A stretch of DNA of 64,000 bases from an uncultured Nitrospinota bacterium. Lineage in GTDB: Bacteria; Nitrospinota; Nitrospinia; Nitrospinales; JAJDAT01. The stretch is taken from assembly GCA_964344185.1 (NCBI GenBank), contig CAYFMN010000005.1, positions 65,516-129,515 of the forward strand. The letters are read 5' to 3'. A model generated the notes under the pieces. The model ran no database searches. It was not told the DNA's origin and saw nothing but the letters and a program-made list of their open reading frames with translations. Positions 1 through 64,000 of the stretch are shown one piece after another; position 1 is the stretch's first letter; each line of letters opens with the position of its first letter. The translations under genes and the position numbers were made by a program.

Positions 1-180
1 CAAAGCTATGGCGGCGCAGAATACCCAGATCCTTTTTTTGTAGATATCGCTTCTAAACTAAAACCTGGAAAAAATACCGTACATTTTCAAGTTAACAATT
101 TTGCCAAACCTCAGGCGCAATCTCCAGAAGACAACCCGGTCGGTTTAATTTATCGGCTCCATATAGAATACCAAGAATAA
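1..180 (+). CDS. 3' end of a CDS entering from upstream of the window (59 codons + TAA); hypothetical protein
   Basis: Frame 1 is open from base 1 to TAA at 178-180 (...NTVHFQVNNFAKPQAQSPEDNPVGLIYRLHIEYQE*). It is absent from the ORF track because it has no start inside the window. No family recognised. Confidence 0.35.
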   Translation, partial: QSYGGAEYPDPFFVDIASKLKPGKNTVHFQVNNFAKPQAQSPEDNPVGLIYRLHIEYQE

Positions 181-193
181 AAGCTTTCCTTTC

Positions 194-1321
194 ATGGACA
201 ATCAAACTATAAGGGAAGAGTTTCCCGTAGCGAAAAATAGAATATTTTTCGACCACGCTAAAGTCGCCCCAATTCCTAAAAGAACGCAAGAAGTTGTAAC
301 GGCCTTTGTTCAAGACTCTGCAAACTTTGGAACCGCTAATTACCCTGAGTGGATGGAAAAAGTCCAAAAAGTGCGAGAAAGCTTTGCGCTTTTAATAGGA
401 GCGCTGACCGAAGAAGTAGCCTTTGTGAAAAACACTTCGGAAGGATTGTCCATAGTCGCCAACGGAATTGATTGGAAATCCGGTGAAAATGTCGTCATAC
501 CAGACATTGAATTTCCCGCCAATGTTTATCCCTGGCAAAATTTAAAGCGACATGGAATAGAAACTCGGATGGTTTCTTGTCCAGACGGCAAGGTAGATTT
601 TGAAAAAATCGTCGAAGCTGTCGATGAAAAAACCCGGATTTTATCGATTAGTTCGGTTGAATGCAATAGCGGTTTTCGCAACGACTTAGCGCGCCTTGGA
701 GAGTTTTGCAAAAAAAAGGAAATTTATTTTTGCGTGGATGCTATCCAAAGTTTGGGCGCTCTACAAATAAACGTCAAAGATTACAACATAGATTTCTTAG
801 CCGCAGACGGACACAAATGGTTATTAAGCGTCGAAGGTTTAGGCGGTTTCTATATCAGTTCAAAGATGTTGGATAAAATATATCCCGTCGTTGTAGGTTG
901 GGACAGTATGGTCGACGCCTACAACTTCATGGACTACAATTTTACTTTTCGACCCGACGCTCGACGTTTCGAAGAAGGAACGTTCAACACCATGAGCATC
1001 CAAGCCTTTGGAGCTTCTCTTTCTATTTTCCATGAAATCGGTATGGAAACCGTAGAAACTCGCATTTTAGAGCTCGGTGATTATCTTATGGAGGAACTCA
1101 AAAAACGAGATCTACAAATTTACAATTCAGAAAAAACTAATGAACGCTCCGGCATCGTCGCTTTCTCTTTTGACGATCAAGATATCTTACAATTCATGAA
1201 CCAAAGAAAGGTGTCTCTTACGGTTAGAGACGGTCTTGTGAGGCTTTCGCCACACGTGTATAACACAAAAGAAGACGCTGACAAATTTTTCGAAATTTTA
1301 GACGATTATCTCTCGAGATAA
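194..1321 (+). CDS. class V (cysteine desulfurase / selenocysteine lyase-like) PLP-dependent aminotransferase
   Basis: 375-aa ORF with fold-type I PLP enzyme layout. The segment DFLAADGHKWLL carries the His-Lys PLP-lysine context typical of the class V family. Confidence 0.8.
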   Translation: MDNQTIREEFPVAKNRIFFDHAKVAPIPKRTQEVVTAFVQDSANFGTANYPEWMEKVQKVRESFALLIGALTEEVAFVKNTSEGLSIVANGIDWKSGENVVIPDIEFPANVYPWQNLKRHGIETRMVSCPDGKVDFEKIVEAVDEKTRILSISSVECNSGFRNDLARLGEFCKKKEIYFCVDAIQSLGALQINVKDYNIDFLAADGHKWLLSVEGLGGFYISSKMLDKIYPVVVGWDSMVDAYNFMDYNFTFRPDARRFEEGTFNTMSIQAFGASLSIFHEIGMETVETRILELGDYLMEELKKRDLQIYNSEKTNERSGIVAFSFDDQDILQFMNQRKVSLTVRDGLVRLSPHVYNTKEDADKFFEILDDYLSR

Positions 1322-1342
1322 ATTCTTCCTGGAAACTTAATA

Positions 1343-1831
1343 TTACGCGTTTTTATCTATTTTAGGGTAGGACTCCATGTAAAGAATCAAATCCCGTAAA
1401 CATTGGTAAAACCTATTATAGGAATAGTAATGATATTTTCCTAAATCATCTCTAAACCAAACGACCTTTTGCTTTCCTATTGCGCTTCGATCATCAAGGT
1501 GCAATCCAGGTCGATTCCAATACGGATAAATTCCGATACTCAAAAAAGTCCACTTGTAGGCTAACAACGCCTGTTCGATCACGTTGCGGGGACCAACCGC
1601 TTCAGCGATATGAAGGTCTGCCGCCAACCCATCGTAATGCAAAGAATTTTCTGAATGCCCTGAAATAGCATATCCTCCGTTATTGTGTATATACATCGGC
1701 GAACCAACTTGCGACCTAAAAAGATCAAGTTTTAAAACAAATCCCAAACTCATATCAACTTCGCCTGAATAATTTTTTGGACGGAATTCGCTTTCCGAAA
1801 AATGTTTTACCTCCGACCAGTCAAATGACAT
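1343..1831 (-). CDS. peptidase M15A family zinc peptidoglycan peptidase (endolysin-like)
   Basis: Contains the SxHxxGxAxD motif (SLHYDGLAAD) and a distal H-x-D (GLHLDD). The ORF track extends to a TTG at 1846. I prefer the ATG at 1829-1831 (MSFDWSEV...), which is preceded by AGGAAAAG. Confidence 0.75.
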   Translation of the reverse strand: MSFDWSEVKHFSESEFRPKNYSGEVDMSLGFVLKLDLFRSQVGSPMYIHNNGGYAISGHSENSLHYDGLAADLHIAEAVGPRNVIEQALLAYKWTFLSIGIYPYWNRPGLHLDDRSAIGKQKVVWFRDDLGKYHYYSYNRFYQCLRDLILYMESYPKIDKNA

Positions 1832-1854
1832 AACTTTTCCTAACAATTTTATAG

Positions 1855-1912
1855 ACGTCCCTTACCCTTCAATAATGGGGAAAAGGCAAGGGACGTTCTA
1901 GTTTAGTGGCGG
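1855..1912 (-). promoter_or_regulatory. conserved hairpin + GTTTAGTGGCGG box element, copy 1 (between fibre-like gene stop and M15A peptidase start)
   Basis: Plus-strand arms ACGTCCCTTACC (1855-1866) and GGCAAGGGACGT (1885-1896) pair at 11 of 12 positions with an 18-nt loop. GTTTAGTGGCGG follows at 1901-1912. Read on the gene strand the order is CCGCCAC, then hairpin, then AGGAAAAG, then ATG. Confidence 0.5.
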
Positions 1913-1920
1913 AGGTTTTT

Positions 1921-4176
1921 TTAAGATTTAGCTTGCAATCCCCATGAATGGAGAAATTGATCCTTGCCTTGCATGGATTGATATCGACAACGCAAATCCT
2001 GGCCTGGAGTTTGCACGCTCAAGTCAACAATTCCACGGTAGATGCGGATATCGCCAGAAAGCGGCAATCCCTGTTGAATCATAGGAGCGACTGTCCATTC
2101 TGCCCCTCCATTTCGCGAAACATAGAATGTACCCGATCCATCGAAATCAGTATGCTCAATCCGCGACCAAAGATAACCTTCGGAAGGAATAAATCCAGGA
2201 TCGTAAGTTTTACTTCGAAGATCCATCGCGCCACGCTCAGAATCGTAATTTAAACGATATTGAGAAACTGAAGGATTTTGGGAAGAATTGTTTGAATAAA
2301 GAGTTATACCTCGAACAATTGAATTAACAGCGGTCGACCATCCTCCGGTTTCTTCCCATTGCTCATCTGTTATAGCCGCAAGGTTTGTTCCCGTCATACG
2401 GTTACCAGCTTGAGTTGCAATCGATTGGGATACTGCATGAAGCATGTCGTTAATCGTGGCTGCTGTTCCAGAGTATGTCGAACTGTTGCCGCTATCGTTG
2501 TTGTATTCCCATACGGTACCGTTCTTTTTAGCAATTACGCGCCACACATTATCGATCAAATTAAAGATCTTAACTTCCGTACCGTCTACAAAACCGGAAG
2601 CAGGATCGAATACCAACCAGTAATAAACATTTTGTAAATTGAGAGTTTCCGTAACCAACCCGTTATTGATATCGGACCAAGCGGATGTATCATTAGTTTG
2701 AATCTCAGAGTCGCAAATGGATACATACTCGTTGACCGGATTAAAAATTGCGCTTTCCATAATTTCTAATTCGGTTAATTGCAACCTACTTGGCGCCCCA
2801 TGATTTGCAGTCACATTCCACCTAAGGTACCTATAAGCTGTGGTATTATCAAAGGTATATGTGCGTTTTTCTAAAACGCTCCACATTGGCACATTGGTTT
2901 GAGTATCAAGAATATCCCAACTTGAATCGTTATTAGAGCCTTCAAAAGTCCAACTTTTTGCAGACTCGGTTTGAATTCGGTTTGGATCTCCATTCCAACA
3001 AACCATTGTATACTGGATAGGAATCATCGATTGACCTGCTCCCGCATCAACCTTAATCCAATCGGTTGAAGCCATTGAAACACAAGCTTGGTCGTTTCCC
3101 GTTAAATCGTTAAAGGCTCTTGAAGGCACATAGACCGAGTTTGCGTTACCTGCACTATAAGTTTTTCCTGGGGTGACGTCAGATCCAACTCCGGCGTCTA
3201 CTACATTTAGTTTTATGCTTTCGGAATCAAATTTCGTCAATGTAATAACATAATGGCTAGCGCCAGTTGTTCCCGAAAAATTGGAATACAACGTTAACGT
3301 ATTAGTTCCTTGACCGGCGCTAATATCATAATAAATTTCGTCGCTCGATTTAATCCTCCCATTGTCACAATTGGCCGGAAATGTTCCCGAAATTAAAGTT
3401 ACTTGATTGCTCCCATTAGTAAATGTTGCTAGCGAAGTATTCTGATTCACGTTGGTCCATTCTTGCTGTATATAGTTTGAATCAGTGTCGTAATTTTTAT
3501 CTGAGATTAGACCGATCCCTGGATTCGTTCCTTTGTACAGTTTATTAGTATTGTCATGTTGGTATCCGATAGAGTTTGCCTCGTCTGCTCCCTGTTCGTT
3601 TTCATTTGAAAAAGAATCCGACCAACCCGCTTCCATCAACAACGAACCGCCATGGTTCTCTTGAATTTCTTCAAACGCTCTCATGATATTGCTGGTATTC
3701 AATTCTGTTTGATCTTGATCAACTTTGGGATTGATCAATTGAAAATTGATTCCGTCATAAAACAAAAAACAAACAGCCTCAGATAAAATATCTCCTGGTT
3801 TTAGATTGCTCCCATCGGTTTTTTTTATCGCTTTGACGCCAAGAGAATTTACGTTCAAAGTTGCAGAGCCCGTATTTTGAACATGGGCTTTCATATGAAC
3901 CAGCAAGCCAGTATTTAATGCTGTCGGAGCAGGATTTAAAATAACTTCGTAAGCCGCTCCACTTCCAGTTGAATCCGCATGCCACAAAAAGCCATTTTGG
4001 GTATTTTGAGTTAAAGTAGTTATATCGGTCGAAAGAGTTCCCGTAGTCGCGTATAAATCGTTAATGTCCGTGTCAATGTCGACAAATGCGTCATTTAGCC
4101 GCACAACATCTTCTCTCAATTTATTATCGGCATGCGGTAATGGATAATTGCGATTAGAGGTTTTCTGGTCTATCAT
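1921..4176 (-). CDS. phage-tail-fibre-like modular protein with discoidin (F5/8 type C)-like central module (paralogue A)
   Basis: 751-aa ORF. The N-terminus (MIDQKTSNRNYPLPHADNKL...TLNVNSLGVKAIKK...YDGINFQL) resembles tail-fibre N-terminal regions. The central segment ending YRYLRWNV...LTELEI is discoidin-like. The N- and C-termini are clearly paralogous to 58807..60324 and 56895..58847, and both proteins end in the same ...DQFLHSWGLQAKS. Confidence 0.7.
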   Translation of the reverse strand: MIDQKTSNRNYPLPHADNKLREDVVRLNDAFVDIDTDINDLYATTGTLSTDITTLTQNTQNGFLWHADSTGSGAAYEVILNPAPTALNTGLLVHMKAHVQNTGSATLNVNSLGVKAIKKTDGSNLKPGDILSEAVCFLFYDGINFQLINPKVDQDQTELNTSNIMRAFEEIQENHGGSLLMEAGWSDSFSNENEQGADEANSIGYQHDNTNKLYKGTNPGIGLISDKNYDTDSNYIQQEWTNVNQNTSLATFTNGSNQVTLISGTFPANCDNGRIKSSDEIYYDISAGQGTNTLTLYSNFSGTTGASHYVITLTKFDSESIKLNVVDAGVGSDVTPGKTYSAGNANSVYVPSRAFNDLTGNDQACVSMASTDWIKVDAGAGQSMIPIQYTMVCWNGDPNRIQTESAKSWTFEGSNNDSSWDILDTQTNVPMWSVLEKRTYTFDNTTAYRYLRWNVTANHGAPSRLQLTELEIMESAIFNPVNEYVSICDSEIQTNDTSAWSDINNGLVTETLNLQNVYYWLVFDPASGFVDGTEVKIFNLIDNVWRVIAKKNGTVWEYNNDSGNSSTYSGTAATINDMLHAVSQSIATQAGNRMTGTNLAAITDEQWEETGGWSTAVNSIVRGITLYSNNSSQNPSVSQYRLNYDSERGAMDLRSKTYDPGFIPSEGYLWSRIEHTDFDGSGTFYVSRNGGAEWTVAPMIQQGLPLSGDIRIYRGIVDLSVQTPGQDLRCRYQSMQGKDQFLHSWGLQAKS

Positions 4177-4206
4177 TTTTTAGGTTCCTTTAAATACATA
4201 AAATCA

Positions 4207-4260
4207 TTTTTTGTCATTTAACAAGGGGGAAAAACAAAAAACGATTCAATTTTGTGGCGG
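4207..4260 (-). promoter_or_regulatory. hairpin + GTGGCGG box element, copy 2 (upstream of fibre-like paralogue A)
   Basis: TTTTTTGT (4207-4214) and ACAAAAAA (4234-4241) flank a 19-nt loop containing ACAAGGGGGAAAA. GTGGCGG lies at 4254-4260. This stem is weaker (A/T only) than in the other copies. Confidence 0.35.
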
Positions 4261-4646
4261 GGTTGTTTTATAAATTTTTTTCAATATTGTTTTCTGATGA
4301 AGAGTTTAAATATCCTTATATGGATATTAAAGATTATATTTTTATTTAAATTCATCATTAGTTTCTTCGGTTGATTAAATATAAGCCCTTACCTATTATG
4401 AAAAATTTAGGGTTCGGAATTAAGAAAACCTTTAAAATTAATGAGTTATAATAAAAAAAATAAAGGTAACCCGTCAAAATTGTCAATATTGAAACAATTT
4501 AAGAAAGAACTAAAGGAGGGACTATTATCAAAAACCGTTATAACTTAAAGTAAATGGAGAAATAACTTCATCGGAAAGAATTTTCCAAAAAACTCGTTAA
4601 GTTCAAGGTAGGAAATATGGAAGGATTCTTAAAATTATGCTTTTAA

Positions 4647-5615
4647 CTAAGTTTTTTGATTGGATTCCGCCTGGAAGGACACCAGTTCTGGCTTAAACGT
4701 TTTGAAGTAAAAAAAGACCCCAAACGCGGAAAGGAAAATTACAACAGCTCTAAGGAGCATCACCACTTCCGCCCCTTGGGCCGTGTTAAATAAGGAAAAA
4801 ATTTCAGATCCCACCGTGTCGCTAACTCCCAATCCTAAAGGAGTAACTGGAACAACTCTAGATAAAATAACAAAGGGCATAACGCAAGAAACAATAAGGG
4901 GCCCAATTAATGATCCAAACGTCATGAAACTAAAGTAAGCCGCAAAAATAACGCACACATGCCCCAAAATTGACAACAAAAGAGAAAGCGCTAAAGTCGA
5001 AAAATGATTACGATAACTTTGCATTGCTAACGCAAAATTAGCTACCGCATTGAATCGTTTTAAAAATGGCAGCTTTTTAAATCCTCTTCTGCTACATATC
5101 AAAGCTAATCCAATCACCGAAATAAATAAAAGTAAAACGCTAAACCATAAAAGGTATTCCAGGTTTTTCTGATTACCCTCCACAAACATAAAAATGGCTC
5201 CAGAGATTGGAGCAATAAGCATAAGACCAAGTAATCCAGCTGAGCGATCCATAATAATACTTGAAAGTATTAAACTCTTTCTGGACGCTAAGTTTTCACA
5301 CTTTGATAAATGATAAAATCGAATCGCTTCAATACCAAGACTACCTGGAACAAAGATATTAGCGAAATATCCCATAAAACCAAGATGCATCGTTTCAAAA
5401 AACGTTAAGTAAATGCCATGAGGACGCAGTAATAATTGCCAACGCAACAAGGTGATTATCAGCATAGCCAATTGGCCAATAAATACGCCAAGCAAAGGCA
5501 AACTAAATTGAAGCGTTAAAAACCTTTCAAAATCCAGACGATCAGAAGCCACAAGCCAATAAAGCAAACCCAAAGCGACCGCTAGCCGAAGTATATTTTT
5601 AATTATGGGATTCAT
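4647..5615 (-). CDS. polytopic membrane protein, UPF0104 / lysylphosphatidylglycerol-synthase-TM ('flippase-like') family
   Basis: 322 aa with about 8 hydrophobic spans. The N-terminal region (LAVALGLLYWLV...LRWQLLL) is typical of the family. It is the last gene of the minus-strand glycan operon and is paralogous in architecture to 54241..55281. Confidence 0.6.
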   Translation of the reverse strand: MNPIIKNILRLAVALGLLYWLVASDRLDFERFLTLQFSLPLLGVFIGQLAMLIITLLRWQLLLRPHGIYLTFFETMHLGFMGYFANIFVPGSLGIEAIRFYHLSKCENLASRKSLILSSIIMDRSAGLLGLMLIAPISGAIFMFVEGNQKNLEYLLWFSVLLLFISVIGLALICSRRGFKKLPFLKRFNAVANFALAMQSYRNHFSTLALSLLLSILGHVCVIFAAYFSFMTFGSLIGPLIVSCVMPFVILSRVVPVTPLGLGVSDTVGSEIFSLFNTAQGAEVVMLLRAVVIFLSAFGVFFYFKTFKPELVSFQAESNQKT

Positions 5616-5632
5616 AGGAAAATTAGGTAAGG

Positions 5633-6640
5633 TTAATTAACTCGCATACCGTATTTCTCTTTTTCGACAATAGAAAGCGTTTCTTCGATAGAGTTTCCTT
5701 TATCGCGGGCATTGAAAAGAATTTGGCCCACTTTCAGCCCGCCCGATTGCAACCTAACTATTGGTTCAACTCCTAGAGAAGAGAGAATAAGTCCCATATG
5801 TCCTGGTTCAGGTTCTTGCTCTGGGAGCCAACGCGTTTCAAAATAAGAACGATCAACATCTCCCCAAAGCTGGCAACATAACGGAGGTTTGCCAGGTAAG
5901 TTCAGCGACATAAGATCGAGATTTCCACCGGAAATAGAAGGAGTGTGGGCAAAAACAATTACATCGATGATATGGTCAGAAAAATTCGTTTGGTCCAGTA
6001 CATTAGCGCCCATTCCAGTAAGAGTTTTTCTTACATACGGGCCAAAATCATTATCAGAAATCAAAAGAATATTATTGCCAACAATCTCCAAGCCCGCTTC
6101 CAGTAAAGCTTGGGCAACTACTGGTCCTAGATATTCAAAAACTCCAATGTCTGGATGTCTTTCATTTGTTCCAGCTACAGGAATGCCATGTTCCTTGCAA
6201 GCGTCAAGAGAAACGTCTATTGGTCGAAATTCCCAAGCCTCGTACATAAGAGGAATAACACACCCCGCTTTCATTTTACTTATTTTATTAAAGTCTAAAG
6301 GTCGAAGATGGCCGCTATTAGTAACAATACATGCTTCTTCAAAACTTTTTTCGAGTTTTGCAGGGTCGTTTGTAATCACAAGAGTTTTCTGATTCAACGA
6401 TAAAACATCGGCGAAACTTAAAACATCGGCGCGAGCTTCCTCAAAAGAACCAAATTGACTATCTTTACCAAAAGCGATAACTTTTTCAGCGCCCGCTAAC
6501 AAAGCAATTATCGGAGTGCATGCATATATCCCAGTAGCGCATTCCGTAATAACAGTCATACCTTTCAAATCAATTTGCAAACGAGCGACAGCGGCTTCAA
6601 TCGAGCTTGTCATTCGGAAAAGCAAAAAATTATCTAGCAA
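5633..6640 (-). CDS. hypothetical protein (possible Rossmann-like two-domain enzyme) in the glycan operon
   Basis: 335-aa ORF whose start overlaps the stop of the upstream DegT gene by 7 nt, suggesting coupling. No family recognised. Confidence 0.55.
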   Translation of the reverse strand: MLDNFLLFRMTSSIEAAVARLQIDLKGMTVITECATGIYACTPIIALLAGAEKVIAFGKDSQFGSFEEARADVLSFADVLSLNQKTLVITNDPAKLEKSFEEACIVTNSGHLRPLDFNKISKMKAGCVIPLMYEAWEFRPIDVSLDACKEHGIPVAGTNERHPDIGVFEYLGPVVAQALLEAGLEIVGNNILLISDNDFGPYVRKTLTGMGANVLDQTNFSDHIIDVIVFAHTPSISGGNLDLMSLNLPGKPPLCCQLWGDVDRSYFETRWLPEQEPEPGHMGLILSSLGVEPIVRLQSGGLKVGQILFNARDKGNSIEETLSIVEKEKYGMRVN

Positions 6641-7911
6641 GACGGCGCCTTATGTATTGTTTCAGAAATAGTATTTAAATCTTCTTTTGTCATACCAGGG
6701 AAAAAAGGCAGGAGGACAACATTATCGCGAGCTTCTTCCGAAGATTTTAAATTTTCCCAATGGCCCGCATACGGCAGCTCTTGATGCGCATTCATAATGC
6801 CACGACGCGTTGGAATTCCTTTATCAAGCAGGTACTGCATAAACGCTTTTTGTTTGAGAGGAGCGTTTTCAAGAAGACGAATGGGATAACTCTGCCAATT
6901 AGAACGAACCGTGTTTGGACTTTTTAAAGTAGATAACCAACTGATATCAGAAAGAAGCTTTTCATATTGCGCGGCTAAATTCCTGCGTTCTTTCACAATA
7001 TTTTTAAGCTTTTTTAATTGTTCGATTCCAACTGCGGCTTGAATATCGGTTATTCTAAAATTAAAACCGGTTGTTAAATAGTCTTCGAAAATAACCTCTT
7101 TTGCCTTATGCCGCACAGTATCGGGCACACTCATACCATGTTGCCGCAACAATCGAAATTTGGAATCGTAATCCGAATTGTTGGTAGTCAGCATACCTCC
7201 ATCGCCAGTAGTAATGACTTTACGAGGATGAAAACTAAAGCAAGCAATCTCTCCATGAGGTTTGCCAATTTTGTCCCATGATTTTCCGTCGTCAAGAGAA
7301 ACTTCGCTGCCAATGGCGCAAGCTGCATCTTCAACCACCGGTAATTTAAATTCTTTGGCGATCTCCACAATTCGCTTAATGTCGCAAGGCGTTCCTATCT
7401 GGTGTACTACAAGGATAGCGGTAACACGTCCGAGATTGGATGAGTTTCCCTCAGCAAGTTGAGTTAAAAATTTAAGTGGGGATTCTTCCGAAACAATTCG
7501 ATCTAATCGCTTGTAATAAAATTTTCCATCGCGTTTGATACAATCTTTGGCTAGAAGCTCATTTAGCGCTTCCGGGCACATGTTGTAAGTTGCTGGATCA
7601 ATATCTACAAAAACCGGTTCTGCTCCGCAGAATCGAATAGAATTAGCAGTGGCGATAAAACTATGGCTTACGGTTATAACAACATCGCCTAAACCAACGC
7701 CGATAGTTTTTAAACCCATTTGTAAGGCGGTTGTACAACTAGAAACTGCGCACGCGTAGGAAGCTCCTACAAAATTGGCGAAGTCGTCTTCAAACTGTTT
7801 TACCTTGGGTCCTTGAGTAACCCATTGCGAAAGAATCGCATCGCGAGCGGCGGCGGCTTCTTCTTCCCCTAAATTGGGCCGCGCAAAGGGAATCATTTTT
7901 AAATTTTCCAA
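6634..7911 (-). CDS. DegT/DnrJ/EryC1/StrS family sugar aminotransferase
   Basis: 425 aa. Has the family PLP-lysine context FSFHPRKVITTGDGGML and an N-terminal motif of the form PFARP...E..A......S.W.T.GP.V..FE. Confidence 0.85.
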   Translation of the reverse strand: MENLKMIPFARPNLGEEEAAAARDAILSQWVTQGPKVKQFEDDFANFVGASYACAVSSCTTALQMGLKTIGVGLGDVVITVSHSFIATANSIRFCGAEPVFVDIDPATYNMCPEALNELLAKDCIKRDGKFYYKRLDRIVSEESPLKFLTQLAEGNSSNLGRVTAILVVHQIGTPCDIKRIVEIAKEFKLPVVEDAACAIGSEVSLDDGKSWDKIGKPHGEIACFSFHPRKVITTGDGGMLTTNNSDYDSKFRLLRQHGMSVPDTVRHKAKEVIFEDYLTTGFNFRITDIQAAVGIEQLKKLKNIVKERRNLAAQYEKLLSDISWLSTLKSPNTVRSNWQSYPIRLLENAPLKQKAFMQYLLDKGIPTRRGIMNAHQELPYAGHWENLKSSEEARDNVVLLPFFPGMTKEDLNTISETIHKAPSC

Positions 7912-8903
7912 TTTCGCCCAACTTCCAATTGGTTTAATTTATCGATTCCAAAAGGATGATTGCGAAAATAATTGATCGTTTGATCCAAGCCTGTTTCAAA
8001 ATCTGTCTGCGGAAGCCAGTCGGAAAATTGCATAAATGCAGACGGGTCGGAATAAAGCCGTAAAACGTCTCCAGGTCGGTCGTCGGTAAATGTCATCTTT
8101 ACGTCTGGATTACCAACCTTTTCAACCAATTTTTCTGCCAAATCTTTTATAGAGATTTCAAATCGGCTGCCAATATTAAAAACTTTGCCTGTCATTTTTT
8201 CAGACTCTGCCGCGGCGATCAAACCTCGGGCCGTATCTTCTACGTAGGTAAAATCCCTGGTTTGACTACCATCTCCAAATATCAGTATTTCTTTACCGCC
8301 CAAAGCTCGCACGATAGACTTTGGAATCATCTCTCCAGAATCACCCTCGTAATGTGAACGAGGACCATACGTATTGAAAGGTCTAATCACCATCGTGTTC
8401 ATTCCATAAGTTTCATGGTAGGCCAAAGTGTACTTTTCGCCGGCAAGTTTACTTGCTCCATATACTGTTGACGGCTTTGTCGGATGATTCTCGTCCATTG
8501 GAACTGTTTCAGCCGTTCCATAAACTTCCGAACTAGAACAATAAATAAGCCGTTCCACTCCAACTTGTCGAGCAGCTTCGCAAATCATTAACGTTCCTGT
8601 TCCATTGGTTCGCTGGTTTTCTAAAGGAAAGGAGAGAGAATGACGCACGCCAAGGCAAGCCAGATGAAACACAATATCTATATCCGCTAAAGCGATACTA
8701 GCGTCTTTTTGATCCGCAACGTCTCCTTCAATGAATTCAAAATTTTGATTACCCTCATGATGCACTATATTTGAGTGTTTTCCATTGCTCAAATTATCGA
8801 GGACTCTAACTCGGCAACCTTTTTCCATTAATTTATCTACAAGGTGCGAACCAATGAAACCTGCTCCGCCTGTGACTAAACAATGCTTTTCTTGAAGCGA
8901 CAT
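7899..8903 (-). CDS. NAD-dependent nucleotide-sugar epimerase/dehydratase (extended SDR)
   Basis: Has VTGGAGFIGSHLV (Rossmann GxxGxxG) and catalytic YGASKLAGE (YxxxK). The ORF track starts at 8957. I prefer the ATG at 8901-8903 (MSLQEKHCLVTGG...), which removes the overlap with the upstream acetyltransferase stop at 8909. Confidence 0.85.
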   Translation of the reverse strand: MSLQEKHCLVTGGAGFIGSHLVDKLMEKGCRVRVLDNLSNGKHSNIVHHEGNQNFEFIEGDVADQKDASIALADIDIVFHLACLGVRHSLSFPLENQRTNGTGTLMICEAARQVGVERLIYCSSSEVYGTAETVPMDENHPTKPSTVYGASKLAGEKYTLAYHETYGMNTMVIRPFNTYGPRSHYEGDSGEMIPKSIVRALGGKEILIFGDGSQTRDFTYVEDTARGLIAAAESEKMTGKVFNIGSRFEISIKDLAEKLVEKVGNPDVKMTFTDDRPGDVLRLYSDPSAFMQFSDWLPQTDFETGLDQTINYFRNHPFGIDKLNQLEVGRNWKI

Positions 8904-8908
8904 TTTAA

Positions 8909-9391
8909 TTATCCGGTTTCTACGTTTTTCAAAAATCGAGCTGGGGTACCAACCCAAACTTGCGATGGAGGAACATCCTTAGTTACTACGCTACCCGCTC
9001 CTATAATCGCTTTCTTTCCTATAGTAACGCCGCACATAATCGTTACACTGGAACCTATTGAAACTTCGTCTTCCACGACTATTGGCACGACAGACCAATC
9101 TGCATCAGTTTGCATAGATCCATCGGGATTGGTAGCCGCTGGATATTTATCGTTTATAAAGGTAACATTGTGACCAATAAAAACTCGATTATGAATCGTC
9201 ACTCCCTCGCAAATAAAACTGTGACTGGAAATCTTGCAGTCGGCGCCAATAGAAGCTCCCTTTTGGATTTCAACGAAAGTACCGATTTTTGTGCGATCGC
9301 CGATTTCGCACCCATAAGCGTTAACAAAGTTATAGATCTTTACATCCTTGCCTAACTTAACGTCTTGGGCAATTCCCTGAAACATTTCCAT
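8909..9391 (-). CDS. left-handed beta-helix (hexapeptide-repeat) sugar N-acetyltransferase, WbpD-like
   Basis: 160 aa with repeated [LIV]G-x4 hexapeptide pattern (IGDRTKIGTFVEIQKGASIGADCKISSHSFI...). Confidence 0.8.
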   Translation of the reverse strand: MEMFQGIAQDVKLGKDVKIYNFVNAYGCEIGDRTKIGTFVEIQKGASIGADCKISSHSFICEGVTIHNRVFIGHNVTFINDKYPAATNPDGSMQTDADWSVVPIVVEDEVSIGSSVTIMCGVTIGKKAIIGAGSVVTKDVPPSQVWVGTPARFLKNVETG

Positions 9392-9455
9392 GAAATTTCT
9401 CTCAATTTACCAAGGTTAGGGAAATATCCATTTCAAAAAAGGTTCTAACAATACG

Positions 9456-10457
9456 CTAAACTTCGACTGGAGCTCCGCCAAGTTTTAAAGATTTATCCGC
9501 CGCTTCAAGAGTTTTAACAACTCGCAGACCGGTGGTCGCGTCATTGATCGGCTTTGTTCCATTTTCAATAGAATCCAAAAATTCAGCAACTTCCACCCCT
9601 AAAGCTTCTTTTTGAGGTATTACAGGAACATACATATCGCCAATACGATACTCTGCGATCATATCTAAACCTTCGTCATGGCTTTTCATCTCTACGCCCT
9701 TGTTATAAATCTTAATGGCTTCTTCTTTTTCCAGGTCGTTCCACACTAACATCTGTTTGCTACCGCCTAAAATCGTTTTACGAACTTTGACCGGCGATAG
9801 CCAGTTAACGTGAGCATGTGCCAAAAGATTATCGCCATAATCTAAGGTCAAAAACGCCACATCTACCATTTTATTGTAATGAGAACTACCGGTTGCGCTA
9901 ACTGTCTTGGGGGAAGATCCAATTAGGTAATTCATTATAGAAAGATCGTGAGTTGCAAGATCCCAAAGAACATTAACGTCATGCTGGAATAACCCTAAGT
10001 TAATACGAACGGAATCAAAGTAAAGCAAGTCGCCAAAATCTTCATGGTCAATATATTTTTTGATCATCCTAACCGGATTGGTGAATAAAAAGGTATGATC
10101 AACAATGGCGACAAGTCCAGATTTGTCCGCCAATTCAACAATTTCTTCGGCTTGCTTGGCATTGGAGGCAATGGGTTTTTCAATCCAAACGTGCTTCCCA
10201 TTTTTCAAAGCGTTTATTGCAAATTCATAATGAGTATGGACAGGGGTAGAAATAACCACAATGTCAATATCTTTACCTTCGGTGACCGCTTTGGCGTCGT
10301 CTGTTATCTCTGTATGGGGGTGGAAACGTTGCGCTTCCTTTCGACGTTTTTCTCTTAAATCCGCAATCCGTAATAACTTAACTTTCTGGTTTGCTTGAAA
10401 ATTCCTGGCCAAGTTTGGCCCCCAATATCCATATCCTATTAAACCAACACGAAACAT
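9456..10457 (-). CDS. Gfo/Idh/MocA family NAD-dependent sugar oxidoreductase, WbpB-like
   Basis: 333 aa with N-terminal Rossmann segment VGLIGYGYWGPNLARN and the EKP motif (VWIEKPIA). Confidence 0.8.
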   Translation of the reverse strand: MFRVGLIGYGYWGPNLARNFQANQKVKLLRIADLREKRRKEAQRFHPHTEITDDAKAVTEGKDIDIVVISTPVHTHYEFAINALKNGKHVWIEKPIASNAKQAEEIVELADKSGLVAIVDHTFLFTNPVRMIKKYIDHEDFGDLLYFDSVRINLGLFQHDVNVLWDLATHDLSIMNYLIGSSPKTVSATGSSHYNKMVDVAFLTLDYGDNLLAHAHVNWLSPVKVRKTILGGSKQMLVWNDLEKEEAIKIYNKGVEMKSHDEGLDMIAEYRIGDMYVPVIPQKEALGVEVAEFLDSIENGTKPINDATTGLRVVKTLEAADKSLKLGGAPVEV

Positions 10458-10735
10458 AAAATCTCCATGATAACCAATCTGGTGAAACTGGTTATCTCCT
10501 ATAAGAGCCTATTAAATAATAAGTTTTTTCAGGGATTTAACTTCGGAACCTGAGGACAAATTTCTATTTATGAAAATGCTAATATCTACCGAAGTTTCCA
10601 AAGAGTATAAGCGATTGGACCGTTACTTAAAATACTTCCAAAATTGAAATTATCAAAAAAAACCAACTTTTTCAAGGAAGAGGAAAAAACGAAGCACGAT
10701 TATAAAGCTCAACTTAAATATTGAAAATAAAACTC

Positions 10736-11881
10736 TTAAGCGTTTTTGCTATAAAACTCTTTAATTGAATCGGCGACGTATTTTATCTGCTCAGTTTGCA
10801 ATTCCGGAAACATGGGCAGCGATAATATTTCTGCGCAAAATTTTTCGGCTTTTGGAAAATCTCCTTTTTTATAACCCAAATTGGAATAAGCCTGTTGAAA
10901 ATGCAAAGGAGTAGGATAATGCAGCCCACAGCCAACATCGCGTTCTTTTAAAAACTGTTGTAGTTGATCACGGTCCTTAGCGCGGATAACATAGAGATGA
11001 TATACATGGCAACCATTGTTCGCTTCTGTAGGCGTTTCAATTTCCGCGATATCCCGCAAAGCTTCACCGTACAGCCGGGCGTTTTCTCTCCTTTTATCGG
11101 TACAATCCTGTAAGTATTTTAATTTAATCTTCAGAATCGTCGCTTGTATTCCGCTGATCCGATAATTATGGCCGGGAAATTCATGCTGATATTTTGCGCT
11201 CGATCCGTGATCGGCAATTTTCCTCATTTTTGCCGCTATGGTATCGTCGTTAGTAATCACGGCCCCAGCATCGCCAAAGGCCCCCAGGTTTTTAGCGGGA
11301 TAAAACGAAAAAGCGCCCGCAGCGCCCGTTGTGCCAACGTATTTTTTAGTCGCTCCGCCATCCGAGGACAAATAAGAAAGATGCGCTTGGCAAGAGTCTT
11401 CCACAACGCTCACGCCAAATTCATCGGCAATGGATTTAATAATATCAATTTCGCATGGTTTTCCATATAAATGAACGGGAATAACCGCTTTAACCTTGCC
11501 TGTTTCGCTTCTCTTTTCGAGTTCTTGCCGCAACAAACCGGTATCTAAATTATAGGAATCATCGTGATCAATAAAAACTGGAGTGGCTCCGGTTAAAGAA
11601 ACCGCTTCAGCCGTAGCAATGAAAGTGTTCACCGGAACGATAACTTCGTCGCTTGGTCCCACATCTAGAGCCCATAAGGCCGCATGAAGAGCGGCAGTTC
11701 CTGAATTAACCCCAACGCAGTGTTTTGCATTATGAAGTTTAGCGAACTCAGACTCAAAATCGGCTACCGCAGGACCTCCAACAAACCATCCGGTCGCAAT
11801 AAATTCCAAAATAGCGGAATCAATTTCACTCTTAAGGGAAACGTATTGTTTTTTCAAATCAACGAAGGGAACTTGCATCAT
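10736..11881 (-). CDS. DegT/DnrJ/EryC1/StrS family sugar aminotransferase, WbpE-like
   Basis: 381 aa. Has PFVDLK...E...A......G.FV.GP.V..FE and the PLP-lysine context FSFYPAKNLGAFGDAGAV. Confidence 0.85.
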   Translation of the reverse strand: MMQVPFVDLKKQYVSLKSEIDSAILEFIATGWFVGGPAVADFESEFAKLHNAKHCVGVNSGTAALHAALWALDVGPSDEVIVPVNTFIATAEAVSLTGATPVFIDHDDSYNLDTGLLRQELEKRSETGKVKAVIPVHLYGKPCEIDIIKSIADEFGVSVVEDSCQAHLSYLSSDGGATKKYVGTTGAAGAFSFYPAKNLGAFGDAGAVITNDDTIAAKMRKIADHGSSAKYQHEFPGHNYRISGIQATILKIKLKYLQDCTDKRRENARLYGEALRDIAEIETPTEANNGCHVYHLYVIRAKDRDQLQQFLKERDVGCGLHYPTPLHFQQAYSNLGYKKGDFPKAEKFCAEILSLPMFPELQTEQIKYVADSIKEFYSKNA

Positions 11882-12511
11882 ACTCCTCGGTTTTCAGGTG
11901 CGCAGTTTTAGCGTCATTTTTGTAAGCAATAGACACAAAAACTTAGACTTAATGCGTATTTGGATTTTTTAGATAATGAACTCGCTCTGGTTAGAGCCAA
12001 GAAGAAACTATCGTCGAAAGAATTATCTCGACGAATAGGCTTTTGCTAATACTACACTGGATTTTATATTTGGCCAATACCTTTGAAATCTAAATAATTT
12101 TAGTCTAGTTTTTTTACCCAAATAACAAACCTGTTCATTTTATAATAAGGCCAATTACAACTCTTTACGAGAACCCTACCACTTATCAAAAAAATTAATT
12201 AATCTTTATAAACCAATTAGTTACTGAGGTTCTTAAATTGTTCTTCGTAAGGGTTTTCCGAAAACTTGCATTGAAAATAAAATAAAGAAAACTTATAATT
12301 TAACGATAAGTTTAATAAACTTAAGAAGTTTACTAAAGATTTGAATCAAAAAAAATCTAGCTCCAAAAGTTAAAAATAAGGGATAATAAACAAGTAAACT
12401 CATTAATTAATAGGGAGTTTTCTTAATATTCCCTTTTAAATAGCATATCCTGCCATGAAAATTGGACTTAAAATTGAATTAGTCCATAACGCCATACGAA
12501 AGGTAAATTGA

Positions 12512-14038
12512 ATGCCTACTCAAAATCGACCAAAATTACTCGGAATTGCTGGTAGTTTGCGAAACGCAAGATGGGGTATGGGAAACAAAGAATTGGTTGA
12601 ATCTATTAAGCAAATAAAAAGTGAAGAACAACTTTATGCCTTCTTGGCCGAAGAATCGGAATTACACCTCAATAATTTTATTGAAGCCGGTCGAAAAGAA
12701 GGTAAACCTTTCTTGGAAATTTATAAAAACTTAAAAAGCCAAAAAGGTAACAAAGGCTTAAGCAACTCCGAGGTGGCTTTGGCGGCTGCTTTATGGGCGG
12801 CCCACACAAAAAATGTGGATATCGATCATATTTCGCTTTCTGAATATTTCACAGCGACGGGTCGTTCCCGAAAAATCGGCGAATTAAAGGAAATGATTTT
12901 GGCCGCAGACGGATTATTAATATCAGGTCCTGTTTATTTTGGCGATAGAGGAAGTCTGGTGCATGATCTGATCGAAATGATCCGCCACGACCCAGAAATG
13001 CACGAACAAGTTAAAGGAAAACTTTACGGCGGCATCGCAGTAGGCGCCAAACGTAACGGCGGACAGGAGACAACCTTGATTTACCAAATGTTAGATATGG
13101 TAGCTCTGGGATTCGAAGCCGTTGGTAATGATAGCGATACTACCTCGCAGTATGGAGGAACGGGTCTCGCTGGCGATGTTGGTTCCATGCACAAAGACCA
13201 ATACGGTTTAAACACCTCAATGGGAACTGGACGCCGGATGGGAAACCTTCTTAGAAGACGTAGTTATAACAGAGAAATCAATGGACCTGTGAACGTTGCG
13301 TTTTTAATTCTCCAAGAATCTGAAAATATCGCCAAGCGCGGAATAGAAGATCTCTTAAAACATTGTGATGGTAAAATCGCCCCGACAATTGTAGATATTT
13401 CCACTAAAAACATTATTCGCTGTCTTGCATGCGACATCTGCCCAACGGATATTGATATCGACGAAGTTTATCGGTGCATTATCACTTCTGAGCAAGACGA
13501 TTTCGAAGCCCTACATCCAAGTCTTCTCGACTACGACGCTATCATTCCCGTAGCGGTGTCGGTGCATAACACTGATAAAGTAACTAGCAACTACCAAACT
13601 TTCGTCGAGCGCACCCGATACTTACGACGAGGAGACTACGTATTTTCAGATATGTTAACCGCTCCTTTAACGTTTGAAGAAATTGGCGTAAGAGAACATT
13701 ATTCTATTAGAATGCTGACATCAATGATCCGTCACCATACAGTAATGACCAAACCTATGATTGGTCACTTACACAATGGTGAATTATTAAACAAGGAACA
13801 ATTTTTCGCAGAGTTTAATGATTTTGTAAGCTCGGCGCATAGACTGACTTCCGCGCGACTGGCAGAAATCGACGCAGAAGAAACCGTCAAATATAATCCT
13901 GTCGGCTATGTTCTCAGCGCAGATAAAGATAAAGAAGACGAACGACTTCAAAAAAGAAAATCGATGACGGAAGACCGCAAAGCCAAGATGATCAAACAAG
14001 CCAAAGAACGTCTGAAACCAAATGAGGCTTTAGTTTGA
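12512..14038 (+). CDS. tandem flavodoxin-fold (NADPH-dependent FMN reductase-like) protein with CxxCxxC motif and Lys/Glu-rich tail
   Basis: 508 aa. The first half has LLGIAGSLRN...LLISGPVYFGDRGSLVHDLIEMI. The second half has NVAFLIL...CLACDICP...DDFEAL...YDAIIPVAV. The stop overlaps the TTG start of the next gene. Confidence 0.6.
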   Translation: MPTQNRPKLLGIAGSLRNARWGMGNKELVESIKQIKSEEQLYAFLAEESELHLNNFIEAGRKEGKPFLEIYKNLKSQKGNKGLSNSEVALAAALWAAHTKNVDIDHISLSEYFTATGRSRKIGELKEMILAADGLLISGPVYFGDRGSLVHDLIEMIRHDPEMHEQVKGKLYGGIAVGAKRNGGQETTLIYQMLDMVALGFEAVGNDSDTTSQYGGTGLAGDVGSMHKDQYGLNTSMGTGRRMGNLLRRRSYNREINGPVNVAFLILQESENIAKRGIEDLLKHCDGKIAPTIVDISTKNIIRCLACDICPTDIDIDEVYRCIITSEQDDFEALHPSLLDYDAIIPVAVSVHNTDKVTSNYQTFVERTRYLRRGDYVFSDMLTAPLTFEEIGVREHYSIRMLTSMIRHHTVMTKPMIGHLHNGELLNKEQFFAEFNDFVSSAHRLTSARLAEIDAEETVKYNPVGYVLSADKDKEDERLQKRKSMTEDRKAKMIKQAKERLKPNEALV

Positions 14039-15138
14039 ATCAACGCCATAGGCGTATAGTCCGTTTCGAGTTTGGAACACTTGCTTGTCCTCTTCATAAA
14101 CCCTACGAGTTATCGTTTGCCACTCTCTCGAATTTTGATGTGGTATGGGTTTTTATAGAGGACGATGAAGGCAAAATAGGAATTGGCGAAACCGTTCCCC
14201 TGCTAGGTTACGGCCACGAAACATTGGAAGACGTTCTCGGTTGTATCCAAAATTTAAACAAAGACGCCAATTCGCTCACCGCTGAAGAACTAAAAGAAAG
14301 ATGTTTCGCAGTCAGAAACGAATTTCCTTTTTCAGCTTCGGCAGTGATGATGGCTTTAGAGTTTCCAGACTGGGCAACTTCCGCTTCTAAAATTCTTCCA
14401 ACCTCTTTAGTTTATCCTCTGGCCGCAGGCCAACAGAAAGAACTTCTTTCGCAAACCATAGAAGAAGCTCTATCTCTAGGATATAAATATTTTAAAATGA
14501 AGGTCGGTCGAGATATCGACCAAGATTTGAAAAGCGCAGAATTTGCTCTGAACCTTTTTCCGCAAAAAACTTTCCGGATCAGTTTTGACGCTAATCAAGC
14601 TTACAAGCTAGACGACGCCTTGGCTTTGTGCCGGTTTCTAGAAAACAAATCGCGAGCGCATTGTGTGGAACAACCTTTACCGCAACTAGATTGGGATAGC
14701 ATGGCCAATCTTTGCAGACAAACCTCTTTTCCATTAATGTTGGACGAAAGTATTTACAACGAACAAGATATCCGAAAAGCCAAAGAAATAGGATGTTCTG
14801 CCGTTAAATTAAAATTATGCAAACATCCCGGATTGGAAGAAACTCTATCCCTGGCGCAATTAGCAAAGGATTTAGGTCTGGAAGTTGTTATCGGCAACGG
14901 AGTTTCTACAGATATTGGAAATTTAGCGGAAGCTTTGGTAATATCCAAAACGCCTCAACTATTTGGCGAAGGAGCGGAATGCAACGGTTTTTTAAAGATT
15001 AAGCGCCCAATAACCTTCCCTCAGCTCTATTTAGACAACGCTGGTTGTATGGCCTGGAAAAAAGACGACCGGTCTCTTAGCAATCAACTAATTCAATCAA
15101 TTCAAGAATCAATATTCAATTTAGCGGGAAAAAAATGA
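14035..15138 (+). CDS. enolase-superfamily enzyme (MR/MLE subgroup; dipeptide/amino-acid epimerase-like)
   Basis: 367 aa with ordered motifs FKMKVG (KxK), FDANQAY (metal Asp), VEQPL (Glu), LMLDES (Asp) and KLKLCK (Lys). The TTG start at 14035 overlaps the upstream TGA. Confidence 0.8.
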   Translation: MNQRHRRIVRFEFGTLACPLHKPYELSFATLSNFDVVWVFIEDDEGKIGIGETVPLLGYGHETLEDVLGCIQNLNKDANSLTAEELKERCFAVRNEFPFSASAVMMALEFPDWATSASKILPTSLVYPLAAGQQKELLSQTIEEALSLGYKYFKMKVGRDIDQDLKSAEFALNLFPQKTFRISFDANQAYKLDDALALCRFLENKSRAHCVEQPLPQLDWDSMANLCRQTSFPLMLDESIYNEQDIRKAKEIGCSAVKLKLCKHPGLEETLSLAQLAKDLGLEVVIGNGVSTDIGNLAEALVISKTPQLFGEGAECNGFLKIKRPITFPQLYLDNAGCMAWKKDDRSLSNQLIQSIQESIFNLAGKK

Positions 15139-16214
15139 AACGCACCATCTTAGTACAGGGAGCCGGCTCGGGCGGGGGAAACAACGTAATCAATTCTTTA
15201 CGAAGAAGCGGCATGGATACAAGAATTTTAGGATCTAATTGCCTCCATCATTCAGTATTAAAATCTACCGCCGATCAAACATTCCTGCTTCCAGAATCTT
15301 CTCAACCCGATTACCTTTCCGCTCTACAAGATTTGATAGTAAAAGAAAAGATCGACATGGTGGTTCCGCAAAGCGATAGAGAAGTCAACGCTGTATCTCT
15401 TAACAGAGACCAATTAAATTGCCGCGTGTTTTTGCCTGAACATGATGTTGTAGAAACATGCCAGGACAAGCACAGCATGTTTTTGAAATTAAATAAAGCA
15501 AAGGTAAGAACCGCCTCTGCGGTTCCTCTAGAAACTTTGGACGATGTAGACAAAGCGTTTGAAACTCTACCCGATTCACCAAAATATTGGGTTCGGCTGC
15601 GAAGAGGATCGGGCAGTAAAGGCGCTACATGGGTAAAAACTCCACAACAAGCCAAAGCATGGATCGAACTTTGGGTAGATTTAAGAGAGCAAAAAGTTTC
15701 TGATTTTCATATTCTACCGTTTCTCCCCGGGCGAGATTACGCTTTTCAAAGTGTTTGGAAAAACGGCGAATTGGTCGTCGCTAAAATGTGCGAACGATTA
15801 CAATATTTTATGGGTTCTTTGCGTTTAAGCGGTATGTCAAGCACCCCAGAAATCGCCCGAACATTAAGAGACGATAAAGCTTTGGAAACTATATTTAAAG
15901 CTATAAACACCGTCGCCGACAAACCCAACGGGAATTTTAATTTGGATCTCAAAGCCGATGCAGACGGCGAAATGAACGTAACAGAATTTAACGTGGGTCG
16001 TTTCTGTATGATCACGCCAATTTTCGATAGAACCGGCGTCGCCAATACCGTCGAAGCTCACGTGCGCTGCGCTTTTGACGAAAACTTTAAAATTAAAGAA
16101 CCTATCGACATTGTGGAAGATTACTATTTAATTCGGGAATTGGATACAGAACCTTTGGTAATTCATAAAAGCGAATGGGACAAACTAACAGAAACTTCGC
16201 AAAGATCTCTTTAA
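15135..16214 (+). CDS. ATP-grasp family ligase
   Basis: 359 aa with ATGA start/stop overlap to the epimerase gene. The N-terminal pre-ATP-grasp segment (ILVQGAGSGGGNNVINSLRR) and overall length and layout resemble carboxylate-amine ligases. The family call is by resemblance only. Confidence 0.6.
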   Translation: MKRTILVQGAGSGGGNNVINSLRRSGMDTRILGSNCLHHSVLKSTADQTFLLPESSQPDYLSALQDLIVKEKIDMVVPQSDREVNAVSLNRDQLNCRVFLPEHDVVETCQDKHSMFLKLNKAKVRTASAVPLETLDDVDKAFETLPDSPKYWVRLRRGSGSKGATWVKTPQQAKAWIELWVDLREQKVSDFHILPFLPGRDYAFQSVWKNGELVVAKMCERLQYFMGSLRLSGMSSTPEIARTLRDDKALETIFKAINTVADKPNGNFNLDLKADADGEMNVTEFNVGRFCMITPIFDRTGVANTVEAHVRCAFDENFKIKEPIDIVEDYYLIRELDTEPLVIHKSEWDKLTETSQRSL

Positions 16215-16298
16215 TTTAACTTAAAAATTTCCCCGCCAAATTAAGGTTGACGCTTCCGTTGACAAAAATCTCCTTAATAAATTCACCTAACTTTTATT

Positions 16299-17951
16299 AT
16301 GGCTAAGATTATGGCAAGTCTTAAGTCCAATAACCAACACAGCGTTTGGTTTATTTTGCTTGCGATTTCTCTAGTCGTTATAAAACGTCTTCTCATATCT
16401 CAATATGGAATCAACCGAGAAGCCGGAATTGAATTAGAAGCTGTTTTTTCGGTATTGGACGGTCGCTTAATATACCGAGACTTTTATTGGTATCACGGAT
16501 TCTTTCCCATATATTGGCATGCGTTGATGTTCAAAATTTTTTCGCCGGAAATTTATTATCTCCGGCTTTTCGTCACCGTATTTTCCGGAATCGCTTCCTT
16601 TTTTGCCTACCGGGTTGCGGCGTATTTTCTAAGTCCCGGCTATGCCGTTGCCGCCGTTATTTTAAGTTTTTCAGGATTGTTGATGCCGGAACATGTAACT
16701 GGCGAAATGGTAGCGTTTTGTTGTCTCATTGCTTCTCTTTACTATTTAATCGATTATTGTAAAACGTCGCGCTCGCAATCCTTGTTCTTCGCCGGACTGG
16801 CAGGAGGTTTCTGTACGCTATCGCAAGTTCTGCCATTGGGTGTTGGAGCGTTGTTGGCAGGTTTTTGTTCCATTACTTTTTACGGTATTTTTGGAGGCAG
16901 GGGGTTCGTAAAAAACAGCAAAGCTTTTCTGATAGGTTATTTACCAATTCCACTATTAGCCTACGGAATCTTAGCGATAATAATGCCGGCAAAAAAAATG
17001 CTTTTTAACATTTTTCCGATTTTTGCGGGCTACGCTCCTTTATCCACAAAACTCACGAAATACGGGTTTCCATCGTTACTGCCTAATATCGGTTTCGACC
17101 AAACTCTTACACAATTAGTCGCTCATCTAAATCAATACGTCGTTCTAAACATTCGCTACTGGCTTATAGTCTTTGTTACGCTGTGGGGAATAATTTATTT
17201 TTTTTTAAAATATCGGAAAAAAGAATCCAAGCAAGATTCTCTTCTGGTCTTAGGAACTTTGGTTATTTTCAGTCCCTTATTTGAAGCCAAATTTTTGTTG
17301 CAGTTAGGTCGTATGGGATTGACTCCCAATTACATAAATATGCTGCCGACTTATGTTTTATTCTTTTACTTATTAAAAGAAAGTAAGATACTAAGTCGCG
17401 TTAGACCTTTTTTGGCGATAGGATTAGTATCCGTTTATTTTTTATATCCACTCGGAAATTATTTTCAATATTTTTCAAAGAACGCGGTACCGCTGAACTT
17501 ACCATATACTCGGTGGATTTCGGTAACGCCCTATAAAAAAGATCTATATGTTAAGACAACGAACTTTATTAAATCTAACACCAAACCCACGGATCAAATT
17601 ATTTTTACAGGAATCAATCGATATTTCTCAATTTTTTCGGGCCGGAACGATGTGTTTCGCGATAATATTTTAATGTTCACACGCGCTCCATTTTATCCGC
17701 CAATCGCGGCGCATACGCCAAACGCCCGTTCGCCAGAATTTGAAATGGATCTAGAAAACAAAATGAAAACAGAAAGTCCCAAACTTATTTTATTTCCGGA
17801 AAAATTTCGCAAGTTGGCGAAGTCGGAAAATTCCCATTTTATTTCTACATTAGACAATGATTGGCGTGTACTGGCTCATTATGGCGACGAATCCCTAAAA
17901 AATTTCTATGAATACGAGTCTCCCATTTTGATATACGGGAGAAAAGGTTAA
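16299..17951 (+). CDS. GT-C fold polytopic membrane glycosyltransferase (GT39 / ArnT / PMT_2-like)
   Basis: 550 aa with at least 10 hydrophobic spans in the first 400 aa followed by a soluble C-terminal domain. The N-terminal pattern (...YWYHGFFPIYW...IFSPEIYYLRLFVTVFSGIASFFAYRVA) resembles the ArnT/PMT_2 family. Confidence 0.55.
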   Translation: MAKIMASLKSNNQHSVWFILLAISLVVIKRLLISQYGINREAGIELEAVFSVLDGRLIYRDFYWYHGFFPIYWHALMFKIFSPEIYYLRLFVTVFSGIASFFAYRVAAYFLSPGYAVAAVILSFSGLLMPEHVTGEMVAFCCLIASLYYLIDYCKTSRSQSLFFAGLAGGFCTLSQVLPLGVGALLAGFCSITFYGIFGGRGFVKNSKAFLIGYLPIPLLAYGILAIIMPAKKMLFNIFPIFAGYAPLSTKLTKYGFPSLLPNIGFDQTLTQLVAHLNQYVVLNIRYWLIVFVTLWGIIYFFLKYRKKESKQDSLLVLGTLVIFSPLFEAKFLLQLGRMGLTPNYINMLPTYVLFFYLLKESKILSRVRPFLAIGLVSVYFLYPLGNYFQYFSKNAVPLNLPYTRWISVTPYKKDLYVKTTNFIKSNTKPTDQIIFTGINRYFSIFSGRNDVFRDNILMFTRAPFYPPIAAHTPNARSPEFEMDLENKMKTESPKLILFPEKFRKLAKSENSHFISTLDNDWRVLAHYGDESLKNFYEYESPILIYGRKG

Positions 17952-17955
17952 ACGC

Positions 17956-18903
17956 ATGGATAAAAGTATAGACCTTTCAATAATCACTTCCTGTTATCGA
18001 GAAAAAGATAATTTACAAAATCTGTGGGAACAATTGCATCCAGTTATAGATAGTCTGGATATTGAATGGGAATGGATTCTTATAGACGACGGTTCGCCCG
18101 ATGAAACTTGGGAAGAAATAAAAACACTTTCCAATCAAGTCGAAAAAATAAAAGGAATACGCTTAACCTCAAACAGAGGTTCTCATATAGCCTTGTCTGC
18201 CGGAATAGAACACGCGCAAGGAAATTGGATCACTAAAATACCCGCCGACGCGCAAGACCCGCCGGAACTCATCGTGGACGAATGGAATAACAAAGACGAC
18301 GTTGATATTGTTTGGGGAGTTAGAAAACAACATCCAGGTAAAGGATTGGAAGCGCTTTTCTCCGATCTTTATCACAAAATGTTCCGAAGAGTTGTCATGC
18401 CGCATTTTCCAAAGGAAGTGGTCGACGGATTTCTTATCAGTCGTCGAACTGCACAATGGATGCTGCAAAGCCCACGATATAATGCTTCCATTTTTGGGAG
18501 GTTGTTAGAACTCGATCTTCCAAGTCGAAAAGTTTATTTCGAAAAAAGAAAACGTAAAAAAGGCGTTTCGGGATGGACACTAGAGAAAAAAATCAAATTG
18601 GTATTGGATTCTTTAGTTTCTTTCTCTTGCCGGCCTTTAAGGTTAATATGCGTGATTGGTTTATTTTTAATGTTATGCGGAATCGTCTCAACCATCGCTA
18701 CAGGAATATTTGGCGACAACTCGCAAATCAGCTTTTGGAAAATGATTTTAACTTTAGTCCCTTTATTAGGCGGACTACAAATGTTTCTAACCGGATTCCT
18801 TGGCGAGTACGTTTGGCGGGTATTCAACACAGCCCAAGGCGGCTCAGCTTATTACATAAGAGAGTGCGTGGGTAAAGTAGAAAAACAAAACTACGATGAA
18901 TAA
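17956..18903 (+). CDS. GT2 polyprenyl-phosphate glycosyltransferase (ArnC / DPM1-like) with C-terminal TM helices
   Basis: 315 aa with LSIITSCYREKDNL, ILIDDGSPDET (DxD region) and two C-terminal hydrophobic helices. Confidence 0.8.
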   Translation: MDKSIDLSIITSCYREKDNLQNLWEQLHPVIDSLDIEWEWILIDDGSPDETWEEIKTLSNQVEKIKGIRLTSNRGSHIALSAGIEHAQGNWITKIPADAQDPPELIVDEWNNKDDVDIVWGVRKQHPGKGLEALFSDLYHKMFRRVVMPHFPKEVVDGFLISRRTAQWMLQSPRYNASIFGRLLELDLPSRKVYFEKRKRKKGVSGWTLEKKIKLVLDSLVSFSCRPLRLICVIGLFLMLCGIVSTIATGIFGDNSQISFWKMILTLVPLLGGLQMFLTGFLGEYVWRVFNTAQGGSAYYIRECVGKVEKQNYDE

Positions 18904-19193
18904 GAATACATAAGCTAATCTAACAAATTAACTCAAACTGAAGATAATGAAAGCAGCTAGACTTGAAATATTTTTCAAGGTCTCTAGCAATCTTTTCTGT
19001 CTCGACAACCACATAAGGTCTAGGCTTAAGAGGCAGTAATGGTTTCGTGGAAATTATTTCCCCTTTACCGTGAAACCGTTTAAGCCCGTAAATATTGCAA
19101 TTGGCTAGTTCCAGTACTAAATATTACCAAGCGATCTCTCTAGGATTAATATATTAAGCCAAAGCTGCAGCCCGAAGCGACGAAGAACGTAGG

Positions 19194-19284
<91 letters not shown>

Positions 19285-19349
19285 AATGTGGTATCTCTTT
19301 TAGGAAGGATAAAGATCTCTCGTTCTTTCCCGTTGCTTTCACCCTGCAA

Positions 19350-19436
19350 CGGAGAGAGAGGGATTCGAACCCTCGGTACCCGAATGGGTACAATAGATTT
19401 CGAGTCTATCGCCTTCGACCTCTCGGCCATCTCTCC
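19350..19436 (-). tRNA. tRNA-Ser(CGA), class II, no encoded CCA
   Basis: Reverse complement is GGAGAGATGGCCGAGAGGTCGAAGGCGATAGACTCGAAATCTATTGTACCCATTCGGGTACCGAGGGTTCGAATCCCTCTCTCTCCG. Anticodon loop is CTCGAAA. Confidence 0.9.
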
Positions 19437-19450
19437 AACGAACGAATGAG

Positions 19451-19524
19451 CACGCCCAAGAGGACTCGAACCTCCGACCTTCGGTTCCGCAAACCGACGC
19501 TCTATCCAGCTGAGCTATGGGCGC
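19451..19524 (-). tRNA. tRNA-Arg(GCG)
   Basis: Reverse complement is GCGCCCATAGCTCAGCTGGATAGAGCGTCGGTTTGCGGAACCGAAGGTCGGAGGTTCGAGTCCTCTTGGGCGTG. Stem TCGGT/ACCGA closes the loop TTGCGGA, giving anticodon GCG. A20 is present in the D-loop. Positions 1:72 form a G:U pair. Confidence 0.75.
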
Positions 19525-19647
19525 TTAATATTCGATATAAATTTAACTAAACCTATTTATAAAACCAAGGCTTTGGGAACTAAAATCAAAATGATTCCTA
19601 AGAAACTAACTCTAATTTAAGAGGAAACAACACTCCTACGGAACGTT

Positions 19648-19675
19648 GAGATCTCCCCACTTCGGTCGAGATGAC
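19648..19675. repeat. short intergenic hairpin repeat (GTCAT...GAGATCTC family)
   Basis: gagatctccccacttcggtcgagatgac. Its reverse complement is gtcatctcgaccgaagtggggagatctc, the same design as the copies at 45.2, 45.4 and 63.0-63.3 kb. Confidence 0.5.
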
Positions 19676-19726
19676 GTTAGGGAGTTAGTTCCTAAATCAA
19701 CAAACTAAAAATCCCAATAAAGAGTT

Positions 19727-20326
19727 TTAAGAGACTCCCATAGGAATATAATCGGTCAACAAAATTTCATACCGCTCATGTTCAAAACCGTAAAGTTTGG
19801 GAAACCGCTTAAACGCCCAACCTTCAAAAATCCGTTTGTCCTTTTCATGAACAATAAATTGAACGGCCGGGTTAGTAGGTTCATTACCCAAAGATGTATA
19901 GTATACCTTATCCATCACAAAGTTTGGAAAAAACGCCCCAACAGTAACCGTCAAATCGGAACCAGTCAAAACAAACGACTCGCCTAAATTAACGGTTTTG
20001 ACTTCGGTTTTTTCCTCGTCTTGTTTATCCTTTATTATAAACTTTACGGCTTTCCACTTTCCTTCAACTTCTTTGGGAATTTGTATTGCGCGTTGTTGTT
20101 TTTGATTCTCGGTAATTTCCGGATGATTTTCCACCTCGGTACGCGAACCTTCGGCGTAAGCCGAACTCTCAGCTTTAACCATTGGCTTTGGGGCCATACC
20201 CGGTAAATTAACCTCGCTTAAAGGGATTTCCCTTGGCTTTTGGTTTCTCTTGGCTAAATCCGCTTCCGAACAACCAAAAGAAACAAAAGCGATAATTAAT
20301 AAAAGAGTTTTCAGTCCTTGCATCAA
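19727..20326 (-). CDS. hypothetical lipoprotein embedded in the tRNA array
   Basis: 199 aa with signal peptide and lipobox (LLIIAFVSFGC|SE). No family confidently recognised. Confidence 0.65.
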   Translation of the reverse strand: MMQGLKTLLLIIAFVSFGCSEADLAKRNQKPREIPLSEVNLPGMAPKPMVKAESSAYAEGSRTEVENHPEITENQKQQRAIQIPKEVEGKWKAVKFIIKDKQDEEKTEVKTVNLGESFVLTGSDLTVTVGAFFPNFVMDKVYYTSLGNEPTNPAVQFIVHEKDKRIFEGWAFKRFPKLYGFEHERYEILLTDYIPMGVS

Positions 20327-20347
20327 GCGGTTTTATCCTAAGTTTTA

Positions 20348-20441
<94 letters not shown>

Positions 20442-20470
20442 TTATAATTCTCAATCAATAATAGCAACAA

Positions 20471-20553
20471 CGGAGGGAGTAGGATTCGAACCCACGGAAC
20501 TTTCGTTCAACGGTTTTCAAGACCGCCGCCTTAAACCACTCGGCCATCCCTCC
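20471..20553 (-). tRNA. tRNA-Ser(TGA), class II, no encoded CCA
   Basis: Reverse complement is GGAGGGATGGCCGAGTGGTTTAAGGCGGCGGTCTTGAAAACCGTTGAACGAAAGTTCCGTGGGTTCGAATCCTACTCCCTCCG. Anticodon loop is CTTGAAA. Confidence 0.85.
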
Positions 20554-20679
20554 TTGCTATTTCTTTAGCAATTACAGACCTGGTTCAGTCGATTTTTCTT
20601 TATTTATTTTTTAGTGGCCTTATTTTATATGGAGACCTCTTCTAGGACAATAAAAAAAAACTTTAAATATTCCAATAAT

Positions 20680-21966
20680 TTAAGAACCTAATTCTATTTT
20701 CTTACTCCCTCTCATATAAGATTGAAGCGGTTCAGGAATCATTATCGAACCGTCGGGCTGTTGAAAATTTTCTAATAGCGCCACAAACAACCTGCCAACA
20801 GCCAATCCGGAACCATTAAGAGTATGAACAAAAGCGGTTTTACCATCTTCTTTCTTTTTGTAACGAATTTTTGCTCTACGCGCTTGATAATCGGAAAAAG
20901 TACTGCAAGAAGAAATTTCTCGATACGCGTTTTGACTGGGAATCCAAACCTCCAAATCAAACGTTTTTGCCGCCGAAAAACCAAGATCGCCTACGCATAA
21001 AACCACAACCCTGTATGCCAACCCAAGTTTTTGCAAAATTCCCTCAGCGTTGGCTAACAAACTATCAAGCTCATCAAAAGCTTTTTCGGGTTCTACAAAC
21101 TTGACTAACTCAACCTTATCAAACTGATGTTGACGAATTAACCCATGAGTGTCTTTTCCATAAGAACCCGCTTCTCTTCTAAAACAAGGCGTAAAAGCAG
21201 TGTACTTTATCGGCAACGAGTCTTGACCTAGAATCTCATCGCGATGAAAATTTGTTACAGGCACCTCGGCTGTAGGAATTAAATAATACGGATCGTCGTT
21301 TAATTTAAATAAATCCTCTTCAAATTTAGGTAATTGTCCGGTTCCAGTCATGGATTCGCGATTGACCATAAATGGAGGATACAACTCTTCATACCCGTTT
21401 TCTTGAGTGTGGGTATCAAGCATAAAAGAGGTTAAAGCCCGCATTAATCGCGCCCCTTGCCCCTTAAATACTGAAAAGCGCGATCCTGCCAACTTAACGG
21501 CTCGTTTCATATCGATAATTCCAAGAGCCTCGCCTAATTCCACATGGTTCTTTATTTCAAAATCAAATTGAGGAACTTCGCCCCAAGTTCTAATAATCTC
21601 ATTGGCGGTTTCGTCTTTTCCATCTGGAACAGAATCATGGGGAATATTCGGAATTTCTAACAACGTATCTTGAATTTCTTTTTCGCTCGATTGGGCTTTT
21701 TCATCCCATTCTTTTATGGACGCGTTGATTCTTTTCACTTCTTCCATTTGCGCGGTCGCGTCTTTTCCTTCCTTCTTAAGTTTTCCTACTTCAGCGGAGA
21801 GCGTTTTTTTACGATTCTTCAGAGATTCCGACTCAGATAAAGCTTTTCGTCTTTCAACATCAATCTCAATTAATCGGGAAACTTTTTCGGAGAAACCATC
21901 TCCTCTTCTAGTTAAACGATTTTTTATGTCGTCAGGATTCTCGCGGATTTGTTTAATATCGAGCAT
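20680..21966 (-). CDS. serS: seryl-tRNA synthetase
   Basis: 428 aa. Has the N-terminal coiled-coil arm (MLDIKQIRENPD...) and class II motifs (...FRREAGSYGKDTHGLIRQHQFDKVE..., ...TLNGSGLAVGR...). Confidence 0.95.
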   Translation of the reverse strand: MLDIKQIRENPDDIKNRLTRRGDGFSEKVSRLIEIDVERRKALSESESLKNRKKTLSAEVGKLKKEGKDATAQMEEVKRINASIKEWDEKAQSSEKEIQDTLLEIPNIPHDSVPDGKDETANEIIRTWGEVPQFDFEIKNHVELGEALGIIDMKRAVKLAGSRFSVFKGQGARLMRALTSFMLDTHTQENGYEELYPPFMVNRESMTGTGQLPKFEEDLFKLNDDPYYLIPTAEVPVTNFHRDEILGQDSLPIKYTAFTPCFRREAGSYGKDTHGLIRQHQFDKVELVKFVEPEKAFDELDSLLANAEGILQKLGLAYRVVVLCVGDLGFSAAKTFDLEVWIPSQNAYREISSCSTFSDYQARRAKIRYKKKEDGKTAFVHTLNGSGLAVGRLFVALLENFQQPDGSIMIPEPLQSYMRGSKKIELGS

Positions 21967-21999
21967 GAGCTGTTAGAGTTTGCAAAAATAATTGATTAA

Positions 22000-22848
22000 T
22001 TAACGACTTCGGCGGGTTAGATTGCTTGCGACTTTTCCAGATTTCTTAAGGCGAGTTTCAATTCCTTTTAATTTCATGTTTAAGATAGAAGCATATGGAT
22101 ATCCGCCAACAAGAGAATTAAAAGAAGCGTACGCTTCTTTTAATTTGCCTTCATCCTCTTGGCAACTAGCCATTACGAAATCCATCTCGCTTAAAAAAGG
22201 GCTTTCGGGAAACTTTTCTATAAACAATTCATACTTCTTTTCCGCTTCGGGGCAACGATTTAAAGCGTATAAAATCTCCGTCATTTTAAAAAAAGATTCT
22301 TCTACCCTTTTGCTATCCTTATATTTTTCTAAAAGAATTTCTAATTCAACCAGCGATTGTTCGTACTCTTGCTTCTTATAGTAAATAGAAGCAATGCGAA
22401 ACTGATGATCTCCGTTTTCCTCGGTTACATTAAAATTATGGATCAATTTCTGATATTCAATAATAGATTGATCGTAATCTTTTAGCGAAAATTCGACTAT
22501 CTCAGAAATATACTTTTGAGCAGCGTAAGCAAATTTTCCGTGTTTAGCTACTTTGAGTAGTTCTTTAAAATATATTAACGCTTGAGAACTATTACCAATA
22601 CTAAAATAGGTGATCTCCCCCAATCTAAATAAAGCTTCTTCAGCTTGAGGACCTTTTGGCCTTTCCTCCAAAACCGTTTTTAAGATCTCGATCGCGCTAT
22701 GGTTATGCCCTTTAATCCATTCCTCGTCGGCTTCTTTGAACAAATTTTCGATTCTATCTTCAGTGCAAGCGCAAAGAAAAAGAAAAAAGAAAAAAAAACA
22801 AAATCTAAAATTTGCTTCTAGCCAAACTGATTTAACAGCTTTTTTCAT
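22000..22848 (-). CDS. TPR-repeat lipoprotein (BamD/YbgF-like architecture, unassigned)
   Basis: 282 aa with a hydrophobic leader ending in Cys (FLFLCAC|TE) and several TPR-like helical pairs. Its start overlaps the gyrA stop. Confidence 0.6.
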   Translation of the reverse strand: MKKAVKSVWLEANFRFCFFFFFLFLCACTEDRIENLFKEADEEWIKGHNHSAIEILKTVLEERPKGPQAEEALFRLGEITYFSIGNSSQALIYFKELLKVAKHGKFAYAAQKYISEIVEFSLKDYDQSIIEYQKLIHNFNVTEENGDHQFRIASIYYKKQEYEQSLVELEILLEKYKDSKRVEESFFKMTEILYALNRCPEAEKKYELFIEKFPESPFLSEMDFVMASCQEDEGKLKEAYASFNSLVGGYPYASILNMKLKGIETRLKKSGKVASNLTRRSR

Positions 22849-25265
22849 TCAACCAATTTTTCGAAACTTACTACTTTATTGGAGTCTTTTAACACCACTA
22901 ATCGCACGCCTTGCGTATTTCTGCCAATAACTGAAATACCGCTGGCTGCCGTCCGTATAATATTGCCATCGGTAGAAATAATTAGAATCTCGTCGCTATC
23001 AGAAACTTGTCGGATACCAACCAACGATCCCGTTTTCTCATTAGATTTTAAAGTAATAACTCCATATCCACCTCGACCTTGCACGGGATAGTCTTCTACA
23101 GCCGTTCGTTTTCCTAAACCAGATTCGGTCACAATTAAAACGGTTTTATCCGGTTCCACAATTTCTGCGCCAACCACGCGATCACCTTCCCTTAACCGAA
23201 TTCCCATAACGCCTCGACCTGTTCTCCCAATGGCTCGCACTTCCGTTTCTTTAAAACGAATGGACATGCCATTGCGGGTGGCTAGCAATAAATCCTGAGA
23301 ACCGTCGGACAATCGCGCCGCTATCAGTCGATCTCCTTCATCAATCGATAAACCTATAATACCGCCTTGACGCGGTCGGCTATATGCGGAAAGACTAGTC
23401 TTTTTAACGATTCCATTTTCAGTGATTAAAACAATAAACTTGTCTTCTAATTCTTTGAGCGATAAAGAAAGGATTCCGGCAATTTGTTCACCCTGTTGAA
23501 GATTCAATAAATTTACGATGGGTTTACCTTTTGCCGTTCTGCTCGCTTCTGGAATTTGATAAACTTTCAACCAATGCACTTTTCCCAGATTGGTAAATAC
23601 TAACAAATCGGAAAGACTGCTAGCAATTAGCAGTTCTTGAACAACATCTTCCTCTCTTAAACTAAAACCTCTAACGCCTTTACCGCCGCGTTTTTGCGCT
23701 CTGTAGTTTTCCAGATTATCTCTTTTTATGTAACCGCTTCTTGAAAGCGTAACCACCATATCCTCATCGGCAATCATGTCTTCAATTGAGATATCGGCTT
23801 CCTCAATTTGAACAATCTCGGTTCTACGGTCATTTCCGTATTTATCCCGAATTGCGGTGAGTTCCTCAGTAATGATTTTTAACTTCACGCTTTCGTTGGC
23901 TAATATATTTTCAAGCTCTTTAATTTGTTTTCTGATCTCTTCCAACTCATCAACTATCTTTTGCCTTTCTAATCCAGTCAATCTTTGCAACCGCATTTCT
24001 AAAATAGCTTTCGCTTGAGCTTCAGATAATCCAAACCGTTCCGTCAACCCTTCTTTAGCGGTTGCTGGATCGGCGGATTCTCTTATCAGAGCAACCACTT
24101 CATCCATGTTGTCGATTGCAATCTTTAACCCTTCAAAGATGTGTTCTCTTTCTCGAGCCTTTCGTAAATCAAACTCGGTTCGTCTGGTAACAACTTCTTT
24201 TCGAAATAAGACGAAATAATTTAAAACATCTTTCAGATTAAGGACCTTCGGCTGGTTATTGATTAAGGCGAGCATATTGATGCCGAAAGTTTCCTGCAAT
24301 TGAGTGTGTTTATATAAATTATTTAAAACAACTTCTGCTATAGTTCCTTTTTTTAGTTCAACAACTATACGAATCCCTTCACGGTCGGACTCGTCTCGAA
24401 GATCCGAAATTCCTTCCAGTTTTTTCTCTCGAACCAACTGTGCAATCTTTTCAACAACTCTTGCTTTATTAACCTGATACGGAATTTCCTTAACGATCAA
24501 GGTGGATCGATCATCTTTCTCGTTAGTCTCTATTTCGACTTTGGCGCGCATTTTAATTACGCCTCGACCGGTTCTATAAGCCGTTCTGATTCCAGCTGAG
24601 CCCATTATTAATCCAGAAGTCGGAAAGTCAGGTCCTGGCATGATCTGAATTAACTCTTCAACCGGACATTCTGGGTTTTCAATCAAATGAATAACGGCGT
24701 TCACAGTTTCAGTTAGGTTGTGAGGAGGAATATTTGTCGCCATTCCAACGGCGATTCCCGAAGCCCCATTTACTAACAAATTAGGAAACGCCGCAGGCAG
24801 TAGAGTAGGTTCCTCCATAGAATCGTCGTAATTAGGAACAAAAGGAACCGTTTCCTTCTCAAGATCCCGAAGCATCTCCTGAGATATTTCCGCCATCCTA
24901 ACTTCTGTATATCTCATGGCGGCGGCGGAATCGCCGTCAATGGAACCAAAGTTTCCTTGACCGTCAACCAAAGGAAATCTCATTGAAAAATCTTGCGCTA
25001 ATCGTACAATTGTATCGTAAGCCGCCGTTTCACCATGTGGATGGTATTTACCTATAACATCCCCAACAATACGCGCAGATTTTTTATAGGGACGATTGAA
25101 AACGTTGGATTGTTCATGCATTGCAAAAAGAACTCGTCGATGAACTGGTTTGAGTCCATCGCGAACATCCGGCAAAGCTCGACCTACAATTACACTCATG
25201 GCGTAATCGAGGTAAGAGTTCCTCATTTCATCTTCAATATCTATTTGCTCAATAATTTCAGGCAT
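22845..25265 (-). CDS. gyrA: DNA gyrase subunit A
   Basis: 806 aa with NSYLDYAMSVIVGRALPDVRDGLKPVHRR, the active-site region AAMRYTE and a C-terminal beta-pinwheel repeat region. Confidence 0.97.
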   Translation of the reverse strand: MPEIIEQIDIEDEMRNSYLDYAMSVIVGRALPDVRDGLKPVHRRVLFAMHEQSNVFNRPYKKSARIVGDVIGKYHPHGETAAYDTIVRLAQDFSMRFPLVDGQGNFGSIDGDSAAAMRYTEVRMAEISQEMLRDLEKETVPFVPNYDDSMEEPTLLPAAFPNLLVNGASGIAVGMATNIPPHNLTETVNAVIHLIENPECPVEELIQIMPGPDFPTSGLIMGSAGIRTAYRTGRGVIKMRAKVEIETNEKDDRSTLIVKEIPYQVNKARVVEKIAQLVREKKLEGISDLRDESDREGIRIVVELKKGTIAEVVLNNLYKHTQLQETFGINMLALINNQPKVLNLKDVLNYFVLFRKEVVTRRTEFDLRKAREREHIFEGLKIAIDNMDEVVALIRESADPATAKEGLTERFGLSEAQAKAILEMRLQRLTGLERQKIVDELEEIRKQIKELENILANESVKLKIITEELTAIRDKYGNDRRTEIVQIEEADISIEDMIADEDMVVTLSRSGYIKRDNLENYRAQKRGGKGVRGFSLREEDVVQELLIASSLSDLLVFTNLGKVHWLKVYQIPEASRTAKGKPIVNLLNLQQGEQIAGILSLSLKELEDKFIVLITENGIVKKTSLSAYSRPRQGGIIGLSIDEGDRLIAARLSDGSQDLLLATRNGMSIRFKETEVRAIGRTGRGVMGIRLREGDRVVGAEIVEPDKTVLIVTESGLGKRTAVEDYPVQGRGGYGVITLKSNEKTGSLVGIRQVSDSDEILIISTDGNIIRTAASGISVIGRNTQGVRLVVLKDSNKVVSFEKLVE

Positions 25266-25374
25266 TCATTTCTCCAAAAAACTCTGGAATTTTCAAAGAA
25301 GTTTTAGCGCTATTTTAAAGAATTGTTATTTTTAGGTCTGCGAAGAAAACCAAGAGAACTTCAAAAAAACCCGC

Positions 25375-27975
<2,601 letters not shown>

Positions 27976-28036
27976 TTACTTTAATTAGTAAAAAAAGTCT
28001 TATATATATTTTAAGAAGAAGAAGGGCTTGTTAAAA

Positions 28037-28198
28037 TGTGGAAAAGCTAGCTAAGTACTCAAAATATAAAGGAAAATTCTATGAATAAATTGTTAGACAA
28101 AATGATACTTTTTTCGGACACGGAAGGATGTAACTTTTTTTACAATATTATACCTTATTTTCCACAAGGATTCACAATTAATTAACAGGTTATCCACG
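28037..28198. promoter_or_regulatory. cluster of four DnaA-box-like 9-mers in the dnaA-gyrB spacer
   Basis: tgtggaaaa at 28037-28045 (reverse complement TTTTCCACA), ttttccaca at 28158-28166, ggattcaca at 28168-28176, and ttatccacg at 28190-28198 (overlaps the dnaA stop). Consensus is TTATNCACA. Confidence 0.4.
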
Positions 28199-29524
28199 TT
28201 CTATTTTTTCGATTAAAGTTTGCACTGACCTGGATATTTCGTTGTTTTCTTTCAATAGCTTACCTATTTTTGTGTGCGAATAAATTACGGTGGTATGATC
28301 CTTCCCACCAAACTCTTTTCCGATCTCCGGTAAGGAGGATTTGGTGCGTTCCCTACACAGGAACATTGCAATTTGTCTTGGAACGGAAATATCACGAGAA
28401 CGCTTCTTGGATTTTAAATCAGAAACCTTTAAATTATAATGAGATGCGACTTGTTTCAGGATGTTTTGAATTGTAAAATTTTCTAAATGATCCTGGGAAA
28501 ACTTCTTGAAGACATTTTTGGCCAAATCCATATTTATAGGTTTTGAAGTAAAAGAAGAATATGCGATTAATCTCAATAGTATTCCTTCCAATTCCCTAAT
28601 GTTTGAGCGGATATTATTTGCTATATAAATCGCCACATCCTCGGATAGATTTATTCCTTGAATTTCTGCTTTTTTTAATAAAATCGCAACCTTAGTTTCC
28701 AAATCTGGAGGTTCCATATCCGCTATCAAACCGCATTCAAAGCGAGATCGGAGCCTTTCCTGAATTTTTTTCATTTCTTTTGGAATCGCGTCGCTTGTAA
28801 TAATAACCTGCTTGTGCGCCTCATATAGCGAATTAAACGTATAAAAAAACTCTTCCTGAGTTCGGTCCTTGCCTTCGATAAACTGAATATCGTCGACTAG
28901 TAGAACGTCTAAAGGTCGGTATCGGTCACGAAAAGCGTTCATACCATCCTTTTTCAATGACTGAATTAAATCGATAGTAAATCCTTCGGTGGAAACATAT
29001 CTGATTTTTAATTTTTTATTTTTTTCGTGAATAGCGTTACCAATAGCATGAAGGAGATGAGTTTTCCCTAAGCCAACAGAACCATAAATAAACAAGGGGT
29101 TATAGGCCATGGCGGGATTAGAGGCCACGGCTTTTGCCGCCGCGTGAGCGAATTGGTTGCAACCGCCCACTACAAAGTTTTTGAAAGTATATTTTTGATT
29201 AAGCGAGGAATTAAAACCTAAATGGTCTTGTTCGTTCGTTTCAATATAGTTGTGTTTTTCATATGAAATTTTTGTTCCGTTTCTTGCGGAATAAACTTTA
29301 AATTTAACGCGAAGCGGAGCTCCTGAAACGGTTTTTAGAGAGTTTTCTATTATATCTAGATAATTTTCTTTCAGGTATTTTTTGAAAAACTCATTGGGTA
29401 CGCCCAGAGTGAAAACCTGGCCGTCGTACGAAATTGGGGAGGTAGGGGTGAACCAGGTGTTATAGTTTTCTGGAACAACCTGATTTACTATTTCTTCTAA
29501 ACATTTGCTCCAGAGAACTTCCAT
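28190..29524 (-). CDS. dnaA: chromosomal replication initiator protein DnaA
   Basis: 444 aa with AAA+ Walker A (GSVGLGKTHLLHAIG), Walker B (LLVDDIQF), sensor region and the C-terminal domain IV HTH (...GGKDHTTVIYSHTKI...). Confidence 0.97.
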   Translation of the reverse strand: MEVLWSKCLEEIVNQVVPENYNTWFTPTSPISYDGQVFTLGVPNEFFKKYLKENYLDIIENSLKTVSGAPLRVKFKVYSARNGTKISYEKHNYIETNEQDHLGFNSSLNQKYTFKNFVVGGCNQFAHAAAKAVASNPAMAYNPLFIYGSVGLGKTHLLHAIGNAIHEKNKKLKIRYVSTEGFTIDLIQSLKKDGMNAFRDRYRPLDVLLVDDIQFIEGKDRTQEEFFYTFNSLYEAHKQVIITSDAIPKEMKKIQERLRSRFECGLIADMEPPDLETKVAILLKKAEIQGINLSEDVAIYIANNIRSNIRELEGILLRLIAYSSFTSKPINMDLAKNVFKKFSQDHLENFTIQNILKQVASHYNLKVSDLKSKKRSRDISVPRQIAMFLCRERTKSSLPEIGKEFGGKDHTTVIYSHTKIGKLLKENNEISRSVQTLIEKIERG

Positions 29525-30313
29525 AGATCTCCATTTTCTCAGGTCTAAAGACGAGGCGAAAAATTAACTGTTTTTTGAGGAATGGGAGCTATAGTAATGA
29601 AGCTCCAATTCAAAATCAATACAAAAATTTTTTTCTTTTATTTTAGATAACTATTTGATTTTAAATTGATTATTTTAAATTTCGGATTGATAAAAACTTA
29701 AAATAATTGATTTTCAACGACTTAAAATTAGAAATTTTTTTAAAAATTAGGTAATTCTAATCTGGTATATAAATTAGGTTTTTGAGCATATGTTATGAAA
29801 AATCAGCGTAATTTTATTATTTGTTTTAGTTAATTATGATAATAAATTTCATTTTCATATTTTTGTTTTTCAGAATGGCCACTGAAAAACTTTATTTAAG
29901 ACCGTCACTATTCATGAAAGTTTTCTAAAATTTGTTTTTTGAACCGATACCTACCTAAAAAACCTTGTTAAAGATTTTTTTTCAATAAGATACAAAAACA
30001 ATATCCTTCATTCTCCATAATAGGTAAGGGCAGTTTAAATCGCCTATAGATTTTTTTAAGGGAAGAACCCTTTTTTCTCCAAAGCAGAGGTTTACCTCCT
30101 TCCTCTGATTACTTGTCTAAATCGAATGTAAACCCCCTCCCTTACATTCGGTTTAGTGGTGGAAAAGGGTTCTTCTCTTTCCTACTAAATTTTGGAAAAG
30201 ATGAATTGTTTTATTTCTAAATATTGCGCGATTTAAAATTGGAATATCTATATTAAATCCGTAATTTGGGAGGAATTTTTTAAACTAACAATTAATTAGA
30301 AAGGAATTTCAAT
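29525..30313. other. AT-rich non-coding region upstream of dnaA at a gene-orientation switch; candidate oriC / DNA-unwinding region
   Basis: About 790 bp without a credible ORF. ATTGAT(T/A) repeats lie at about 29655-29715. Genes to the left (19.7-29.5 kb) are all on the minus strand and genes to the right (30.3-32.2 kb) are on the plus strand. I found no perfect TTATCCACA box here. Confidence 0.3.
30123..30162. promoter_or_regulatory. hairpin + GTTTAGTGGTGG box element, copy 3
   Basis: CGAATGTAA (30123-30131) and TTACATTCG (30142-30150) form a perfect 9-bp stem with loop ACCCCCTCCC. GTTTAGTGGTGG follows at 30151-30162. The element is nested inside an outer 13-bp inverted repeat, gaagaaccctttt (about 30062) and aaaagggttcttc (about 30164-30176). 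Confidence 0.45.
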
Positions 30314-30541
30314 ATGGCAGTAAATTTAATCAGTCGTCCTGACGTAGCTTTAAAAAATAAATCCATTAAAGAAAAGGAAACCGTAATTTCCGAGTATTTA
30401 TCAAAATATCCTGACTCGGAATCTGCGGTAAACGCTGTAAAAACCAAAATAGATTCGGCTCAAGATTTATCTCAGATTAAGTCAAATTTAAACGAGGTAT
30501 TTGCCGAAATTATAAAAGTTATGTATGCCTTAGGAAAATAG
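30314..30541 (+). CDS. hypothetical small protein (75 aa)
   Basis: The ATG is preceded by AAAGGAA. The stop lies 1 nt before the next gene start. No family recognised. Confidence 0.5.
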   Translation: MAVNLISRPDVALKNKSIKEKETVISEYLSKYPDSESAVNAVKTKIDSAQDLSQIKSNLNEVFAEIIKVMYALGK

Positions 30542-30542
30542 A

Positions 30543-30905
30543 ATGTCAAACTCGGAAGCAAATACTGATCGGATTGACCGCATGTCAGTTCGATTAGAAA
30601 AAACAAATGAAAACATAAATGATTTAACCCATGCCGTAACAGAAAATACCGCAGAGATGAAAGAGCTATGTCGAAGAATAGACGGTATTCACAGCACTCT
30701 TTATGGAAATGATGGTATGAGCGGTTTAGTTGATATTGGAAGATTCTCTAAAGAAAAAGTGGAAGAACACGAAACTTTGTTAAGAGGCAAAAATAAAAAC
30801 AATGGGTTAGTCCATGAAGTGCAAATGTTCAAGAGGGTGGCGACATACCTCGGAGGCGGAGGTATTATCGGAGCTTTTTTGGAGTTTTTTAAAAGACAAA
30901 CATAA
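30543..30905 (+). CDS. hypothetical coiled-coil protein with C-terminal hydrophobic anchor (holin-like architecture is speculative)
   Basis: 120 aa. The N-terminal half is charged and helical, and the C-terminus VATYLGGGGIIGAFLEFF is a single hydrophobic segment. Tightly coupled to 30314..30541. Confidence 0.5.
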   Translation: MSNSEANTDRIDRMSVRLEKTNENINDLTHAVTENTAEMKELCRRIDGIHSTLYGNDGMSGLVDIGRFSKEKVEEHETLLRGKNKNNGLVHEVQMFKRVATYLGGGGIIGAFLEFFKRQT

Positions 30906-31221
30906 AATTTTTAGAGAGTTGAAAGTTTTTAGGACGCTTCTAAAAATTGTCATTTTTATTGGCTTGTTATCGCCTAGCCATTGAATTTAAGAGTTAGGCT
31001 CCTGGAAAATCGGAGTTTTTAGAGGTTCCCTTTATTTAAAACCTCTCTGAATATTTTTATGAATTTAAATCTTAAAAGTTTAGAAAATATTTTTAAGCGC
31101 ATTGATTTAAGGTGAAATGCCGTTTGGAGCTTATTGAAATATCGCTTCAAATTTATATCGAGTAATTTTCAATAGGTTCTAGCGGCGTTTTTTTGAAGTC
31201 CTCTGCCATTCAAGGAGGTCT

Positions 31222-32247
31222 TTGTTAACCAAACTTAACCTTCGAGATTTTTTGTCTCGAAGGTTTTTTTATGGAGATGAAGTGATGGCTGTTTTATGCG
31301 ACTTTATTGGGAAATCGGAAAATTTGTCTAATATTTATAAAGAAAAACATATGGAGGTTGATAGCTTTAAATTAACAAAAAATAATAAGTTTAAAGCAAT
31401 AAGTAATTACGATCTTGGAATAAATTTTGTTCAACAAGAATACACGGAAAATAATCAATTTACTTCAGAAGCCGTAGTGAGGGAAGACACGGCAGTTCTA
31501 GCTTGGGGAAAATGGCCTAAAAATTGCGAAAATGGTCGAATTAGTTTCGACTCTGGAAAAAACTTTTTTTACATCATTTCGCGCGAATCAGATAAAAAAT
31601 TGATTTTAGATGGAGTCCCACGAAAAGGAAAGTTTGGTTATTCTATCCGCTTAACTGAATTTGATTTAGGAGAAGTCAAACTTTGCGCGAATAGAAGTTC
31701 TAATTTGAAATTTGAAGAATGGTCGATCAGTTTAGATGAAATTTCTAAAAATGTAGCGAATGAATATGTATCAGTTAGCGATGCCAAAGCTATTTCGACA
31801 GTAACCTGCTCTAATGTAGTTTCCGCTTCAGTCGTGGAAAATAAAGACGCGGAAAGTGTTTATTACTGGTTGGTCTTCTATCTACATCCAAATATCGATG
31901 AAAATGCAGAAGTAAAAATTTTTAACAAAGAGAATAAATTATGGAGAATAATAGCTAGAAGCAGAGCCGGCTTTTGGGAATATAACAATTCGCCTAACGC
32001 TAAAACGGAAACTTGGGTTTTAGCGTCGGCAAATGATTTTCTTCATGCTGTTTCTGAAGCTATATCTTCAAAAAAAGTAAATAGAATGGCAGGAGAAGAT
32101 TTAGTCGGAATAACAGAACAGGAGTGGAGTTTACTGAACGGTAGCTTGGTAGAAGCCGAATACTTTTCTAAAGGCATTACGTTAAATTCCGCAGATCCTA
32201 AAAATAATCCAGCCGTGTCTCAATTTTGCCTGGATTGTGAAAAATAA
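31222..32247 (+). CDS. truncated, diverged paralogue (B) of the tail-fibre-like family, lacking the conserved N- and C-terminal domains
   Basis: Shares several blocks with paralogues A and C: NFVQQEYTEN...WPKNCENGRISFDSG...IRLTEFDLGEVKL, EYVSVSD...VYYWLVF...AEVKIFNKENKLWRIIA...WEYNN, and NDFLHAVSEAIS...NRMAGEDLVGITEQEW...KGITLNS...NPAVSQF. The TTG start sits only 3 nt after AGGAGG, so the true start is uncertain. This may be a gene remnant. Confidence 0.55.
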   Translation: MLTKLNLRDFLSRRFFYGDEVMAVLCDFIGKSENLSNIYKEKHMEVDSFKLTKNNKFKAISNYDLGINFVQQEYTENNQFTSEAVVREDTAVLAWGKWPKNCENGRISFDSGKNFFYIISRESDKKLILDGVPRKGKFGYSIRLTEFDLGEVKLCANRSSNLKFEEWSISLDEISKNVANEYVSVSDAKAISTVTCSNVVSASVVENKDAESVYYWLVFYLHPNIDENAEVKIFNKENKLWRIIARSRAGFWEYNNSPNAKTETWVLASANDFLHAVSEAISSKKVNRMAGEDLVGITEQEWSLLNGSLVEAEYFSKGITLNSADPKNNPAVSQFCLDCEK

Positions 32248-32321
32248 TTGCGCGTCATTCAAAAGAATTTGTCAGATTAGCGGTAAGCCAAAATAATGTT
32301 TCAAGGAAAATTTTTTCGAGT

Positions 32322-32714
32322 TTAACTATTTTCAAGGATAACTTTTTGAATGGTTGGAATTACTTCTTTGATGCTGAGAGGTTTACTAATAAAACCGTTC
32401 ATCCCTGCGTCAAAACAATTTTGCTGATCGCTTTTATCTTCATTGGCGGTCATGGCAATGATTGGGGTTAGTTTTTTCGACGTTTCTTTTTCTAAGCGGC
32501 GGATTTCCCTAGTCGCCTCTAACCCATCCATTTCAGGCATTTGCATATCCATTAAAATTGCGTCGAACTCATTTTTTTGAAACTCTTCGAGAGCCAGTTT
32601 GCCATTTTCGACGGCAACGACATTATGTCCTTTCCGGGTGAGCAACTTTGTCGCTAGGGTTAGATTCAATGGGGTATCGTCGACTAACAATAGTTTTAAG
32701 TTTTCTTGGTCCAT
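32322..32714 (-). CDS. stand-alone response-regulator receiver (CheY-like) protein
   Basis: 130 aa with LLVDD, phospho-acceptor context [12 protein letters not shown], and the T (AMTA) and K (SKP) motifs. Confidence 0.85.
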
Positions 32715-32843
32715 GGCGGCAATTTATTAATAAAAAATAAGCAATTTTAAAGTTAAAAAATTTAATTCGAATTGCTCCCTAATGTTAACACGGGTTTGAA
32801 GGAAGTTGATTGAAAAAACCAACTTTAAAAAATAGAAATAAAG

Positions 32844-33740
32844 TTAGAATGATTTCCAAGCGCCAATTATTCTACCCACTACTGGGTCGGGATATTCTTT
32901 TAAGTTTACGATTTGAATTTGTGCGGAGGGGTTAAGAGGTCGAAGAATCAAGAAACTTTTTCCCACTTCTACATATTTTGCCGTTAAGCCATTTTCATGA
33001 AAGATTGCGTACATTTGATTTTTTTCTATGGTTTTATCATTTCGGTCAATAATTACTATGTCTCCCGAGTGTAATGTAGGTTCCATAGAATCTCCTTCAA
33101 CACGGCTGGCTACAAGGTTATTACGTCGACCTGTGGCGCGGGTATGTAATAAGACATAGTCTTCGATATTCTCATGCTGAATGATGGGTTGTCCCGCCGC
33201 AATAGAAGAATCGGTTAGAGGAATTGAAATATAATCTTCTTGGTTAATTGCGGGGCCTCTTTGATCCGGATAGCTATTGTAAACTTTTAGCTGAGGAAGA
33301 ACTCGCTCTGATTCAGGTTTATCGTCGGTTAATATATTTTGAATTGAGGTTCCCAAACTAGTGCAAATTTTATTTATTAATTCTGTCGAAAATGACCAGG
33401 TCCCTTTTTCATAAAACTCCAAAGAAAGTTCGGGAATATCGATTTTTTGAGCGAGTTTTTTAACGGAAAACCCTTTTTGTTCTCTCAAATTCTTAATCTT
33501 CTTTGCGATTTTTTTATCCCATTGAGAAGATGACTTTTTGCCTGTCAGGAGCCAATTGAAATCCGCATGAAAATATGAAGAAATAGTCAACAATATTTCA
33601 GAAGATGGAACCGTTCTCCGCTGTTTCCATTTTTTAAGAGTGTCGTAGTTAAGATCGGTAACCTGCGAAAAAGATCGCAGAGAATTCCCTTCCAATAATT
33701 GAAAAAACCGATCAAAAATTTCCCCACCATTAAGCTTCAT
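32844..33740 (-). CDS. LexA/CI-like autocleavable repressor: two N-terminal HTH domains + S24 peptidase domain
   Basis: 298 aa. Carries two Cro/CI-XRE-type HTH segments (...LRSFSQVTDLNYDTLKKWKQ... and ...GFSVKKLAQKIDIPELSLEFYEKG...), an Ala-Gly cleavage-site context IAAGQP, and S24 motifs GDSMEPTL (Ser) and GLTAKYV (Lys). Confidence 0.8.
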   Translation of the reverse strand: MKLNGGEIFDRFFQLLEGNSLRSFSQVTDLNYDTLKKWKQRRTVPSSEILLTISSYFHADFNWLLTGKKSSSQWDKKIAKKIKNLREQKGFSVKKLAQKIDIPELSLEFYEKGTWSFSTELINKICTSLGTSIQNILTDDKPESERVLPQLKVYNSYPDQRGPAINQEDYISIPLTDSSIAAGQPIIQHENIEDYVLLHTRATGRRNNLVASRVEGDSMEPTLHSGDIVIIDRNDKTIEKNQMYAIFHENGLTAKYVEVGKSFLILRPLNPSAQIQIVNLKEYPDPVVGRIIGAWKSF

Positions 33741-33760
33741 AAAAACCCATCAAAAAATTC

Positions 33761-33815
33761 TTGACAAAAAGGGACAATTGTCCCATATTTAATATCATGC
33801 GGGGACAAATGTACC
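33761..33815. promoter_or_regulatory. divergent promoter/operator region: TTGACA -35-like hexamer plus two palindromic operator sites
   Basis: TTGACA lies at 33761-33766. GGGACAATTGTCCC at 33771-33784 is a perfect 14-bp palindrome. GGGACAAATGTACC at 33802-33815 matches it at 12 of 14 positions. The operator centres are 31 bp apart. Confidence 0.55.
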
Positions 33816-34053
33816 TATAAATTGCCATAATATCTGGTTACCAAAAATTATTTTGGTTGTTTTCAATTGCCAAACTTATTGTTTTTTGGGTATTTGATTC
33901 GCCAAATACATTATGGCTCAGACTCTTTTAGGAATTATACCATCGATTGTTTTATTGCAAAGGACCTTTATGAAAATATTCGAAATTTTTAGACCAAAGG
34001 TAGGAATGTTTTTAAGAGATTGTCGTATTCCAATTTAATTCAGTTTTTAGAGA

Positions 34054-34077
34054 GGCAGACAACTTCTGCCATTTTTT
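34054..34077 (+). terminator. weak hairpin + T-run upstream of 34101 ORF
   Basis: ggcaga caact tctgcc followed by atttttt. The stem is only 6 bp. Confidence 0.3.
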
Positions 34078-34100
34078 GAAAGAAACATAGAAGTGGTGGA

Positions 34101-34550
34101 ATGCGACGGATGAAAAAATTGAAAATAAGAAGAGATAATTCTGCAATAAATCGTATGCAAATTTGTGGATCGCCTCGAGAAAATAAACAAAAAAGCAAAA
34201 AAGGAAAGGGATGTGGAGCTAGGGGAATGGTTCCAACTGTCGCAGGTTGGAAGTGTCTCTACTGCGGATTTTTTCGTTATTTTCCTCGCGTTGATGAAGA
34301 TCGGTTATGGGCGCACTTTAAGTGGGCTCGGGAATATTGGAAAGCGTACTATTTTAATGGCAATTATTACATAAATGGCTGTCCTGTATCTTTCGGTGTC
34401 GATCCTATTCCGCCATATCTATATGATGATTTAATGGAAGTTGAAACGCCAATTTGGTTTCGAGCCTTTGCTAATTTGGATGAAGATGATTTTGATCAGT
34501 ATCTGGATTTATATACCCGTAGTAGTTATTTTGTGGATTTGAAAGAGTAA
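34101..34550 (+). CDS. hypothetical protein with basic N-terminus and Cys-pair (zinc-ribbon-like) motif
   Basis: 149 aa. Cys pairs occur in QICGSP...KGCGARG...WKCLYCGFF. An alternative ATG lies at 34110. No family recognised. Confidence 0.5.
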   Translation: MRRMKKLKIRRDNSAINRMQICGSPRENKQKSKKGKGCGARGMVPTVAGWKCLYCGFFRYFPRVDEDRLWAHFKWAREYWKAYYFNGNYYINGCPVSFGVDPIPPYLYDDLMEVETPIWFRAFANLDEDDFDQYLDLYTRSSYFVDLKE

Positions 34551-34567
34551 AGCAGGGAGAAAAGTTT

Positions 34568-34912
34568 GTGAAAAAAAAAGGTTTAGATAATTGGAACGAA
34601 GATGAGGCAGTGTTAGATAGTAAACTGCAATTTTTCCAGAATGAGCATTTGGATCTAATGATTCAATCCAGATTGGCTCAATATATTCCCAATAGTGGGA
34701 GTAAAGAAAGTTGCTATCGATATTTGAAAAAAGAGCCTATTGATTTGGAAGACGCAAAATTAACGGATAAACAAATGATTGCTATTAGCTTGGTATTTTA
34801 TGGAAATATCCCGAAATCAAGAGCTGCTCGAGCTATGAAAATTACTTATCAATCGCTGAACGATCATATCAACGGAGCTTTAAAGAAGATCGAAAGAAGC
34901 TTATCTTGTTAA
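34568..34912 (+). CDS. small HTH protein resembling sigma-70 region 4 only
   Basis: 114 aa with a GTG start. LTDKQMIAISLVFYGNIPKSRAARAMKITYQSLNDHINGALKKIERSL matches the L(T/S)xxQRxV..L.Y.....EIA..LG.S...V...L.RA..KL pattern of sigma-70 region 4. Regions 2 and 3 are absent. Confidence 0.55.
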   Translation: MKKKGLDNWNEDEAVLDSKLQFFQNEHLDLMIQSRLAQYIPNSGSKESCYRYLKKEPIDLEDAKLTDKQMIAISLVFYGNIPKSRAARAMKITYQSLNDHINGALKKIERSLSC

Positions 34913-34949
34913 GGCTCTTTTGGTGATTTTGGTTTAGTTAATTTGTTTG

Positions 34950-36473
34950 TTATCCAGGAAACATGTACGACGGTGGAACGCTACGGTTTATTAGATTTTT
35001 GTTGGTAAATTTCTTAATGATTTGTTCGTTGCGTTTGTTTTGTTTTAGATAAACTATGGAAATAAGATCTTGATATATTTTTTTCCATTCAGGTGAGTTA
35101 TCAAGACCTTTACCGCTTTGATTGGTCTTTTTTACGATTAAAATATCAGATTCTTTTAGAATTTTTTTCCAATCCCGTTTCCTCTCCCAAAAGTTCCAAG
35201 CTTGACGAATAATAGGCTCGGGGTAAACGGTACGAAATCTTCCATCTAAAGCTACTTTCGACTTAGGCCTTTTCCATATTAAATATTCTCCCCAATCGAA
35301 AGGAGAGACAATATTGCCGTTGATATCGTTGTCTTCCAGAAACTGGGCTAAGTAAACAGGGTACACTGTCGGCTCAACGACTATTTGAAAATTATAATGC
35401 GCGTAAGAATGACTTGTAAATCCAATCTGGAGAACGATGAATAAACCTAAAGCGGTCTGCGACATTTTTCTGAATGGAGCAGAAAGAGTTTCCAAATTTT
35501 TTCTTATTTGTGGGTTGCTTAGGGTTGTTGCGATGAAATCGGCAAAGTACGGCGCTGAAATAATGGCTGCTAGTACGGTGTGTCTTTGACTTTTAAACGC
35601 AAAGAATATTGATATTGCTATAATTCCTATTTCCCATAATCGCTTTTTTTTGTTAAAGATAAGCGATATAAGAAACATGAAAGTTAAAGTTTTAAACGGC
35701 AAATGACTTGAATCAAACAATTGAATAGACCCCCACTCGTTAATTTTTCTGGGTAAAGACAGTGATTCAATAAAAAATGTCCAGAGTTTTATTCCGTAGG
35801 GATTTACTAAAACGGCAAAACAAGATCCGATGCAAATAATCGCTAATGATTTCCAAGAATGAAACTCCTCTCGTTTCGCGCGGAACGATTGGATAATCGT
35901 AACTGTCGTTAGAATTCCTAACCCCGCAATTACCCCGCCATGGCAATTAACCCATAAAAGAAAAACTCCAGGAATCCAGAAAATCCATTTATTATTATTT
36001 TCAAAAAATCGTTTTAGGATAAAAATTAATATTGCGGAAAATAAGAAGGTCATGAGTTGTGGTCGAACCATAAAACCTGGGCCCATGACTGGTATGATAA
36101 CGATTGACGATATCGCAAAAGGGTAGGGGTTTTTTCTAGAAGATCCAGATTGGCTTAATAAATAAATGACGGTCCAGCCAAGAGTTATTTTAAAGAATAG
36201 CAGGCCGCCCGATCCGAAGTTTGCGTATAATAAGTAAAATAAAACTTCGGTAAGCCATTCATGGTTTATCCATCGCTCTCCATTTGCAGTGAAAGAGTAT
36301 GAATCCGTTCCAGGAATTGAGCCTGATTCCCAAATTTCTCTACCAAATAAAATGTGACCCCATAGGTCTGGATCTGCCGATAAATATGAAAACTCCTTAA
36401 AAGCTAAAACGTAAACGAAAATAATACTTAATGTTTTTAATAGCGACAGATTACCCATGATTTTTTTAATCAA
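34950..36473 (-). CDS. large polytopic membrane protein (GT-C-like / O-antigen-ligase-like, unassigned)
   Basis: 507 aa with at least 10 hydrophobic spans, the periplasmic-loop motif ERWINHEWLTEV and a soluble C-terminal domain of about 130 aa. Confidence 0.5.
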   Translation of the reverse strand: MIKKIMGNLSLLKTLSIIFVYVLAFKEFSYLSADPDLWGHILFGREIWESGSIPGTDSYSFTANGERWINHEWLTEVLFYLLYANFGSGGLLFFKITLGWTVIYLLSQSGSSRKNPYPFAISSIVIIPVMGPGFMVRPQLMTFLFSAILIFILKRFFENNNKWIFWIPGVFLLWVNCHGGVIAGLGILTTVTIIQSFRAKREEFHSWKSLAIICIGSCFAVLVNPYGIKLWTFFIESLSLPRKINEWGSIQLFDSSHLPFKTLTFMFLISLIFNKKKRLWEIGIIAISIFFAFKSQRHTVLAAIISAPYFADFIATTLSNPQIRKNLETLSAPFRKMSQTALGLFIVLQIGFTSHSYAHYNFQIVVEPTVYPVYLAQFLEDNDINGNIVSPFDWGEYLIWKRPKSKVALDGRFRTVYPEPIIRQAWNFWERKRDWKKILKESDILIVKKTNQSGKGLDNSPEWKKIYQDLISIVYLKQNKRNEQIIKKFTNKNLINRSVPPSYMFPG

Positions 36474-36595
36474 AAATAGCTATTGAAAATGAGACTTTGT
36501 GTTTTAGCGAGCGTTTTTGTATTTAATTAAAAAGCGTTTTAAATTTCGAGTACTTTGTTATGCTATATTAACAAAAATTATTTAGAGGATATGTT

Positions 36596-37372
36596 TTGAA
36601 AATAGTCGTTTGCATTAAACAAGTGTTAGACACAGCCGCTAAGATAAACGTTCAAGACGGAAGGATAGATCCTTCCGGCATTCCTAGAATTATTAATCCT
36701 TATGACGAGTTCGCTATTGAAGAAGCGATTCGTATAAAAGAGAAAAAAGAAAACGTAGAGGTAGCGATTGTTTCATTAGGACCGGAAAACTCAAAAGAGG
36801 TTCTCCGATCTGGTTTGGCAATGGGCGCAGATAACGCAACTCATTTAATTGATCCTGAGTTTGAAACGCTCGATAATCTCGGGGTGGCTCATGTTTTAAG
36901 TTCTTATATAAAATCTATTCCTTTTGATTTAATTTTATGTGGTCGCCAAGCTGTGGACGATGATATGGGACAAGTTGGAGGCGCTTTGGCCGCTATTCTT
37001 GGACTGCCTTTGGCTACGGTCATGACCAAGTTAGATTTTTCAGAAGACGGTTCTAAAGCAATTGCAACTCGACAAATTGAAGGAGGTTCTGAAACTCTTG
37101 AATTGGGATTGCCTGCTTTGTTAACTTGTCAAAAGGGTTTAAACGAGCCTAGATTGCCTTCGCTTAAGGGTATTATGAAAGCAAAGAAAAAAGAAATTAA
37201 AATAATGGATTCTTCGGCGCTGGGATTGGAAAAGCTTCCTAAATCTACGGTAACTCTAGGGGATGCGTCGCTACCGCCTAAAAGGTCTGGTGGTTCTATT
37301 CTAGAGGGGTCCTCCGCAGAGAAAGTTTCTAAACTGGCTCGATTATTAAGAGACGAAGCTAAAGTTGTCTGA
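36596..37372 (+). CDS. etfB: electron transfer flavoprotein beta subunit (EtfB/FixA family)
   Basis: 258 aa with a TTG start. Has MKIVVCIKQVLDT...INPYDEFAIEEA...LILCGRQAVDDDMGQVG...LPSLKGIMKAKKK. Confidence 0.85.
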   Translation: MKIVVCIKQVLDTAAKINVQDGRIDPSGIPRIINPYDEFAIEEAIRIKEKKENVEVAIVSLGPENSKEVLRSGLAMGADNATHLIDPEFETLDNLGVAHVLSSYIKSIPFDLILCGRQAVDDDMGQVGGALAAILGLPLATVMTKLDFSEDGSKAIATRQIEGGSETLELGLPALLTCQKGLNEPRLPSLKGIMKAKKKEIKIMDSSALGLEKLPKSTVTLGDASLPPKRSGGSILEGSSAEKVSKLARLLRDEAKVV

Positions 37373-37440
37373 CAAAGCTCATTTAGGTAATATAAATCTG
37401 TTAAGCGGGAAAAATAAGAATTTAAACTTAATAAAAGATT

Positions 37441-37614
37441 ATGACTAATATCGTAAACCGCGCTAAAGAAATTGGAACTCGTTACAAAGGCGAGATAGGA
37501 CTTACTGTTCTTATCTTATATGTCTTTTTACTTGGTCTTGGAACTATTGGCGAGTTGTGGGAAATAGAATGGATTCTTGACCTTCCTCTCTTCCGACCTC
37601 CAGGAAAATATTAA
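37441..37614 (+). CDS. possible small membrane protein (57 aa; below ORF-track cutoff)
   Basis: ATG at 37441 to TAA at 37612-37614, translating to MTNIVNRAKEIGTRYKGEIGLTVLILYVFLLGLGTIGELWEIEWILDLPLFRPPGKY with one hydrophobic helix. It occupies the position where etfA would be expected. Confidence 0.3.
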   Translation: MTNIVNRAKEIGTRYKGEIGLTVLILYVFLLGLGTIGELWEIEWILDLPLFRPPGKY

Positions 37615-37805
37615 GGAAGAAAAGCGCAGAAGTTTTTTCCCTTGCCCTTTAAAGTTAATAAAACTCCTTAAATATTATCTATTTCCGTTTAATCGGATAT
37701 ATCTGCCTTTGTTTGTTATTGATTGTTCCTTTAGTGGAATTTTTGTTGCATTTTTATTAAAAAAAGCGAAAATAAAACGAAAATCATTTTAATAAAAATT
37801 ACACA

Positions 37806-38864
37806 ATGGCAAGTATTCCAAAAACAATTAGTGGAAGAGGGACTTCACAAAATCTACCCAACCGCTTTAAACCGTTTTCTCGAACAATAGACGGTTATTG
37901 CCATGAAACAGAAACTTCTGATCCTCAAACCGTTTTTTTTAAAGACGTTTCCCGATCAATTCTGTCCAAGAACGATAGCCCGGACATTCCTTTTGAATTG
38001 AGTTTAAATCCTTATAGAGGCTGCGAGCATGGGTGTGTTTACTGCTATGCGCGACCTATGCACGAATATTTAGAATGGTCAGCGGGATTGGATTTTGAAA
38101 CGAAAATATTAGTTAAAGAAAATGCGCCAGAGTTGCTTGAAAAAGCTTTTTCTTCTAAAACTTGGAAACCTCAAACGGTTGCGCTCAGCGGAGCTACAGA
38201 TCCTTACCAACCCGCTGAACGAAAATTCGAGATTTCCAGAAAGTGTCTTAAAGTTTTCCTAAAGTTTCGAAATCCGGTTGTCGCTATTACAAAAAATTAT
38301 TTAGCGATGCGAGATATCGATCTTTATTCACAATTAGCGCAACATAATTTAGCGGCTATATATATTTCGCTGAATAGTTTGGACGTTTCCCTTGCTCGCA
38401 AGATGGAACCTAGAGCTTCGTCTCCGGAGCGTCGATTAGAAGCTATTCGGAAATTGAGTGAAGCCAAAATTCCTGTTGGCGTCTTGGCGGCTCCGATTGT
38501 TCCGGGATTAAACGATTCTGAAATACCGGTTGTTCTAAGCGCAGCGGCGGAAGCAGGAGCAAAATTTGCGGGTTATGTTGTACTTAGGTTGCCACTCGCC
38601 GTCGAAGATTTATTTACCGAATGGTTAGAAGACGCTTATCCAAATAAAAAGGAAAAGGTTTTAAATCGTTTGCGTTCTTTGCGAGACGGCGAACTTTATA
38701 ATTCTGATTTTAGAACGCGCATGGTAGGGCAGGGAGTTTTTGCAAAACAAATTGCCGACTTGTTTAAACTCGCAAAGAAAAAAGCTGGGCTTTACAACAC
38801 AGGCCCAAAATTAGACGCCGATCAATTTATCCCGCCAAAAGGTCGTCAACTTTCATTATTTTAA
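37806..38864 (+). CDS. radical SAM protein (PA0069 / SplB-like COG1533 family)
   Basis: 352 aa with NPYRGCEHGCVYCYARP (CxxxCxxC) after a conserved N-terminus RGTSQNLPNRF. Confidence 0.8.
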   Translation: MASIPKTISGRGTSQNLPNRFKPFSRTIDGYCHETETSDPQTVFFKDVSRSILSKNDSPDIPFELSLNPYRGCEHGCVYCYARPMHEYLEWSAGLDFETKILVKENAPELLEKAFSSKTWKPQTVALSGATDPYQPAERKFEISRKCLKVFLKFRNPVVAITKNYLAMRDIDLYSQLAQHNLAAIYISLNSLDVSLARKMEPRASSPERRLEAIRKLSEAKIPVGVLAAPIVPGLNDSEIPVVLSAAAEAGAKFAGYVVLRLPLAVEDLFTEWLEDAYPNKKEKVLNRLRSLRDGELYNSDFRTRMVGQGVFAKQIADLFKLAKKKAGLYNTGPKLDADQFIPPKGRQLSLF

Positions 38865-38882
38865 CGGTTAAATTTTAACCTT

Positions 38883-39752
38883 TTAATTTTGCGGTTTATC
38901 CCAAGCGTCTTGAATTAACGTTAAAGGTTGATGGACCAGATGACATTTTTTACACGATTGTATTCCAATAGTTTCGACGCTTTGCCAGAATTTTTCGGGG
39001 TCTGGTTCTCCCGTTGCTAAATCCTTTTTCAGATCTTGAATAACTTCCAATATATCGTCGTTCACAAAAAATTGGCGAACGGATACCGCAGATCGAGACC
39101 ACTCTGAAACATGGCACTTGGAACATACTGATCGGAGTTCTTTTATCCTTTTTTGAAAATGATTAGCCGCTTGAAAAACTTTCATATATTGTTCTTGGGA
39201 AAAATTAACCGTCATTTCTTTAAAGTTTGACGATAAACGATACATGTAAGCTTTATAATCCATTTCTTCTTCGGAAATGGGATCTGCGACTTTTATTTTC
39301 TTTACGGACGGCATATGAAACTTTGCCCATACGGGTAAATAGTTTTGAGAATGGCATTTAGCGCAAGTTTTTGATACGGGACCAGACGCTTTTTTAATTT
39401 GTTTTGGATCGTGACTTTTCACGGATTCGTAGAAAGTTTCAGCCGCTTTTAAATCAAAAAGATCTTTCCATTCAGGAATCCATTTAGAAGCTTCGGTGTA
39501 ATTTTCCAAAAAACTTTTGGCTCCAGCTTCGGCATTTTTCCAATCGTTTTCTTTCATATCAACGAAAACTCCTCCGAAGGTCCCGCTAATTTTATGCATT
39601 TGTTGAATCCAGCGTGGAGTTTTGCTTTCCGGTGGATAGAACTTTTCTAATGATTTGGGCGGGGGAGAAATCACGTAATCGGCGGCTAAACTATAATTTG
39701 GAGCCAAAAACGCCAATATAACGGCAGCGGTCAAAATCATTCGGGTTTTCAT
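38883..39752 (-). CDS. exported tri-haem c-type cytochrome
   Basis: 289 aa with a signal peptide (MKTRMILTAAVILAFLAPNYSLA) and three CxxCH motifs (CAKCH, CSKCH, CKKCH). Confidence 0.75.
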   Translation of the reverse strand: MKTRMILTAAVILAFLAPNYSLAADYVISPPPKSLEKFYPPESKTPRWIQQMHKISGTFGGVFVDMKENDWKNAEAGAKSFLENYTEASKWIPEWKDLFDLKAAETFYESVKSHDPKQIKKASGPVSKTCAKCHSQNYLPVWAKFHMPSVKKIKVADPISEEEMDYKAYMYRLSSNFKEMTVNFSQEQYMKVFQAANHFQKRIKELRSVCSKCHVSEWSRSAVSVRQFFVNDDILEVIQDLKKDLATGEPDPEKFWQSVETIGIQSCKKCHLVHQPLTLIQDAWDKPQN

Positions 39753-39871
39753 GGGTCCTCTAATAGAAAACGATGAGACTATTTGTGAATACAGGAAAAG
39801 ATTTTTGTTTATTGTATTACATCAAAAAACCTATTTCCTGGTATTTTATTAATCAAAAGGAGATCATAAGT

Positions 39872-42661
39872 TTAGTCATAGAAGGTCTCTCTGGCGTTGT
39901 AATAGGCTGATCTGTTTTTTCTTTCTTCCATTCTCACAGGTTTTTGGTGCGTTTCATCCAGATGTTTAGAACCTAATTTAACTATAATGGCGCCTCGGAC
40001 GCGAGCGTCCTTTTTCCGAGCAATTTTATAGTTTTTTTCGTCTATTACCGCTTCATTAAGGTTTGCGTGATGGAGAATCGTCGTGCCAAACTCTACGCCC
40101 CTCAAATCCGCTCCAGTGAGATCAGCGGCTCTCAAGTTTGCCATTGAAAAATCGGCTCTGCTAAAATCGGCCTCATGAAAAATAGATTCTGAAAGGTCCG
40201 CGCGTTTAAAACTGGATCTAGAAAAATTAGCCTCGGAAAAATCTAATCGTTTATTTGGATTGTTTTTCGTTAAAATCTGGTTATCAAAATTTAAATCGTG
40301 AAGAAATTGAAATACAAGTCGCGCTGGTAGTTTTTTATATAGAGCAATTCGTTTCAACAATGAAATAAATCCCCGAGGATCTCCCCATTCCACTTTAGTG
40401 GGGTTTTGAACGCTATTTCCACAATGAGCGGAAAAAGCCAGCAACGCCGTTGTTGTATTTGAGAAAAACCGATCCAAATTACCGGGATTATTTTCCATTT
40501 GCAGTTCGGTTAACGCCTCGCGCAATGGAAGATTGTTCCGAACGGCCTCTGACAAAAATAAACCGAATCTAAGTTGTAATGCTTTTATCGCTTCTTGATC
40601 GTGGCGAAATCGTTTTTCTTCGCCTTTTAATAATCTTATAATTTGGTTGTCTAAGAGAATTGGCCCCGTTAGTTTGATCCATTTCAATAAGGCTTGGTTC
40701 AAATTCCAGCCTTCATTGCCGCTAGATTCTTCGTGTCGTATTGTTTGCAATCTCATTTGCCATGCGGTGCCCGATAAACATCTCGCCACTAAATATTTTT
40801 GTAGATTCGGGAAAGAAAAATAGAATAAACGTTCGCCCGTCGGTGTCCATTCTGTTTCAAAAAAACAAGTTGTCATTAAACCTAGAATTGGATCGTCGCA
40901 AGAAAAAACGTTTGATAAAGATTCTAAAGATTCTTTACGATCAGAATCGTGAATGTGGTCTCGAATTTGATTTAAAGTCGCTGCGCCGCCATGGTTATTA
41001 CAGGCGACGGCGATATCCTCTAACAGCCGAAAATAATCTTTTTCTCGAAGAGGCCAGGATTGTTTTAAGAACTTCTTGAATAAATTAAATAACCGCGAAA
41101 AAATTTTTTCATAAATATTGTTGGCATTTTTTTCGCTTATTCCTTCATTTATCGCAATATCCGTCAATGTTTGGTTCATCCAGGGATTGCGAGAGATATC
41201 TTCAAACGGAATTGAATTGAATTTAGATAAGATTTCATCCGCTTTGGTCTCCAGTTGTTTTTGTAACGCGCTTTGCCATTTAATTCGGTTATCAAACGCT
41301 AAAGATTTTGACGCGTTAGCTCTGGTTTTTCGGATATCAAATTCAAATGGCAACAAAGAAAGGCATAAAGCTTTTTCTTTTAACGCTTCAGCGAGCCATT
41401 GCGCTGGAATATTATGAGAAGAAATTGCTATTTTTAAATTTTTGTTTTTATCTTCTTCAATCAATTGAATTATTTTTTTTGCAAACATATCTAAAGAAGA
41501 ACTTGATTCGGAGCTCAACCAAAGATCTTCAAGAAATTCTAAAATCAGGACAGTTTTTCTATCAGGTGGAAATAATCGGGTTTGTTCTTTTTGAAAAAAA
41601 CCTTGCGCTTGTAGACTTTCTAAAACCCCGTTTGCCGGTCCGCTTGTAGAGAGTATTTTTGACGCTGGCACAATAATGGGAAGGTGACTTCCAAACGGAT
41701 TGTTTGGGGAAGCCAGGGAAGCCGCCCATTTTCTAAACATGGTTGACTTTCCTGATCCAGGGGTTCCGGATACAAGAAAAAAAGGCGGAGAATCTTCGCT
41801 TTGAAGCCATTCATCTAAACAATTTTGAGCGTCTTCGATGAAACAAGGTTCCGACCAGGTTTCTTTTGTCATACCAGTTCCTGGATTTGGCCAATACTCC
41901 GCCATAGGGGGTATATAAATTTCTTTTTTTAAGTTAACCGATGGAACTTTATAAGAAACCAGGTTTTTTAAATAGGAAGCAAAATCTTCCTCGATCATGC
42001 GAGCGGAATTAATTTCCGATTTGCAAAAATTAAGAAAAGAACGATATCTGTTAAAATTTTTTGAAGCAATATTGAATAAATTGGATAAAAATAAGTTTTC
42101 GCAAACGGAAATAAAAATTTTGGTCTTCGCTTTTTCAAGGCCGAATTTTTCGATTTGAGCGCCTAACAATCGCCCCAATTCAGGAATGGGAGGATAGCTT
42201 CTTGGTCTGGATTCAATTACCGTCGAAAAAGAATAACTTTCGGCTTTTAAAGAAAGACTTTCAAGTTCTTTGTTGAACTCTATCCAATCACAATTTTCTA
42301 ATTGCGACTTATCCAGCGTTTCTTTGGAAATTCTTGATAAGGCTGTTTGAAAACTTTGGCGGTAGGCGTCTAGTAGCAGAAAAGTATAGGCTTCGCCAGG
42401 TTCTTCCAGTTTGTTTTCCGAAAGTTTTTCAAGAAAAGGTTCGTTTGATTTTTCAAAATTATGAGGTAATTGGAAAAGGCTTCCGGAGGCTATGGTTTTA
42501 CAAAATGCCTTTAAAGGATTTGCAATAGCCAAATCGAAACCGATTAACCATAATTCCTTGCCGGGTAATTCGGTTTTTCCTACTTTATCTTGAAGTGGAA
42601 CGTCTATGGCGAATATCTCCAAATAGGATTGAGAGATAAAATTTTTTAACCGCTTCGTCAA
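39872..42661 (-). CDS. STAND-type P-loop NTPase (NACHT-like) with unknown N-terminal domain and C-terminal pentapeptide repeats
   Basis: 929 aa. Walker A is SGTPGSGKST (encoded at about 41741-41767) and a Walker-B-like segment is VLILEFLEDL. A helical middle region follows. The C-terminus carries pentapeptide (A[DN]LxX) repeats, LDFSEANFSRSSFKRADLSESIFHEADFSRADFSMANLRAADLTGADLRGVEFGTTILHHANLNEA, encoded at about 40030-40270. Confidence 0.75.
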   Translation of the reverse strand: MTKRLKNFISQSYLEIFAIDVPLQDKVGKTELPGKELWLIGFDLAIANPLKAFCKTIASGSLFQLPHNFEKSNEPFLEKLSENKLEEPGEAYTFLLLDAYRQSFQTALSRISKETLDKSQLENCDWIEFNKELESLSLKAESYSFSTVIESRPRSYPPIPELGRLLGAQIEKFGLEKAKTKIFISVCENLFLSNLFNIASKNFNRYRSFLNFCKSEINSARMIEEDFASYLKNLVSYKVPSVNLKKEIYIPPMAEYWPNPGTGMTKETWSEPCFIEDAQNCLDEWLQSEDSPPFFLVSGTPGSGKSTMFRKWAASLASPNNPFGSHLPIIVPASKILSTSGPANGVLESLQAQGFFQKEQTRLFPPDRKTVLILEFLEDLWLSSESSSSLDMFAKKIIQLIEEDKNKNLKIAISSHNIPAQWLAEALKEKALCLSLLPFEFDIRKTRANASKSLAFDNRIKWQSALQKQLETKADEILSKFNSIPFEDISRNPWMNQTLTDIAINEGISEKNANNIYEKIFSRLFNLFKKFLKQSWPLREKDYFRLLEDIAVACNNHGGAATLNQIRDHIHDSDRKESLESLSNVFSCDDPILGLMTTCFFETEWTPTGERLFYFSFPNLQKYLVARCLSGTAWQMRLQTIRHEESSGNEGWNLNQALLKWIKLTGPILLDNQIIRLLKGEEKRFRHDQEAIKALQLRFGLFLSEAVRNNLPLREALTELQMENNPGNLDRFFSNTTTALLAFSAHCGNSVQNPTKVEWGDPRGFISLLKRIALYKKLPARLVFQFLHDLNFDNQILTKNNPNKRLDFSEANFSRSSFKRADLSESIFHEADFSRADFSMANLRAADLTGADLRGVEFGTTILHHANLNEAVIDEKNYKIARKKDARVRGAIIVKLGSKHLDETHQKPVRMEERKNRSAYYNARETFYD

Positions 42662-42777
42662 CGTAGTTAAAATTTGTTATTCCAATGCTTATTTATTTTA
42701 TATTAGAAACTGGTAAAAACGAAAAAAAAGCGGCGTATTGATTTTGTATTCTTGGAGATTTAAAGTCGTTAAAAACT

Positions 42778-42830
42778 TAAAAAAAAACGGATTCTCTGCT
42801 TCCTTTTGTTTGGAAGAGGAATCCGTTTTT
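42778..42830 (-). terminator. Rho-independent terminator downstream of tRNA-Asn (hairpin flanked by A9 and T5, potentially bidirectional)
   Basis: acggattctctgcttcc (42787-42803) pairs with ggaagaggaatccgt (42812-42826) as 8 bp + 5 bp around an internal loop. On the minus strand the hairpin is followed by a run of about 9 T. Confidence 0.65.
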
Positions 42831-42834
42831 ATAA

Positions 42835-42909
42835 TGGCTCCGGAGACAGGACTCGAACCTGTAACACAGCGGTTAACAGCCGCTTGCGCTACCATTGCGC
42901 CACTCCGGA
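42835..42909 (-). tRNA. tRNA-Asn(GTT), CCA encoded
   Basis: Reverse complement is TCCGGAGTGGCGCAATGGTAGCGCAAGCGGCTGTTAACCGCTGTGTTACAGGTTCGAGTCCTGTCTCCGGAGCCA. Anticodon loop is CTGTTAA. Confidence 0.9.
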
Positions 42910-43181
42910 ATGGTATTTGCTAAATCCCTTAAATAGAGATTATTTTTTTTAAGAATTAAAAAAACGACTTAAGTTTGTTTCGTAAGGTCTGTTTTTTTGA
43001 AGTCAAGATGGTATTTCAAACGTAAGCGGTTGTCAAGCGGATTCCTTGAGCCTATATGGAGGATTAAAGGCTGGCGAGCTTTTTAATTAGAGATTTTTAA
43101 ATATTTAATAATTTGTCGCATCGCATAGGTGAAAATAGAGGACCAACTGTTTTAAAGTTGACCCTCTACCGCCACCATGCC

Positions 43182-43382
43182 TCAGTTTGCGGAACAATAA
43201 TTATCAAAGTAAAACTCCAATTCCTTTTTTTTCTTACGATTTTGTTGAGCGGTTGCTTTTGGTTTGCTTTCTCCATTAACGTCTTCAAAAAAAGCGTTCC
43301 AATAGCGTTTACTCAATTCATTACTTGAAATAACTTTTTTTAATTTTCCTTTTCCATCCAACACCTTCACTTGATAAAACAT
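43182..43382 (-). CDS. hypothetical small basic protein (66 aa)
   Basis: The ATG at 43380-43382 is preceded by GGAGGG at 4-nt spacing. Translation is MFYQVKVLDGKGKLKKVISSNELSKRYW...RKKKKELEFYFDNYCSAN. The ORF-track start at 43442 is probably too long. Confidence 0.5.
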   Translation of the reverse strand: MFYQVKVLDGKGKLKKVISSNELSKRYWNAFFEDVNGESKPKATAQQNRKKKKELEFYFDNYCSAN

Positions 43383-43763
43383 AAGACCCTCCGTTCCATT
43401 AGCAGATAACGTACCGATAGATAAAGAGAACCAGAAAAACAAATGATATTATCAATCGTCACTGTAAATGTAGCCTATGTAGAAAAAATCCGGCAAATAG
43501 ATTATATATTAATTTTATTAAATTTAAAGTCTTTTGTTAAAATTAATATATAATTTTTTTCTGATTAAAATTTTGCTTCCATCCTTTCTCAAAATTGTGG
43601 GACAAAGTTTGGCTAGCAATTAAATATTCGTTAGAATAACTATATTATGAGACCTAAAAAAATTTTTGCCAGCTTTATTTACATTTTGTGACAATCTTTT
43701 ATATTTGTAACATATGTGAATTTAAAGGACTTATCTAGATTTTGGAAATAAATGGAGCGTCTG

Positions 43764-44996
43764 ATGAATGAGTTTAAATCGTTTTTAGCAGTAATATTGT
43801 CTTTCGGATTATTTTTATTAATAGGTTGTGAAAAAGAATTAAAAGAACATCCGCTTCCCGAATCCGTTAAGCGGCGTTTAGAAATGGCCAATGATCCGGA
43901 AGTCCAAAAGAAAAAAGTAACGGGAACAATTCAATTACCCGCTGAGATTTCTCAAAAAATTTCTCGGACCGCTTCATTATTTATTTTTGCGCGACCTATT
44001 GGCGTTGAAAGTGGGCCGCCTTTAGCTGTTAAGCGATTAGGCGTGGTAAATTTTCCATTTGAGTTTAATATTGGTCAAATGGATACCATGCTGCAAGGCG
44101 CAGATTTTTCAGGAAAAGTCACTATCTCAGCAAGATTAGATACCGACGGAGTTGCAGGAGGCGGTCCAGGAGATGTGGAAGGAAAAGTCGACGCCACTGT
44201 TGGGGATACTGGAGTTGAAATTATTTTAAATCAAATAGTTGGCGGTGAAAAACAATCAGTAGAAGCAAGTCTTGGCGGCAATCAAGCTATTTTGGGTAAG
44301 ATAGTCTTAGATCCTAAGATAAAAGATTCTGTTCCAAAAGAAGGCTCGCTTTTTGTTTTTGTTAGACCAGAGGGAGTTTTTGGCGGTCCTCCGCTTGCGG
44401 TTAAACGCATGGCGTTTACGGGTTTTCCTCAAAATTTTTCTATTAGCGAGAAGGACGCAATGAGGTCCACGGCTCGTTTTGAAGGAAATCTAACGTTGGC
44501 AGTTCGTTTGGACCAAGATGGCGACGCCCGGTCCGCTCCTGGAGATGTTGAAGGTTCGATGATAACCAAAGGGGGAGTCGACGGACTTGAGTTGGTTTTG
44601 GATAAAGTGATCGGCGCTCCGGTAGAAGATAAAGGCGGTTCTATGGAACCCGTAGAACCTAAATCGATAACGGGCGTTATTGAATTAGATCCAAAAATCG
44701 CAAAAGAGATTCCAATAGAGGATTTAAGATTGTTTATCTTATTGCGTCCTGAAGGGCAGACAAGCGGACCGCCAATGGCCGTTCAGTTGTTTGGCGCAGT
44801 CGAGTTTCCGTTATCATTTGAGATTGGTCAGAAAGATGCGATGATGCCTGGCACGACTGTGGAGGGTCCGGTTGAAGTGATCGTCCGCGTTGATAGAGAT
44901 GGCAACGCCAAATCTTCCCCAGGTGATTTAGAAGGACAAACCAATGCGGTTGTTGGCGATAAAAATATTAAGATCGTATTGGATAAAAAAGTTTAA
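43764..44996 (+). CDS. lipoprotein made of three tandem ~110-aa repeats resembling the C-terminal domain of cytochrome c maturation protein CcmI/CycH
   Basis: Lipobox LLIGC|E. Each repeat reads ...LF(I/V)F(A/V)RP.G...GPP(L/M)AV(K/Q)...FP..F.I...DAM.......G.V.(I/L)..R(L/V)D.DG.A...PGD(V/L)EG... The ORF track starts at 43752, but the ATG at 43764 has a GGAG 6 nt upstream. Confidence 0.65.
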   Translation: MNEFKSFLAVILSFGLFLLIGCEKELKEHPLPESVKRRLEMANDPEVQKKKVTGTIQLPAEISQKISRTASLFIFARPIGVESGPPLAVKRLGVVNFPFEFNIGQMDTMLQGADFSGKVTISARLDTDGVAGGGPGDVEGKVDATVGDTGVEIILNQIVGGEKQSVEASLGGNQAILGKIVLDPKIKDSVPKEGSLFVFVRPEGVFGGPPLAVKRMAFTGFPQNFSISEKDAMRSTARFEGNLTLAVRLDQDGDARSAPGDVEGSMITKGGVDGLELVLDKVIGAPVEDKGGSMEPVEPKSITGVIELDPKIAKEIPIEDLRLFILLRPEGQTSGPPMAVQLFGAVEFPLSFEIGQKDAMMPGTTVEGPVEVIVRVDRDGNAKSSPGDLEGQTNAVVGDKNIKIVLDKKV

Positions 44997-45020
44997 GAGC
45001 TAAAAGCAAAAATAAAAAAT

Positions 45021-45047
45021 GTCACATTGAGGTTCTCGAAATGTGAC
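45021..45047. repeat. short hairpin repeat (TCACATTGAG...CGAAATGTGA type)
   Basis: gtcacattgaggttctcgaaatgtgac, with inverted ends gtcacat/atgtgac. A related copy lies at 45261-45284. Confidence 0.55.
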
Positions 45048-45098
45048 TCCCTTATTTTAGTTCCTTGGAATGTTCTCGAAGTACGACCACCTTTAAAA

Positions 45099-45120
45099 AG
45101 CCGGGCATTCTAGCCCGGCT
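45099..45120. terminator. GC-rich hairpin (possible bidirectional terminator)
   Basis: agccgggc attcta gcccggct, preceded by aaaaa and followed by ttcttcc. The T-run is better on the minus strand, where no gene ends. Confidence 0.35.
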
Positions 45121-45205
45121 TTCTTCCTCTATAATTGAAATAGAAATTAGATTTTAGGTTTATTCGTAAAACAAAGTTTCGCCTAAAGTGATCGGCCAAT
45201 CCGAC

Positions 45206-45244
45206 GTCATTCTGGAGGAGCTTTGAAAAAGCGACGAAGAATCT
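45206..45244. repeat. short intergenic repeat (GTCATTCTG...CGAAGAATCT type)
   Basis: gtcattctggaggagctttgaaaaagcgacgaagaatct. It has the same termini as the copies at 63017-63081 and 63301-63339. Confidence 0.55.
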
Positions 45245-45260
45245 AGGTATCAAAAAAATA

Positions 45261-45284
45261 TCACATTGAGCTTGTCGAAATGCA
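45261..45284. repeat. short hairpin repeat (TCACATTGAG...CGAAATG type), degenerate copy
   Basis: tcacattgagcttgtcgaaatgca. By hand alignment it matches 45022-45045 at about 20 of 24 positions. Confidence 0.5.
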
Positions 45285-45370
45285 ACTTCTTCCATCAGTT
45301 ATCTCGACTGAAGTGAATAGATCCCGTTTTTAGTTTAACAATCCGTTTTGTTTATAACCATCCCTACCGC

Positions 45371-45424
45371 GCGTTATTCCGAGCCCTTCGGCTTTGCTCA
45401 GAATAAACTCCGTCGAGGAATCTC
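45371..45424. repeat. short intergenic repeat (GTTATTCCGAG...GAGGAATCTC type)
   Basis: gcgttattccgagcccttcggctttgctcagaataaactccgtcgaggaatctc, with inner inverted repeat ttattc/gaataa. Confidence 0.5.
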
Positions 45425-45773
45425 GCTTAGATTCAAATAATTGTTATACCAAGGATCTCTTACTTAATTGCGCGACCATAACCAATTTTGTTTTCCAATT
45501 TTTTATTATCAGATCAACTTGGATTTGGCAGGGCAAAGTCTAAGTTAAGCCAATTTTCGTGAGCCCGAGCTTGATTCGGGTATTTTGGAAAACTAAAAGC
45601 AATGGACTATTTTCAGTTTGGTTAAAATATTGAAAGTTTTCCCCTTAATCTTAAAAAACCCTGAATTTCCTCTAGTTATTTTCCTTCCATGTAAAAAGTG
45701 TTTTTCACTGTCCTTCCTCTAGGTTACAATTGTTTCACAACTAAATTTTGTTAATTCCTTTCCAATCATCGCT

Positions 45774-48700
45774 ATGAAACCACTTCGCAAAATCTATTCG
45801 CTTGTTTTCATTCTATTGTTAATCGGAAATTTTGGATGTGGGGCGCCGCATTCAAAACCATATGCTGTTGCTTTAAATAAAGAAGCAAATGAAGCCGAAA
45901 CTTTAGCCGCCTCTGGAAATTATCGTAAAGGAGCGGAAGCATACGAAACCGCTTTAGAAAATTATAAGAAACAAAACAACAACGCAGGTATTTTATATTC
46001 TCTGGGACAAATGGGAATTATGCAAAAACGGGCTGGCGACTACGACGCGGCTTTAAAAACATTTAATGAAGCTAAAAATGTTGGCGTGAAAGTGAATGGC
46101 GATGCGGCGGAAATTGACGCTCATATTGGCGATGTTTATATGTTTATGGGCGATTTTAATAAAGCTCGGACCCAATACAATAACGCTTTGCAAACTCATA
46201 GCGGTTTTGTTTTTCCGACATCCTATGCGGGTCCTCCAAGTAAGGAAGAACTTTCTGAATTGATTCGTAAATCTAGCGCGATTGTCCGTTCGCAAGTTAA
46301 TTTGGGAGCTTTGAATTTATTTGAAGGCAAATTGGACGCCGCCGAAGCCGAGCTTAAAAAAGCGGAAAAATTGACCAAAGATATTTTATACGTTGGTAAT
46401 CATCCTATTTATGGGATGGTGTATAAGCCTGATACAGACGTATTCGAAGGAACAGGTTTTGCTAAAACTTTCCTGGGAGCTGTATACAAAGAAAAAGGCG
46501 ACGCACAAAAAGCGAAAGGCTATTTGCGCGAGGGTATGGCTTCTTTTGAAAAAGGAAACTCCGCTTTTGGAAAATCCGTCAACAGCGCCCTTTCGTTTCA
46601 ATTTGATTGGTTATCCGATTCCCAAAACGCTGAACGAAGAGTCGCCGCTGGCGATTATCCTTCTGCCGTTGCAGAGTATCAAAAACTAATCGGTCGTTAT
46701 AAAGAAAAAGGCGATTTTCGTCGTCAATTGATGGCTATCGAGAGAGCCGGTTGGCTTTTGCGAGAAATGGGTCAATACAGCGACGCCCTGGAATTACTGG
46801 CTCAAGGGGCTGAAATAGGCAGGCAGAAAAACGGCGACGCAGCGGAAATTGACGCTAATATTGGGGACGTTTATTTGTTTGCGGGAAACCGGCAGCGGGC
46901 TATGGAATATTTTGAAAAATCTTTAGCGCCTCACCAAGGATTTTCCATGCCAACGGGTAAAGCCGTTGAAGTTCCTAAAAAAGGCCAAATGTATAACTGG
47001 ATGAGAATCGCAAAAGCGATTATCCACGCTCAGGTCAATCGAGGAACGGTTTATTACTTTAATAAAAATCCGAATAAGGCTCTTGAGGCTTTGGACGAAG
47101 CAAAACAAATGGTTGACGCCGTTTTAGAAACCGCGAACCATCCAATCCGTGGCGTGTTTTATAGAGCCGATTCGGATTTGTATGAGGGTATTGGATTTTA
47201 CCGCGCAATTCGCGGCGCCGTTTTTGGCGAATTGAAACGGTTTGATCAATCTTCCAAGGAATTTGATTTGGCCTTAAAAATGTTTGTGCAGGCTGGCAGA
47301 CCCTATGGAGCTTTGATTACGCGTGCGCTTCGAATTCAAACAGAAACCTTGCAACCTGGCAAGAAGTTTTCCCAATCAGATATTTCCCGATATCAAGGTT
47401 TTTTAGTGGAAGCAGAAATGTTTGGAGCTTTAGATCTAGTTTGGCGAGTGGGTTATAGAGCCGGTTCCCTGTTGGCAAAAAACAAAAATTATGCGGAGGC
47501 AAAAAACTTTTTGGTCAAAGCCGTTGACGCTATTGAAAAGACTCGCTCGAACATTCGCGAAGATACAGTAAAGCAAATGTTCTCCGGATCGGTTCAAGAC
47601 GTTTATGAGGCCATTGTCGGTTTACTATTTGACATGGGAGAATTTTCTGAAGGTTTTAATTATTTAGAAAGAGGGAAAGCAAGAGCTTTCCTGGATATGC
47701 TGGCCGGTAGATCCTTAAAACCGAAAGTCGCCGCCGATCCGCAGATTATTCGTCAAATTGCCGACTTGGATAAACAAATTGAAAAAACGGCGCGAAGTTT
47801 AAAAGCTTTAAAAGGCGCAGAAAAACTTGGCGTTTACAAAAAGTTTAAGAGTTTATTAAAAGAAAAAAGTCGAGCGTTAGAGAAAATTAAAGATCAAAGC
47901 TTAAGTTACGCTTCTTCAATGTCGGTAGCTACCGCTTCGGCGAAAAAAATTCAAAGCTCATTGCCTAAAGGTGCGCTATTGATTTCTTATTTCCTGGAAG
48001 ATTCCCGCGCTGTTATTTGGACTGTCGAGCAAAGTTCGATTGAAGCGACCCTGGCAAAAAACGGCGGAAAGAAGATTGCTCAATGGGCTGCAGATTATAG
48101 AGAAGCTCTAGCTTCTGGCCAAATGCAGTTGGCAGAATCATTGGGAAGCAAACTTTATGATAGTTTAATTCAACCTGTCCGAAGTCGTTTGGACCCAAAA
48201 CAAAAACTTATTTTGGTTCCTTCCGGCGCTTTACATTACTTGCCATTTGCCGGACTTCATGGAAAGGACGGCAAATACCTGATAGAAAATCAAACAGTTT
48301 CTGTGCTTCCAAATGCGTCAAGTTTATTTTACGTTGAAGGGATTATTAAGACCGATAAAGGGAAGATACTTGCTTTTGGAGATCCTCAAAGAGACCAAAA
48401 AGAATCGCGTCTAAAATACGCTAATAAAGAAGTTGAAGCGGCTAGTAAATTATTTCCTAAAAAAATTACTTTAACCGGCGAAAGCGCTAAAGAATCCGTT
48501 TTAAAAAACTTATCAAAAATTGACGCAGAAGTATTACACTTTGCCGTACACGGACGTTTTGATGAACGAGATCCTTTGAAATCTGCATTATTATTAGCTA
48601 AAGATTCTAACGAAGACGGGGATTTAGAAACTTACGAGATATATGGATTGAATTTAAATTCCAATCTTGTGGTTTTAAGCGCTTGCGAATCTGGAATCGG

Positions 48701-48953
48701 TAAGCTTACGCGCGGCGATGAAGTGCAGAGTTTGAATCGCGCTTTTATTTATGCTGGAGCTGGCGGCGTGATAGCCAGTTTGTGGAAAGTTTCCGACGAA
48801 TCCACATTTAAACTAATGACTTATTTTTACGAAGAATTGTCCAAACGCGGACCGGCGGATGCCTTGCGTTTGGCTCAAATAAAATTAATGAAAGAGTTTC
48901 CTTCACCCTATCATTGGGCGGCTTTTTATTTAACCGGTAGATTGGATTCTTAG
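45774..48953 (+). CDS. exported TPR-repeat protein with C-terminal CHAT (caspase-like) protease domain
   Basis: 1059 aa. The N-terminal leader is LVFILLLIGNFGCGAP. Multiple TPR-like pairs follow. The CHAT domain carries a His/Cys dyad context: LHFAVHGRF (His) and LVVLSACESGIG (Cys). Confidence 0.8.
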   Translation: MKPLRKIYSLVFILLLIGNFGCGAPHSKPYAVALNKEANEAETLAASGNYRKGAEAYETALENYKKQNNNAGILYSLGQMGIMQKRAGDYDAALKTFNEAKNVGVKVNGDAAEIDAHIGDVYMFMGDFNKARTQYNNALQTHSGFVFPTSYAGPPSKEELSELIRKSSAIVRSQVNLGALNLFEGKLDAAEAELKKAEKLTKDILYVGNHPIYGMVYKPDTDVFEGTGFAKTFLGAVYKEKGDAQKAKGYLREGMASFEKGNSAFGKSVNSALSFQFDWLSDSQNAERRVAAGDYPSAVAEYQKLIGRYKEKGDFRRQLMAIERAGWLLREMGQYSDALELLAQGAEIGRQKNGDAAEIDANIGDVYLFAGNRQRAMEYFEKSLAPHQGFSMPTGKAVEVPKKGQMYNWMRIAKAIIHAQVNRGTVYYFNKNPNKALEALDEAKQMVDAVLETANHPIRGVFYRADSDLYEGIGFYRAIRGAVFGELKRFDQSSKEFDLALKMFVQAGRPYGALITRALRIQTETLQPGKKFSQSDISRYQGFLVEAEMFGALDLVWRVGYRAGSLLAKNKNYAEAKNFLVKAVDAIEKTRSNIREDTVKQMFSGSVQDVYEAIVGLLFDMGEFSEGFNYLERGKARAFLDMLAGRSLKPKVAADPQIIRQIADLDKQIEKTARSLKALKGAEKLGVYKKFKSLLKEKSRALEKIKDQSLSYASSMSVATASAKKIQSSLPKGALLISYFLEDSRAVIWTVEQSSIEATLAKNGGKKIAQWAADYREALASGQMQLAESLGSKLYDSLIQPVRSRLDPKQKLILVPSGALHYLPFAGLHGKDGKYLIENQTVSVLPNASSLFYVEGIIKTDKGKILAFGDPQRDQKESRLKYANKEVEAASKLFPKKITLTGESAKESVLKNLSKIDAEVLHFAVHGRFDERDPLKSALLLAKDSNEDGDLETYEIYGLNLNSNLVVLSACESGIGKLTRGDEVQSLNRAFIYAGAGGVIASLWKVSDESTFKLMTYFYEELSKRGPADALRLAQIKLMKEFPSPYHWAAFYLTGRLDS

Positions 48954-48956
48954 CGC

Positions 48957-51017
48957 TTGGAACCGAATAAAAAAAGCGCAAGGCAGTTGGTTTCTGCAAG
49001 CGTCGCGATTTTAGCGTGCTTATTGGCGATAGTCTTTTCTAATTGGTCGCCGATAGAAACGCTTGAAAATAAAACCATCGATTGGCGGCTTCGGTTTCGT
49101 CTTCCTAACTTTGAGGCGGGTAAAGAAGTGGCGGTCGTTTTGATAGACGATGCGGCGTTGGACGTGTATCCATATCGAAGCCCTGTGCCTCGCGATTTAC
49201 TAGCAAAATTAATAGATGTTCTTTCCGAAGCGGGCGTTAAACGAATTGGGTTGGATGTTTTTCTAAAAGATTTGACCTGGGAAGACGAGGACGAAGCGCT
49301 TGCGGAATCTTTAAGAGCTAATGGCCGAACGACGCTTGTATCTACTTTTCGCGAAGAAGACGGCAAAATAGTATGGGATTTACCTCATCCAAAATTTTTA
49401 GATTCTGTAGACTCCACAGGCTTGGCGGATTTACCGATAGATCCAATCGATCAAATTGTGCGGGAAGCGACGGCTCTAAAAAATAATTCGGAAACAATTG
49501 TTCCAACGCTTTCCGCCGCAATGCTTTTGGCTTCTAAAACATCGGAAGTGGGGAAACCGGAAGCTCCGAAAATTTTACAAGAAGCATTGCCGTCTTTTGC
49601 CCGTAAAGGTCAAAAGTTTATTGTTGATTTTTTAGGACCGCCTTCTTCCGTTAGCCGTGAAAAATATGCGATTAAGACGTTTCCGGCATCAGGCGTTCTT
49701 ACGGGATTTTTACCTAAGGAATGGTTTGCAGGCAAGTACGTTTTTATTGGCGCCGGTTTTTCCGATAACACGGACACCTTTCGCACTCCTTATTATAGTG
49801 GAAAATACAATTATCCCTTAACGCCTGGAGTGGAAATTCATGCGAACGTTTTGGCCACGCTTTTGAGCGGGGGAAAAATAAAAGCTTCTACAAATGTTCA
49901 AAAATTCGGGACAATTTTTCTAGGGGCTTTAGTGTCGGTAATTATCTCTTTTGTTTTTTCGCCGGTAATAGCGGCTTTTTTTGAAATTGTTTTCATTGCC
50001 GGGTTTGTTTTTGCAACGTTTGCAATGTTTGAAAAGGCGAATCTGCTTTTGCCAATGATACCCGTTGGCTTGGCGGTAGGTTTTGCTTTTATTGGAGCTA
50101 TAATTTATAAGCTAACCTGGGAAGGACGCCAAAAGCGGTGGATAAAAAACGCTTTTCAAATGTACCTGTCGCCAGAGTTCGTAGAAACCTTGTCCAAAAG
50201 CCCTGAACAGCTAAATTTGGGAGGGGAGGAAAGAGAACTCACTATAATGTTTACCGATCTGCAAGGATTTACCGCTATTTCGGAAACAGTCGAACCGAAA
50301 GAATTGGTGAACCTCCTGAGCGATTATTTTGATGGTATGACAGAAATTATTTTTAGGTACGGAGGCACTCTTGATAAATACGTTGGCGACGCTATTATGG
50401 CCTTTTGGAACGCTCCAACAGATCAAACGGACCATGCCGAAAGATCGGTTTTAGCGGCTATAGATATGATTGAGTTTACTGAAAATATGAGCCATTCGTT
50501 TCGAAAAAGAGGGAATCCTGAGATTCGAACGCGTATTGGAATCAACACGGGAAAAGCTGTTGTTGGTAATGTTGGTTCCAGAAAGAGGTTTAACTATACG
50601 GTAATGGGCGACGTGGTTAATACAGCGGCGAGATTGGAAAGCGTTAACAAGCAATATGGAACCTTTTTAACAATAAGCGAATCAACTTTTGATCGCGTAC
50701 GGGATAAAGTTCGAGCCAGGAAACTGGATGTTGTTCGAGTTAAAGGAAAAACCCAGCCGGTTGCTATTTATGAATTAATTGGTAGAAAAGGAAGGTCTTT
50801 AGACAGCGAGCGCGAACAGGTTATGGAGGCTTACTGCGAAGGGTTGGAGGCATATAATCGCCGGCATTGGGAAACCGCCATTCATCATTTTATATCGGCT
50901 CTCCAAATTGATCCAAACGACGGCCCGAGTAAAATTTATTTAGAGAGATGTAGAACGCTACGCGATAACCCACCTAAGAAAAGTTGGGATGGAGTTTTTA
51001 ATTTATTATCCAAATAA
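48957..51017 (+). CDS. CHASE2 sensor-domain class III adenylate/guanylate cyclase
   Basis: 686 aa with a TTG start 3 nt after the CHAT gene stop. An N-terminal TM is followed by a periplasmic CHASE2-like region and 3 TM helices. Cyclase motifs are MFTDLQGFT, YVGDAIMAFWNAP, IGINTGKAVVGNVGS and YTVMGDVVNTAARLES. The tail is TPR-like. Confidence 0.85.
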   Translation: MEPNKKSARQLVSASVAILACLLAIVFSNWSPIETLENKTIDWRLRFRLPNFEAGKEVAVVLIDDAALDVYPYRSPVPRDLLAKLIDVLSEAGVKRIGLDVFLKDLTWEDEDEALAESLRANGRTTLVSTFREEDGKIVWDLPHPKFLDSVDSTGLADLPIDPIDQIVREATALKNNSETIVPTLSAAMLLASKTSEVGKPEAPKILQEALPSFARKGQKFIVDFLGPPSSVSREKYAIKTFPASGVLTGFLPKEWFAGKYVFIGAGFSDNTDTFRTPYYSGKYNYPLTPGVEIHANVLATLLSGGKIKASTNVQKFGTIFLGALVSVIISFVFSPVIAAFFEIVFIAGFVFATFAMFEKANLLLPMIPVGLAVGFAFIGAIIYKLTWEGRQKRWIKNAFQMYLSPEFVETLSKSPEQLNLGGEERELTIMFTDLQGFTAISETVEPKELVNLLSDYFDGMTEIIFRYGGTLDKYVGDAIMAFWNAPTDQTDHAERSVLAAIDMIEFTENMSHSFRKRGNPEIRTRIGINTGKAVVGNVGSRKRFNYTVMGDVVNTAARLESVNKQYGTFLTISESTFDRVRDKVRARKLDVVRVKGKTQPVAIYELIGRKGRSLDSEREQVMEAYCEGLEAYNRRHWETAIHHFISALQIDPNDGPSKIYLERCRTLRDNPPKKSWDGVFNLLSK

Positions 51018-51050
51018 GAGAAAAGATTTAAAAATTGCCGGAGCGATATT

Positions 51051-51944
51051 ATGGGGAAAAAATTACAATTTATTATGAGCGTTGTTTTAATTTCCACAGT
51101 TTTAATTTTTTCGTTATGGGGATTATGTAGCGCGAATTCAGGCGTTTTAATTTCTGTGAAAGGGAAAGTCGAAATTGTTTCAGACGGAAAAACAACTACG
51201 GCAAAGCCTGGTCAAACGTTGGCTTCTGGGGATTTAATTAAAAGTATGGGCGGGACGGCGGTTTTGGTTTTGGCTTCCGGGAAAACTCAAGCGATAAATG
51301 CATCACAAGAATATAGAATATCCAAAGGAGCGGACGTTAAAAAAAATGGTTTGGGAACGCGTTTAGCTTCTGCTTTAAGCGAAGCAAAAGAAAAGGGAAA
51401 AACTCCGTTCGTTCGTGGAATGGTTAGGGCTGGAGAAGGTTTTAAACTTCTCTACCCTTCAAATTCGACGGTATTACCCAATCGTTTAATGTTTGACTGG
51501 ATTGGACGCGAAAATACAGCCGAGGCTAAAATAATAGTTAAATCTGAGGATTCTGATTTTAACTTTTCTTTTAGTCCCGATTTAGACGCGGAAACAATTA
51601 TCTGGCCTGAGAATGGTCCGGAATTAACCGCTAATCAGCGGTATTACTGGAAAGTTACAGGTATGAATTTGGAGTCGATGGAAGAAAGTTCGAGCGGGTT
51701 GCGGTGGTTTCGCGTCTTATCCCCAAGCGAGTCAAATGAACTGGAAAAGGGGATTCAAAGTATTTTACGGATAAAAGGTATTGAGTCCCCAGATAAAGAG
51801 CTTTTAAAAGCGGCCTTATTTTATTCATTCCAACTGGATCACGAAGTTTTGGATTTATTGCAAGCCGTTAGCAAATCGGGAGAATTGGGCGAAAGTGGGA
51901 AAGAGTTGTTGGTGGCAGTTAAAAAGCGAATGGAAGGCGTTTGA
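51051..51944 (+). CDS. exported FecR-domain-like protein
   Basis: 297 aa with a signal peptide (...LWGLCSA|NS). The N-terminal beta-rich segment GVLISVKGKVEIVSDGKTTTAKPGQTLASGDLIKSMGGTAVLVLASGKTQAINASQEY matches the FecR-type pattern. Confidence 0.6.
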   Translation: MGKKLQFIMSVVLISTVLIFSLWGLCSANSGVLISVKGKVEIVSDGKTTTAKPGQTLASGDLIKSMGGTAVLVLASGKTQAINASQEYRISKGADVKKNGLGTRLASALSEAKEKGKTPFVRGMVRAGEGFKLLYPSNSTVLPNRLMFDWIGRENTAEAKIIVKSEDSDFNFSFSPDLDAETIIWPENGPELTANQRYYWKVTGMNLESMEESSSGLRWFRVLSPSESNELEKGIQSILRIKGIESPDKELLKAALFYSFQLDHEVLDLLQAVSKSGELGESGKELLVAVKKRMEGV

Positions 51945-51987
51945 CATGGCGGTAAAATTTTCCTTAATTTACGGTGAAATTAGGAAA

Positions 51988-52015
51988 TTGGGTAAATTTT
52001 TACCCAATTATTTTT
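51988..52015 (+). terminator. Rho-independent terminator closing the CHAT-CHASE2-FecR operon
   Basis: ttgggtaa attt ttacccaa (8-bp perfect stem) followed by ttattttt. Confidence 0.55.
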
Positions 52016-52174
52016 GCATTAAATTTTAGAATATTTTGTTAACTGCATAATTTATTATAAAATAAAGCGTTAAGGGGCTTGGTTAATTTGACTCGAAAAT
52101 GGCGCTGAGTTTGCTTTATATAACGATAATTACTAACTCATTCAAATTTTTGTCGTTATTTTAAGGAGACCGCC

Positions 52175-52405
52175 ATGACAAAAAATCCAATTTCCGATTT
52201 TTGGGATAATTACGATTGCTTGTTGCAACGCGATTCGTTTGGATCGGCGATTGATATTTTACTTGAAGAATTTCGATTATTAATTGAAGATAATTCCAAG
52301 ACTGCGCAAGCGATTGATAAACGCGAACCTTTGGATTTAATCGCTAATTATGCCAAAGAGGAAAATTATTACGATTTAGCCGAAATTCTGGGATTGGCAA
52401 CTTAA
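52175..52405 (+). CDS. hypothetical small acidic protein (76 aa)
   Basis: The ATG is preceded by AAGGAGA. No family recognised. Confidence 0.5.
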   Translation: MTKNPISDFWDNYDCLLQRDSFGSAIDILLEEFRLLIEDNSKTAQAIDKREPLDLIANYAKEENYYDLAEILGLAT

Positions 52406-52452
52406 ACCTGGTTTTTTATTTTGCCCCCCAGCGCTTTTGGCGAAGGGGATTT

Positions 52453-52980
52453 ATGGCAAAAAAACTAACTTTTAAATCCGTTTTTGTTGGATTAGTTGTT
52501 TCGTCAGCGCTCATTTTTTGTTCCGGTTTTCTAACCTGGGATCTCTCTGATCCCGGTGGCAAAGATGAAAAAAAAGGAGAATTGTACCTTACCAAGGTAG
52601 ATCCTTTTCAACCTGCATGCATGCCCTGTGAAGATATTTACTATCTACGATTTGGCGAAAATAGAAAGAATTTTCGCGAATACCCGCTTTATTTCCAATC
52701 TGGTTACTACAAAATAGATTTATTTGGTCCCGAAGGAACCGAGATTTCTTTTTTCGGCGCTGAAAACTTTCAAACCTCTATGGGTTATTTAAAGGTAATT
52801 AAGCGCGATGGAGAAAGAGCGACCATTTACAATTTAGAAGATTTAAAGCCAGAAACTTGGGTTGAAATACCTGCCCAGCCTGGAGTGACAGGCGCTTACG
52901 CAATTTATTTTAGTCCGTATCCTAGCTTTCAAGAAAACATTGCGTCTATTTCCTGGAATTTAGAAAGTCAGGATCAATGA
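52453..52980 (+). CDS. hypothetical exported/lipoprotein (175 aa)
   Basis: N-terminal hydrophobic leader with Cys (SSALIFCSG). No family recognised. Confidence 0.55.
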   Translation: MAKKLTFKSVFVGLVVSSALIFCSGFLTWDLSDPGGKDEKKGELYLTKVDPFQPACMPCEDIYYLRFGENRKNFREYPLYFQSGYYKIDLFGPEGTEISFFGAENFQTSMGYLKVIKRDGERATIYNLEDLKPETWVEIPAQPGVTGAYAIYFSPYPSFQENIASISWNLESQDQ

Positions 52981-53018
52981 GATCGTTCCTTAATTAAAAA
53001 CCAAAATGGAATACTTTT

Positions 53019-53450
53019 ATGAAACGTTTCATTCTTTTTAGTTTTTTATTAACGTTGTTAGGGTGTAGCGGTTCTTTGCCATCTACTATTGGCGACTTTG
53101 CTCCTTGTCCAAAAAGTCCACGCTGCGTCTCCACAAAAAGTTCCATTGAGGAAAAAAGGATACAGCCTTTTAAATATTCAATATCTAAAGAAAAAGCAAA
53201 GAAGGAAGTAGTAAAAATTGTTCGGAAGATGCCGGGGGCGGAAATCAAGATAAATCGAGATAACTTTGTGCATGCAGAATTTACCACTCCATTAATGCGT
53301 TTTGTGGACGATGTAGAGTTTTATTTCGAAGGAGATGGAGTTATAAATTTTAGATCGTCTTCTCGGATGGGTTATTACGATTTTGAAACAAATCGAAACC
53401 GTATGGAAGAGATTAGGAAAAGTTTTTCCTCTGTTTCGGGCCTTAAATAG
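53019..53450 (+). CDS. DUF1499-family lipoprotein
   Basis: 143 aa with lipobox LLTLLGC|SG. Has CPKSPRCVST and FVDDVEFYF...RSSSRMGYYDFETNRNRMEEIR, which match my memory of the DUF1499 pattern. Confidence 0.65.
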   Translation: MKRFILFSFLLTLLGCSGSLPSTIGDFAPCPKSPRCVSTKSSIEEKRIQPFKYSISKEKAKKEVVKIVRKMPGAEIKINRDNFVHAEFTTPLMRFVDDVEFYFEGDGVINFRSSSRMGYYDFETNRNRMEEIRKSFSSVSGLK

Positions 53451-54078
53451 AGATTATTTCGGCAGCTATTTCATCCAAAGTTAAAACTTTGTCAATTGCA
53501 CCTTCCTCAATAGCTATTTTATTCATTCCAAAAACGGAGCTGGTTTTTTCTTCTTGAGCAATAGTAAGTCCGCCGTTGTTTCGAATAGTTATCATTCCTT
53601 CCACTCCATCGTCTCCCATTCCATTTAATATAATACCGATGACATTTTTTTTATAAGAACAAGCTAAAGAAGACAATAAAACGTCGCAAGAAGGACTGTA
53701 TAAATGAACAGATTCCTTTGAAATAGGTAATGCTGAATTTGAAGAGTTAATTTCCCAATCGCTTTCGGAAGGGCAAACGTAGACTTTTCTTCTTTCCAGC
53801 GTTTTATTTTCCTGAATGATTTCAACAGGCAATTTTGATTTAGAATTCAACCAGTGAGTGAAAGTATGAGCTGAATTCAACGCCATATGTTGAGCGATTA
53901 TTATAGTTTGGTTAAAGCTTTTTGGGAGCTGACCCAAAATAACTGATAATGCTTTTGGTCCGCCTGCAGAGCAAGCTATAGCAACGATTTTTTCGGGGAG
54001 AATACAGTTGCCGGTGTTTATCTGATGGTTTAGATTTTGGGCGCTCAAAAAGTCTTGTTTTTCAGCTAGATTTAACAT
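53443..54078 (-). CDS. CheB-type protein-glutamate methylesterase catalytic domain only (no receiver domain)
   Basis: Has VAIACSAGGPKAL (Ser), IIIAQHM (His) and LNGMGDDGVEG (Asp). The ATG at 54076-54078 is preceded by GGAG. The ORF track extends to 54120. Confidence 0.7.
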   Translation of the reverse strand: MLNLAEKQDFLSAQNLNHQINTGNCILPEKIVAIACSAGGPKALSVILGQLPKSFNQTIIIAQHMALNSAHTFTHWLNSKSKLPVEIIQENKTLERRKVYVCPSESDWEINSSNSALPISKESVHLYSPSCDVLLSSLACSYKKNVIGIILNGMGDDGVEGMITIRNNGGLTIAQEEKTSSVFGMNKIAIEEGAIDKVLTLDEIAAEIISI

Positions 54079-54240
54079 TTTTGAAACTCCAAATATTTTT
54101 AAATAGCAAAAAATATACATAGAAAGCTAATGTTATATGTATTAATATACAGACAATTTTGCTCAATGTCAAATGTCAATCGAGCCTAGAGTCCTAATTT
54201 TTTTTTAAAAAAGATTATGAATAAATGGTGAGTTGAAATG

Positions 54241-55281
54241 TTAAGCCATTTCTTTTTCGGATTGTTCGCTTATCTCGGTAAGTTGACTGGGAGAAAGATG
54301 ATCGGTCAGAATATAATAAATTCCGATAGCGCTAACGATGCCCATATTTAAGGCCCATAGAACCATTCCATAGCTTAAAGCCACCACTTCGTTTTCTCCC
54401 ATAATATGATGGAGCGCCACAGATACGCCTAAATGGAAGGAACCAACAAATCCAGGAGTTGGGAATGCCGCAATGAAAATACAGACCATCACCAACAAAA
54501 TACCCACGGATTCAGGCGATTTATCTTGAAGGTCAAATGCCCAATATAGTGGGTAGTAACTTAATGCGACCAAGAACCAAACGACAGCAGAATAAAAAGT
54601 GATTTTAATGAGGGAATTTTTGTCTTTAACAACTTCGAGTCCTTGATTAAATTTCTCAATCAAAGTTTGAATTTTTTCTCCCCATCCATCCGGCAGTATT
54701 TTAGAAATCCAGGTAATTATTTGGGCAACTAAGTTTTTTTGAAAACACATCATGTAGACAAAGACCGTTAAAATAACAGCCCCAGCACATCCTAAGACCC
54801 CAAATTTAAAAGCGAGTTCGTCTAATGTCATTCCTGAAAACTTGGCTTCCGAGCTAAAAATATGGGAGTTAAAAAGCAATAGCCAGCAAAACAAACCCAT
54901 CAACATAAAAGTATCAAAAATACGTTCCACGACAATAGAAGCAAACGCTCCAGGAAAAGGAACTTCTTCGCGTTTGGCTAATAAGTAAGCTCTGATAAAT
55001 TCTCCGGCCCGAGCGGGTAACATATTTCCCATAAATCCAATCATCAATGGCGATAAAATTTGCGAAGTTTTAACTTCTTTAATAGGGGATAGCAAAATTT
55101 TCCAGCGAATACCGCGAACCGCAAAACTCACGACGACCAGAATGCCCGCCGGTATTAAATAAATAAAATTAACGTCTGAAAAAGAGTCCAAAAGCTCCTT
55201 TAACGAAACGTTTCGAAAAGTAAAATAGATGGCAAGGATGGCGACAACTACGCCAATAATGAATTGTTTTAGGTTTTTCAA
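54241..55281 (-). CDS. polytopic membrane protein, UPF0104 / 'flippase-like' family (second copy in window)
   Basis: 346 aa with ...FRNVSLKELLDSF....Y......L...SF..RG.RWKILL... and 8 hydrophobic spans. Confidence 0.6.
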   Translation of the reverse strand: MKNLKQFIIGVVVAILAIYFTFRNVSLKELLDSFSDVNFIYLIPAGILVVVSFAVRGIRWKILLSPIKEVKTSQILSPLMIGFMGNMLPARAGEFIRAYLLAKREEVPFPGAFASIVVERIFDTFMLMGLFCWLLLFNSHIFSSEAKFSGMTLDELAFKFGVLGCAGAVILTVFVYMMCFQKNLVAQIITWISKILPDGWGEKIQTLIEKFNQGLEVVKDKNSLIKITFYSAVVWFLVALSYYPLYWAFDLQDKSPESVGILLVMVCIFIAAFPTPGFVGSFHLGVSVALHHIMGENEVVALSYGMVLWALNMGIVSAIGIYYILTDHLSPSQLTEISEQSEKEMA

Positions 55282-55393
55282 ATTATGGGGACCTTGAGAA
55301 GATTAAAATTAGAAGCTGGTAATTTTAACCAGTTTTGAGAATCTAGGAAGAAAAGTGAATAATATCTAATATCGACAAAATGTTCGAGCGGCT

Positions 55394-56320
55394 TTAGATT
55401 CCGGCAAGAATTGTCTTTGCTGTTTGTATATCTTTTTGTATTTGAGAGGTTAGTGCATCAACATTTGGAAACGCTTTTTCGCTTCGGATTCTTCTAACAA
55501 AACCTATTTCAATTTCCTGACCGTACAATTGTTTGTTAAAATCAAAAATATGAGCTTCGATAACCAACTGGTTTCGATTAAAAGTTGGGTTGTTGCCAAC
55601 GTTAACAACTCCGTTTAAAATTTCTCCTTCAACTTGCACGGTACAAGCGTAAACGCCGCATGCAGGGGTCAAAAGTTCTCCTGTTTCAATATTAGCGGTA
55701 GGAAATCCAATTTTGTTGCCTCTTTGTTTTCCTTTTACTACGACGCCGGAAACACAATAATTCCTTCCAAGTAATCTGTTAGCGTTTTCTAAATCGCCTT
55801 CTGCAACCAACTTTCGAATACGCGTGCTGCTAACGGGTTTTCCTCCAAATTGAATTGGATTAATCATCTCAACCGAAAAACCAAACTTTTTTCCTAATGT
55901 TTCCAATGTCTGAACGTTACCTTTTCGCCCCTGGCCAAATGAGAAACCGGAACCAACAATAACAACGCGGGTTTTTAACTTATCGACCAGGATCGTTTCA
56001 ACAAAAGCTTCTGCGGTTAAGTCGGCCAACTTCCACGTAAACGGTTCAATCGCCAATAGATCAATGCCGCATTCTCCGATTTTTTTGGCTTTGTCGGAGA
56101 GTTTCATCAAAAAGCGCGGGCTTCTTTCGGGATCGAGTAGTTTAATGGGATGAGGATCAAAGGTAAGAGCGATGGCGGTTCCATTTTTTTCGCGGGCCAG
56201 ACGAGCCGCTTGGCTGAAAATGCTTTGATGACCTATATGGACCCCGTCAAAGTTGCCTATAGCGACAACAGCGTATTCCAACGGTTCGTTTAAATTTTCA
56301 ACACCCTTAACGACTTTCAT
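55394..56320 (-). CDS. ribF: bifunctional riboflavin kinase / FMN adenylyltransferase
   Basis: 308 aa with GNFDGVHIGHQ, the riboflavin kinase region GFPTANI and ...EAHIFDF...LYG..I.I.F..RIR.EKAF. Confidence 0.93.
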   Translation of the reverse strand: MKVVKGVENLNEPLEYAVVAIGNFDGVHIGHQSIFSQAARLAREKNGTAIALTFDPHPIKLLDPERSPRFLMKLSDKAKKIGECGIDLLAIEPFTWKLADLTAEAFVETILVDKLKTRVVIVGSGFSFGQGRKGNVQTLETLGKKFGFSVEMINPIQFGGKPVSSTRIRKLVAEGDLENANRLLGRNYCVSGVVVKGKQRGNKIGFPTANIETGELLTPACGVYACTVQVEGEILNGVVNVGNNPTFNRNQLVIEAHIFDFNKQLYGQEIEIGFVRRIRSEKAFPNVDALTSQIQKDIQTAKTILAGI

Positions 56321-56547
56321 TGATCACAATTTAGATAGGCCAATCTTTATATTTGGAATAGTATCCAACCTCAAAAAGGGTGTCAACAAAGATACTTGGG
56401 GCAGAATTCTTAAAAAATAATGCCAATGAGAGTATTTTATTAAAAGACAGCTGATAATGCCAATTTTTAAGTCGCTATTGCGCTAAAAAAAACAGTTTGT
56501 TAGAATTAGATATTATTTCATTACAATTTCCCAGAAAAGGAAACGTT

Positions 56548-56826
56548 ATGTTCGATATTGGGTTTTTCGAATTAATGATTATTATGGCAATCGGCGTGGT
56601 TGTTATTGGACCGAAAAACCTGCCTAAATTGGCCCGCGCAATAGGCAAAGGTTGGGGAGAGTTTCAGTCGACCTTTAATGAGCTTAAAGACGATATAATG
56701 GAAGAAGCGGACAATTTAAAGGGCACCGTTAATGTCGATCAACTAGAACAAGACGTTTCCGCCGCAACCAAAGTAGATGTCGACGTTAATTTAAGCGACA
56801 TTAACGATACGCCCAAAGCTACTTAA
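56548..56826 (+). CDS. twin-arginine translocase TatA/TatB-family subunit
   Basis: MFDIGFFELMIIMAIGVVVIGPKNLPKLARAIGKGWGEF, a TM helix with Gly-Pro hinge and amphipathic helix. The N-terminus is like E. coli TatB (MFDIGF). The ATG at 56548 is preceded by AAGGAAA. The ORF track starts at 56497. Confidence 0.8.
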   Translation: MFDIGFFELMIIMAIGVVVIGPKNLPKLARAIGKGWGEFQSTFNELKDDIMEEADNLKGTVNVDQLEQDVSAATKVDVDVNLSDINDTPKAT

Positions 56827-56894
56827 CAGACTCGGTTTTTAAAAAAGCGTCGAGCTAAAAACTAGCCCAACGCTTTTCACTTGCTTCGTTTGTT

Positions 56895-58847
56895 TTAAGA
56901 TTTAGCCTGTAATCCCCACGAGTGTAAGAATTGGTCTTTACCTTGCTCCGTTTCATAACGACAACGTAAATCTTGGCCGGATGCCTGACCAGTTATGTCA
57001 ACAGTTCCACGAAAGATATGCTGATCTCCAATCAACGGAAGACCTTGTTGGGTCATAGGAACGGATGTCCATTCGGAACCGCCGTTTCTGCTGACGTAGA
57101 AATTTCCTGGTCCATCTGAATCAGAATGTTCAATTCGCGACCAAATGTAACCTTCAGATGGAATGAATCCAGGATCATAAGCTTTACTGCGCAAATCCAT
57201 ACCGCTGCGCACAGAGTCGTAATTCAAGCGATATTGGGCTACGAAAGGATTTTGAGAAGAATCGTTAGAGTAAAGCGTTACTCCACGGACTACTGAATTG
57301 ACTGAGTTGGACCATCCGCCGGATTCTTCCCATTGTGCGTCCGTGATAGCCGCGAGATTGGTTCCTGACATGCGATTAGCGGCCTGCACTGAAATAGCTT
57401 GCGATACAGCGTGAAGCATTTCGTTGGTTTCGGCTTGTACGCCGGTGTAATCGTTTGCAGCGCTGCTAATATAGGTATGTGGACTCGTTGGAGGCGTAAA
57501 GTTTGAAGTCCACAGTGCGGATTTAGTAAAACGCACTTCATCGAGCCAACCGTCAAAATAATTTCCGGAAGGGGTCGCAAGAGGTTTAGTGCCTAAGAAT
57601 AATTTACTGCTGCTATGGACGCCACAATCTGCGTCGCCTAAAGGACCGCTGGTAACTTTTAGGATTCCATCTTCAAATATTCTATATAATCGTCCTTGTC
57701 GTACAAACGCTATATGGTACCACTGGCCCGTGGCGAGCGTGGATTCTCTGGTAAAATGAAAACTAAAATTAGTGTGAGAAGGATGAGCATAAGTTAATTG
57801 ATATATATTTCCACTCGCATTAAAGATTTCCCAAGAATCATTTGCAGAATCACCAACCCCTAAAATATTTGATCCTCCACTTGTAGTATTAAACCTAATC
57901 CAAAAATCGATTGTGAAATCATTAGCACCGAAAGAAAAATCGTCCGAAGCAGAATCGGATCGGATATAATCTCCTGTTCCGTCAAACAATAGCGACGATC
58001 CTCCGAACTTACTTTGCGTAGTGTCTATCTGAGCGTTGCCGTAAGTTGTAAAAGCATGTCCTGAAGGTCCGTTATCAATAATTGTTGTACTTGCATCAGC
58101 GCCGTCCCCATGAATCAACAGTTTCGTTGTGTCGTGGATTGCATTGTTATATTCCCAAGTACTGCCATTATTCTTAGCGATAGTTCTCCAAACGGAGCCA
58201 TCTTGGTTGAAGATTTTAATTTCGGTTCCGTCTCCAAAATTGGAAACAGGGTCGAGAGCTAACCAGTAATAGACACTTTGAGAATTAAGCGTTTCTGTAG
58301 CCGAGCCGCTATTAATATCTGACCAAGAGGATGTATCTGTCTTCTGAATTTCAGAATCGCACAGTGAAACATATTCAGAGGCTACGTTTGTCTGATCGGC
58401 TATTAATTCAATTTCGTGAATTCTGCAGTAATCTTGACTCCAAACGGCTGTTATCACGAGGTAATACCACCGAAAATTAGTACTATTAGAAAACGGAATG
58501 GCGGTCATTGGCCCAACTGTAACTGAATCTTCAGAATCATAAATTACTTCTGGAAAATTTGTTTCTGTATGCAATGACGTCGCCCCATTAGCTATTGGAT
58601 TTTGATTTTCTATTGGAGTTGTATTGGATCCGTAGATTTTAAAATCTTTCAAGGAACCTCCACCACTATCCGCAGAACTGTTCAGAACAATTTTGTTAAC
58701 TTTTCGAGCCTCTCCAATATCGATTGCAACCCACCTTAGATCTCCGCCTGTTGATATGCTATACCAAATTGCTGATTCTGTTGATGCACTATCGTTGTCT
58801 ATAGCCTTAGAACCGCCTCCAGTCGGAATGTGCGTTAGAATGAACAA
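56895..58847 (-). pseudogene. tail-fibre-like family paralogue C, downstream (C-terminal) reading frame: discoidin-like + LamG-like + conserved C-terminal modules
   Basis: 650-aa frame with no plausible independent N-terminus. It continues the alignment to paralogue A exactly where 58807..60324 stops. The LamG/ConA-like module (...FGGSSLLFDGTGDYI...FTIDFWIRF...WYHIAFV...LDEVRF) is encoded at about 57482-58142. The C-terminal 250 aa are highly similar to paralogue A. Confidence 0.6.
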
Positions 58848-60324
58848 ACGCGCTTCCAGGGCTAGTTAGATCCCCCGAACTTGGATGGTGATTAAGTTGC
58901 ACAAAACCAGAATCAAACTCGCTCATTCGAATTATGTAGTCAGATGTTCCATTAGCCGCTATGGAAGCCAGAGTCAGCGTCGTGTCTGAGTCTCTGGAAA
59001 GAATATTGTGCCAGCTAGAACCGGAATCAAAACTAATACGACCGCCCGCGCAATTAGTGGGAAAGACACCTGACGATAGTGAAACGGTTGAATTACTTTC
59101 TGTAAATATTTTGAACCATCTATCGTGGCTGGTATTTGATGTAGTAAGCGGGGCAATAGCGGAGCCATCTGCATAAATCGAAGGCGTTGTAGAATCTTGA
59201 TTCCAATAGTTTGAAGCGTCGAAAGAACCGGTTCTACTAATAACGACACAATAATAAGTTCCAGCGTTAACGGTGTATCTTTCACTTCCAGAAAATTGAA
59301 AAGTTACTTCTTCATAAGAAGTTCCTATGGCGCTTCCGCTAACTGTATCAGAAGTCGCTAACAGGGTACTGCCGGCTCCTGTTGCGCTTTGCGGACTTAA
59401 GTTATATAAATAACCTATGAGGTCGTCTGTTGGAGATCCGACTTTTTTTAATTTAAAAACGAATTTATCTAAAATACCGGTAGATTTACAAAGAAATGAT
59501 TGACCGGTATTATCTTGTCCTGCGGCAGTGCCCACAGTCGTGTCTGTGCCGCCTATGAAACTACTTTGATCAACTGATGAAATTTCTATTACTGTAGCTT
59601 GAGATGTTGATTGATTAGAGTTCGTCCATTCCTGTTGAAGATAATTAGATTCTGTATCGTAATTTCTATCAGAAATTAAATTAGTTCCAGGATCGGTTCC
59701 TTTATAGAGCTTGTTTGTGTTGTCATGTTGAAAGCCGGTGGAGTTTGCCTCGTCCGCTCCTTGTTCGTCTGGATTGGAAAAAGAATCGGACCATCCCGCT
59801 TCCATCAGCAACGCTCCGCCATGATTTTCCTGAATCTCATCAAACGCCCTCATGATATTACTTGTATTGACGGAAGTCTGTTCGTTGTCTGTCGTTGAAT
59901 TTGCCAATTGGAAATCGGTTCCGTCGTATACTAAAGTCACTATTCCACTTTCAGGAATATCGCCTTGCTTCAAATCGCTTCCGTCAATTTTTTTTATGCT
60001 CTTTACTCCCAATGAGTTAACGTCGCCGGTGGCGGGACCTGTGTTTGTTGTATGAGCTTTCATGTAAACAAACAAACCCTCGCTCAAAACTGTGGGAGCG
60101 GGATTCAAAGTTACGTTATAAGCCGCTCCAGAGCCGGTGGAATCCGCAAACCAATAAGCGCCTGCCTGAGTGTTTTGATTTAGTTGATCGGCTGATGTAT
60201 ATAAATCGTTTACATCTATATCGATCTTGTCAAAAGAATCTTTGATTCTGGTAACGTCGTCCTCCAGCATATTGTCGGGATGAGGCATTGGATATTCGCG
60301 ATTTACGGTTTTTTGATCGATCAT
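58807..60324 (-). pseudogene. tail-fibre-like family paralogue C, upstream (N-terminal) reading frame
   Basis: 505-aa frame. The first roughly 245 aa are highly similar to paralogue A (MIDQKTVNREYPMPHPDN...SNYLQQEWTN). A paralogue-specific insert of about 170 aa (about 59070-59589) precedes the shared FPTNCAGGRISFDSG...SEFDSGFVQLN block. The frame overlaps the downstream frame by 41 nt. Confidence 0.6.
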
Positions 60325-60348
60325 ATTGCTATTTCCTTTGAGTATGAA

Positions 60349-60404
60349 ATCGCCCCTTGTCTTTTATTATCAAAAATACAAGGGGCGATGTGGTTAAGTG
60401 GCGG
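60349..60404 (-). promoter_or_regulatory. hairpin + AAGTGGCGG box element, copy 4 (upstream of paralogue C)
   Basis: ATCGCCCCTTGT (60349-60360) and ACAAGGGGCGAT (60378-60389) form a perfect 12-bp stem with a 17-nt loop. GTGGCGG lies at 60398-60404. On the gene strand the order is CCGCCAC, 8 nt, hairpin, AAAGGAAA, ATG. Confidence 0.5.
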
Positions 60405-60714
60405 AAACGTTTAAGGAAAATTTTTAAAAATTTAAAATTGCAAAAATCTGTTCTTAGAAACAAGACTTGGCTAAATCAAATTATTAAAAATTTCCATAAG
60501 ATAAATAAAAAAAATCTTTTTCGAGCTTTAGAAAATTAAAGTCTAGTTGAGATATTTTTAAATACTCCCTTATATATTGCAGGAAATTTAGGTAAGATTT
60601 TTTTAACTCATTGAAACTTAAGAGAAAATAATAATAAAAGGAGAGGTATGGGCAGAAAAGTTGAATGAATTGGGAAGGGATTATTAATTTATGATTTGCT
60701 AAAAACTTGCCTTT

Positions 60715-62481
60715 TTAAAATAAACCTATAGAGCCGTTTGCATAGACAATACCGTTACTTCTGTCCGACGGATTAGGGCCAGTAATAGGAAGACCGTAGC
60801 TGATTGAAAACGATATTGGAGGACGGTATTCGGAGGTTCCAAACTCGCCGCCCTTGGGAACGTTTATTTGCACGCCAAATCCGGCGCCGGTAATGGATTC
60901 CATTTTTGTTTCCCCGATTAATAAACCGCGAGTAAATACTTTTCCGTATTCAAGGAATCCGGTAAACGATATTATGTCGGCGATAGTGAATTTATCGATT
61001 CCGAAAGGAAATTTGGAAGGAAAGGGCAATACGTATTCAGTAGCTAAGTTATATCCCCAGTCGCCCGATTGCGCCGCTAATGGAAAACCCCGCACCGTGC
61101 CAAAGCCGCCAACAGCAAATTGGTCTGGAGAAAGCGTGCGATTGCTGACCAATTGCGTGTTTGCTTTCCATATAAAATAACTGTTTAGAAAAGGAGTCGC
61201 TTGATATCGAGTTAGATTAACGGAAGTAAGAAAAATATCGGCGCTTCCGTTGACGCGAGAAGGTAGAGCGGCGCTATCGTTGGGGAAAATTCCATATTGA
61301 ACTTTCCAGTCGAAAATATTATTGCCAAGATACGAATCGCTGAAATTGCCGCTAAAGCCAAAATAGATATCGCGAATTACGTCGTTGCTGGTAGTGGAAC
61401 CCAAGGCAAAGTTGACGAACTTTTTATGATCGAAACCCATCCTGAATTTAAGTCCCGAAGTTTTATCTCGCAACAGAGCCTGGGAATATTCCATATTGAA
61501 AAGCCGCGTTCGACCGCCGCCTCTTAGAGCCTCCAAGCTGGCGCCTAAAGTTTGTTCCGAATAAGTATAGCTAAACTTGAGGTTTTTTCTTCCTATATCG
61601 TCAAGCGGGTATTGATAGGAAAAAGTTAAAGACTGCTGGTCTAATTCTGACGCCACTCCGCGAAAGAGAAAAAAATCTCCCAATACCGCAGTGTTTGCGG
61701 CGGTTGCCGTAACCCCGGCCCGGTTGGCTCCCGTAAATTCTGAACCAAAATTATCCACGTCGAAGCTGAAAGAATAAGGGCTGGTTTCGGTAACTTCAAG
61801 AATCAAGTCCGAAGTTCCCGGCTCCTTGCCTGGGCGCAAAATTGATCGAGCTTTGATTCCGGCTAGATCGTTGATTTCAAGGAGGGTTCGTTCTAAAGTT
61901 TCTTCTTTTAGAATATCCTCATCCGCAACAGGTTGCATTCGTTTTAACAGATCTTCTGCTTTGGTTCGTTTATTTTTTTCGATGGAGATTTTGCCAATTT
62001 TTCCTTCGTCGATTTTCATGATCACGGTGTCGTCGATCAACTCTTGTTCCGGGATGTAAGCCTTGGCCAGGAAATAGCCAGCTTGCGAGTAATGAGCGGA
62101 AACTTCTTGCGCCATGAGAGACAACAGGCCAAGAGTTAATTCCAAGCCTTCGGGGCCTAAATCGACAATCGGATCTAGGATCTCGTTGCTAAAAAGAGTG
62201 TTTCCCTCGATCTTTACTTTTTTTACGAAAAATGAAGGACCTGCGCCAGGATCAACTAGTTCTCTACTGTCTTCTATAGTGATGATTTCCGCTTTTTCTT
62301 GAAATTGGGGGTTGAATGGTTTTGGCTGTGATTGCCGCAAAGATTTTTCGGCAATACCGGCTTCACCGGCTGGCGGAATAGCCACTTGAGCCGCGCTGGG
62401 AGCGGTCCATCCAAGAAAAATTAATAATGTGAAAACCAGTAGATTCATCAATCGCTCAATTTTTGGACAAAGATTGGCCAA
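60715..62481 (-). CDS. ShlB/FhaC/HecB-family two-partner-secretion outer-membrane transporter (TpsB)
   Basis: 588 aa with a signal peptide (possible start at Met-12, 62448). Has a POTRA region (FFVKKVKIEGNTLFS...) and a C-terminal 16-strand-type beta-barrel with alternating pattern, ending ...YANGSIGLF (terminal aromatic). Confidence 0.8.
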   Translation of the reverse strand: MANLCPKIERLMNLLVFTLLIFLGWTAPSAAQVAIPPAGEAGIAEKSLRQSQPKPFNPQFQEKAEIITIEDSRELVDPGAGPSFFVKKVKIEGNTLFSNEILDPIVDLGPEGLELTLGLLSLMAQEVSAHYSQAGYFLAKAYIPEQELIDDTVIMKIDEGKIGKISIEKNKRTKAEDLLKRMQPVADEDILKEETLERTLLEINDLAGIKARSILRPGKEPGTSDLILEVTETSPYSFSFDVDNFGSEFTGANRAGVTATAANTAVLGDFFLFRGVASELDQQSLTFSYQYPLDDIGRKNLKFSYTYSEQTLGASLEALRGGGRTRLFNMEYSQALLRDKTSGLKFRMGFDHKKFVNFALGSTTSNDVIRDIYFGFSGNFSDSYLGNNIFDWKVQYGIFPNDSAALPSRVNGSADIFLTSVNLTRYQATPFLNSYFIWKANTQLVSNRTLSPDQFAVGGFGTVRGFPLAAQSGDWGYNLATEYVLPFPSKFPFGIDKFTIADIISFTGFLEYGKVFTRGLLIGETKMESITGAGFGVQINVPKGGEFGTSEYRPPISFSISYGLPITGPNPSDRSNGIVYANGSIGLF

Positions 62482-63016
62482 TTTAGCAAATCTACGCAGT
62501 ATACCACTTTTGCAAGCGGTAAATGAGCGACCGTTTTGGAAGAAACGACTTAATTTTTGAAGGTAAAATTAAAGCGAAAAATAATATGAATTTAAGAGAT
62601 TTTCGCTAGATTTTACGGAAAGGAAAGTAAGCCCGAAGGCGATTTGTTATTTAACGGAAAAAAGAAGAGTTCCATGAAGAGGGATTCTTTTGAAAGGATT
62701 CAAAGGAAGAGCAACAACGTCTATTTAATAACATTCTTGGAGGATATAAACAAGGAATTCTTAATGAGGGTTAATCTAGTTTGGTATGAAAAAAATGCGA
62801 GGTCTTTTTTTTGAGATATGAGTTTATAGCGAGAATATTTTGATAAATCAGAGGAACAGAAAAAACAGAATCTACTTTTGCGGAAAGTTTTAAAGTTGTT
62901 AAGAAAACCAGGGATCAAATGATTACTTTGGTTTACCAAGTCTCGCTTTGCGTGACGAGTCGTAGGATTTGCAGGGAACTAACGTTTACATTTTCGAAGA
63001 CAAAAAACTAAAGTGC

Positions 63017-63081
63017 GTCATTCAGAACCGAAACTTCTTTGATGAGCCTACACTGAGCCTGTCGGAGGGGTGAAGAATCTC
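63017..63081. repeat. composite short intergenic repeat (GTCATTCAG...GAAGAATCTC with nested CACTGAGCCTGTCGGAGGGGTGA unit)
   Basis: gtcattcagaaccgaaacttctttgatgagcctacactgagcctgtcggaggggtgaagaatctc. Its flanks (acaaaaaactaaag... and ...atcaagaac) are repeated around 63301-63339. Confidence 0.55.
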
Positions 63082-63212
63082 ATCAAGAACCGTGAGTTTC
63101 TAATAGATTTTATTTTTTTAAAGTTGAGTTTTTTTAAGTAAGTGATTCACGGTGATTGCTTTTTTAACGAGAGTTTATTGTCACGGTTGTTTTGTAAAAC
63201 CACCGGTAAAAT

Positions 63213-63239
63213 GAGATCCCTCGGCAAGCTCGGGAGGAC
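63213..63239. repeat. short hairpin repeat (GAGATCCCTCGG...CGGGAGGAC type)
   Basis: gagatccctcggcaagctcgggaggac, with inverted repeat ccctcg.../...cgggagg. Confidence 0.45.
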
Positions 63240-63300
63240 AATTTGGTGAGTTCAGTTAGAGACTACCGTTAATGTTTGCGGAAAACAAAAACCAAAGCAT

Positions 63301-63339
63301 GTCATTCTGAAGCGATACGAAGTATCGGTGAAGAATCTC
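63301..63339. repeat. short intergenic repeat (GTCATTCTG...GAAGAATCTC) with perfect inner hairpin
   Basis: gtcattctgaagcgatacgaagtatcggtgaagaatctc, with inner stem cgatac-gaa-gtatcg. Confidence 0.55.
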
Positions 63340-63420
63340 ATTAAGAACTATGAATCGTTTTGAAAATTATTTTATTCGAAGTCGAAGGTTTTTAAGAAGC
63401 GATTGCCTACCATACTATCA

Positions 63421-64000
63421 CTAACAACCGCCGCCGCTACTGCTACCGTTGCTGGTAAAACTTGAGACAAAGGTACTTTGAATAGCTTGAGAGAAATCCG
63501 CTTGCTGTTGTTGTGGGACAATTGTCGGTGGTAGCACTGTTTCAACCACTGGAGTTACCACTGTTTCAATCACTGGGGTTACCTCTACCACTGGTGCAGT
63601 ACAAAGCCCAGCTTCTTGCTCGGCTTCGTCGCAAACTCCATCTGCAAATGGATCTGGCTCAACATCGCCTACTGTTATTGTGCCGCTAGCTGTGATATTT
63701 CCTTCATTCGATAGGTTTCCTGGCGTGCTGACAGTAACGTCTCCACCTTGATTGTTAATTTTTATCACTGAAATATCGTCAGTTTCGTTGAAATTGACGT
63801 TCCCAGAAGTTGTATTATCGACGTCAATGGATGCTACTTGGATATCGATCGCGTCATCCGCCGCATTGGCTCCTTTTGAACCGTCATTTCCAATTCCCGT
63901 TACGACATCGATCACCAAGCGCCCAGTTTTAGCTTCGATATCAGGACTACCGGCGTCGCCGTTATCAATAATTCCTCCGCTGGTGGATGTCAAAACCACC
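63421..64000 (-). CDS. C-terminal end of a large beta-helical exoprotein (filamentous-haemagglutinin / TpsA-like), truncated by window edge
   Basis: The frame is open to the window end. It has G/N/D/T-rich beta-helix-like repeats (...DIEAKTGRLVIDVVTGIGNDG...VDNTTSGNVNFNETDDISVIKINNQGGDVTVSTPGNLSNEGNITASGTITVGDV), then TPV(V/I)ETV repeats and a Ser/Gly tail ending in Cys. It lies upstream of and is co-oriented with the TpsB gene. Confidence 0.6.
   Translation of the reverse strand, partial: VVLTSTSGGIIDNGDAGSPDIEAKTGRLVIDVVTGIGNDGSKGANAADDAIDIQVASIDVDNTTSGNVNFNETDDISVIKINNQGGDVTVSTPGNLSNEGNITASGTITVGDVEPDPFADGVCDEAEQEAGLCTAPVVEVTPVIETVVTPVVETVLPPTIVPQQQQADFSQAIQSTFVSSFTSNGSSSGGGC

Follow-up and report, generated by a model that had tools for sequence, protein, structure and literature searches.

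A strongly diverged NNH3–NACHT–pentapeptide protein encoded at a conserved tRNA-Asn locus in Nitrospinota

Protection of E. coli against phage has been shown for several clades of bacterial NACHT proteins, and pentapeptide repeats are among the sensor repeats found in NACHT proteins (Kibby et al., bioRxiv 10.1101/2022.07.19.500537). Clade 9 of that survey is defined by an NNH3 or NNH4 domain, a NACHT module, and pentapeptide repeats, and the label for a tested bNACHT stands on none of its 18 rows in Table S1 (Kibby et al., bioRxiv 10.1101/2022.07.19.500537). In NACHT proteins, the Walker B Asp that coordinates Mg is followed by a small residue and then by two acidic residues. How Walker B, sensor 1, and the winged-helix domain (WHD) contribute to nucleotide handling by NLRs has been reviewed (PMC7583971). 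A literature search on NNH3, on bNACHT proteins with pentapeptide repeats, and on Nitrospina NACHT proteins turned up general NLR reviews and Kibby et al. and nothing further. The NNH3–NACHT–pentapeptide architecture is already catalogued, and the protein described here adds only one more member to it. Here, we compare this protein and its locus with clade 9, with the animal NLRs, and with other STAND proteins, and we consider what its altered nucleotide pocket may mean.

The gene lies on the minus strand of a 64,000-nucleotide stretch of DNA, the whole of which is called the window below, from a Nitrospinota (Nitrospinia) bacterium. Its features are collected in Table 1. The extent of the reading frame had been given correctly in the initial annotation, as had the P-loop GTPGSGKST (residues 299-307) and the acidic segment VLILEFLEDL (residues 371-380); the stop codon occupies positions 39872-39874. 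Eight of the ten gene calls in the orthologue group start at the TTG at 42613 (M/L-E-I/T/V-F...), so this codon is probably the true start and the product is probably about 913 aa long. The gene is real, with ten full-length orthologues (identity 63-100%) and a dN/dS of roughly 0.10. A pseudogene reading was rejected because the reading frame is intact in 10 lineages at a dN/dS of about 0.1. The GC content is typical of the surroundings, and the protein has no signal peptide or transmembrane segment.

Table 1. Features of the NACHT gene and its immediate surroundings, with positions in the window.
Feature	Residues	Position	Strand	Basis or remark
Triheme c-type cytochrome gene (context only)		38883..39752	minus	119 bp downstream of the NACHT gene
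ORF of the NNH3–NACHT–pentapeptide–basic tail protein		39872..42661	minus	929 aa if read from the earliest possible start (TTG)
Conserved basic C-terminal tail, 54 aa, pI 10.1	876-929	39875..40036	minus	lowest dN/dS of all segments
14 in-register pentapeptide repeats	806-875	40037..40246	minus	PF00805, 55.8 bits vs cutoff 20.2
HD1–winged helix–HD2 helical extension and linker helices	441-800	40262..41341	minus	AF2, pLDDT mostly 85-97
Winged-helix motif F613-YFS-F617-PNLQKYL		40790..40825	minus	family motif FEFTHKSFxEYL
Pre-NBD strands and P-loop nucleotide-binding domain of the NACHT module	~245-440	41342..41929	minus	AF2, pLDDT 85-96
Sensor-1 strand, I-A-I-S-S-H416-N		41411..41431	minus	family Arg replaced by His
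Walker B, VLIL-E375-F-L-E-D379		41525..41551	minus	family form hhhh-D-G-L-D-E
Walker A, G299-TPGSGK-S306		41744..41767	minus	GxxGSGK[ST] in 10/10 orthologues
N-terminal all-alpha domain, ~9 helices, assigned as diverged NNH3	~17-240	41942..42613	minus	Pfam and AF2
tRNA terminator: hairpin 42783-42830, then U-run (U9)		42774..42830	minus	dG -23.2 kcal/mol, z = -7.0
tRNA-Asn(GUU), directly upstream of the NACHT gene		42835-42909	minus	same strand as the NACHT gene

The membership of the protein in the NNH3–NACHT family is seen in profile searches, which recovered 921 clusters at 50% identity with E<1e-30, aligned over the N-terminus, the NACHT module, and the helical region. The STAND-type architecture expected from the initial annotation is present. 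Pentapeptide C-termini occur in 143 of 151 family representatives, and the breadth of the family makes a pentapeptide sensor, which had been called unusual, normal for NNH3–NACHT proteins. The nearest relatives by sequence are NNH3–NACHT–pentapeptide proteins, and the protein has, by its sequence, the NACHT clade 9 architecture of Kibby et al. It shares with that clade the domain order (an all-helical NNH3, a NACHT module with its extensions, and a C-terminal pentapeptide beta-helix) and can be aligned over its full length with hundreds of proteins of this kind, although it is only ~20-27% identical to the family.

The first domain, which could not be assigned from the DNA at first reading, corresponds to a diverged NNH3 (NACHT N-terminal helical domain 3) on the evidence of profile scores. 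The Pfam NNH3 model (PF22735) scores 18 bits over residues 52-234, short of its cutoff of 27, but reaches 34.3 bits, above the cutoff, in the same region of an orthologue (P0007). The same model scores 71-74 bits in local paralogues and 140-142 bits in P0011 and P0012 (the range over paralogues and distant relatives being 70-142). The region is also colinear with the NACHT family in the alignment, and its AF2 model has a pLDDT of 74. A nuclease, TIR, protease, or pore-forming fold had been suggested as worth looking for. The isolated N-terminal model gave no Foldseek match (best E 0.9 in PDB and 0.2 in BFVD) and no enzymatic fold, and a hydropathy scan showed no transmembrane segment (highest KD19 window, 1.34). 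A profile search of the alignment of N-terminus and NACHT against PDB sequences also gave nothing significant, the best E of 0.028 falling in the P-loop region.

The homology of the central part to NACHT is established, at the level of sequence and model, through the family profile and the fold rather than through Pfam thresholds. Pfam NPHP3_N reaches 22.6 bits against a cutoff of 24.8, and Pfam NACHT has an E of 0.14; NPHP3_N rises to 27.2 bits, above the cutoff, in orthologue P0007, while the canonical paralogue of related genomes scores 26.2 against 26.7 on NACHT. The full-length AF2 model (pLDDT 81.4, pTM 0.76) has NLRC4, NOD2, NLRP3, and NAIP5 as its top PDB matches in Foldseek (E 3e-10 to 1e-5), and the alignments to NLRC4, NOD2, and NLRP3 span ~770-850 columns with a best E of 2.8e-10. 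These NLRs rank ahead of Apaf-1/CED-4, ORC, and MalT, and the C-terminal extension of the NTPase core, consisting of a helical domain, a winged helix, and a second helical domain, is present in the model. These results bear out the earlier description of a STAND NTPase of NACHT/NLR type with a pentapeptide C-terminus.

In the model, the animal NLRs are the best structural matches across NBD–HD1–WHD–HD2, and they follow the same tripartite logic of an N-terminal output domain, a central NACHT module, and a C-terminal repeat sensor. The sequence identity to them, however, is 10-12%, the repeats are pentapeptide rather than LRR, and the N-terminus is NNH3 rather than CARD, PYD, or BIR.

The pentapeptide region forms ~3.5 coils of a right-handed quadrilateral beta-helix, predicted with a pLDDT above 90, and Foldseek also matches pentapeptide-repeat proteins. 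The repeats reported at first hold, though their number is 14 in register rather than about 16, which is a short run for clade 9. The initial annotation did not mention the basic tail that follows them, which the protein alone adds to the clade 9 architecture and whose distal part (residues 897-929) is modelled with low confidence. The repeat region is acidic (pI 4.7) and resembles Qnr and MfpA in its A(D/N)LxX repeats and its surface charge. Those proteins are dimeric rods that mimic B-DNA and are far longer than ~3.5 coils. On the target protein, the NCBIfam models for Qnr and MfpA score 17-23 bits against cutoffs of 240-480, and the NCBIfam search gave only sub-threshold pentapeptide families. 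Because the region is so much shorter than the B-DNA-mimicking rods, DNA mimicry of the gyrase type is unlikely.

What is new here is that three near-invariant pocket residues are replaced in all orthologues of the protein while Walker A is retained. The motif census compared 151 non-target family representatives with 10 orthologues of the target. At the Walker B positions of the representatives, the first Asp is found in 151, the Gly in 150, the second Asp in 151, and the Glu in 150, and the canonical DGLDE is also found in the local paralogues. The orthologues have Glu at position 375 in 10/10 and Phe, Tyr, or Cys at position 376, with positions 378 and 379 still acidic, and the signature hhhhD[GAS]hDE is unmatched in the target. 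The sensor-1 residue is Arg in 150/151 representatives and His in 10/10 orthologues. The nucleotide-contacting His of the winged helix, present in 151/151 representatives, is Phe or Tyr in every orthologue (Tyr in P0010). The PLLNY motif, essentially invariant in the family, is also replaced, so that, together with the three pocket changes, four clade 9 features are missing from the target. In NLRC4 (4KXF), the WHD histidine reportedly contacts ADP in the closed NLR state; the same position is Phe in the target. Histidine is able to hydrogen-bond phosphate. The glutamate at the Walker B position of the target fits the general hhhh(D/E) consensus (PMC7583971). On these two grounds, the NTPase may still cycle despite the changes in its pocket.

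The altered pocket is carried by a gene under constraint. Its dN/dS of ~0.10 compares with 0.04-0.08 for housekeeping neighbours and 0.12-0.15 for a neighbouring membrane protein, in a comparison that leaves out the L008 pair and whose values are rough because dS is near saturation (1.1-1.8). All domains fall between 0.03 and 0.15 on the same rough scale, with none hypervariable and the lowest value in the basic tail, and the per-domain identity among orthologues is 67-78%. These values indicate that purifying selection acts on every domain. The pentapeptide region, with an orthologue identity of 62-82% (mean 0.67) and a similarly approximate dN/dS of 0.12-0.15, resembles the rest of the protein, and the rapid diversification that marks an anti-phage sensor is not seen in it.

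A canonical NNH3–NACHT–pentapeptide paralogue, which lacks the basic tail, lies 3-6 kb from the target gene in divergent orientation in three of the seven related genomes (L001, L003, and L008) and is absent from the other four, this window among them; no remnant of it was found in the gap at 44997-45773. Its repeat region is only 41-46% identical between the same genomes and is fast-evolving. The gene of this study is fixed in the lineage, whereas the canonical paralogue is variably present. The proximity of the two copies, one with degenerate and the other with canonical motifs, recalls the sensor/helper NLR pairs of plants, in which case the degenerate protein would work only with its canonical partner. 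This arrangement is very improbable and largely refuted by the 4/7 genomes in which the paralogue is absent and the target intact and constrained. The nearest relatives of the protein are these neighbouring Nitrospinota paralogues, at 173, 137, and 129 bits versus at most 116 for any family representative. The paralogues themselves resemble the general family (median 258 bits) more than they resemble the target. This pattern of bit scores was counted as pointing to an origin by local duplication.

The surroundings of the gene bear on the question of an island. The tRNA-Asn with its strong terminator directly upstream and the c-type cytochrome gene with three CxxCH motifs downstream were both confirmed, but their interpretation as a tRNA-linked insertion site did not survive comparison. 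The order Ig_CycH–tRNA-Asn–target–cytochrome c–…–ETF is common to 7/7 related Nitrospinota genomes, the tRNA-Asn is in the same place at every related locus where the DNA is readable, and the gene, whose presence or absence at this site had been proposed as a check, is never missing. The trait of an accessory, variably present island gene is therefore not seen. When the 3' end of the tRNA-Asn was searched for as a repeat, allowing up to 3 mismatches, nothing but the tRNA was recovered. Integrase and mobile genes are absent from the vicinity of the target, and the locus in the window is ~10-15 kb from dnaA/gyrB (dnaA at ~10 kb). In every available related genome, the target is fixed at one chromosomal slot near the origin region. 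Because the seven genomes are closely related, with housekeeping proteins 80-90% identical, their synteny shows that the gene is non-variable in the lineage but is not, on its own, evidence of a non-defence role. The genome scan found four species-level loci and the metagenome scan only a duplicate of L007, both by the same two exact peptide patterns, with which more divergent orthologues could be missed. The conserved synteny that would mark a core gene is thus found in the lineage, and a housekeeping domain at the N-terminus is not.

These results weigh on the reading of the protein as a classical anti-phage sensor of NLR-like or abortive-infection type in a tRNA-linked defence island, in which recognition of a phage protein or a nucleic-acid-like cue by the pentapeptide beta-helix would be followed by oligomerisation of the NACHT module and by killing or arrest of the cell through NNH3. 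We consider this reading unlikely. It can draw on the protection of E. coli by bacterial NACHT clades and on the view of pentapeptide repeats as sensors (Kibby et al.), on the adjoining tRNA, and on conflict-type neighbours, namely TPR-CHAT, a CHASE2 cyclase, and, in related genomes, the canonical paralogue. Against it, the island part of this reading is refuted by the shared site in all seven genomes, the lack of att repeats and integrase, the normal GC content, and the dnaA-proximal core region; the repeats are not diversifying as those of the canonical paralogue are; and the target has lost the nucleotide-switch residues that do not vary in the family. The absence of tested members among the clade 9 rows also counts against it. 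PADLOC, likewise suggested as a check, did not recognise the target as a defence system, giving only a 17-bit P-loop match to mad8, and gave nothing beyond the P-loop match on an orthologue and the canonical paralogues. Like Avs and other antiviral STAND proteins, the target is a single-gene STAND NTPase that combines a sensor with an output domain at the N-terminus, but it matches no PADLOC model of Avs or defence STANDs, its NTPase is of NACHT type, and it has no enzymatic effector domain and no defence-island context.

Another alternative is a domesticated, non-immune, NLR-like pseudo-NTPase that serves as scaffold or regulator with a dispensable nucleotide cycle, maybe linked to the cytochrome c or to the Ig_CycH/ETF respiratory neighbourhood. 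The gene stays under purifying selection even though it has lost all three of the switch residues that are invariant in the family, and the strongest constraint lies in the unique basic tail. The cytochrome gene is always adjacent and co-oriented, with no recognisable terminator found in the 119-bp spacer, and in one genome the target gene is intact where the TPR-CHAT and radical-SAM neighbours are fragmented. Adjacency among close relatives can, however, be simple inheritance, and the strictly kept Walker A implies that nucleotide binding arguably still matters. A direct interaction is also unlikely since the cytochrome is periplasmic, with a signal peptide, and the target has neither a signal peptide nor a transmembrane segment. 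We regard this alternative as quite improbable.

The account that we favour, with moderate confidence, is that the protein is a strongly diverged NNH3–NACHT–pentapeptide paralogue, specific to its lineage and inherited vertically, that has been neofunctionalised as an NLR-like switch with a rewired nucleotide pocket. It would still work as an intracellular STAND-type switch or scaffold, in which the short acidic pentapeptide beta-helix and the conserved basic tail would bind a conserved partner or ligand, which could be endogenous, and not a fast-evolving phage protein. The NBD–HD1–WHD–HD2 module would transmit this binding and oligomerise, bringing together copies of the all-helical NNH3 domain, which would serve as an output or adaptor without enzymatic activity. 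With its P-loop intact, the pocket can probably still bind nucleotide. Both the ADP–histidine latch, which keeps NLRs closed, and the Arg-assisted hydrolysis, which resets them, have probably been weakened or lost, and control may be exerted mainly by ligand or partner binding rather than by the ATPase cycle. A guard-type or regulatory sensor that is constitutively maintained is favoured over an arms-race phage receptor.

A more far-reaching reading of the two paralogues is domestication, in which a canonical, variably present, defence-type gene was duplicated locally and one copy became fixed in a Nitrospinia lineage, had its pocket residues swapped, gained the basic tail, and is now a pseudo-NTPase scaffold or regulator, independent of the nucleotide cycle, in a non-immune or guard-type role. 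We hold this as a tentative possibility that is, on balance, doubtful. If true, the protein would be a prokaryotic counterpart of the degenerate 'sensor' NLRs of plants or of the non-immune NLRPs of animals. One locus holds the contrast between a canonical gene with arms-race-like features, variable in presence and with fast-evolving repeats, and a target gene that is fixed and evenly constrained, with its switch residues replaced. If the switch is truly rewired, the two genes together would amount to a natural experiment on the parts of the NLR cycle that can be dispensed with and on how bacteria recruit immune-type STAND proteins to other roles.

The NACHT gene of this Nitrospinota (Nitrospinia/Nitrospinales) bacterium had been placed exactly by the initial annotation, as an open reading frame of 929 aa on the minus strand that begins at the first possible start, a TTG. 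Since the position of the second TTG is where eight of the ten orthologues have their called start (M/L-E-I/T/V-F-…), the protein is probably about 913 aa long. The P-loop and the Walker-B-like stretch that had been noted are both present. Pentapeptide repeats are present and score above the Pfam threshold, but 14 are in register, versus the approximately 16 claimed. They form an acidic helix of 3.5 coils (pI 4.7), followed by a basic tail of 54 residues (pI 10.1) that is kept in all orthologues.

Coordinates of the features discussed (window numbering unless a related locus is named; residues are those of the NACHT protein)
Feature	Location	Strand	Remark
NACHT gene	39872-42661	-	
Second TTG	42613	-	
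NNH3 region	residues 52-234		
P-loop	residues 299-307		GTPGSGKST
Walker-B-like stretch	residues 371-380		VLILEFLEDL
Pentapeptide repeats	residues 806-875		
tRNA-Asn(GUU)	42835-42909	-	same strand as NACHT gene
Triheme cytochrome gene	38883-39752	-	289 aa
Radical-SAM gene	37806-38864		beside cytochrome gene
Radical-SAM gene, L004	about 12100-13150		apparently fragmented/pseudogenised
gyrB	25375-27975	-	
dnaA	28190-29524	-	
HTH–peptidase S24 gene	32844-33740		LexA/CI-like
Five-tRNA cluster	19194-20553	-	four tRNA-Ser (different anticodons), one tRNA-Arg
Long intergenic gap	44997-45773		
Hairpin-like element in gap	about 45021-45049		tgtcacattgaggttctcgaaatgtgac
Related copy of element	near 45255-45290		
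TPR–CHAT gene	45774-48953	+	caspase-like, 1059 aa
CHASE2–nucleotide cyclase gene	48957-51017	+	686 aa, 3-bp gap after TPR–CHAT
Canonical paralogue, L001	4141-7101	-	
Canonical paralogue, L003	4269-7181	-	
Canonical paralogue, L008	about 4500-7650	-	

The N-terminus, originally described as unknown, is a diverged form of NNH3 ("NACHT N-terminal helical domain 3"). The Pfam score of the window protein is sub-threshold (18 bits, cutoff 27), and the same region reaches 34 bits in the orthologue P0007, 71-74 bits in two paralogues of related genomes, and 140-142 bits in the distant relatives P0011 and P0012; the alignment of all these proteins is colinear over their whole length. P0007 also passes the cutoff of the NACHT-type family NPHP3_N. 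A full-length AlphaFold2 model built from 80 family sequences (mean pLDDT 81.4, pTM 0.76, residues 250-890 mostly above 85) is closest in the PDB to NLRC4, NOD2, NLRP3, and NAIP5 (E 2.8e-10 to 1e-5), with CED-4/Apaf-1, ORC, and MalT ranking behind, and its C-terminus is matched by stand-alone pentapeptide-repeat proteins. These matches bear out the NACHT/STAND and pentapeptide identity that had been proposed. Modelled alone (pLDDT 74), the N-terminal domain packs about nine helices into an all-alpha bundle. Neither the PDB nor BFVD offers a significant match to it (best E 0.9 and 0.2), it lacks TM-like segments, and it thus does not resemble a nuclease, TIR, protease, or recognisable pore former.

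NNH domains were introduced by Kibby et al. (bioRxiv 10.1101/2022.07.19.500537), who count pentapeptide repeats as one of the kinds of sensor repeat that form superstructures in NACHT proteins from bacteria. Their clade 9 combines NNH3/NNH4, NACHT, and Pentapeptide in cyanobacteria, Vibrio, Nitrospirae, and others, and the label of an experimentally tested bNACHT is carried by none of its 18 rows (Table S1 of the same work). A profile of the N-terminus, NACHT, and helical region, with the repeats taken out, was searched against 1.84 billion representatives and gave 2187 matches. Of these, 921 reach E<1e-30, and almost every one of the 150 matches listed spans nearly the entire profile. C-terminal pentapeptide runs occur in 143 of 151 family representatives, so that what had been considered an unusual sensor is the rule in the family. 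By these profile matches and the published clade 9, the NNH3–NACHT–pentapeptide architecture is common and previously described, and the window protein is a diverged member of it, ordinary at the level of architecture. DNA mimicry of the Qnr/MfpA kind is unlikely for the repeat domain, which appears too short and scores far below the cutoffs of these families.

The divergence shows in a motif census of the ten orthologues aligned with the 151 family representatives. Walker A, GxxGSGK[ST], is kept in both groups. Walker B reads D-G-L-D-E in the family (D 151, G 150, D 151, and E 150 of 151) and E-[F/Y/C]-[L/V]-[E/D]-[D/E] in all ten orthologues, which therefore depart from the signature by which NACHT proteins are defined, D[GAS]hDE (Kibby et al., bioRxiv 10.1101/2022.07.19.500537). 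The sensor 1 arginine (150/151) is histidine in 10/10, and the family motif P-L-L-N-Y (L 151, L 150, N 144, and Y 142 of 151) is P-W-[M/I]-N-[Q/H] in 10/10. The histidine of the winged-helix motif FEFT-H-KSFxEYL, invariant in the family (151/151), is phenylalanine or tyrosine in all ten, within F-x-F-S-F-P-N-L-Q-K-Y-L. This winged-helix domain (WHD) histidine is the ADP latch of NLRC4 and of the MHD motifs in plants. Walker B serves in Mg2+ coordination and hydrolysis; the nucleotide pocket, like the closed conformation that NLRs adopt with ADP bound, is shaped by sensor 1 and the WHD (review PMC7583971). Since the general Walker B consensus hhhh(D/E) permits Glu (PMC7583971) and the downstream acidic pair is retained, Mg2+ binding may persist. 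From these substitutions, we infer that nucleotide cycling is impaired or re-tuned.

Seven distinct genomes were compared: the window, the related loci L001, L003, L004, L007 (identical to L009), and L008, and the P0005 contig. The gene is fixed in this lineage, with the order Ig_CycH – (tRNA-Asn) – NACHT gene – triheme cytochrome – (radical SAM) – ETF-beta – membrane protein in all seven. Both tRNA-Asn and its strong terminator (hairpin and U-run, dG -23.2 kcal/mol, z -7.0) were confirmed, and the tRNA lies at the equivalent place in all three related loci run through ARAGORN (L001, L003, L004). A search for a second copy of the tRNA-Asn 3' end found none, GC content at the gene (0.37-0.40) is not anomalous against 0.33-0.45 nearby, and no integrase or other mobility gene is among the neighbouring gene calls examined.

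Compared with the window, four other genomes (L001, L003, L004, L008) show protein identities of 63-80% for the NACHT gene, 61-90% for cytochrome, ETF, radical SAM, Ig_CycH, and TPR-CHAT, and 61-76% for the adjacent membrane protein. Nei-Gojobori dN/dS values of the window against L001 and L003, which are rough because dS is near saturation, are about 0.10 for the whole gene, 0.04-0.08 for housekeeping neighbours, and 0.12-0.15 for the membrane protein; by domain they span 0.03-0.15, with 0.12-0.15 in the pentapeptide region and the lowest, 0.03-0.07, in the basic tail. Identity per domain is flat (67-78%) among the ten orthologues. By these measures every domain is constrained, the lineage-specific basic tail most strongly. 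Given the shared synteny, the lack of a repeat or GC anomaly, and this even constraint, the initial reading of a tRNA-island or accessory gene is not supported. A role in defence is possible by analogy with the family, but no feature of the gene itself speaks for it: it has no PADLOC match, no island context, and no diversifying sensor.

The dnaA and gyrB genes lie 10-15 kb away, which places the window in a replication-origin-proximal region of the chromosome. Between dnaA and a 507-aa membrane protein the window has genes that L004 and the P0005 contig lack there, among them an HTH–peptidase S24 gene, and a five-tRNA cluster is found elsewhere in the window.

The downstream gene had been correctly called a cytochrome. 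It encodes a periplasmic c-type protein with a signal peptide, three CxxCH motifs, and weak Pfam matches to cytochrome c' and NapC/NirT. Its constant position directly downstream on the same strand, across a 119-bp spacer at 39753-39871 with no recognisable terminator, could suggest a link to the NACHT gene; a physical link is unlikely because the cytochrome is periplasmic. With no such terminator, the initial description of the NACHT gene as monocistronic is not supported. The radical-SAM gene looks fragmented or degraded to a pseudogene in two relatives, L004 and the P0005 contig, where the NACHT, cytochrome, and ETF genes are intact. The TPR–CHAT and CHASE2 cyclase pair is kept in L001, L003, L007, and L008; TPR-CHAT is missing in L004 and, like radical SAM, fragmented in the P0005 contig beside an intact NACHT gene. 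PADLOC models of PycC pick up the cyclase domain (E 1e-32), probably through generic class III cyclase homology.

Three of the seven genomes (L001, L003, L008) carry a further gene of NNH3–NACHT–pentapeptide architecture, 970-1052 aa long, between Ig_CycH and TPR-CHAT, a canonical paralogue that keeps DGLDE, the sensor 1 Arg, and the WHD His. It is missing from the window, L004, L007, and the P0005 contig, and no remnant is detectable in the corresponding gap of the window. Short repeated hairpin-like elements occur in that gap; two of them match one and the same L001 stretch. They may represent short repeats of the REP type, in the place that the paralogue occupies in relatives. Overall identity among the paralogues is 51-61%, falling to 41-46% in the repeat region; the NACHT gene of the same three genomes has 72-74% overall, and the repeat region of its orthologues is 62-82% identical to that of the window copy. 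Unlike the NACHT gene, the paralogue is fast-evolving and behaves like an accessory arms-race gene. Beyond its own orthologues, the window protein is most closely related to these paralogues (173, 137, and 129 bits, with at most 116 bits for any of the 151 representatives), which are themselves nearer to the general family (median 258 bits, 28.5% identity) than to the fixed NACHT protein (187-211 bits). The simplest reading of these scores would be a lineage-internal duplication followed by accelerated divergence of the fixed copy.

The fixed copy has an NLR-like tripartite anatomy, an intact P-loop, and altered switch residues. In the proposed working, the acidic helix and basic tail would bind a conserved ligand or partner, upon which the NACHT module would open and oligomerise and NNH3 would be clustered as a non-enzymatic output. 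What sets the gene apart is that nucleotide-switch residues invariant in the family are consistently lost in a fixed, constrained copy adjoining a variable canonical paralogue, and control of this protein may have moved from the ADP/ATP cycle toward partner binding.

Follow-up and report, generated by a model that had tools for sequence, protein, structure and literature searches.

Genetic organization of the locus

In the current work, a stretch of 64,000 nucleotides from an uncultured Nitrospinota bacterium (contig CAYFMN010000005.1; here named the window) was analyzed, the + strand of which carries three closely packed genes between positions 45774 and 51944, encoding a TPR-CHAT protein, a CHASE2 class III cyclase and a secreted protein of 297 aa. 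The CHAT ORF (45774-48953, +; 1059 aa) starts with ATG and ends with TAG at 48951-48953, which is followed by CGC and then, at 48957, by the TTG start of the cyclase ORF (48957-51017, +; 686 aa), leaving a gap of 3 nt. The third ORF (51051-51944, +; 297 aa) is separated from the cyclase gene by 33 nt and starts with an ATG that has GGAG 7 nt 5' of it. The linkage and both gaps given in the original prediction are confirmed by these coordinates. In some public gene calls the cyclase starts at the TTG at 48987, 10 codons later (676 aa), and the third gene 8 codons later (289 aa); these alternatives leave the overall picture unchanged.

The terminator expected after the operon was found, on the basis of folding and shuffles, as an intrinsic-terminator-like hairpin with a U tract (51986..52016, +), in which 10 bp and a 4-nt loop (51986-52009) are followed by AUUUUUG; with an energy of -11.4 kcal/mol and z = -2.3 against shuffles, this AT-rich structure is a plausible terminator, not an exceptional one. 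On the other side, reading of the 777-nt upstream intergenic region (44997..45773), the expected site of the operon promoter, revealed a strong hairpin at about 45094-45126, directly 3' of the upstream gene, and a 35-nt repeat that occurs twice (45014-45048 and 45253-45287), the copies being 86% identical. The upstream gene itself is not kept beside the trio in more distant Nitrospinota. A weak candidate sigma-70-like promoter (TTTTCA-17-TACAAT; 45702..45730, +), located 44 nt 5' of the CHAT start, matches at 9 of 12 positions, such sites occurring in the upstream region at chance expectation. Judged from their sequence arrangement, the three genes are co-transcribed.

The TPR-CHAT protease

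The product of the first gene (45774..48953, +) was assigned by Pfam, NCBIfam and PDB alignments as a TPR-CHAT caspase-fold cysteine protease. Besides many TPR matches, it contains a CHAT catalytic domain at residues 790-1055 (48141..48938, +; Pfam CHAT, E 2e-69), delimited by Pfam, by the alignment to Csx29 and by the positions of its motifs, and it is matched by NCBIfam Csx29 at E 1.6e-17. The two motifs originally pointed out, HFAVHGRF with His926 (codon 48549-48551) and LSACESG with Cys971 (codon 48684-48686), are present and align with the catalytic His-Gly and Cys motifs of PDB Csx29. The corresponding H-x-A-x-H-G and LSAC-x-x-G dyad motifs are kept in all 15 aligned orthologues, and the His926/Cys971 dyad is intact.

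The leader peptide MKPLRKIYSLVFILLLIGNFGC (residues 1-22; 45774..45839, +), recognized by hydropathy and orthologue comparison, ends in the putatively lipidated Cys22 and overlaps a hydrophobic segment spanning residues 6-25. The lipobox of the window's protein, G-N-F-G-C, is non-canonical; the Cys at the end of the leader is nevertheless invariant in those Nitrospinota and Desulfobacterota orthologues that were read from the N-terminus, and a conserved Y-A/Q/M-V lies 6-8 residues further on. Because of this conserved Cys, the CHAT protein is probably a periplasmic lipoprotein. The Niveispirillum TPR-CHAT protein has a canonical LLSAC lipobox, and the CHAT proteins of alphaproteobacterial MtxA operons carry AxA-type signal peptides instead. 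Export had been predicted for both the CHAT protein and the third protein, and export signals were indeed recognized for both in all orthologues with a readable N-terminus, the leaders being assessed by eye, hydropathy and orthologue conservation.

The CHASE2 adenylate cyclase

The second gene (48957..51017, +) encodes a CHASE2 receptor adenylate cyclase, assigned by Pfam CHASE2 and Guanylate_cyc, with a two-domain architecture that is common to more than 2000 homologues. The protein consists of TM1 (residues 7-34), the CHASE2 sensor domain (residues 22-327; 49020..49937, +; E 9e-39), a three-TM block (residues 314-388, nt 49896-50120) and the catalytic domain, with basic residues before TM1 and after the last TM; a GVEIHAN motif is invariant among nine diverse CHASE2 cyclases. 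Pfam, hydropathy and the flanking basic residues indicate a four-TM membrane protein with a cytoplasmic catalytic domain, and because CHASE2 lies between TM1 and the three-TM block it is predicted to face the periplasm, as originally proposed.

The cytoplasmic domain (residues 426-600; 50232..50756, +; Guanylate_cyc, E 5e-28) was placed in class III, subclass IIIb, by Pfam and PDB alignment. Its key residues, the loss of which would have spoken against activity, are all present (Asp434, Asp478, Lys474, Thr548, Arg544, Asn555, Arg559), and its top PDB matches are the bacterial adenylate cyclases 6fht, 2w01 and 3r5g (E 1e-36 to 3e-38). Considering that the catalytic residues are complete and that Lys474/Thr548 is the specificity pair of class IIIb, cAMP is the predicted product; of the two nucleotides initially named, cAMP is therefore retained and cGMP is dropped.

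A distant MtxA homologue encoded by the third gene

The third gene (51051..51944, +) had been described as FecR-like. This identity was rejected: PF04773 (FecR) gives no match in the protein even at E<=10, and an hhalign comparison with a genuine FecR protein encoded beside a CHASE2 cyclase aligns just 45 columns at 8% probability. The resemblance is only positional, in that the protein holds the operon slot which FecR-domain proteins take beside other CHASE2 proteins. In contrast, the best PDB match obtained by Foldseek with the AF2 model (pLDDT 91.6) is Magnetospirillum MtxA (4Z29; E 1.4e-5, 169 columns), and hhalign of the protein's family, which comprises 203 representative clusters, against MtxA covers the full length (268 columns, 96.5% probability, E 9e-10). 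Sequence profile and model together identify the protein as a distant homologue of MtxA.

The protein is composed of a signal peptide (residues 1-28; MGKK...GLCSA|NSG), by which it is predicted to be exported via Sec, an N-terminal beta domain (29-92), a helix plus linker, an Ig-like domain (about 131-223) and a TPR-like helical domain (224-297). Family alignment and AF2 confidence draw attention to the linker, where P-F-V-R-G-M-V-R (residues 119-126; 51405..51428, +) corresponds to a family consensus P-T-V-x-G-M-V-R/K, with Arg/Lys at position 126 in 56 of 60 sequences, Gly at 123 in 39 of 60 and Met at 124 in 31 of 60. The motif was found at every locus examined, and residues 121-130, directly before the Ig-like domain, form the loop of lowest confidence (pLDDT 66). 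This linker is a candidate for protease cleavage or for contact with CHASE2. It resembles the site VGMKK, after the Met of which one craspase cleaves (PMC11506125), whereas MtxA proper has TTVRR in place of the GM-containing sequence. The equivalent linker in MtxA is protease-accessible, since the crystal retained only residues 142-313 after trypsin treatment (PMC4439547). The motif is, however, kept just as well in two family members that have no gene for a protease within 7 kb (L009 and L041) and in members paired with a C14 protease, and for this reason it may serve CHASE2 binding and not cleavage.

Conservation of the trio in other genomes

The order CHAT, CHASE2 cyclase, MtxA-like gene is present in five Nitrospinota and three Desulfobacteraceae species genomes, the DNA of a fourth Desulfobacteraceae contig (L019) stopping before the third gene, and in two further sampled loci. 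Candidatus Electrothrix, of the Desulfobacterota, has a permuted order (partner, cyclase, CHAT) and a partner that is just 23% identical; this trio sits amid transposase genes. Among loci recruited by the MtxA motif, with Pfam MtxA domains confirmed on one of them, mtxA is followed by a CHASE2 cyclase gene and then by one for a TPR-CHAT protein of 1240-1320 aa in 6 of 13 contigs, namely those in which a CHAT ORF was found. Gemmatimonadota-type loci retain the cyclase and its partner and have a Peptidase_C14 caspase at the CHAT position, next to cAMP-related genes for an MBL-fold protein, a GAF-HD protein and a cNMP-binding SpoIIE protein; a Niveispirillum plasmid encodes a lipoprotein TPR-CHAT, a small secreted protein, a CHASE2 cyclase and a cNMP-binding protein. 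Every downstream protein of about 300 aa matches the family HMM (E 1e-25 to 1e-112).

When nine CHASE2 cyclases, picked for their long contigs, were inspected, a caspase-fold protease was found beside four; two had the partner alone, two a FecR-domain protein with a large unknown protein, and one, from Cloacimonetes, stands alone. The protease is not obligatory in such loci. The solitary Cloacimonetes cyclase is in line with the three genes being mere neighbours without shared function, yet across phyla the linkage persists at 23-50% protein identity, despite a permuted order and a swap of protease family, with gaps of 0-50 nt in all loci, which makes this null explanation extremely improbable. 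The neighbourhood conservation anticipated for the trio is thereby borne out, and because the trio recurs in Nitrospinota, Desulfobacterota and genuine mtxA loci, the three genes can be read as a real signalling module of wide occurrence that faces the periplasm.

MtxA owes its name to being conserved in magnetotactic bacteria and to the location of its gene near the magnetosome island (PMC4439547), and magnetotaxis, the role first proposed for mtxA, was considered for the module. The mtxA deletion nevertheless has no detectable phenotype under standard conditions, with normal magnetosomes and magnetic swimming (PMC4439547), so that this proposal is close to refuted; the 203 clusters of the family and the occurrence of the trio in Nitrospinota, cable bacteria, Desulfobacteraceae and Gemmatimonadota-type genomes also speak against it, and we give it next to no credence.

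An anti-phage or conflict system, in which the cyclase would supply a defence nucleotide like that of Pycsar and the caspase-like protease would be effector or sensor, was weighed as well: PycC models of PADLOC hit the cyclase domain (best E 1e-32), TPR-CHAT proteases are known from type III-E CRISPR and a DdvA-controlled defence island (PMC11506125), and the Electrothrix copy lies among transposase genes. However, the PycC matches span just the generic class III fold, the Lys474/Thr548 pair is that of adenylate cyclases, the operon has no cNMP-activated effector gene and the other two proteins, both predicted to be periplasmic, have no PADLOC match beyond TPR. The Gemmatimonadota-type and Niveispirillum neighbours are, moreover, ordinary cAMP-turnover or receptor genes, and a defence function is considered very unlikely.

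A proposed model for periplasmic control of cAMP synthesis

The co-occurrence of CHASE2 with such neighbours, pointed out originally, is real and partly published, clustering having been reported for Campylobacterota (PMC9239204), Burkholderia/Pseudomonas (PMC5192318), S. meliloti (PMC5498481) and the mtxA operon (PMC4439547); in the literature searched, neither a mechanism nor gating of the sensor by protease or partner is described. It is considered likely that the trio works as a single module which faces the periplasm and controls cAMP. By a slighter preference, the best overall explanation is an envelope module that turns a periplasmic event into cytoplasmic cAMP by the following steps. 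CHASE2 would hold the cyclase off until a signal comes, by analogy to S. meliloti CyaD1, which is constitutively active without CHASE2 (PMC5498481). The MtxA-like protein would be the near-constant periplasmic partner of CHASE2, as co-receptor or inhibitor; the FecR-domain neighbour of cyaD1, which is dispensable for perceiving the plant signal (PMC5498481), and the mtxA deletion, with its lack of a phenotype under standard conditions, speak against this. The caspase-fold protease would be a second, optional input; a cue in the periplasm may be sensed by its TPR array or may regulate it, as happens in other TPR-CHAT proteases. The activated protease would then cut the partner, and the cyclase would be reset, or switched irreversibly until new partner is made. 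The cut is best placed, as a guess, in the exposed and conserved linker that joins the N-terminal beta domain to the Ig-TPR module; for the anti-sigma factor DdvA, cleavage of a flexible linker by a periplasmic TPR-CHAT has been proposed (PMC11506125). Cleavage by CHAT at P-T-V-x-G-M-V-R/K in particular is a tentative and doubtful proposal.

Alternatively, the partner is not the substrate, and the protease would act on an incoming signal, be it a protein or a peptide, or would mature the ectodomain of the cyclase, yielding the ligand for CHASE2 together with the MtxA-like protein. The signal that S. meliloti CHASE2 cyclases answer is indeed a protein-type one, namely uL2, a ribosomal protein of the plant, and it acts through the outer-membrane protein NsrA (PMC13001267); the long TPR array could hold an extended polypeptide, and the partner's linker is conserved with or without an adjacent protease gene. 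On the other hand, the operon contains no candidate ligand gene and proteases of clan CD tend to be regulators of high substrate specificity, not general processing enzymes, and this alternative is regarded as unlikely. The TPR-CHAT lipoprotein might also be a sensor largely without turnover, which binds the CHASE2/MtxA-like complex and self-cleaves or changes conformation, so that signalling would not proceed by proteolysis of another substrate: the dyad of the periplasmic DdvA TPR-CHAT is in a resting state with self-cleavage in trans proposed, and binding partners allosterically control TPR-CHAT proteases (PMC11506125). Yet catalysis can be argued to matter, because the dyad and its flanking motifs are strictly conserved and because Gemmatimonadota-type loci replace CHAT by C14, another catalytically typical caspase family, which renders a sensor of this kind distinctly improbable. 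The envelope module is the favoured explanation; the trio spans several phyla and takes in the so-called mtxA 'magnetotaxis' operon.

Operon anatomy and surroundings

The three genes lie on the forward strand (45774-51944) and encode proteins of 1059, 686 and 297 amino acids: a TPR-CHAT protein (45774-48953), a CHASE2 cyclase (48957-51017) and a small secreted protein, here named gene 3 (51051-51944). ORF calls and reading of the sequence confirmed the coordinates and spacings of the original prediction. The CHAT stop codon TAG (48951-48953) is followed by three bases and then by the TTG start of the cyclase (48957), and the gap between cyclase and gene 3 is 33 nt, with a well-spaced GGAG ribosome-binding site. 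A non-coding stretch of 777 nt precedes the operon, and a terminator-like hairpin of 10 bp followed by a U tract is located on the same strand at 51986-52009 (-11.4 kcal/mol, z = -2.3 relative to shuffled sequences). Read from the sequence, the trio is co-transcribed. Public gene calls place alternative starts at 48987 for the cyclase and eight codons in for gene 3, which leaves the conclusions unchanged.

The genes flanking the trio differ in more distant relatives, where no adjacency is conserved, and the three genes were therefore regarded as the unit. The preceding gene (43752-44996, forward strand), specifying a lipoprotein with a leader ending in FLLIGC and three Ig_CycH domains (Pfam E 1e-43), adjoins the operon in close relatives only.

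Several further elements were observed around the operon. A 35-nt element, AAAAAATGTCACATTGAGGTTCTCGAAATGTGACT, occurs twice upstream of it (45014-45048 and 45253-45287, 86% identity), each copy containing an internal inverted repeat; a related copy is present at 45072-45093, followed by a GC-rich hairpin (gccgggc...gcccggc) at about 45094-45126, and Rfam gave no match at the gathering score. Just past the terminator is a 76-aa ORF (52175-52405, forward strand), for which a gene call exists at the same position in a 68%-identity relative (locus L001, 11232-11462); it is followed by genes for a secreted protein of 175 aa and for a lipoprotein with DUF1499. Elsewhere, tRNA genes were found on the reverse strand, five being clustered at 19197-20553 and one isolated at 42838-42909. 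The G+C content falls to 0.33-0.36 over about 26000-36000, with a sign change of the GC skew near 28 kb, which could reflect either an orientation change or a foreign segment. A 929-aa ORF (39872-42661, reverse strand) has a counterpart in the same relative (L001) that is annotated with pentapeptide repeats and a faint match to NPHP3_N (STAND NTPase).

A predicted exported TPR-CHAT protease

The CHAT domain (PF12770, Pfam E 2e-69) occupies residues 790-1055 and is preceded by a long TPR array. His926, in an H-G motif, and Cys971, in an S-A-C motif, align with the catalytic residues of Csx29 ('CHGE' and 'GACES'), and both motifs are conserved in 15 of 15 aligned CHAT orthologues. We assign the protein to the clan CD caspase-fold proteases and predict it to be competent for proteolysis.

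Its N-terminus, MKPLRKIYSLVFILLLIGNFGC, forms a basic, hydrophobic leader whose last residue is Cys22. The leader ends in Cys in every Nitrospinota and Desulfobacterota orthologue with a readable N-terminus, and in these two phyla a conserved Y-A/Q/M-V follows 6-8 residues after that Cys; one public gene call is truncated, the leader being restored by an in-frame upstream ATG. The CHAT protein of Niveispirillum carries a canonical LLSAC lipobox, and those of MtxA operons have AxA-type signal peptides. The proposal that the CHAT protein is exported thus stands, on inspection and on conservation of the leader in all orthologues with a readable N-terminus, and an exported protease of predicted catalytic competence is a constant of the system. 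In one Desulfobacteraceae MAG (L021, 1-1356) the CHAT gene is represented by two adjacent ORFs (1-960 and 964-1356), either through a frameshift or in-frame stop or through an assembly error.

A predicted CHASE2 adenylate cyclase

In the 686-aa cyclase, Pfam detected a CHASE2 domain (PF05226, residues 22-327, E 9e-39) followed by a cyclase domain of class III (residues 426-600, E 5e-28). Hydropathy analysis revealed one transmembrane segment at 7-34 and a hydrophobic block at 314-388 long enough for three more, with basic residues before the first and after the last; this layout places CHASE2 in the periplasm and the cyclase domain in the cytoplasm. A GVEIHAN motif is invariant among the CHASE2 domains of the cyclases compared.

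The nearest solved relatives of the cyclase domain are bacterial adenylate cyclases, and in alignments to 6fht, 2w01 and CyaB (3r5g) all catalytic residues of the proposed cyclase are present. These include the metal aspartates Asp434 and Asp478, the adenine-specifying Lys474, Thr548 at the second specificity position, and Arg544, Asn555 and Arg559, the roles of such residues being well established for class III cyclases. The Lys474/Thr548 pair is the class IIIb pattern, as in CyaB of P. aeruginosa, and the protein is predicted to be an active homodimeric adenylate cyclase producing cAMP. Participation in an anti-phage system of the Pycsar kind was also considered, to which the cyclase fold gave only generic PycC matches; the operon contains no cNMP-activated effector. 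CHASE2 is among the commonest bacterial extracytoplasmic sensor domains, and we know of no ligand or activation mechanism for it.

Gene 3 encodes a distant MtxA homologue

The gene 3 protein has a signal peptide with cleavage after Ala28 and no further transmembrane segment; Pfam, its FecR model included, gave no match to it even at E<=10. A word-indexed search retrieved only close relatives, and a profile-seeded word search added just 4 distant ones; an exhaustive profile search yielded 203 representative family proteins, mostly of about 300 aa. An AlphaFold (AF2) model built on 60 family sequences (pLDDT 91.6) replaced a poor first model from 9 close sequences (pLDDT 58), and depicts a small N-terminal beta domain, a helix with a loop, an Ig-like sandwich and a four-helix TPR-like end.

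When this model was compared with the PDB using Foldseek, rank 1 was 4z29_A (E 1.4e-5, 169 columns, target-normalised TM 0.55-0.59), which comprises the Ig-like and TPR regions at the C-terminal end of Magnetospirillum gryphiswaldense MtxA. MtxA, of 313 aa, likewise has a signal peptide and shares all four regions with the gene 3 protein, and its gene is followed by that of a CHASE2 adenylate cyclase (PMC4439547). MtxA-type loci were collected from metagenomes by means of a KDDN[D/E]MRPLLI signature, and hhalign aligned a 24-member alignment of the gene 3 family with 6 MtxA sequences at 96.5% probability (E 9.3e-10, 268 columns), spanning both proteins (9-297 against 5-295). The family HMM also matched one MtxA (E 7e-6). 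The Foldseek match and the full-length hhalign alignment together identify gene 3 as a distant MtxA homologue. This link comes from these two methods and not from sequence search of the PDB, in which the gene 3 profile found only a rhamnosidase Ig domain and not MtxA; tblastn of MtxA against plasmids gave no match. One signature-recruited MtxA was matched by Pfam DUF7354 (PF24045), MtxA_IG-like (PF22433) and MtxA_C (PF22121) at 1e-30 to 1e-39, whereas the gene 3 protein of the window has diverged beyond these models and matched none of them even at E<=10; DUF7354 weakly matched 5 of 60 family members. The modelled N-domain resembles the 'retention' module of LapA/MpIBP (Foldseek 5ix9, TM 0.75, 73 columns), and its match to NCBIfam NF033682 (E 0.0025) is below that model's cut-off.

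Gene 3 had originally been called FecR-like, a label that had to be abandoned. PF04773 at E<=10 matched neither the protein, its N-domain alone, three orthologues nor MtxA, whereas it scores genuine FecR proteins encoded beside CHASE2 cyclases at 3e-6 to 2e-15, and hhalign to one of these proteins covered 45 columns at 8% probability. That short alignment contains a pattern, L-x-x-G-D-x-V-K-[ST]...G-x-A, common to gene 3 and the start of the FecR domain, and it appears to be all on which the label rests. An anti-sigma architecture of the FecR type was likewise rejected: the leader is cleavable, there is no transmembrane helix, and neither a sigma factor nor a TonB receptor gene is present among the flanking ORFs examined (43752-44996 and 52453-54120).

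Genes for DUF928 proteins neighbour CHAT genes in cyanobacteria. DUF928 weakly matched 13 of 60 gene 3 family members, and two cyanobacterial plasmid loci examined for a DUF928-CHAT link yielded nothing useful. Four proteins from the profile search (P0037, P0042, P0049 and P0056) are giants of 1400-5200 aa in which a domain that matches the Ig-like middle domain of the MtxA-like family is repeated 8-9 times in tandem.

Conservation and exchange of the three components

The best species-level matches are Nitrospinales/Nitrospinia MAGs (77-84% identity). In the clade to which the window belongs, synteny extends over the entire region and is hardly informative on function. Beyond this clade, the order CHAT, cyclase, MtxA-like gene recurs in two groundwater Nitrospinota and one further genome, and in three Desulfobacteraceae/Desulfacyla genomes; a fourth Desulfobacteraceae contig (L019) ends inside the cyclase gene, so that any third gene would lie beyond its end. 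Candidatus Electrothrix communis has the order MtxA-like gene, cyclase, CHAT, in a locus among transposase genes and with a partner protein 23% identical to that of the window. Among 13 MtxA-type contigs, a CHASE2 protein was encoded in all 13 (CHASE2 and cyclase domains being confirmed by Pfam at one locus), and a downstream TPR-CHAT protein of 1240-1320 aa in 6. The co-occurrence originally anticipated is therefore found in Nitrospinota, in Desulfobacterota (Electrothrix included) and in mtxA loci.

In two Gemmatimonadota-type loci the cyclase and the MtxA-like gene are kept and a Peptidase_C14+DUF4384 protein occupies the position of the protease, the neighbours encoding an MBL-fold protein, a GAF-HD protein and, divergently, a cNMP-binding SpoIIE protein. 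Just beyond the cyclase module these loci also encode a second exported Peptidase_C14 and two CsgG-domain proteins, one with TPR (L010, 12195-16189; L012, 11825-15947). A Niveispirillum plasmid encodes a lipoprotein TPR-CHAT, a 227-aa secreted protein, a CHASE2 cyclase and a cNMP-binding protein. Two related loci contain the cyclase and MtxA-like gene only, two others encode a true FecR-domain protein and a large uncharacterised protein beside the CHASE2 cyclase, and one Cloacimonetes CHASE2 cyclase stands alone. At every family locus examined, the gene 3 homologue adjoins the gene of a CHASE2 adenylate cyclase.

A neighbourhood tally was made for nine CHASE2 cyclases picked for sequence diversity and long contigs, not for context; in this small sample, partly biased to relatives of the window's cyclase, a secreted beta-domain partner was present in 8 of 9 cases and a caspase-fold protease in 4 of 9. 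A 4-sequence CHASE2 alignment used as a locus-search query recruited close lineages only. Linkage retained at 23-50% identity, in permuted order and with replacement of CHAT by another caspase-family protease, is strong evidence that the trio shares a function; chance linkage, under which the genes would merely happen to be neighbours, is contradicted by this conservation across lineages.

Part of this clustering has been published, in keeping with the co-occurrence of CHASE2, FecR-like and CHAT genes mentioned in the original prediction: mtxA beside a CHASE2 cyclase (PMC4439547), the Campylobacterota grouping of a CHASE2 cyclase, a FecR-domain protein and a TPR protein (PMC9239204), and LysM-FecR with a CHASE2 kinase (PMC5192318). 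Full-text literature searches combining CHASE2 and CHAT returned no paper linking the two and no mechanism. We have not seen it reported that gene 3 equates to MtxA, that mtxA loci encode TPR-CHAT, or that CHAT and C14 are exchanged. The locus, from an uncultured Nitrospinota bacterium, thus adds a new and diverged representative to a module that had been noticed before but is uncharacterised.

Comparison with known systems

The closest counterpart is the mtxA operon of M. gryphiswaldense (MtxA being MGR_0208), which likewise specifies a secreted protein of ~300 aa, an adenylate cyclase with CHASE2 and a TPR-CHAT protein that is exported. Its order is partner, cyclase, CHAT, as opposed to CHAT, cyclase, partner in the window; its CHAT protein has a signal peptide, 1240-1320 aa and an insert of roughly 35 residues after the catalytic His, whereas that of the window is a predicted lipoprotein of 1059 aa; and its host is a magnetotactic alphaproteobacterium and not a member of the Nitrospinota.

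The CyaD1, CyaD2 and CyaK proteins of S. meliloti (with NsrA and Clr) similarly combine CHASE2 with a class III cyclase producing cAMP. The cyaD1 gene adjoins that of an exported FecR-domain protein (SMc02177), an adjacency comparable to that in the window, and at a pSymB locus (L039, 3315-6995 and 9003-10139) a gene for a 1227-aa FecR+TPR protein lies directly upstream of, and overlaps, the experimentally studied cyaK. The partner there possesses a true PF04773 FecR domain, in contrast to the MtxA-like fold in the window. No CHAT or C14 gene was seen beside cyaK at the pSymB locus, and Sinorhizobium, whose SMb20495 was considered as a possible TPR-CHAT protein, was absent among the listed tblastn matches of CHAT on plasmids. 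An IS110-family transposase gene follows cyaK, and the PLSDB record is unannotated at this locus. CHASE2 is auto-inhibitory in S. meliloti, its deletion causing constitutive activity (PMC5498481), and the signal is a plant protein sensed via an outer-membrane barrel (PMC13001267).

The Campylobacterota cluster also unites a CHASE2 adenylate cyclase with a FecR-type and a TPR protein and spreads by horizontal transfer; it includes a phosphodiesterase gene, which the window operon lacks, and the paper from which it is known here makes no mention of CHAT and proposes no mechanism (PMC9239204). In Burkholderia 'BiofilmReg' and P. aeruginosa PA4035/36 the gene of a periplasmic FecR-type partner adjoins that of a CHASE2 sensor, a layout comparable to that in the window; CHASE2 is coupled there, however, to a histidine kinase, a protease gene is absent, and the partner combines LysM with genuine FecR domains (PMC5192318).

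A candidate cleavage site and a possible protease switch

Between the helix and the Ig-like domain of the gene 3 protein (residues 119-126) the family has the consensus P-T-V-x-G-M-V-R/K, residue 126 being basic in 56 of 60 members, and this linker falls in the least confident loop of the AF2 model. MtxA has TTVRR at the aligned place, and its crystal obtained after trypsin treatment held only residues 142-313 (PMC4439547), from which it follows that the MtxA linker is exposed. Among the known TPR-CHAT cleavage sites are VGM↓KK, cut by one craspase, and ExxR↓, cut by separase (PMC11506125); the former resembles the x-G-M-V-R/K of the partner. On these grounds the linker is a plausible candidate for the cleavage site, although it could equally well be where the protein touches CHASE2. 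The motif was rejected as a marker of protease presence, being equally conserved where C14 is encoded or where no protease gene is nearby.

The window protease shares its fold and His/Cys dyad with Csx29 (type III-E craspase), separase and DdvA of M. xanthus. Csx29 and separase differ in being cytoplasmic and activated by RNA-bound Cas7-11 and by securin loss, respectively. DdvA shows that a TPR-CHAT in the periplasm can take part in signalling across the membrane, its proposed cut being in a flexible linker (PMC11506125); a self-cleaving or scaffolding sensor of the DdvA kind was also considered for the operon. The CHAT part of DdvA is, however, joined to the signalling protein in a single chain, and its active site is incomplete, whereas the window protease is a separate, predicted lipoprotein, and the output is a sigma factor in DdvA as against cAMP. 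The LapD/LapG/LapA system of Pseudomonas offers an analogy only, in its periplasmic cysteine protease, its membrane protein that couples a cytoplasmic cyclic-nucleotide domain to one in the periplasm, and its substrate, cut just behind a small N-terminal beta 'retention' domain. No homology is claimed: the protease family of LapG is another one, LapA is an adhesin of giant size, and LapD senses c-di-GMP from inside the cell whereas the window cyclase would make the nucleotide.

By their sequence features, CHASE2, the partner and the protease are all placed in the periplasm. The MtxA-like protein may act as a partner of CHASE2, which would hold the cyclase off, as suggested by CyaD1, constitutively active without CHASE2 (PMC5498481). 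The protease, regulated through its TPR array, would then cut the partner and so change cAMP output; the sensor or an incoming protein signal would be less likely targets. As a whole, the proposal of a widespread bacterial device in which the CHASE2 cyclase is irreversibly switched by an exported protease of caspase fold (CHAT or, in some phyla, C14), through a cut in an MtxA-like co-receptor at the conserved, exposed linker, is one that we consider speculative and rather improbable. Against the mechanism outlined here count the dispensability of the FecR neighbour of cyaD1 for signal perception (PMC5498481) and the lack of a phenotype of an mtxA deletion under standard conditions (PMC4439547). 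Processing of the ligand by the protease was considered as another explanation, and is favoured by the fact that in S. meliloti the signal is a protein (PMC13001267). A function of the module in magnetotaxis, the setting in which MtxA is known, is contradicted by the mtxA deletion phenotype together with the distribution of the family.

Implications for CHASE2 signalling

The present analysis indicates that a secreted partner with a beta domain, of either the MtxA-like or the FecR type, usually accompanies CHASE2 cyclases, and that an exported protease of caspase fold is often encoded with them. MtxA looks like a general accessory of CHASE2 cyclases and not a magnetotaxis protein, and the module represents a second setting for extracytoplasmic CHAT proteases, the first being DdvA, an anti-sigma factor. 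Handles on CHASE2 are provided by three defined proteins, together with the catalytic Cys and an eight-residue candidate site. If the protease switch were true, it would constitute a proteolytic, one-shot input into cAMP signalling, and it would assign a function to MtxA and give a first handle on what it is that CHASE2 responds to.

Follow-up and report, generated by a model that had tools for sequence, protein, structure and literature searches.

The window, i.e. the whole 64-kb stretch of DNA analysed here, carries three copies of one protein family (A, B and C), each at a chromosomal locus of its own, and synteny at all three loci extends to other Nitrospinota. The composition of the two copies on the minus strand, A and C, is as follows:

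1921..4176 (-): gene A, intact fibre gene, 751 aa
3991-4176 (-): gene A, N1, putative docking motif
3727-3990 (-): gene A, D domain
3442-3726 (-): gene A, L linker, the best-conserved part
3187-3441 (-): gene A, M module
2743-3186 (-): gene A, discoidin/CBM32 module
2482-2742 (-): gene A, P block
1924-2481 (-): gene A, C block
58807..60324 (-): gene C, N-terminal ORF, 505 aa, with N1, D, L, insert and M
59107-59589 (-): gene C, insert module of 160 aa inside the N-terminal ORF
56895..58847 (-): gene C, C-terminal ORF, 650 aa, in the next frame, with F5/8 type C, P, LamG and C block
about 58557-58823 (-): gene C, F5/8 type C module (PF00754)
about 57513-57983 (-): gene C, LamG module (PF13385, Laminin_G_3)
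56904-57449 (-): gene C, C block
58807..58847 (-): gene C, overlap of the two ORFs and site of the frameshift

A preliminary description of this DNA had proposed that A and C share their N-terminal and C-terminal regions, and this is borne out by BLASTP. Gene A matches the N-terminal ORF of C with 66% identity over 267 aa (E = 9e-117), and the C-terminal ORF of C with 75% identity over the last 184 aa (E = 4e-97) as well as 49% over an additional 141-aa block (E = 2e-34). However, the shared C-terminal region had to be redrawn as a unit with a constant length of 273 aa, within which the LamG module of C is an insertion at a fixed point. The differing interiors were likewise correctly described, with one discoidin-like module in A and an insert, a different discoidin module and LamG in C (Pfam, Foldseek). 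Both named modules of C pass the Pfam gathering score (PF00754, 28.8 bits at a cut-off of 28.2; PF13385, 63.4 bits at a cut-off of 27.6), while the 160-aa insert has no Pfam match. The discoidin/CBM32-like module of A gave a weak Pfam match (16.8 bits, under the cut-off); its profile matched PDB entry 7nsn (E = 6e-21), and its AlphaFold model (all models being monomers, with pLDDT values of 64 and 76) resembled CBM32 and lectinolysin folds in Foldseek (TMt 0.67-0.78, E ~3e-6). From these CBM32/F-lectin and LamG folds, we infer that the central modules may bind glycans.

Gene C had been read as a single ORF, but it consists of two overlapping ORFs in different frames. When intact homologues (1197 and 1210 aa) are aligned to C, the match passes from one frame into the following one; the alignments thus indicate that the gene is frameshifted in the current assembly. 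No slippery run was found at the frameshift site.

Across the relatives, the family layout comprises N1, the shaft domains D, L and M, one or more swappable lectin modules (discoidin/CBM32, LamG and others) and the constant distal unit, and more than 50 intact ORFs of 700-1600 aa were found. The idea of conserved ends around a swapped interior consequently holds for the centre of the protein, but the N-terminus is itself swappable across the family: at the same locus, N-terminal type 4 is present in L005/L038 and no N-terminal type in L004/L017. In several relatives N1 is 87-93% identical to N1 of A, and dN over the N-terminal 100 codons is low (0.03-0.15). Deletion derivatives exist as well (e.g. 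L026:4545-4850 and L014:10001-10903), and genes that fuse N-terminal to C-terminal parts point to deletions between copies. The proteins show no signal peptide, lipobox or anchor, the N-terminus MIDQKTSNRNYPLPH, as read from the sequence, being without a hydrophobic segment. The C-terminal unit gave nothing in a tblastn search of 50,697 phage records, nothing significant as a profile against PDB, a best E of only 0.048 in Foldseek against PDB, and weak matches to viral proteins, few of them named, in BFVD. Similarly, the type-2 N-terminus has no match among the phage records. Further family loci were rare in the collections scanned (seven in the metagenome scan and one in the viral scan), and the family appears to be restricted to Nitrospinota.

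The surroundings of the three loci are chromosomal, as the preliminary description had maintained. The window carries gyrA, gyrB, dnaA and tRNAs (six tRNAs are its sole Rfam families), the flanks of the family loci in relatives are housekeeping genes, and no prophage context was seen in the window or in the syntenic flanks; the window copies lie outside prophages. The label "dispersed" is apt for the window but not for the relatives, in which the A and C loci form head-to-tail tandem arrays of up to five genes. Both array loci recur in at least four other genomes or contigs, and the search for further paralogues that had been suggested returned 10 to about 20 copies per genome in relatives. 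The A locus is bordered by surface-sugar biosynthesis genes on one side and an M15 peptidase gene on the other, the C locus by an ShlB-type transporter gene on one side and tatA/ribF on the other. In a relative, the ShlB gene adjoins a gene for a giant 5421-aa DUF5649 protein, which is most likely the protein that ShlB serves; the fibre proteins have neither the signal peptide nor the N-terminal TPS domain of a two-partner secretion substrate (TpsA), with no such match in Pfam.

Orthologues show dN/dS values of 0.11-0.23, revealing purifying selection, and their dS is close to that of the neighbouring genes. Between genomes that share the loci, dS reaches about 1 or more, and because synonymous divergence is saturated, the fibre must have been kept by its hosts, which also multiplied and diversified it, over a long time. 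Mosaic dS blocks along the orthologues suggest recombination, and the A and C loci grow into arrays by tandem duplication and recombination. In combination, synteny and purifying selection support the domestication that had been proposed.

The suspected kinship with phage receptor-binding proteins is substantiated by full-architecture members at the tail-fibre position of two podovirus contigs. In L027 the order is major head protein, tail proteins and internal virion proteins, followed by an 845-aa family member (L027:9740-12277) with D, L, M, LamG, P and C modules. L046 has genes for a terminase, for an SU10 adaptor domain and for a 466-aa protein homologous to the L027 tail protein, its portal and capsid being assumed from gene size and order; after the adaptor, tail protein and internal proteins comes, at the end, a distant member of 859 aa (L046:18785-21364), in which all tested modules were matched except M. 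The D domain (profile positions 56-143) matches PDB entry 9b45, 'gp47 Tail fiber' (E = 2.6e-8), as well as annotated tail fibres in tblastn searches. The putative N-terminal docking module is shared with phage fibres, its residues 2-51 being matched by phrog_20381 and phrog_14493. The N1 motif heads an ORF in nine viral contigs of IMG/VR, and in six of the nine this gene lies directly 3' of a gene for a protein of ~1070 aa, the position expected of a fibre gene. One remote relative continues from the C unit into a Peptidase_S74 chaperone domain. Type-2 arrays of three or four genes stand behind podovirus-like internal virion genes in L009/L019 and L037, where heads were not seen. L037 is a contig from the same metagenome.

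These gene orders and matches argue that the family is a true phage tail-fibre family, and that A, B and C descend from the tail fibre of a podovirus group with an SU10-type adaptor. The fibres of L027 and L046, homologous to the window genes over nearly their whole length (D, L, lectin, P and C), would then represent the ancestral form. The window genes differ from them in standing outside phage genomes, in carrying a different N-terminal docking module (N1) and a leader of their own, and in belonging to chromosomal arrays conserved across species. A partner of the N1 motif was not found in these genomes.

Within the subclade that has the N-terminal type of the window (type 1), the genes are preceded by a leader unit consisting of a TCCGCCAC motif and a covarying hairpin, with compensatory changes in six of its 11 pairs. 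The corresponding features in the window, together with the gene directly downstream of A, are:

4201..4261 (-): leader of A, with CCCGCCAC motif 4254-4261 and hairpin 4201-4247, then RBS AAGGAA
1852..1913 (-): leader of the M15-like gene, with TCCGCCAC 1906-1913, TAAACTAGA and hairpin 1852-1900
1343..1831 (-): M15/LAS-type peptidase-like gene, endolysin-like, 162 aa, directly downstream of A
60349..60405 (-): leader of C, with TCCGCCAC 60398-60405 and hairpin 60349-60389

The predicted hairpin energies are -14.1 kcal/mol for A (z -2.65), -28.7 kcal/mol for the M15-like gene (z -5.4) and -25.6 kcal/mol for C (z -5.7). The complete leader precedes the M15 gene and every type-1 fibre gene examined apart from the first gene of each array; that first gene, and likewise a 75-aa gene, are preceded by the motif without the hairpin. 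The leader matches no RNA family in the Rfam scan of the window, a simple scan did not call its hairpins as terminators, and sigma-70-like sites for A occur only ~270-310 nt upstream of the start. Neither podovirus L027 nor the type-2 and type-4 arrays contain TCCGCCAC, and the B cassette of L045 lacks it as well. A phage-promoter role for the motif was considered but found no support, the intergenic regions of L027 being free of it. A further TCCGCCAC match, at 19193-19200, corresponds to a tRNA 3' end.

We propose that the leader-sharing fibre genes and the M15 gene may form a co-regulated unit. The 162-aa M15-like protein is 90-91% identical to its counterparts in relatives (dN/dS 0.04-0.09). 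It has a single weak profile match (phrog_894 endolysin, E = 1.5e-6) and none in Pfam, NCBIfam or PDB; read by eye, it contains S.H..G.A.D and H.D motifs, and its SLHYDGLAADLH and GLHLDD motifs resemble the M15_3 endolysin of podovirus L046. The one PHROG match and these motifs suggest an endolysin-like enzyme of the M15 type.

The third copy, B, lies beside dnaA in a conserved seven-gene, phage-derived cassette whose synteny is complete and which evolves under purifying selection:

30314..30541 (+): 75-aa gene, homologous to the gene after the L027 fibre gene
30543..30905 (+): 120-aa protein with a coiled-coil region and a C-terminal hydrophobic segment
31222..32247 (+): gene B, short paralogue, likely start ATG 31285, giving 320 aa
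32322..32714 (-): stand-alone response-regulator receiver protein
32844..33740 (-): CI/LexA-type repressor with HTH and S24 peptidase domain (phrog_4, E = 6e-37)
34101..34912 (+): two small genes, listed singly below
34101-34550 (+): 149-aa Cys-containing protein
34568-34912 (+): 114-aa protein with a sigma-70 region-4/UPF0251-like DNA-binding domain

Two stretches of gene A match B, one of 165 aa at 39% identity (E = 5e-33) and one of 98 aa at 37%; B retains the M and P blocks together with the first half of the C block. B was rightly recognized as a short paralogue of A and C, and it is not a decayed scrap: its orthologue in a relative has an identical stop position, 63% identity and a dN/dS of 0.17, which speaks for a conserved gene of about 320 aa. 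The 75-aa gene is also homologous to the gene 3' of the C-locus arrays in relatives. The 120-aa protein is 87% identical to that of a relative (dN/dS 0.03), weakly matches a 94-aa protein of podovirus L027 (E = 2.8e-4) and is holin-like by position only. In L027, too, a response-regulator receiver gene adjoins the fibre gene. The 114-aa protein is a candidate activator.

What such genes would do for the cell is best accounted for, in a reading held tentatively and at somewhat below an even chance, by a set of domesticated, glycan-binding fibres, docked on a phage-type particle and released by lysis. The fibre proteins would be made in the cytoplasm, since they have no signal peptide, and would assemble into fibres whose strongly conserved N-terminus docks onto a phage-type tail or particle encoded elsewhere, which could be a resident element of phage origin or one of the lineage's phages. 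They would exit the cell through lysis, with the endolysin-like M15 peptidase, which is co-conserved, and the small phage-derived proteins as candidate agents, and the array would offer a range of surface-glycan specificities. What we infer here is docking, release through lysis, the binding of glycans and the identity of the particle. A tailocin- or GTA-like particle had been envisaged for these loci at the outset, but capsid, tail and baseplate genes were found neither in the 64-kb window nor, in relatives, within 10 kb of the type-1 arrays. Switching of N-terminal type at one locus is, moreover, unexpected for a single, stably domesticated particle. It is conceivable, though rather doubtful, that a co-regulated chromosomal fibre library supplies phage-type tails in trans, as the repertoire of a resident particle or as decoys that commandeer the docking site on infecting phages and ruin the progeny, with the S24 repressor and the sigma-region-4-like protein of the dnaA-side cassette acting as the switch.

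Co-option as free or cell-associated lectins or adhesins, serving aggregation or particle attachment with no phage-type particle involved, had been raised as an alternative and now appears unlikely. Tandem expansion and lectin-module swapping would fit an adhesin repertoire, as would the failure to find a structural gene cluster and the position of the arrays in cell-surface neighbourhoods (with genes of sugar biosynthesis beside A, and of ShlB and the giant DUF5649 protein beside C), although ShlB most likely serves that giant protein. The precedent would be the mosaic adhesive trimer (MAT) fibres of Bdellovibrio, in which a signal peptide is followed by a conserved, beta-rich N-terminal domain of ~130 aa and the C-terminal tips are variable, many with an S74 domain (PMC10769870). 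Both families are chromosomal, phage-fibre-like and multigene, with a conserved end, swapped lectin-type modules and about 20 copies per genome. However, MAT fibres have a signal peptide and an N-terminal domain of their own, whereas the Nitrospinota proteins begin with the N-terminus given above and belong outside the MAT superfamily as defined by those two features; they have both ends conserved, variable modules in the interior and genes in tandem arrays. What weakens the adhesin reading is that no signal peptide, lipobox or anchor is present, and a virion-docking N-terminus that is among the best-conserved parts is hard to explain without docking.

Less likely still is an anti-phage decoy or assembly poison, by which host fibres, bearing the docking module of phages now in circulation, would enter progeny virions during infection and mis-target or cripple them, while the M15 peptidase may cause premature lysis. 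The wholesale replacement of adaptor types between lineages at one locus would be expected with an evolving phage partner, and the mosaic dS blocks and fusion genes, with the recombination and deletions between copies that they suggest, would agree with it, as would the one leader element common to fibres and a lysis-type enzyme and the location of the arrays in surface-gene neighbourhoods, presumably typical of phage-host interaction islands. Against this, the PADLOC defence models match neither the fibres nor their neighbours, the proposal is without precedent, and induction by phage is unsupported because the leader motif is absent from L027, the sole phage contig with a close relative. Finally, the frameshift in C, the deletion derivatives and the phage-like small genes close by might suggest inert debris of old prophages, or artefacts of assembly or binning; this is largely refuted, and very improbable, given the many intact long ORFs, the low dN/dS, the recurrence of the same loci in genomes at saturating dS, and the presence of gyrA, gyrB and dnaA on the window contig.

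The preferred reading, a domesticated fibre repertoire docking on a phage-type particle, has partial counterparts. The Rhodobacter gene transfer agent (RcGTA) has dispersed accessory loci, and the Pseudomonas pyocin regulon is governed by PrtR/PrtN. The Nitrospinota genes similarly comprise scattered phage-derived fibre and putative lysis genes, which a shared promoter element, an S24-type repressor and a small activator may tie together; unlike in those systems, a head/tail structural cluster was not found, each fibre locus is multi-copy, and the shared motif is so far not connected with the regulators of the B cassette. Branched tailspike systems with many receptor-binding proteins are known from phages CBA120 and phiK64-1. 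These, too, have tandem fibre genes that share a docking module but differ in their binding modules, whereas the type-1 arrays adjoin no virion genes.

In the ocean, nitrite is oxidised mainly by Nitrospinota; to our knowledge, almost nothing is known of their phages and cell-surface biology, and no paper on tail fibres of Nitrospina or Nitrospinae was found. The family offers a direct handle on both the phages and the cell surface of this group, and pinpoints the tail fibre of its podoviruses. If the fibres merely proved to be adhesins, they would still amount to a large family without annotation, making up an estimated 2-3% or so of some genomes. A library supplying fibres in trans would, in either version, represent a novel route by which phage receptor-binding proteins are domesticated. 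A host-controlled particle or an anti-phage role, if true, would add a new type beside tailocins, gene transfer agents and MAT fibres, and the clean module bounds, constant ends and lectin cassettes would then provide a natural scaffold for the engineering of binding specificity.

The window family is homologous to podovirus tail fibres. The three paralogues proposed in the preliminary description were borne out by the ORF listing and pairwise BLASTP, with the exception that C, previously treated as a single ORF, consists of two overlapping ORFs in different frames:

1921-4176, minus strand: A, fibre gene, 751 aa
31222-32247, plus strand: B, short paralogue
58807-60324, minus strand: C, upstream ORF
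56895-58847, minus strand: C, downstream ORF

Between A and C, BLASTP gave three blocks: 267 aa at 66% identity (E = 9e-117) in the upstream ORF and, in the downstream ORF, the last 184 aa at 75% (E = 4e-97) plus a further 141 aa at 49%. The similarity to B was lower (39% over 165 aa, E = 5e-33; 37% over 98 aa). As intact homologues of ~1200 aa span the C junction, aligning in two frames, and the junction is devoid of a slippery run, C appears to be frameshifted in this assembly. The lectin-type modules attributed to C were recovered as Pfam matches to LamG (63.4 bits) and F5/8 type C (28.8 bits). For the discoidin-like module of A the Pfam signal was weak, and the AlphaFold model places this central module on CBM32/lectinolysin folds. 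C additionally carries an insert module of ~160 aa (59107-59589, residues 246-406 of the N-terminal ORF) without a Pfam match, which is present also in several long paralogues (e.g. P0028, P0033 and P0037).

Modules of the fibre proteins, in residues of A
1-62: N1, docking motif
63-150: D
151-245: L, the most conserved part
246-330: M
331-478: variable region, with discoidin, LamG or unknown modules
479-565: P
566-751: C block

P and the C block form one unit of near-constant length, 273 aa (262-273 in intact members), and LamG within this unit is always found at the same insertion point, between P and the C block. The N-terminus is also swappable across the family. In place of N1 (type 1), members carry a coiled-coil of ~150 aa (type 2), a T7 gp17-type domain (PF03906, E = 5.5e-33, in one fragment) or a type-4 N-terminus, and others begin directly at D or bear D repeats. 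P0003, a 1105-aa protein from a JGI contig of 782 kb, has an N-terminal part built of at least four D domains in tandem.

The suggested kinship with phage receptor-binding proteins was corroborated by family members at the fibre position of two podovirus contigs from unrelated samples. The first, L027 (IMG/VR), has genes for a major head protein, tail proteins and internal virion proteins, after which comes that of an 845-aa family member. This protein shows the complete D-L-M-LamG-P-C architecture, and its best segment is 62% identical to A. On the second, L046, genes for a terminase, an SU10-type adaptor and internal proteins accompany one for a 466-aa protein homologous to the L027 tail protein and one for a Peptidase_M15_3 protein that is presumably the endolysin of this phage; only size and order suggest that its genes for 719 and 348 aa are portal and capsid. 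Its last gene encodes an 859-aa protein with 31-39% identity to every module tested but M. Moreover, matches to the D domain include the solved 'gp47 Tail fiber' 9b45 (E = 2.6e-8) and annotated tail fibres of GenBank phages, and nine viral contigs contain an ORF that opens with the N1 motif. Six of these ORFs come directly after a ~1070-aa protein, where a fibre gene would be expected. When the 273-aa unit was used for an exhaustive profile search, 777 representatives were retrieved. Its first 170 positions turn up again close to the C-terminal ends of numerous other proteins, and a Peptidase_S74 chaperone domain comes after the unit in one protein. Profile and Foldseek searches of PDB gave no solved structural relative of the unit.

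Downstream of podovirus-like virion genes, type-2 fibres occur three or four in tandem; the virion genes in question are homologous to that of the L027 tail protein and to those of internal virion proteins. Such arrays were located on contig 6 of OFTM166, a MAG of a relative (L009/L019), and on the 59.8-kb contig k127_97997 (L037) from the window's own metagenome, where a TPR protein gene interrupts the tandem fibre genes. These clusters may be prophages, free phages or headless elements.

The window itself, part of a 138-kb metagenome contig, is chromosomal as previously stated, containing gyrA, gyrB (assigned by synteny), dnaA, six tRNAs and surface-sugar biosynthesis genes. The tRNA genes lie at 19197-19524, 20353-20553 and 42838-42909. 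A long surface-sugar/glycosyltransferase block (4647-18903) directly upstream of A comprises DegT aminotransferases, a GFO/IDH oxidoreductase, a hexapeptide transferase, an epimerase, GT2, PMT_2-like and LPG_synthase_TM genes, and a second LPG_synthase_TM gene is found near C (54241-55281).

All close relatives derive from Nitrospinota MAGs or unbinned metagenome contigs. One 1.18-Mb JGI contig holds ten full-length family genes and OFTM166 about twenty copies, the majority arranged head-to-tail, two to five genes per array. At the A locus of the JGI relative there are five fibre genes, with flanks matching the window, i.e. sugar-biosynthesis genes on one side and the 162-aa gene plus an aminotransferase on the other. 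Its C locus likewise contains five, between tatA/ribF and a ShlB gene adjoining that for a 5421-aa DUF5649 protein; five genes are present at this locus in a more distant lineage as well, but with type-4 N-termini. The corresponding ShlB/FhaC-type two-partner-secretion transporter and the end of the DUF5649 protein are present in the window (60715-62481 and 63421-63999), and this pair is always next to the C-locus array. Fibre orthologues gave dN/dS of 0.11-0.23, with dS mosaic along the genes, and flanking genes 0.03-0.09 at similar dS. The conservation in place, together with these orthologue ratios, largely excludes inert prophage debris. In some family ORFs the N-terminal motif is joined straight to the last 35 aa, hence recombination between family copies occurs. 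Two short ORFs that fuse the motif to the end of the C block (L026:4545-4850 and L014:10001-10903) are deletion products between tandem copies.

In the N1-type subclade, a leader unit lies in front of all fibre genes examined other than the opening gene of each array, and the same unit precedes the endolysin-like gene downstream of A:

1343-1831, minus strand: 162-aa gene with LAS/M15-type motifs, true start at 1831
1852-1913, 4201-4261 and 60349-60405, minus strand: motif and hairpin of the leader units, the whole unit reading A-rich stretch, (T/C)CCGCCAC then TAAACTAGA, 11-bp hairpin, TATAAATA-like stretch, ribosome-binding site AAGGAA

The unit was seen also in five outside loci (L007, L008, L012, L023 and L026), and was absent from podovirus L027 and from type-2 and type-4 arrays. 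Compensatory changes affect 6 of the 11 hairpin pairs, and the window hairpins have predicted folding energies of -14.1 kcal/mol before A, -25.6 before C and -28.7 before the 162-aa gene. The first gene of each array and a 75-aa gene carry the motif alone, ~31 nt before the start codon. The unit may act as a promoter whose stem-loop stabilises the 5' end, or else as a leader/attenuator downstream of a sigma-70 promoter. As the motif UCC is able to pair with GGA of the ribosome-binding site in predicted folds, translational control is possible. Judged from sequence, the element does tie the fibres and the peptidase-like gene into one putative regulatory set. The tRNA at 19197-19284 contains TCCGCCAC in its 3' end, an octamer identical to the leader motif, which is probably a coincidence.

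The 162-aa gene has a weak endolysin PHROG match, and counterparts from relatives share 90-91% identity with it (dN/dS 0.04-0.09). B belongs to a seven-gene phage-derived cassette (30314-34912) beside dnaA (28190-29524). The cassette consists of the 75-aa gene, homologous to genes following the L027 fibre gene and the C-locus arrays; a 120-aa membrane-type protein whose C-terminal segment is hydrophobic; B; a receiver-domain protein; a CI/LexA-type S24 repressor; a 149-aa protein; and a 114-aa protein with a sigma-region-4-like domain. It is syntenic gene for gene in the JGI genome, next to gyrB-dnaA, with all seven proteins 63-90% identical, the stop position of B retained and synonymous sites saturated; dN/dS was 0.03-0.17 for the six genes with estimable dS.

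The proposal of domesticated phage-derived fibres thus stands as regards a chromosomal, selected tail-fibre family, and no structural gene cluster was found in the 64-kb window or within 10 kb around type-1 arrays in relatives. The missing cluster and the wholesale change of N-terminal type between lineages leave room for two rival functions: the proteins could be lectins acting independently of any particle, which we consider unlikely, or anti-phage decoys, which seems somewhat less likely still. The strongly conserved docking end, the lack of an export signal in the family proteins, and the co-conservation of lysis-type genes with the same leader argue instead for attachment to a particle. 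Besides the homologous podovirus fibres, the closest known systems are Bdellovibrio MAT fibres, which are analogous but differ in domain logic and possess a signal peptide, and dispersed GTA or pyocin regulons, which resemble the family in layout only; no literature on this Nitrospinota family was found. We regard the identity of the family, tail fibres fixed in the host chromosome, as secure, and our tentative preference is that its members are fibres that would still dock, through the conserved N-terminal end, on a phage-type particle and exit the cell by lysis.

Follow-up and report, generated by a model that had tools for sequence, protein, structure and literature searches.

Fibre genes beside the chromosomal origin

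The window, the whole stretch of 64,000 nucleotides of an uncultured Nitrospinota bacterium that was analysed, is a chromosomal origin region, carrying dnaA and a minimum of the cumulative GC skew at ~28-30 kb, and it encodes members of a family of phage-tail-fibre-like proteins at loci termed A, B and C (Table 1). The family is small, a family search returning ~64 close proteins with many paralogues per genome, and the relatives of the fibre loci among species-representative genomes all lie in metagenome-assembled genomes of the Nitrospinia/Nitrospinales. Its members share a conserved N-terminal domain of 230 aa that begins MIDQKT, have variable central domains, discoidin and LamG folds among them, and match PHROG families annotated as tail and baseplate proteins. 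Locus A ends in an endolysin-like gene with ~90% identity to its orthologues in the related loci L002 and L013. The window further encodes a CI-type repressor and small helix-turn-helix proteins.

Table 1. Positions of the features discussed, in coordinates of the window
Feature	Position	Strand	Remarks
Endolysin-like (M15-type) gene	1343..1831	-	162 aa; last in locus A; PHROG endolysin 1.4e-6; ATG 1829-1831
Leader cassette, endolysin-like gene (copy 1)	1826..1925	-	covariance model 94.1 bits, E 2e-16
Hairpin, copy 1	1855..1896	-	arms 1855-1866 and 1885-1896; predicted sense -23.5, antisense -17.7 kcal/mol
Box, copy 1	1906..1912	-	
Fibre gene A	1921..4176	-	751 aa; MIDQKT-type N-terminal domain, discoidin-like centre; PHROG 'tail protein' 7.9e-19; ATG 4174-4176
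Leader cassette, fibre gene A (copy 2)	4175..4273	-	covariance model 89.4 bits, E 2e-15
Hairpin, copy 2	4203..4245	-	A/U-rich; arms 4203-4214 and 4234-4245; predicted sense -8.6, antisense -4.2 kcal/mol
Box, copy 2	4254..4260	-	
dnaA	28190..29524	-	
Canonical hairpin-plus-T-run terminator	30058..30080		
Inverted repeat around copy 3	~30058-30076 and 30162-30180		18-19 bp; ~85 bp inside
'Copy 3'	30123..30162	.	not a family member; 15-bp hairpin and CCACCAC; arms within 30123-30150, GTGGTGG at 30156-30162
Fibre locus B	30314..32247	+	no true copy of the leader cassette
Regulator genes	32844..34912		CI-like protein 32844-33740
Fibre gene C	56895..60324	-	two overlapping ORFs; ATG 60322-60324
Fibre gene C ORF	56895..58847	-	650 aa; LamG and discoidin domains
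Fibre gene C ORF	58807..60324	-	505 aa
Leader cassette, fibre gene C (copy 4, copy C)	60323..60417	-	covariance model 79.3 bits, E 2e-13; A/T-rich pre-box through ATG
Shine-Dalgarno region, fibre gene C	60332..60339	-	AAAGGAAA
Hairpin, copy C	60349..60389	-	12-bp stem AUCGCCCCUUGU/ACAAGGGGCGAU, arms 60349-60360 and 60378-60389, 17-nt loop; predicted -20.9 kcal/mol
Box CCGCCAC, copy C	60398..60404	-	sequence and alignments

Architecture of the leader cassette

Once aligned on the gene-sense (minus) strand, the leaders of the endolysin-like gene and of fibre genes A and C (copies 1, 2 and 4) are homologous over ~100 nt. In gene sense they consist of an A/T-rich stretch ending AAAC, the box CCGCCAC, (T/A)AA-N6-9, a hairpin, an A/U-rich spacer, AAGGA and the ATG. 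This cassette occupies the 5' leader from the preceding stop codon to the ribosome-binding site, copy 1 filling the spacer behind the stop codon of fibre gene A (1921). The box is non-palindromic, reading (Y)CCGCCAC(T/A)AA in full and GTGGCGG on the plus strand, and its columns are invariant or nearly so across alignments of copies. The stem has 11-15 bp with a 5' arm YCGYCCYTTGY, the hairpins of the three window copies spanning 37-43 nt and the predicted loops of most copies 8-19 nt, and the spacings are fixed at 9 or 12 nt between box and stem and at 12-15 A/U-rich nt between stem and GGA, with 7-10 nt separating AAGGA from the ATG.

The original prediction, which started this analysis, described the element from the plus strand as a hairpin followed by a box, with a G-rich AAGGG(G/A) core and stems that differ between copies. 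That polarity is the antisense view of a box followed by a hairpin on the minus strand, and the G-rich core is merely the 3' arm of the stem read on the wrong strand; the differing stems do contain genuine compensatory changes, limited in number, but they are versions of one homologous stem rather than unrelated sequences. The four sequences on which it rested are all present at the positions given, and the association of box and stem exceeds chance. GTGGYGG occurs 12 times in the window against 4.35 expected, and a box with a stem of at least 9 bp within 2-16 nt occurs four times, whereas 200 Markov simulations averaged 0.185 and never exceeded 2. The GTGGCGG at 19193 is explained by CCGCCA being the 3' end of the window's tRNAs, and a search for hairpin-less box patterns across the window gave no further credible sites.

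Relatedness holds for copies 1, 2 and 4, whereas copy 3 is at noise level under the covariance model described below, with only 10.9 bits when filters are off. Only the box-like CCACCACTAAAC links it to the family, its stem is unrelated, no gene lies downstream, and the fetched loci contain no relatives of it. Lying on the dnaA-distal side of the conserved head module of locus B (see below) and enclosed by an inverted repeat, it folds at -52 kcal/mol on the plus strand (z = -5.9, with G·U pairs) and at -43.7 kcal/mol on the minus strand (z = -2.95). Copy 3 may derive from a former leader, encode a small structured RNA or supply the arms of a bidirectional terminator. Its inverted repeats were also considered as a candidate invertible promoter switch; no recombinase was found among the window ORFs scanned, the comparison covering one orientation.

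Distribution and association with fibre genes

A covariance model, R1, was built from 13 copies, few and related enough for an effective sequence number of 2.36, and used to scan ~340 kb made up of the window and related Nitrospinia loci, which partly overlap and are loci rather than whole genomes. It gave 20 significant matches (E at most 2e-7), 16 before fibre genes, three before endolysin-like genes and one cut by a contig end; nineteen directly precede family genes, the other being the contig-end case, and none lies elsewhere in the scanned sequence. In the window R1 finds only the three cassettes of Table 1, each match ending at the start of its gene, so that the placement originally given for the minus-strand copies, upstream of fibre paralogues A and C and of the M15-like peptidase gene, holds. 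Every copy closes with the Shine-Dalgarno sequence and start codon of the gene that follows. Standing before genes that are not homologous to one another, the element fits the small regulon that had been proposed.

Fibre homologues of other Nitrospinia genomes are preceded by the cassette as well (L001, L002, L003 and L005), and so is the orthologous endolysin-like gene in L002 and L013. The JGI locus L013 is syntenic with locus A, comprising five fibre genes, the 162-aa gene and a convergent aminotransferase gene, and the JGI locus L019/L020 is syntenic with locus C, comprising ShlB, five fibre genes, a 75-aa gene, TatA and FAD synthetase. The arrays of L013 and L019 carry one cassette in every intergenic spacer (97-222 nt). 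Syntenic loci differ in the number of fibre genes, locus A having 1, 3 or 5 and locus C 1 or 5.

The element does not, however, stand at every fibre-family locus as had been claimed: locus B and, in related genomes, solo or first fibre genes and the MSQPTPY-type subfamily are without a true copy. The hairpin is absent from solo or first fibre genes at L006, L010, L015, L016, L021 and L023 and from the first genes of L013 and L019, and arrays of the MSQPTPY-type subfamily have neither box nor hairpin. In the hairpin-less leaders of solo or first genes a box-like TCCGC(C/T/A)A, with TTATTAATC behind it, persists ~35-40 nt ahead of the ATG, which makes box and hairpin separable modules; the 75-aa gene of L019 likewise has the box and no hairpin. 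The first genes of loci possess a separate conserved upstream head module with TTGACA repeats, for which no consensus fold as a structured RNA was found, the CCCTACC/GGTAGGG complementarity within it not being maintained. At L014 the fibre family recurs in a prophage-like module, with weak matches to an SU10 adaptor and to T7 gp14, where a diverged box (ACGYAAT..AATCTTA) and a shorter hairpin precede it. Among IMG/VR viruses there were no matches to the element pattern and no relatives of the fibres; a strict element pattern had no match in metagenome contigs, and a protein-based metagenome scan gave four loci, none with the element.

This distribution rules out a dispersed REP- or MITE-type repeat, no gene-independent copies occurring in the ~340 kb. 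The element is, like REP, BIME and MITE sequences, a repeated hairpin-forming intergenic sequence; unlike them, its 20 copies share one orientation, stand immediately upstream of one gene family and include its Shine-Dalgarno sequence.

Selection on the box and the stem

As a neutral yardstick the analysis took the synonymous third positions of codons 1-42 in the neighbouring fibre genes, which have a mean pairwise identity of 0.58. The box region reaches 0.76, the two stem arms 0.79 and 0.72, and the Shine-Dalgarno block 0.92, while the loop stays at 0.58 and the spacer between Shine-Dalgarno sequence and ATG at 0.50; these identities are unchanged when only pairs from different genomes are counted. 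Box and stem thus show purifying selection over and above the effect expected of gene conversion; the loop does not. Part of the conservation is nonetheless concerted evolution, caused by gene conversion between paralogues of one array. Leaders L013:7567 and L013:9904, for instance, are mosaic, being near-identical from the stem base onward and different upstream.

Such mosaics, with their breakpoint at the base of the stem, could suggest that the cassette is a by-product of recombination with little regulatory function, its spacer conserved by homogenised flanking coding blocks or serving as a crossover point, a role proposed for the promoter-early stem-loop (PeSL) cassettes of T4-like phages, which offer a precedent (PMC4122927). 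The variable number of fibre genes at the syntenic loci A and C would agree with this. Box and stem, however, outconserve synonymous sites in the same conversion tracts, the loop and the Shine-Dalgarno-to-ATG spacer failing to do so, the stem is kept by compensatory changes, and the endolysin-like gene has the cassette despite lacking coding homology to the fibres. Recombination as the whole explanation deserves little credence.

The hairpin as a structure of the sense transcript

In the alignment of all 20 copies, 92.5% of the cells at paired positions are standard pairs, against 40-53% in slid controls, and compensatory changes on both sides are seen in 8 of the 12 pairs, a number that none of 500 shuffles reached. 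That alignment was fitted to the covariance model, which favours structure; an independent MAFFT alignment gives the same picture. The compensatory variation from which the original prediction argued for a functional structure is thereby borne out. RNAalifold predicts the hairpin as the only structure, with compensatory changes in five of ten pairs, and the 103-nt leader of copy C folds with z = -4.5. The strands are not equivalent. Sense-strand alignments contain 17 G·U or U·G cells and only 4 C·A cells, a plus-strand A·C mismatch in window copies 1, 2 and 4 is a G·U pair on the minus strand, and the mean predicted hairpin energy is -18.9 kcal/mol in sense and -17.2 kcal/mol in antisense. This evidence points to a hairpin selected as an RNA structure of the sense transcript. 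The Shine-Dalgarno sequence is unpaired in the consensus fold, in which it has no anti-Shine-Dalgarno partner; a sequestering helix between a pre-box YUCC and GGAA was considered and rejected, being predicted in copy C only and absent from that fold.

Covariation, G·U asymmetry and the sense energies together argue against an antisense element and against a DNA operator. An operator, in which the 12-bp inverted repeat, the box included, would bind a dimeric repressor or activator such as the CI-like protein of the window, might seem natural for an inverted repeat that adjoins a conserved box in a promoter-proximal position, in a stretch that encodes a CI-type repressor and small helix-turn-helix proteins. 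A single genome nevertheless contains co-varying versions of its arms (CGCCCCUUGU, CGUCCCUUGCC, CGUUUUUUGU), more variation than one binding protein would accept, the 17 wobble cells would be mismatches in a DNA palindrome, and the spacing of the arms varies over 8-19 nt. The neighbouring regulators had been put forward as cognate factors, but homologues of the CI-like repressor and of the small proteins were found beside none of the other fibre loci fetched, and nothing links these regulators to the element. Operator function is highly improbable. Of the promoter/operator with 5'-UTR structure originally suggested, the leader RNA hairpin is supported; a promoter or operator is at most putative, no sigma-70-type -35/-10 pair being detectable at the element.

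Known element classes considered

At gathering thresholds, Rfam 15 recognised only six tRNAs in the window, and when 60300-60720, 1800-4660 and 29500-30400 were scanned by E-value, nothing emerged but chance matches below threshold (mir-7957 with 22 bits where the cutoff is 76, ar14 with 26 bits where it is 58.8). The hairpin is, as had been argued, no canonical intrinsic terminator. Its loops of 8-19 nt compare with an expected ~3-8 nt, its tails hold a mean of 3.8 U in 8 nt where at least ~5 are expected (1-2 U in three endolysin-gene leaders; 6 U in only 4 of 19 copies), and a terminator scan called none of the five intergenic hairpins of L013.

A related possibility is an attenuator or partial terminator that would halt a fraction of transcription ahead of each cassette, with a box-recognising factor setting read-through much as Q, RfaH and LoaP do. 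Processive antitermination typically serves arrays of long genes. RfaH reads the ops/JUMPStart element GGCGGTAG and LoaP a leader hairpin, both being specialised NusG paralogues. The cassette resembles their elements as a short non-palindromic leader motif, with or without a hairpin, that belongs to a small regulon of long surface or accessory-structure operons; a stable leader hairpin directly follows the conserved box, and some tails are U-rich, such as UUUUAUAU with 6 U in 8 nt. The low mean U content, the tails before the endolysin-like gene, the large loops and the failure of the terminator scan to call the hairpins nonetheless speak against attenuation, and so do the canonical hairpin-plus-T-run terminators that exist in this genome (an example is given in Table 1). 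The box on the non-template strand is CCGCCAC and not GGCGGTAG, the element stands before every gene rather than once per operon, and neither a NusG paralogue nor a Q-like gene was seen near the loci, which leaves attenuation improbable.

Several other identities were considered. For an integron attC site, ACTAAAC matches R'' (RYYYAAC) at only 6 of 7 positions, with the third Y broken, and no GTTRRRY partner follows the stem; a tRNA 3' fragment or an attachment site was rejected for want of a T-arm ahead of the box. A sigma-70 scan found no -35/-10 pair at the element and none at the L013 spacers, and manual fitting also failed. Comparisons made by eye with consensus sequences gave no fit that holds across copies for sigma-54 (no GG/GC pair at -24/-12), sigma-28 (GCCACTAA against GCCGATAA, lacking the CGA core and wrongly spaced) or ECF-type sigma factors (AAC...CGTC spacing inconsistent). 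Promoters of the T7/T3 type have a contiguous core of ~20 bp with CACTA(T/A)A before a +1 G and are served by a cognate polymerase. The majority subtype of the box reads CCGCCACTAAAC, the other copies having CACTTAA or CACAAAA, and no G follows; the likeness of the majority box CCGCCACTAAA to the core CACTAAA is confined to that one subtype. No RNA polymerase domain was found in the large window ORFs scanned, nor was a phage-type RNA polymerase gene seen among the ORFs.

Proposed function of box and hairpin

Regulatory elements of this general kind are familiar, and the cassette is a genuine one that selection maintains. The tentatively preferred account, which stands a reasonable though not quite even chance of being correct, is that of a family-specific 5' leader of ~100 nt combining a promoter-like box with a 5'-proximal hairpin that stabilises or insulates the mRNA. 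The box would be the core of a dedicated transcription recognition site, either an internal promoter or a site for a specialised sigma factor, activator or RNA polymerase, and if it is such a site, the transcript of each cassette may start at, or be processed to, the base of the hairpin. There the hairpin would work in the RNA, stabilising and insulating it close to the 5' end; it would protect the mRNA of each cistron and keep the ribosome-binding site independent of the upstream cistron, and it would lie just short of the Shine-Dalgarno sequence without occluding it. Repetition between tandem genes may also let the cassette travel with the recombination and gene-conversion tracts that alter cassette number. 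The fixed spacing to the stem and the persistence of the box in hairpin-less leaders suggest a part of its own for the box; the absence of a sigma-70 pair and of any fitting sigma-factor consensus argues against a promoter. The true promoter may instead lie in the head module; the box would then be part of the transcript and could function as RNA.

On this last point hinges the main rival, an intercistronic processing or stabilising site, which is rather unlikely; attenuation, recombination alone and an operator are less likely explanations. A polycistronic mRNA would then run from a promoter in the head module, the single-stranded box region, C-rich and A/U-rich, would be a site of RNA cleavage or protein binding rather than a promoter, and the hairpin would mark and protect the 5' end so created, or else the upstream fragment at its 3' end, much as in T7 intergenic processing sites or inter-cistron stabilising hairpins. 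The element fills the whole spacer of tandem genes with no terminator between them, its hairpin is found mainly at internal positions and is missing from solo and first genes, a conserved TTGACA-repeat module stands upstream of each locus, the box fits no sigma-70 consensus, and the evidence for structure concerns sense-strand RNA, all of which would suit such a site. The retention of the box in hairpin-less leaders, implying a role of its own, tells against it, as do the hairpins of window copies A and C, which stand before the first and only fibre gene of their locus. Moreover, a classical RNase III site needs a stem longer than the 11-15 bp of the leader, and no conserved pairing partner for the box was found.

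A bolder and quite unlikely reading has the box serve, as promoter or recognition site, a dedicated transcription system of phage origin. If this were true, a 'late regulon' activated in trans would comprise the fibre arrays together with the endolysin-like and 75-aa genes, which are scattered over the chromosome at positions conserved in Nitrospinia genomes, and from its host cassette libraries a resident podovirus-like prophage (as at L014) or a domesticated phage-like particle would draw interchangeable fibres. Each cassette would then be a portable expression unit of box and 5' hairpin, which would also mediate the gain and loss of cassettes.

Comparison with known leader elements

Stem-loops at the 5' terminus stabilise the mRNAs of E. 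coli ompA and phage T7 gene 10, and the leader of the T7 gene 10 type consists of a promoter, a hairpin at +1, an A/U-rich spacer and a Shine-Dalgarno sequence. The fibre leader follows a comparable order of recognition sequence, stable hairpin, A/U-rich spacer of ~12-15 nt, Shine-Dalgarno sequence and ATG, similarly leaves the ribosome-binding site free, and conserves the structure but not the sequence of the loop. Unlike in ompA and T7 gene 10, its loops are much larger, and its position at a 5' end, for which the fixed 9 or 12 nt between box and stem is the one indirect indication, would depend on where transcripts begin.

The closest published analogue of the fibre leader is the PeSL cassette of T4-like phages (Arbiol et al. 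2010, PMC2839356; Comeau et al. 2014, PMC4122927), a composite promoter/stem-loop motif that recurs between variable genes and has been linked to modular shuffling (PMC4122927). Both combine an A/T-rich stretch, a box or promoter element, a stem-loop, a Shine-Dalgarno sequence and an ATG in one small motif that is repeated in intergenic spaces. Both are placed between variable genes of a host-range type, are conserved within a genome, and are tied to insertions, deletions and exchanges, here in the form of copy-number variation and mosaic leaders. The PeSL stem-loop, however, lies upstream of a sigma-70-type -35/N17/-10 promoter and is read as a terminator (PMC4122927), whereas that of the fibre leader lies downstream of the box, between box and Shine-Dalgarno sequence, in a leader without a sigma-70 consensus, and lacks a U-tract and is not terminator-like. 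The fibre leader moreover belongs to a Nitrospinota bacterial chromosome and not to a T4-like phage. Given this module order, the missing sigma-70 promoter, the non-terminator hairpin and the chromosomal setting, the element is not a member of the PeSL family.

Significance for Nitrospinota biology

Nitrospinota are marine nitrite oxidisers and an ecologically important phylum. No promoter or leader elements were found described for them, the cassette having no Rfam match and a full-text search having turned up nothing on Nitrospinota tail fibres, and it represents a previously undescribed, covariation-supported cis-regulatory cassette in uncultured members of this phylum. The element marks a small regulon of multi-copy phage-tail-fibre-like genes and a cell-wall hydrolase gene, found at conserved chromosomal loci in variable copy number, and R1 provides a handle for finding all regulon members in complete genomes. 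With R1 two questions become testable: are the fibres used by a prophage, by a phage-derived particle or by the cell, and do composite promoter/hairpin cassettes favour the shuffling of modules beyond the T4-like phages?

A conserved element at the head of fibre loci

In addition to the leader cassettes in front of individual genes, every locus of MIDQKT-type, phage-tail-fibre-like genes is headed by a second conserved non-coding element, the 'head module', of about 110-130 nt, with 80-330 nt between it and the locus's first gene downstream. The copies in the window are listed below, and others are found in the related Nitrospinia loci L006, L010, L013, L015, L016, L019, L021 and L023. The module is made up of the blocks TTTGACAnTTTTGAC, CCCTACC(C/T)TTT, ACCTAAAT and (C)ATAATAGGTAAGGG. 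An inverted repeat in the window (4385-4411/30005-30031) is explained by the head module copies. No consensus RNA fold was found for the module, which may be a locus promoter or operator.

Head module copies in the window
Feature	Position	Strand
Head module	4374-4538	-
Head module	60553-60717	-
Head module	29878-30042	+

The region around copy 3, a hairpin with a box-like motif upstream of dnaA, is enclosed by an inverted repeat of 18-19 bp (30058-30180), and its plus strand has a strong predicted fold (-52 kcal/mol, z = -5.9). On its left side the repeat arm forms a hairpin of its own, followed by a T-run, and looks like a terminator. The region as a whole may be a relic leader, encode a small RNA or form an invertible segment.

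Five tRNA genes are clustered at 19197-20553 on the minus strand. In several of them the 3' halves are almost the same and finish in CCGCCA, which is the source of one of the 12 matches to GTGGYGG in the window.

Genes at and around the fibre loci

Fibre gene C (56895-60324, minus strand) consists of two open reading frames, 58807-60324 (505 aa) and 56895-58847 (650 aa), overlapping by 41 nt, a split that is probably a frameshift; a protein identical to the 505-aa product is recorded at NCBI (P0058). Directly upstream of locus C lies a two-partner-secretion pair (60715-63999, minus strand; 1-3919 in L019, the syntenic locus). Its two members are a transporter of the ShlB/POTRA type and a giant DUF5649 protein, which in L019 measures 5421 aa. 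The arrangement is conserved from genome to genome. The stretch 30314-30905 (plus strand) of the window holds a 75-aa gene that is 43% identical to one in L019 (23041-23268), the latter carrying a CCGCCAC box without the hairpin, and after it a gene of 120 aa whose product has a hydrophobic C-terminus. These genes and the fibre genes may jointly serve as lysis or assembly accessories.

The prophage-like locus L014 (Ga0491458_000017, 554599-576833) is a podovirus-like structural module, its matches to the SU10 adaptor and T7 gp14 being weak. Its six tandem fibre genes are of the MIDQKT type, and in front of every one stand a diverged box (ACGYAAT..AATCTTA) and a short hairpin. The module links the fibre family to a prophage. 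The window has a prophage-like immunity region of its own (32844-34912), with a minus-strand CI-type repressor of 298 aa carrying an S24 peptidase domain and, after it, two small divergent open reading frames of 149 and 114 aa. The C-terminus of the 114-aa product resembles sigma-70 region 4, without Pfam support. No homologues of these genes were found near other fibre loci.

Array positions and signs of recombination

Loci A and C were compared with L013, L019/L020 and one further related locus. The fibre arrays occupy conserved chromosomal positions, one flanked by an LPG-synthase-like gene and an aminotransferase gene, the other by ShlB/TpsB on one side and TatA/FAD synthetase on the opposite side, and the number of fibre genes per array varies widely (1, 3 or 5). 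Within a single array of L013, the leaders at 7567-7669 and 9904-10003 are near-identical over a stretch that starts at the stem's 5' base and takes in the first 45 codons. They diverge upstream of the stem base, where one leader has AAATCTACTAAG as its spacer between box and stem and the other has TAAACTAGA. This places a boundary of gene conversion or recombination at the hairpin. The variation in copy number suggests that recombination expands and contracts the set of cassettes.
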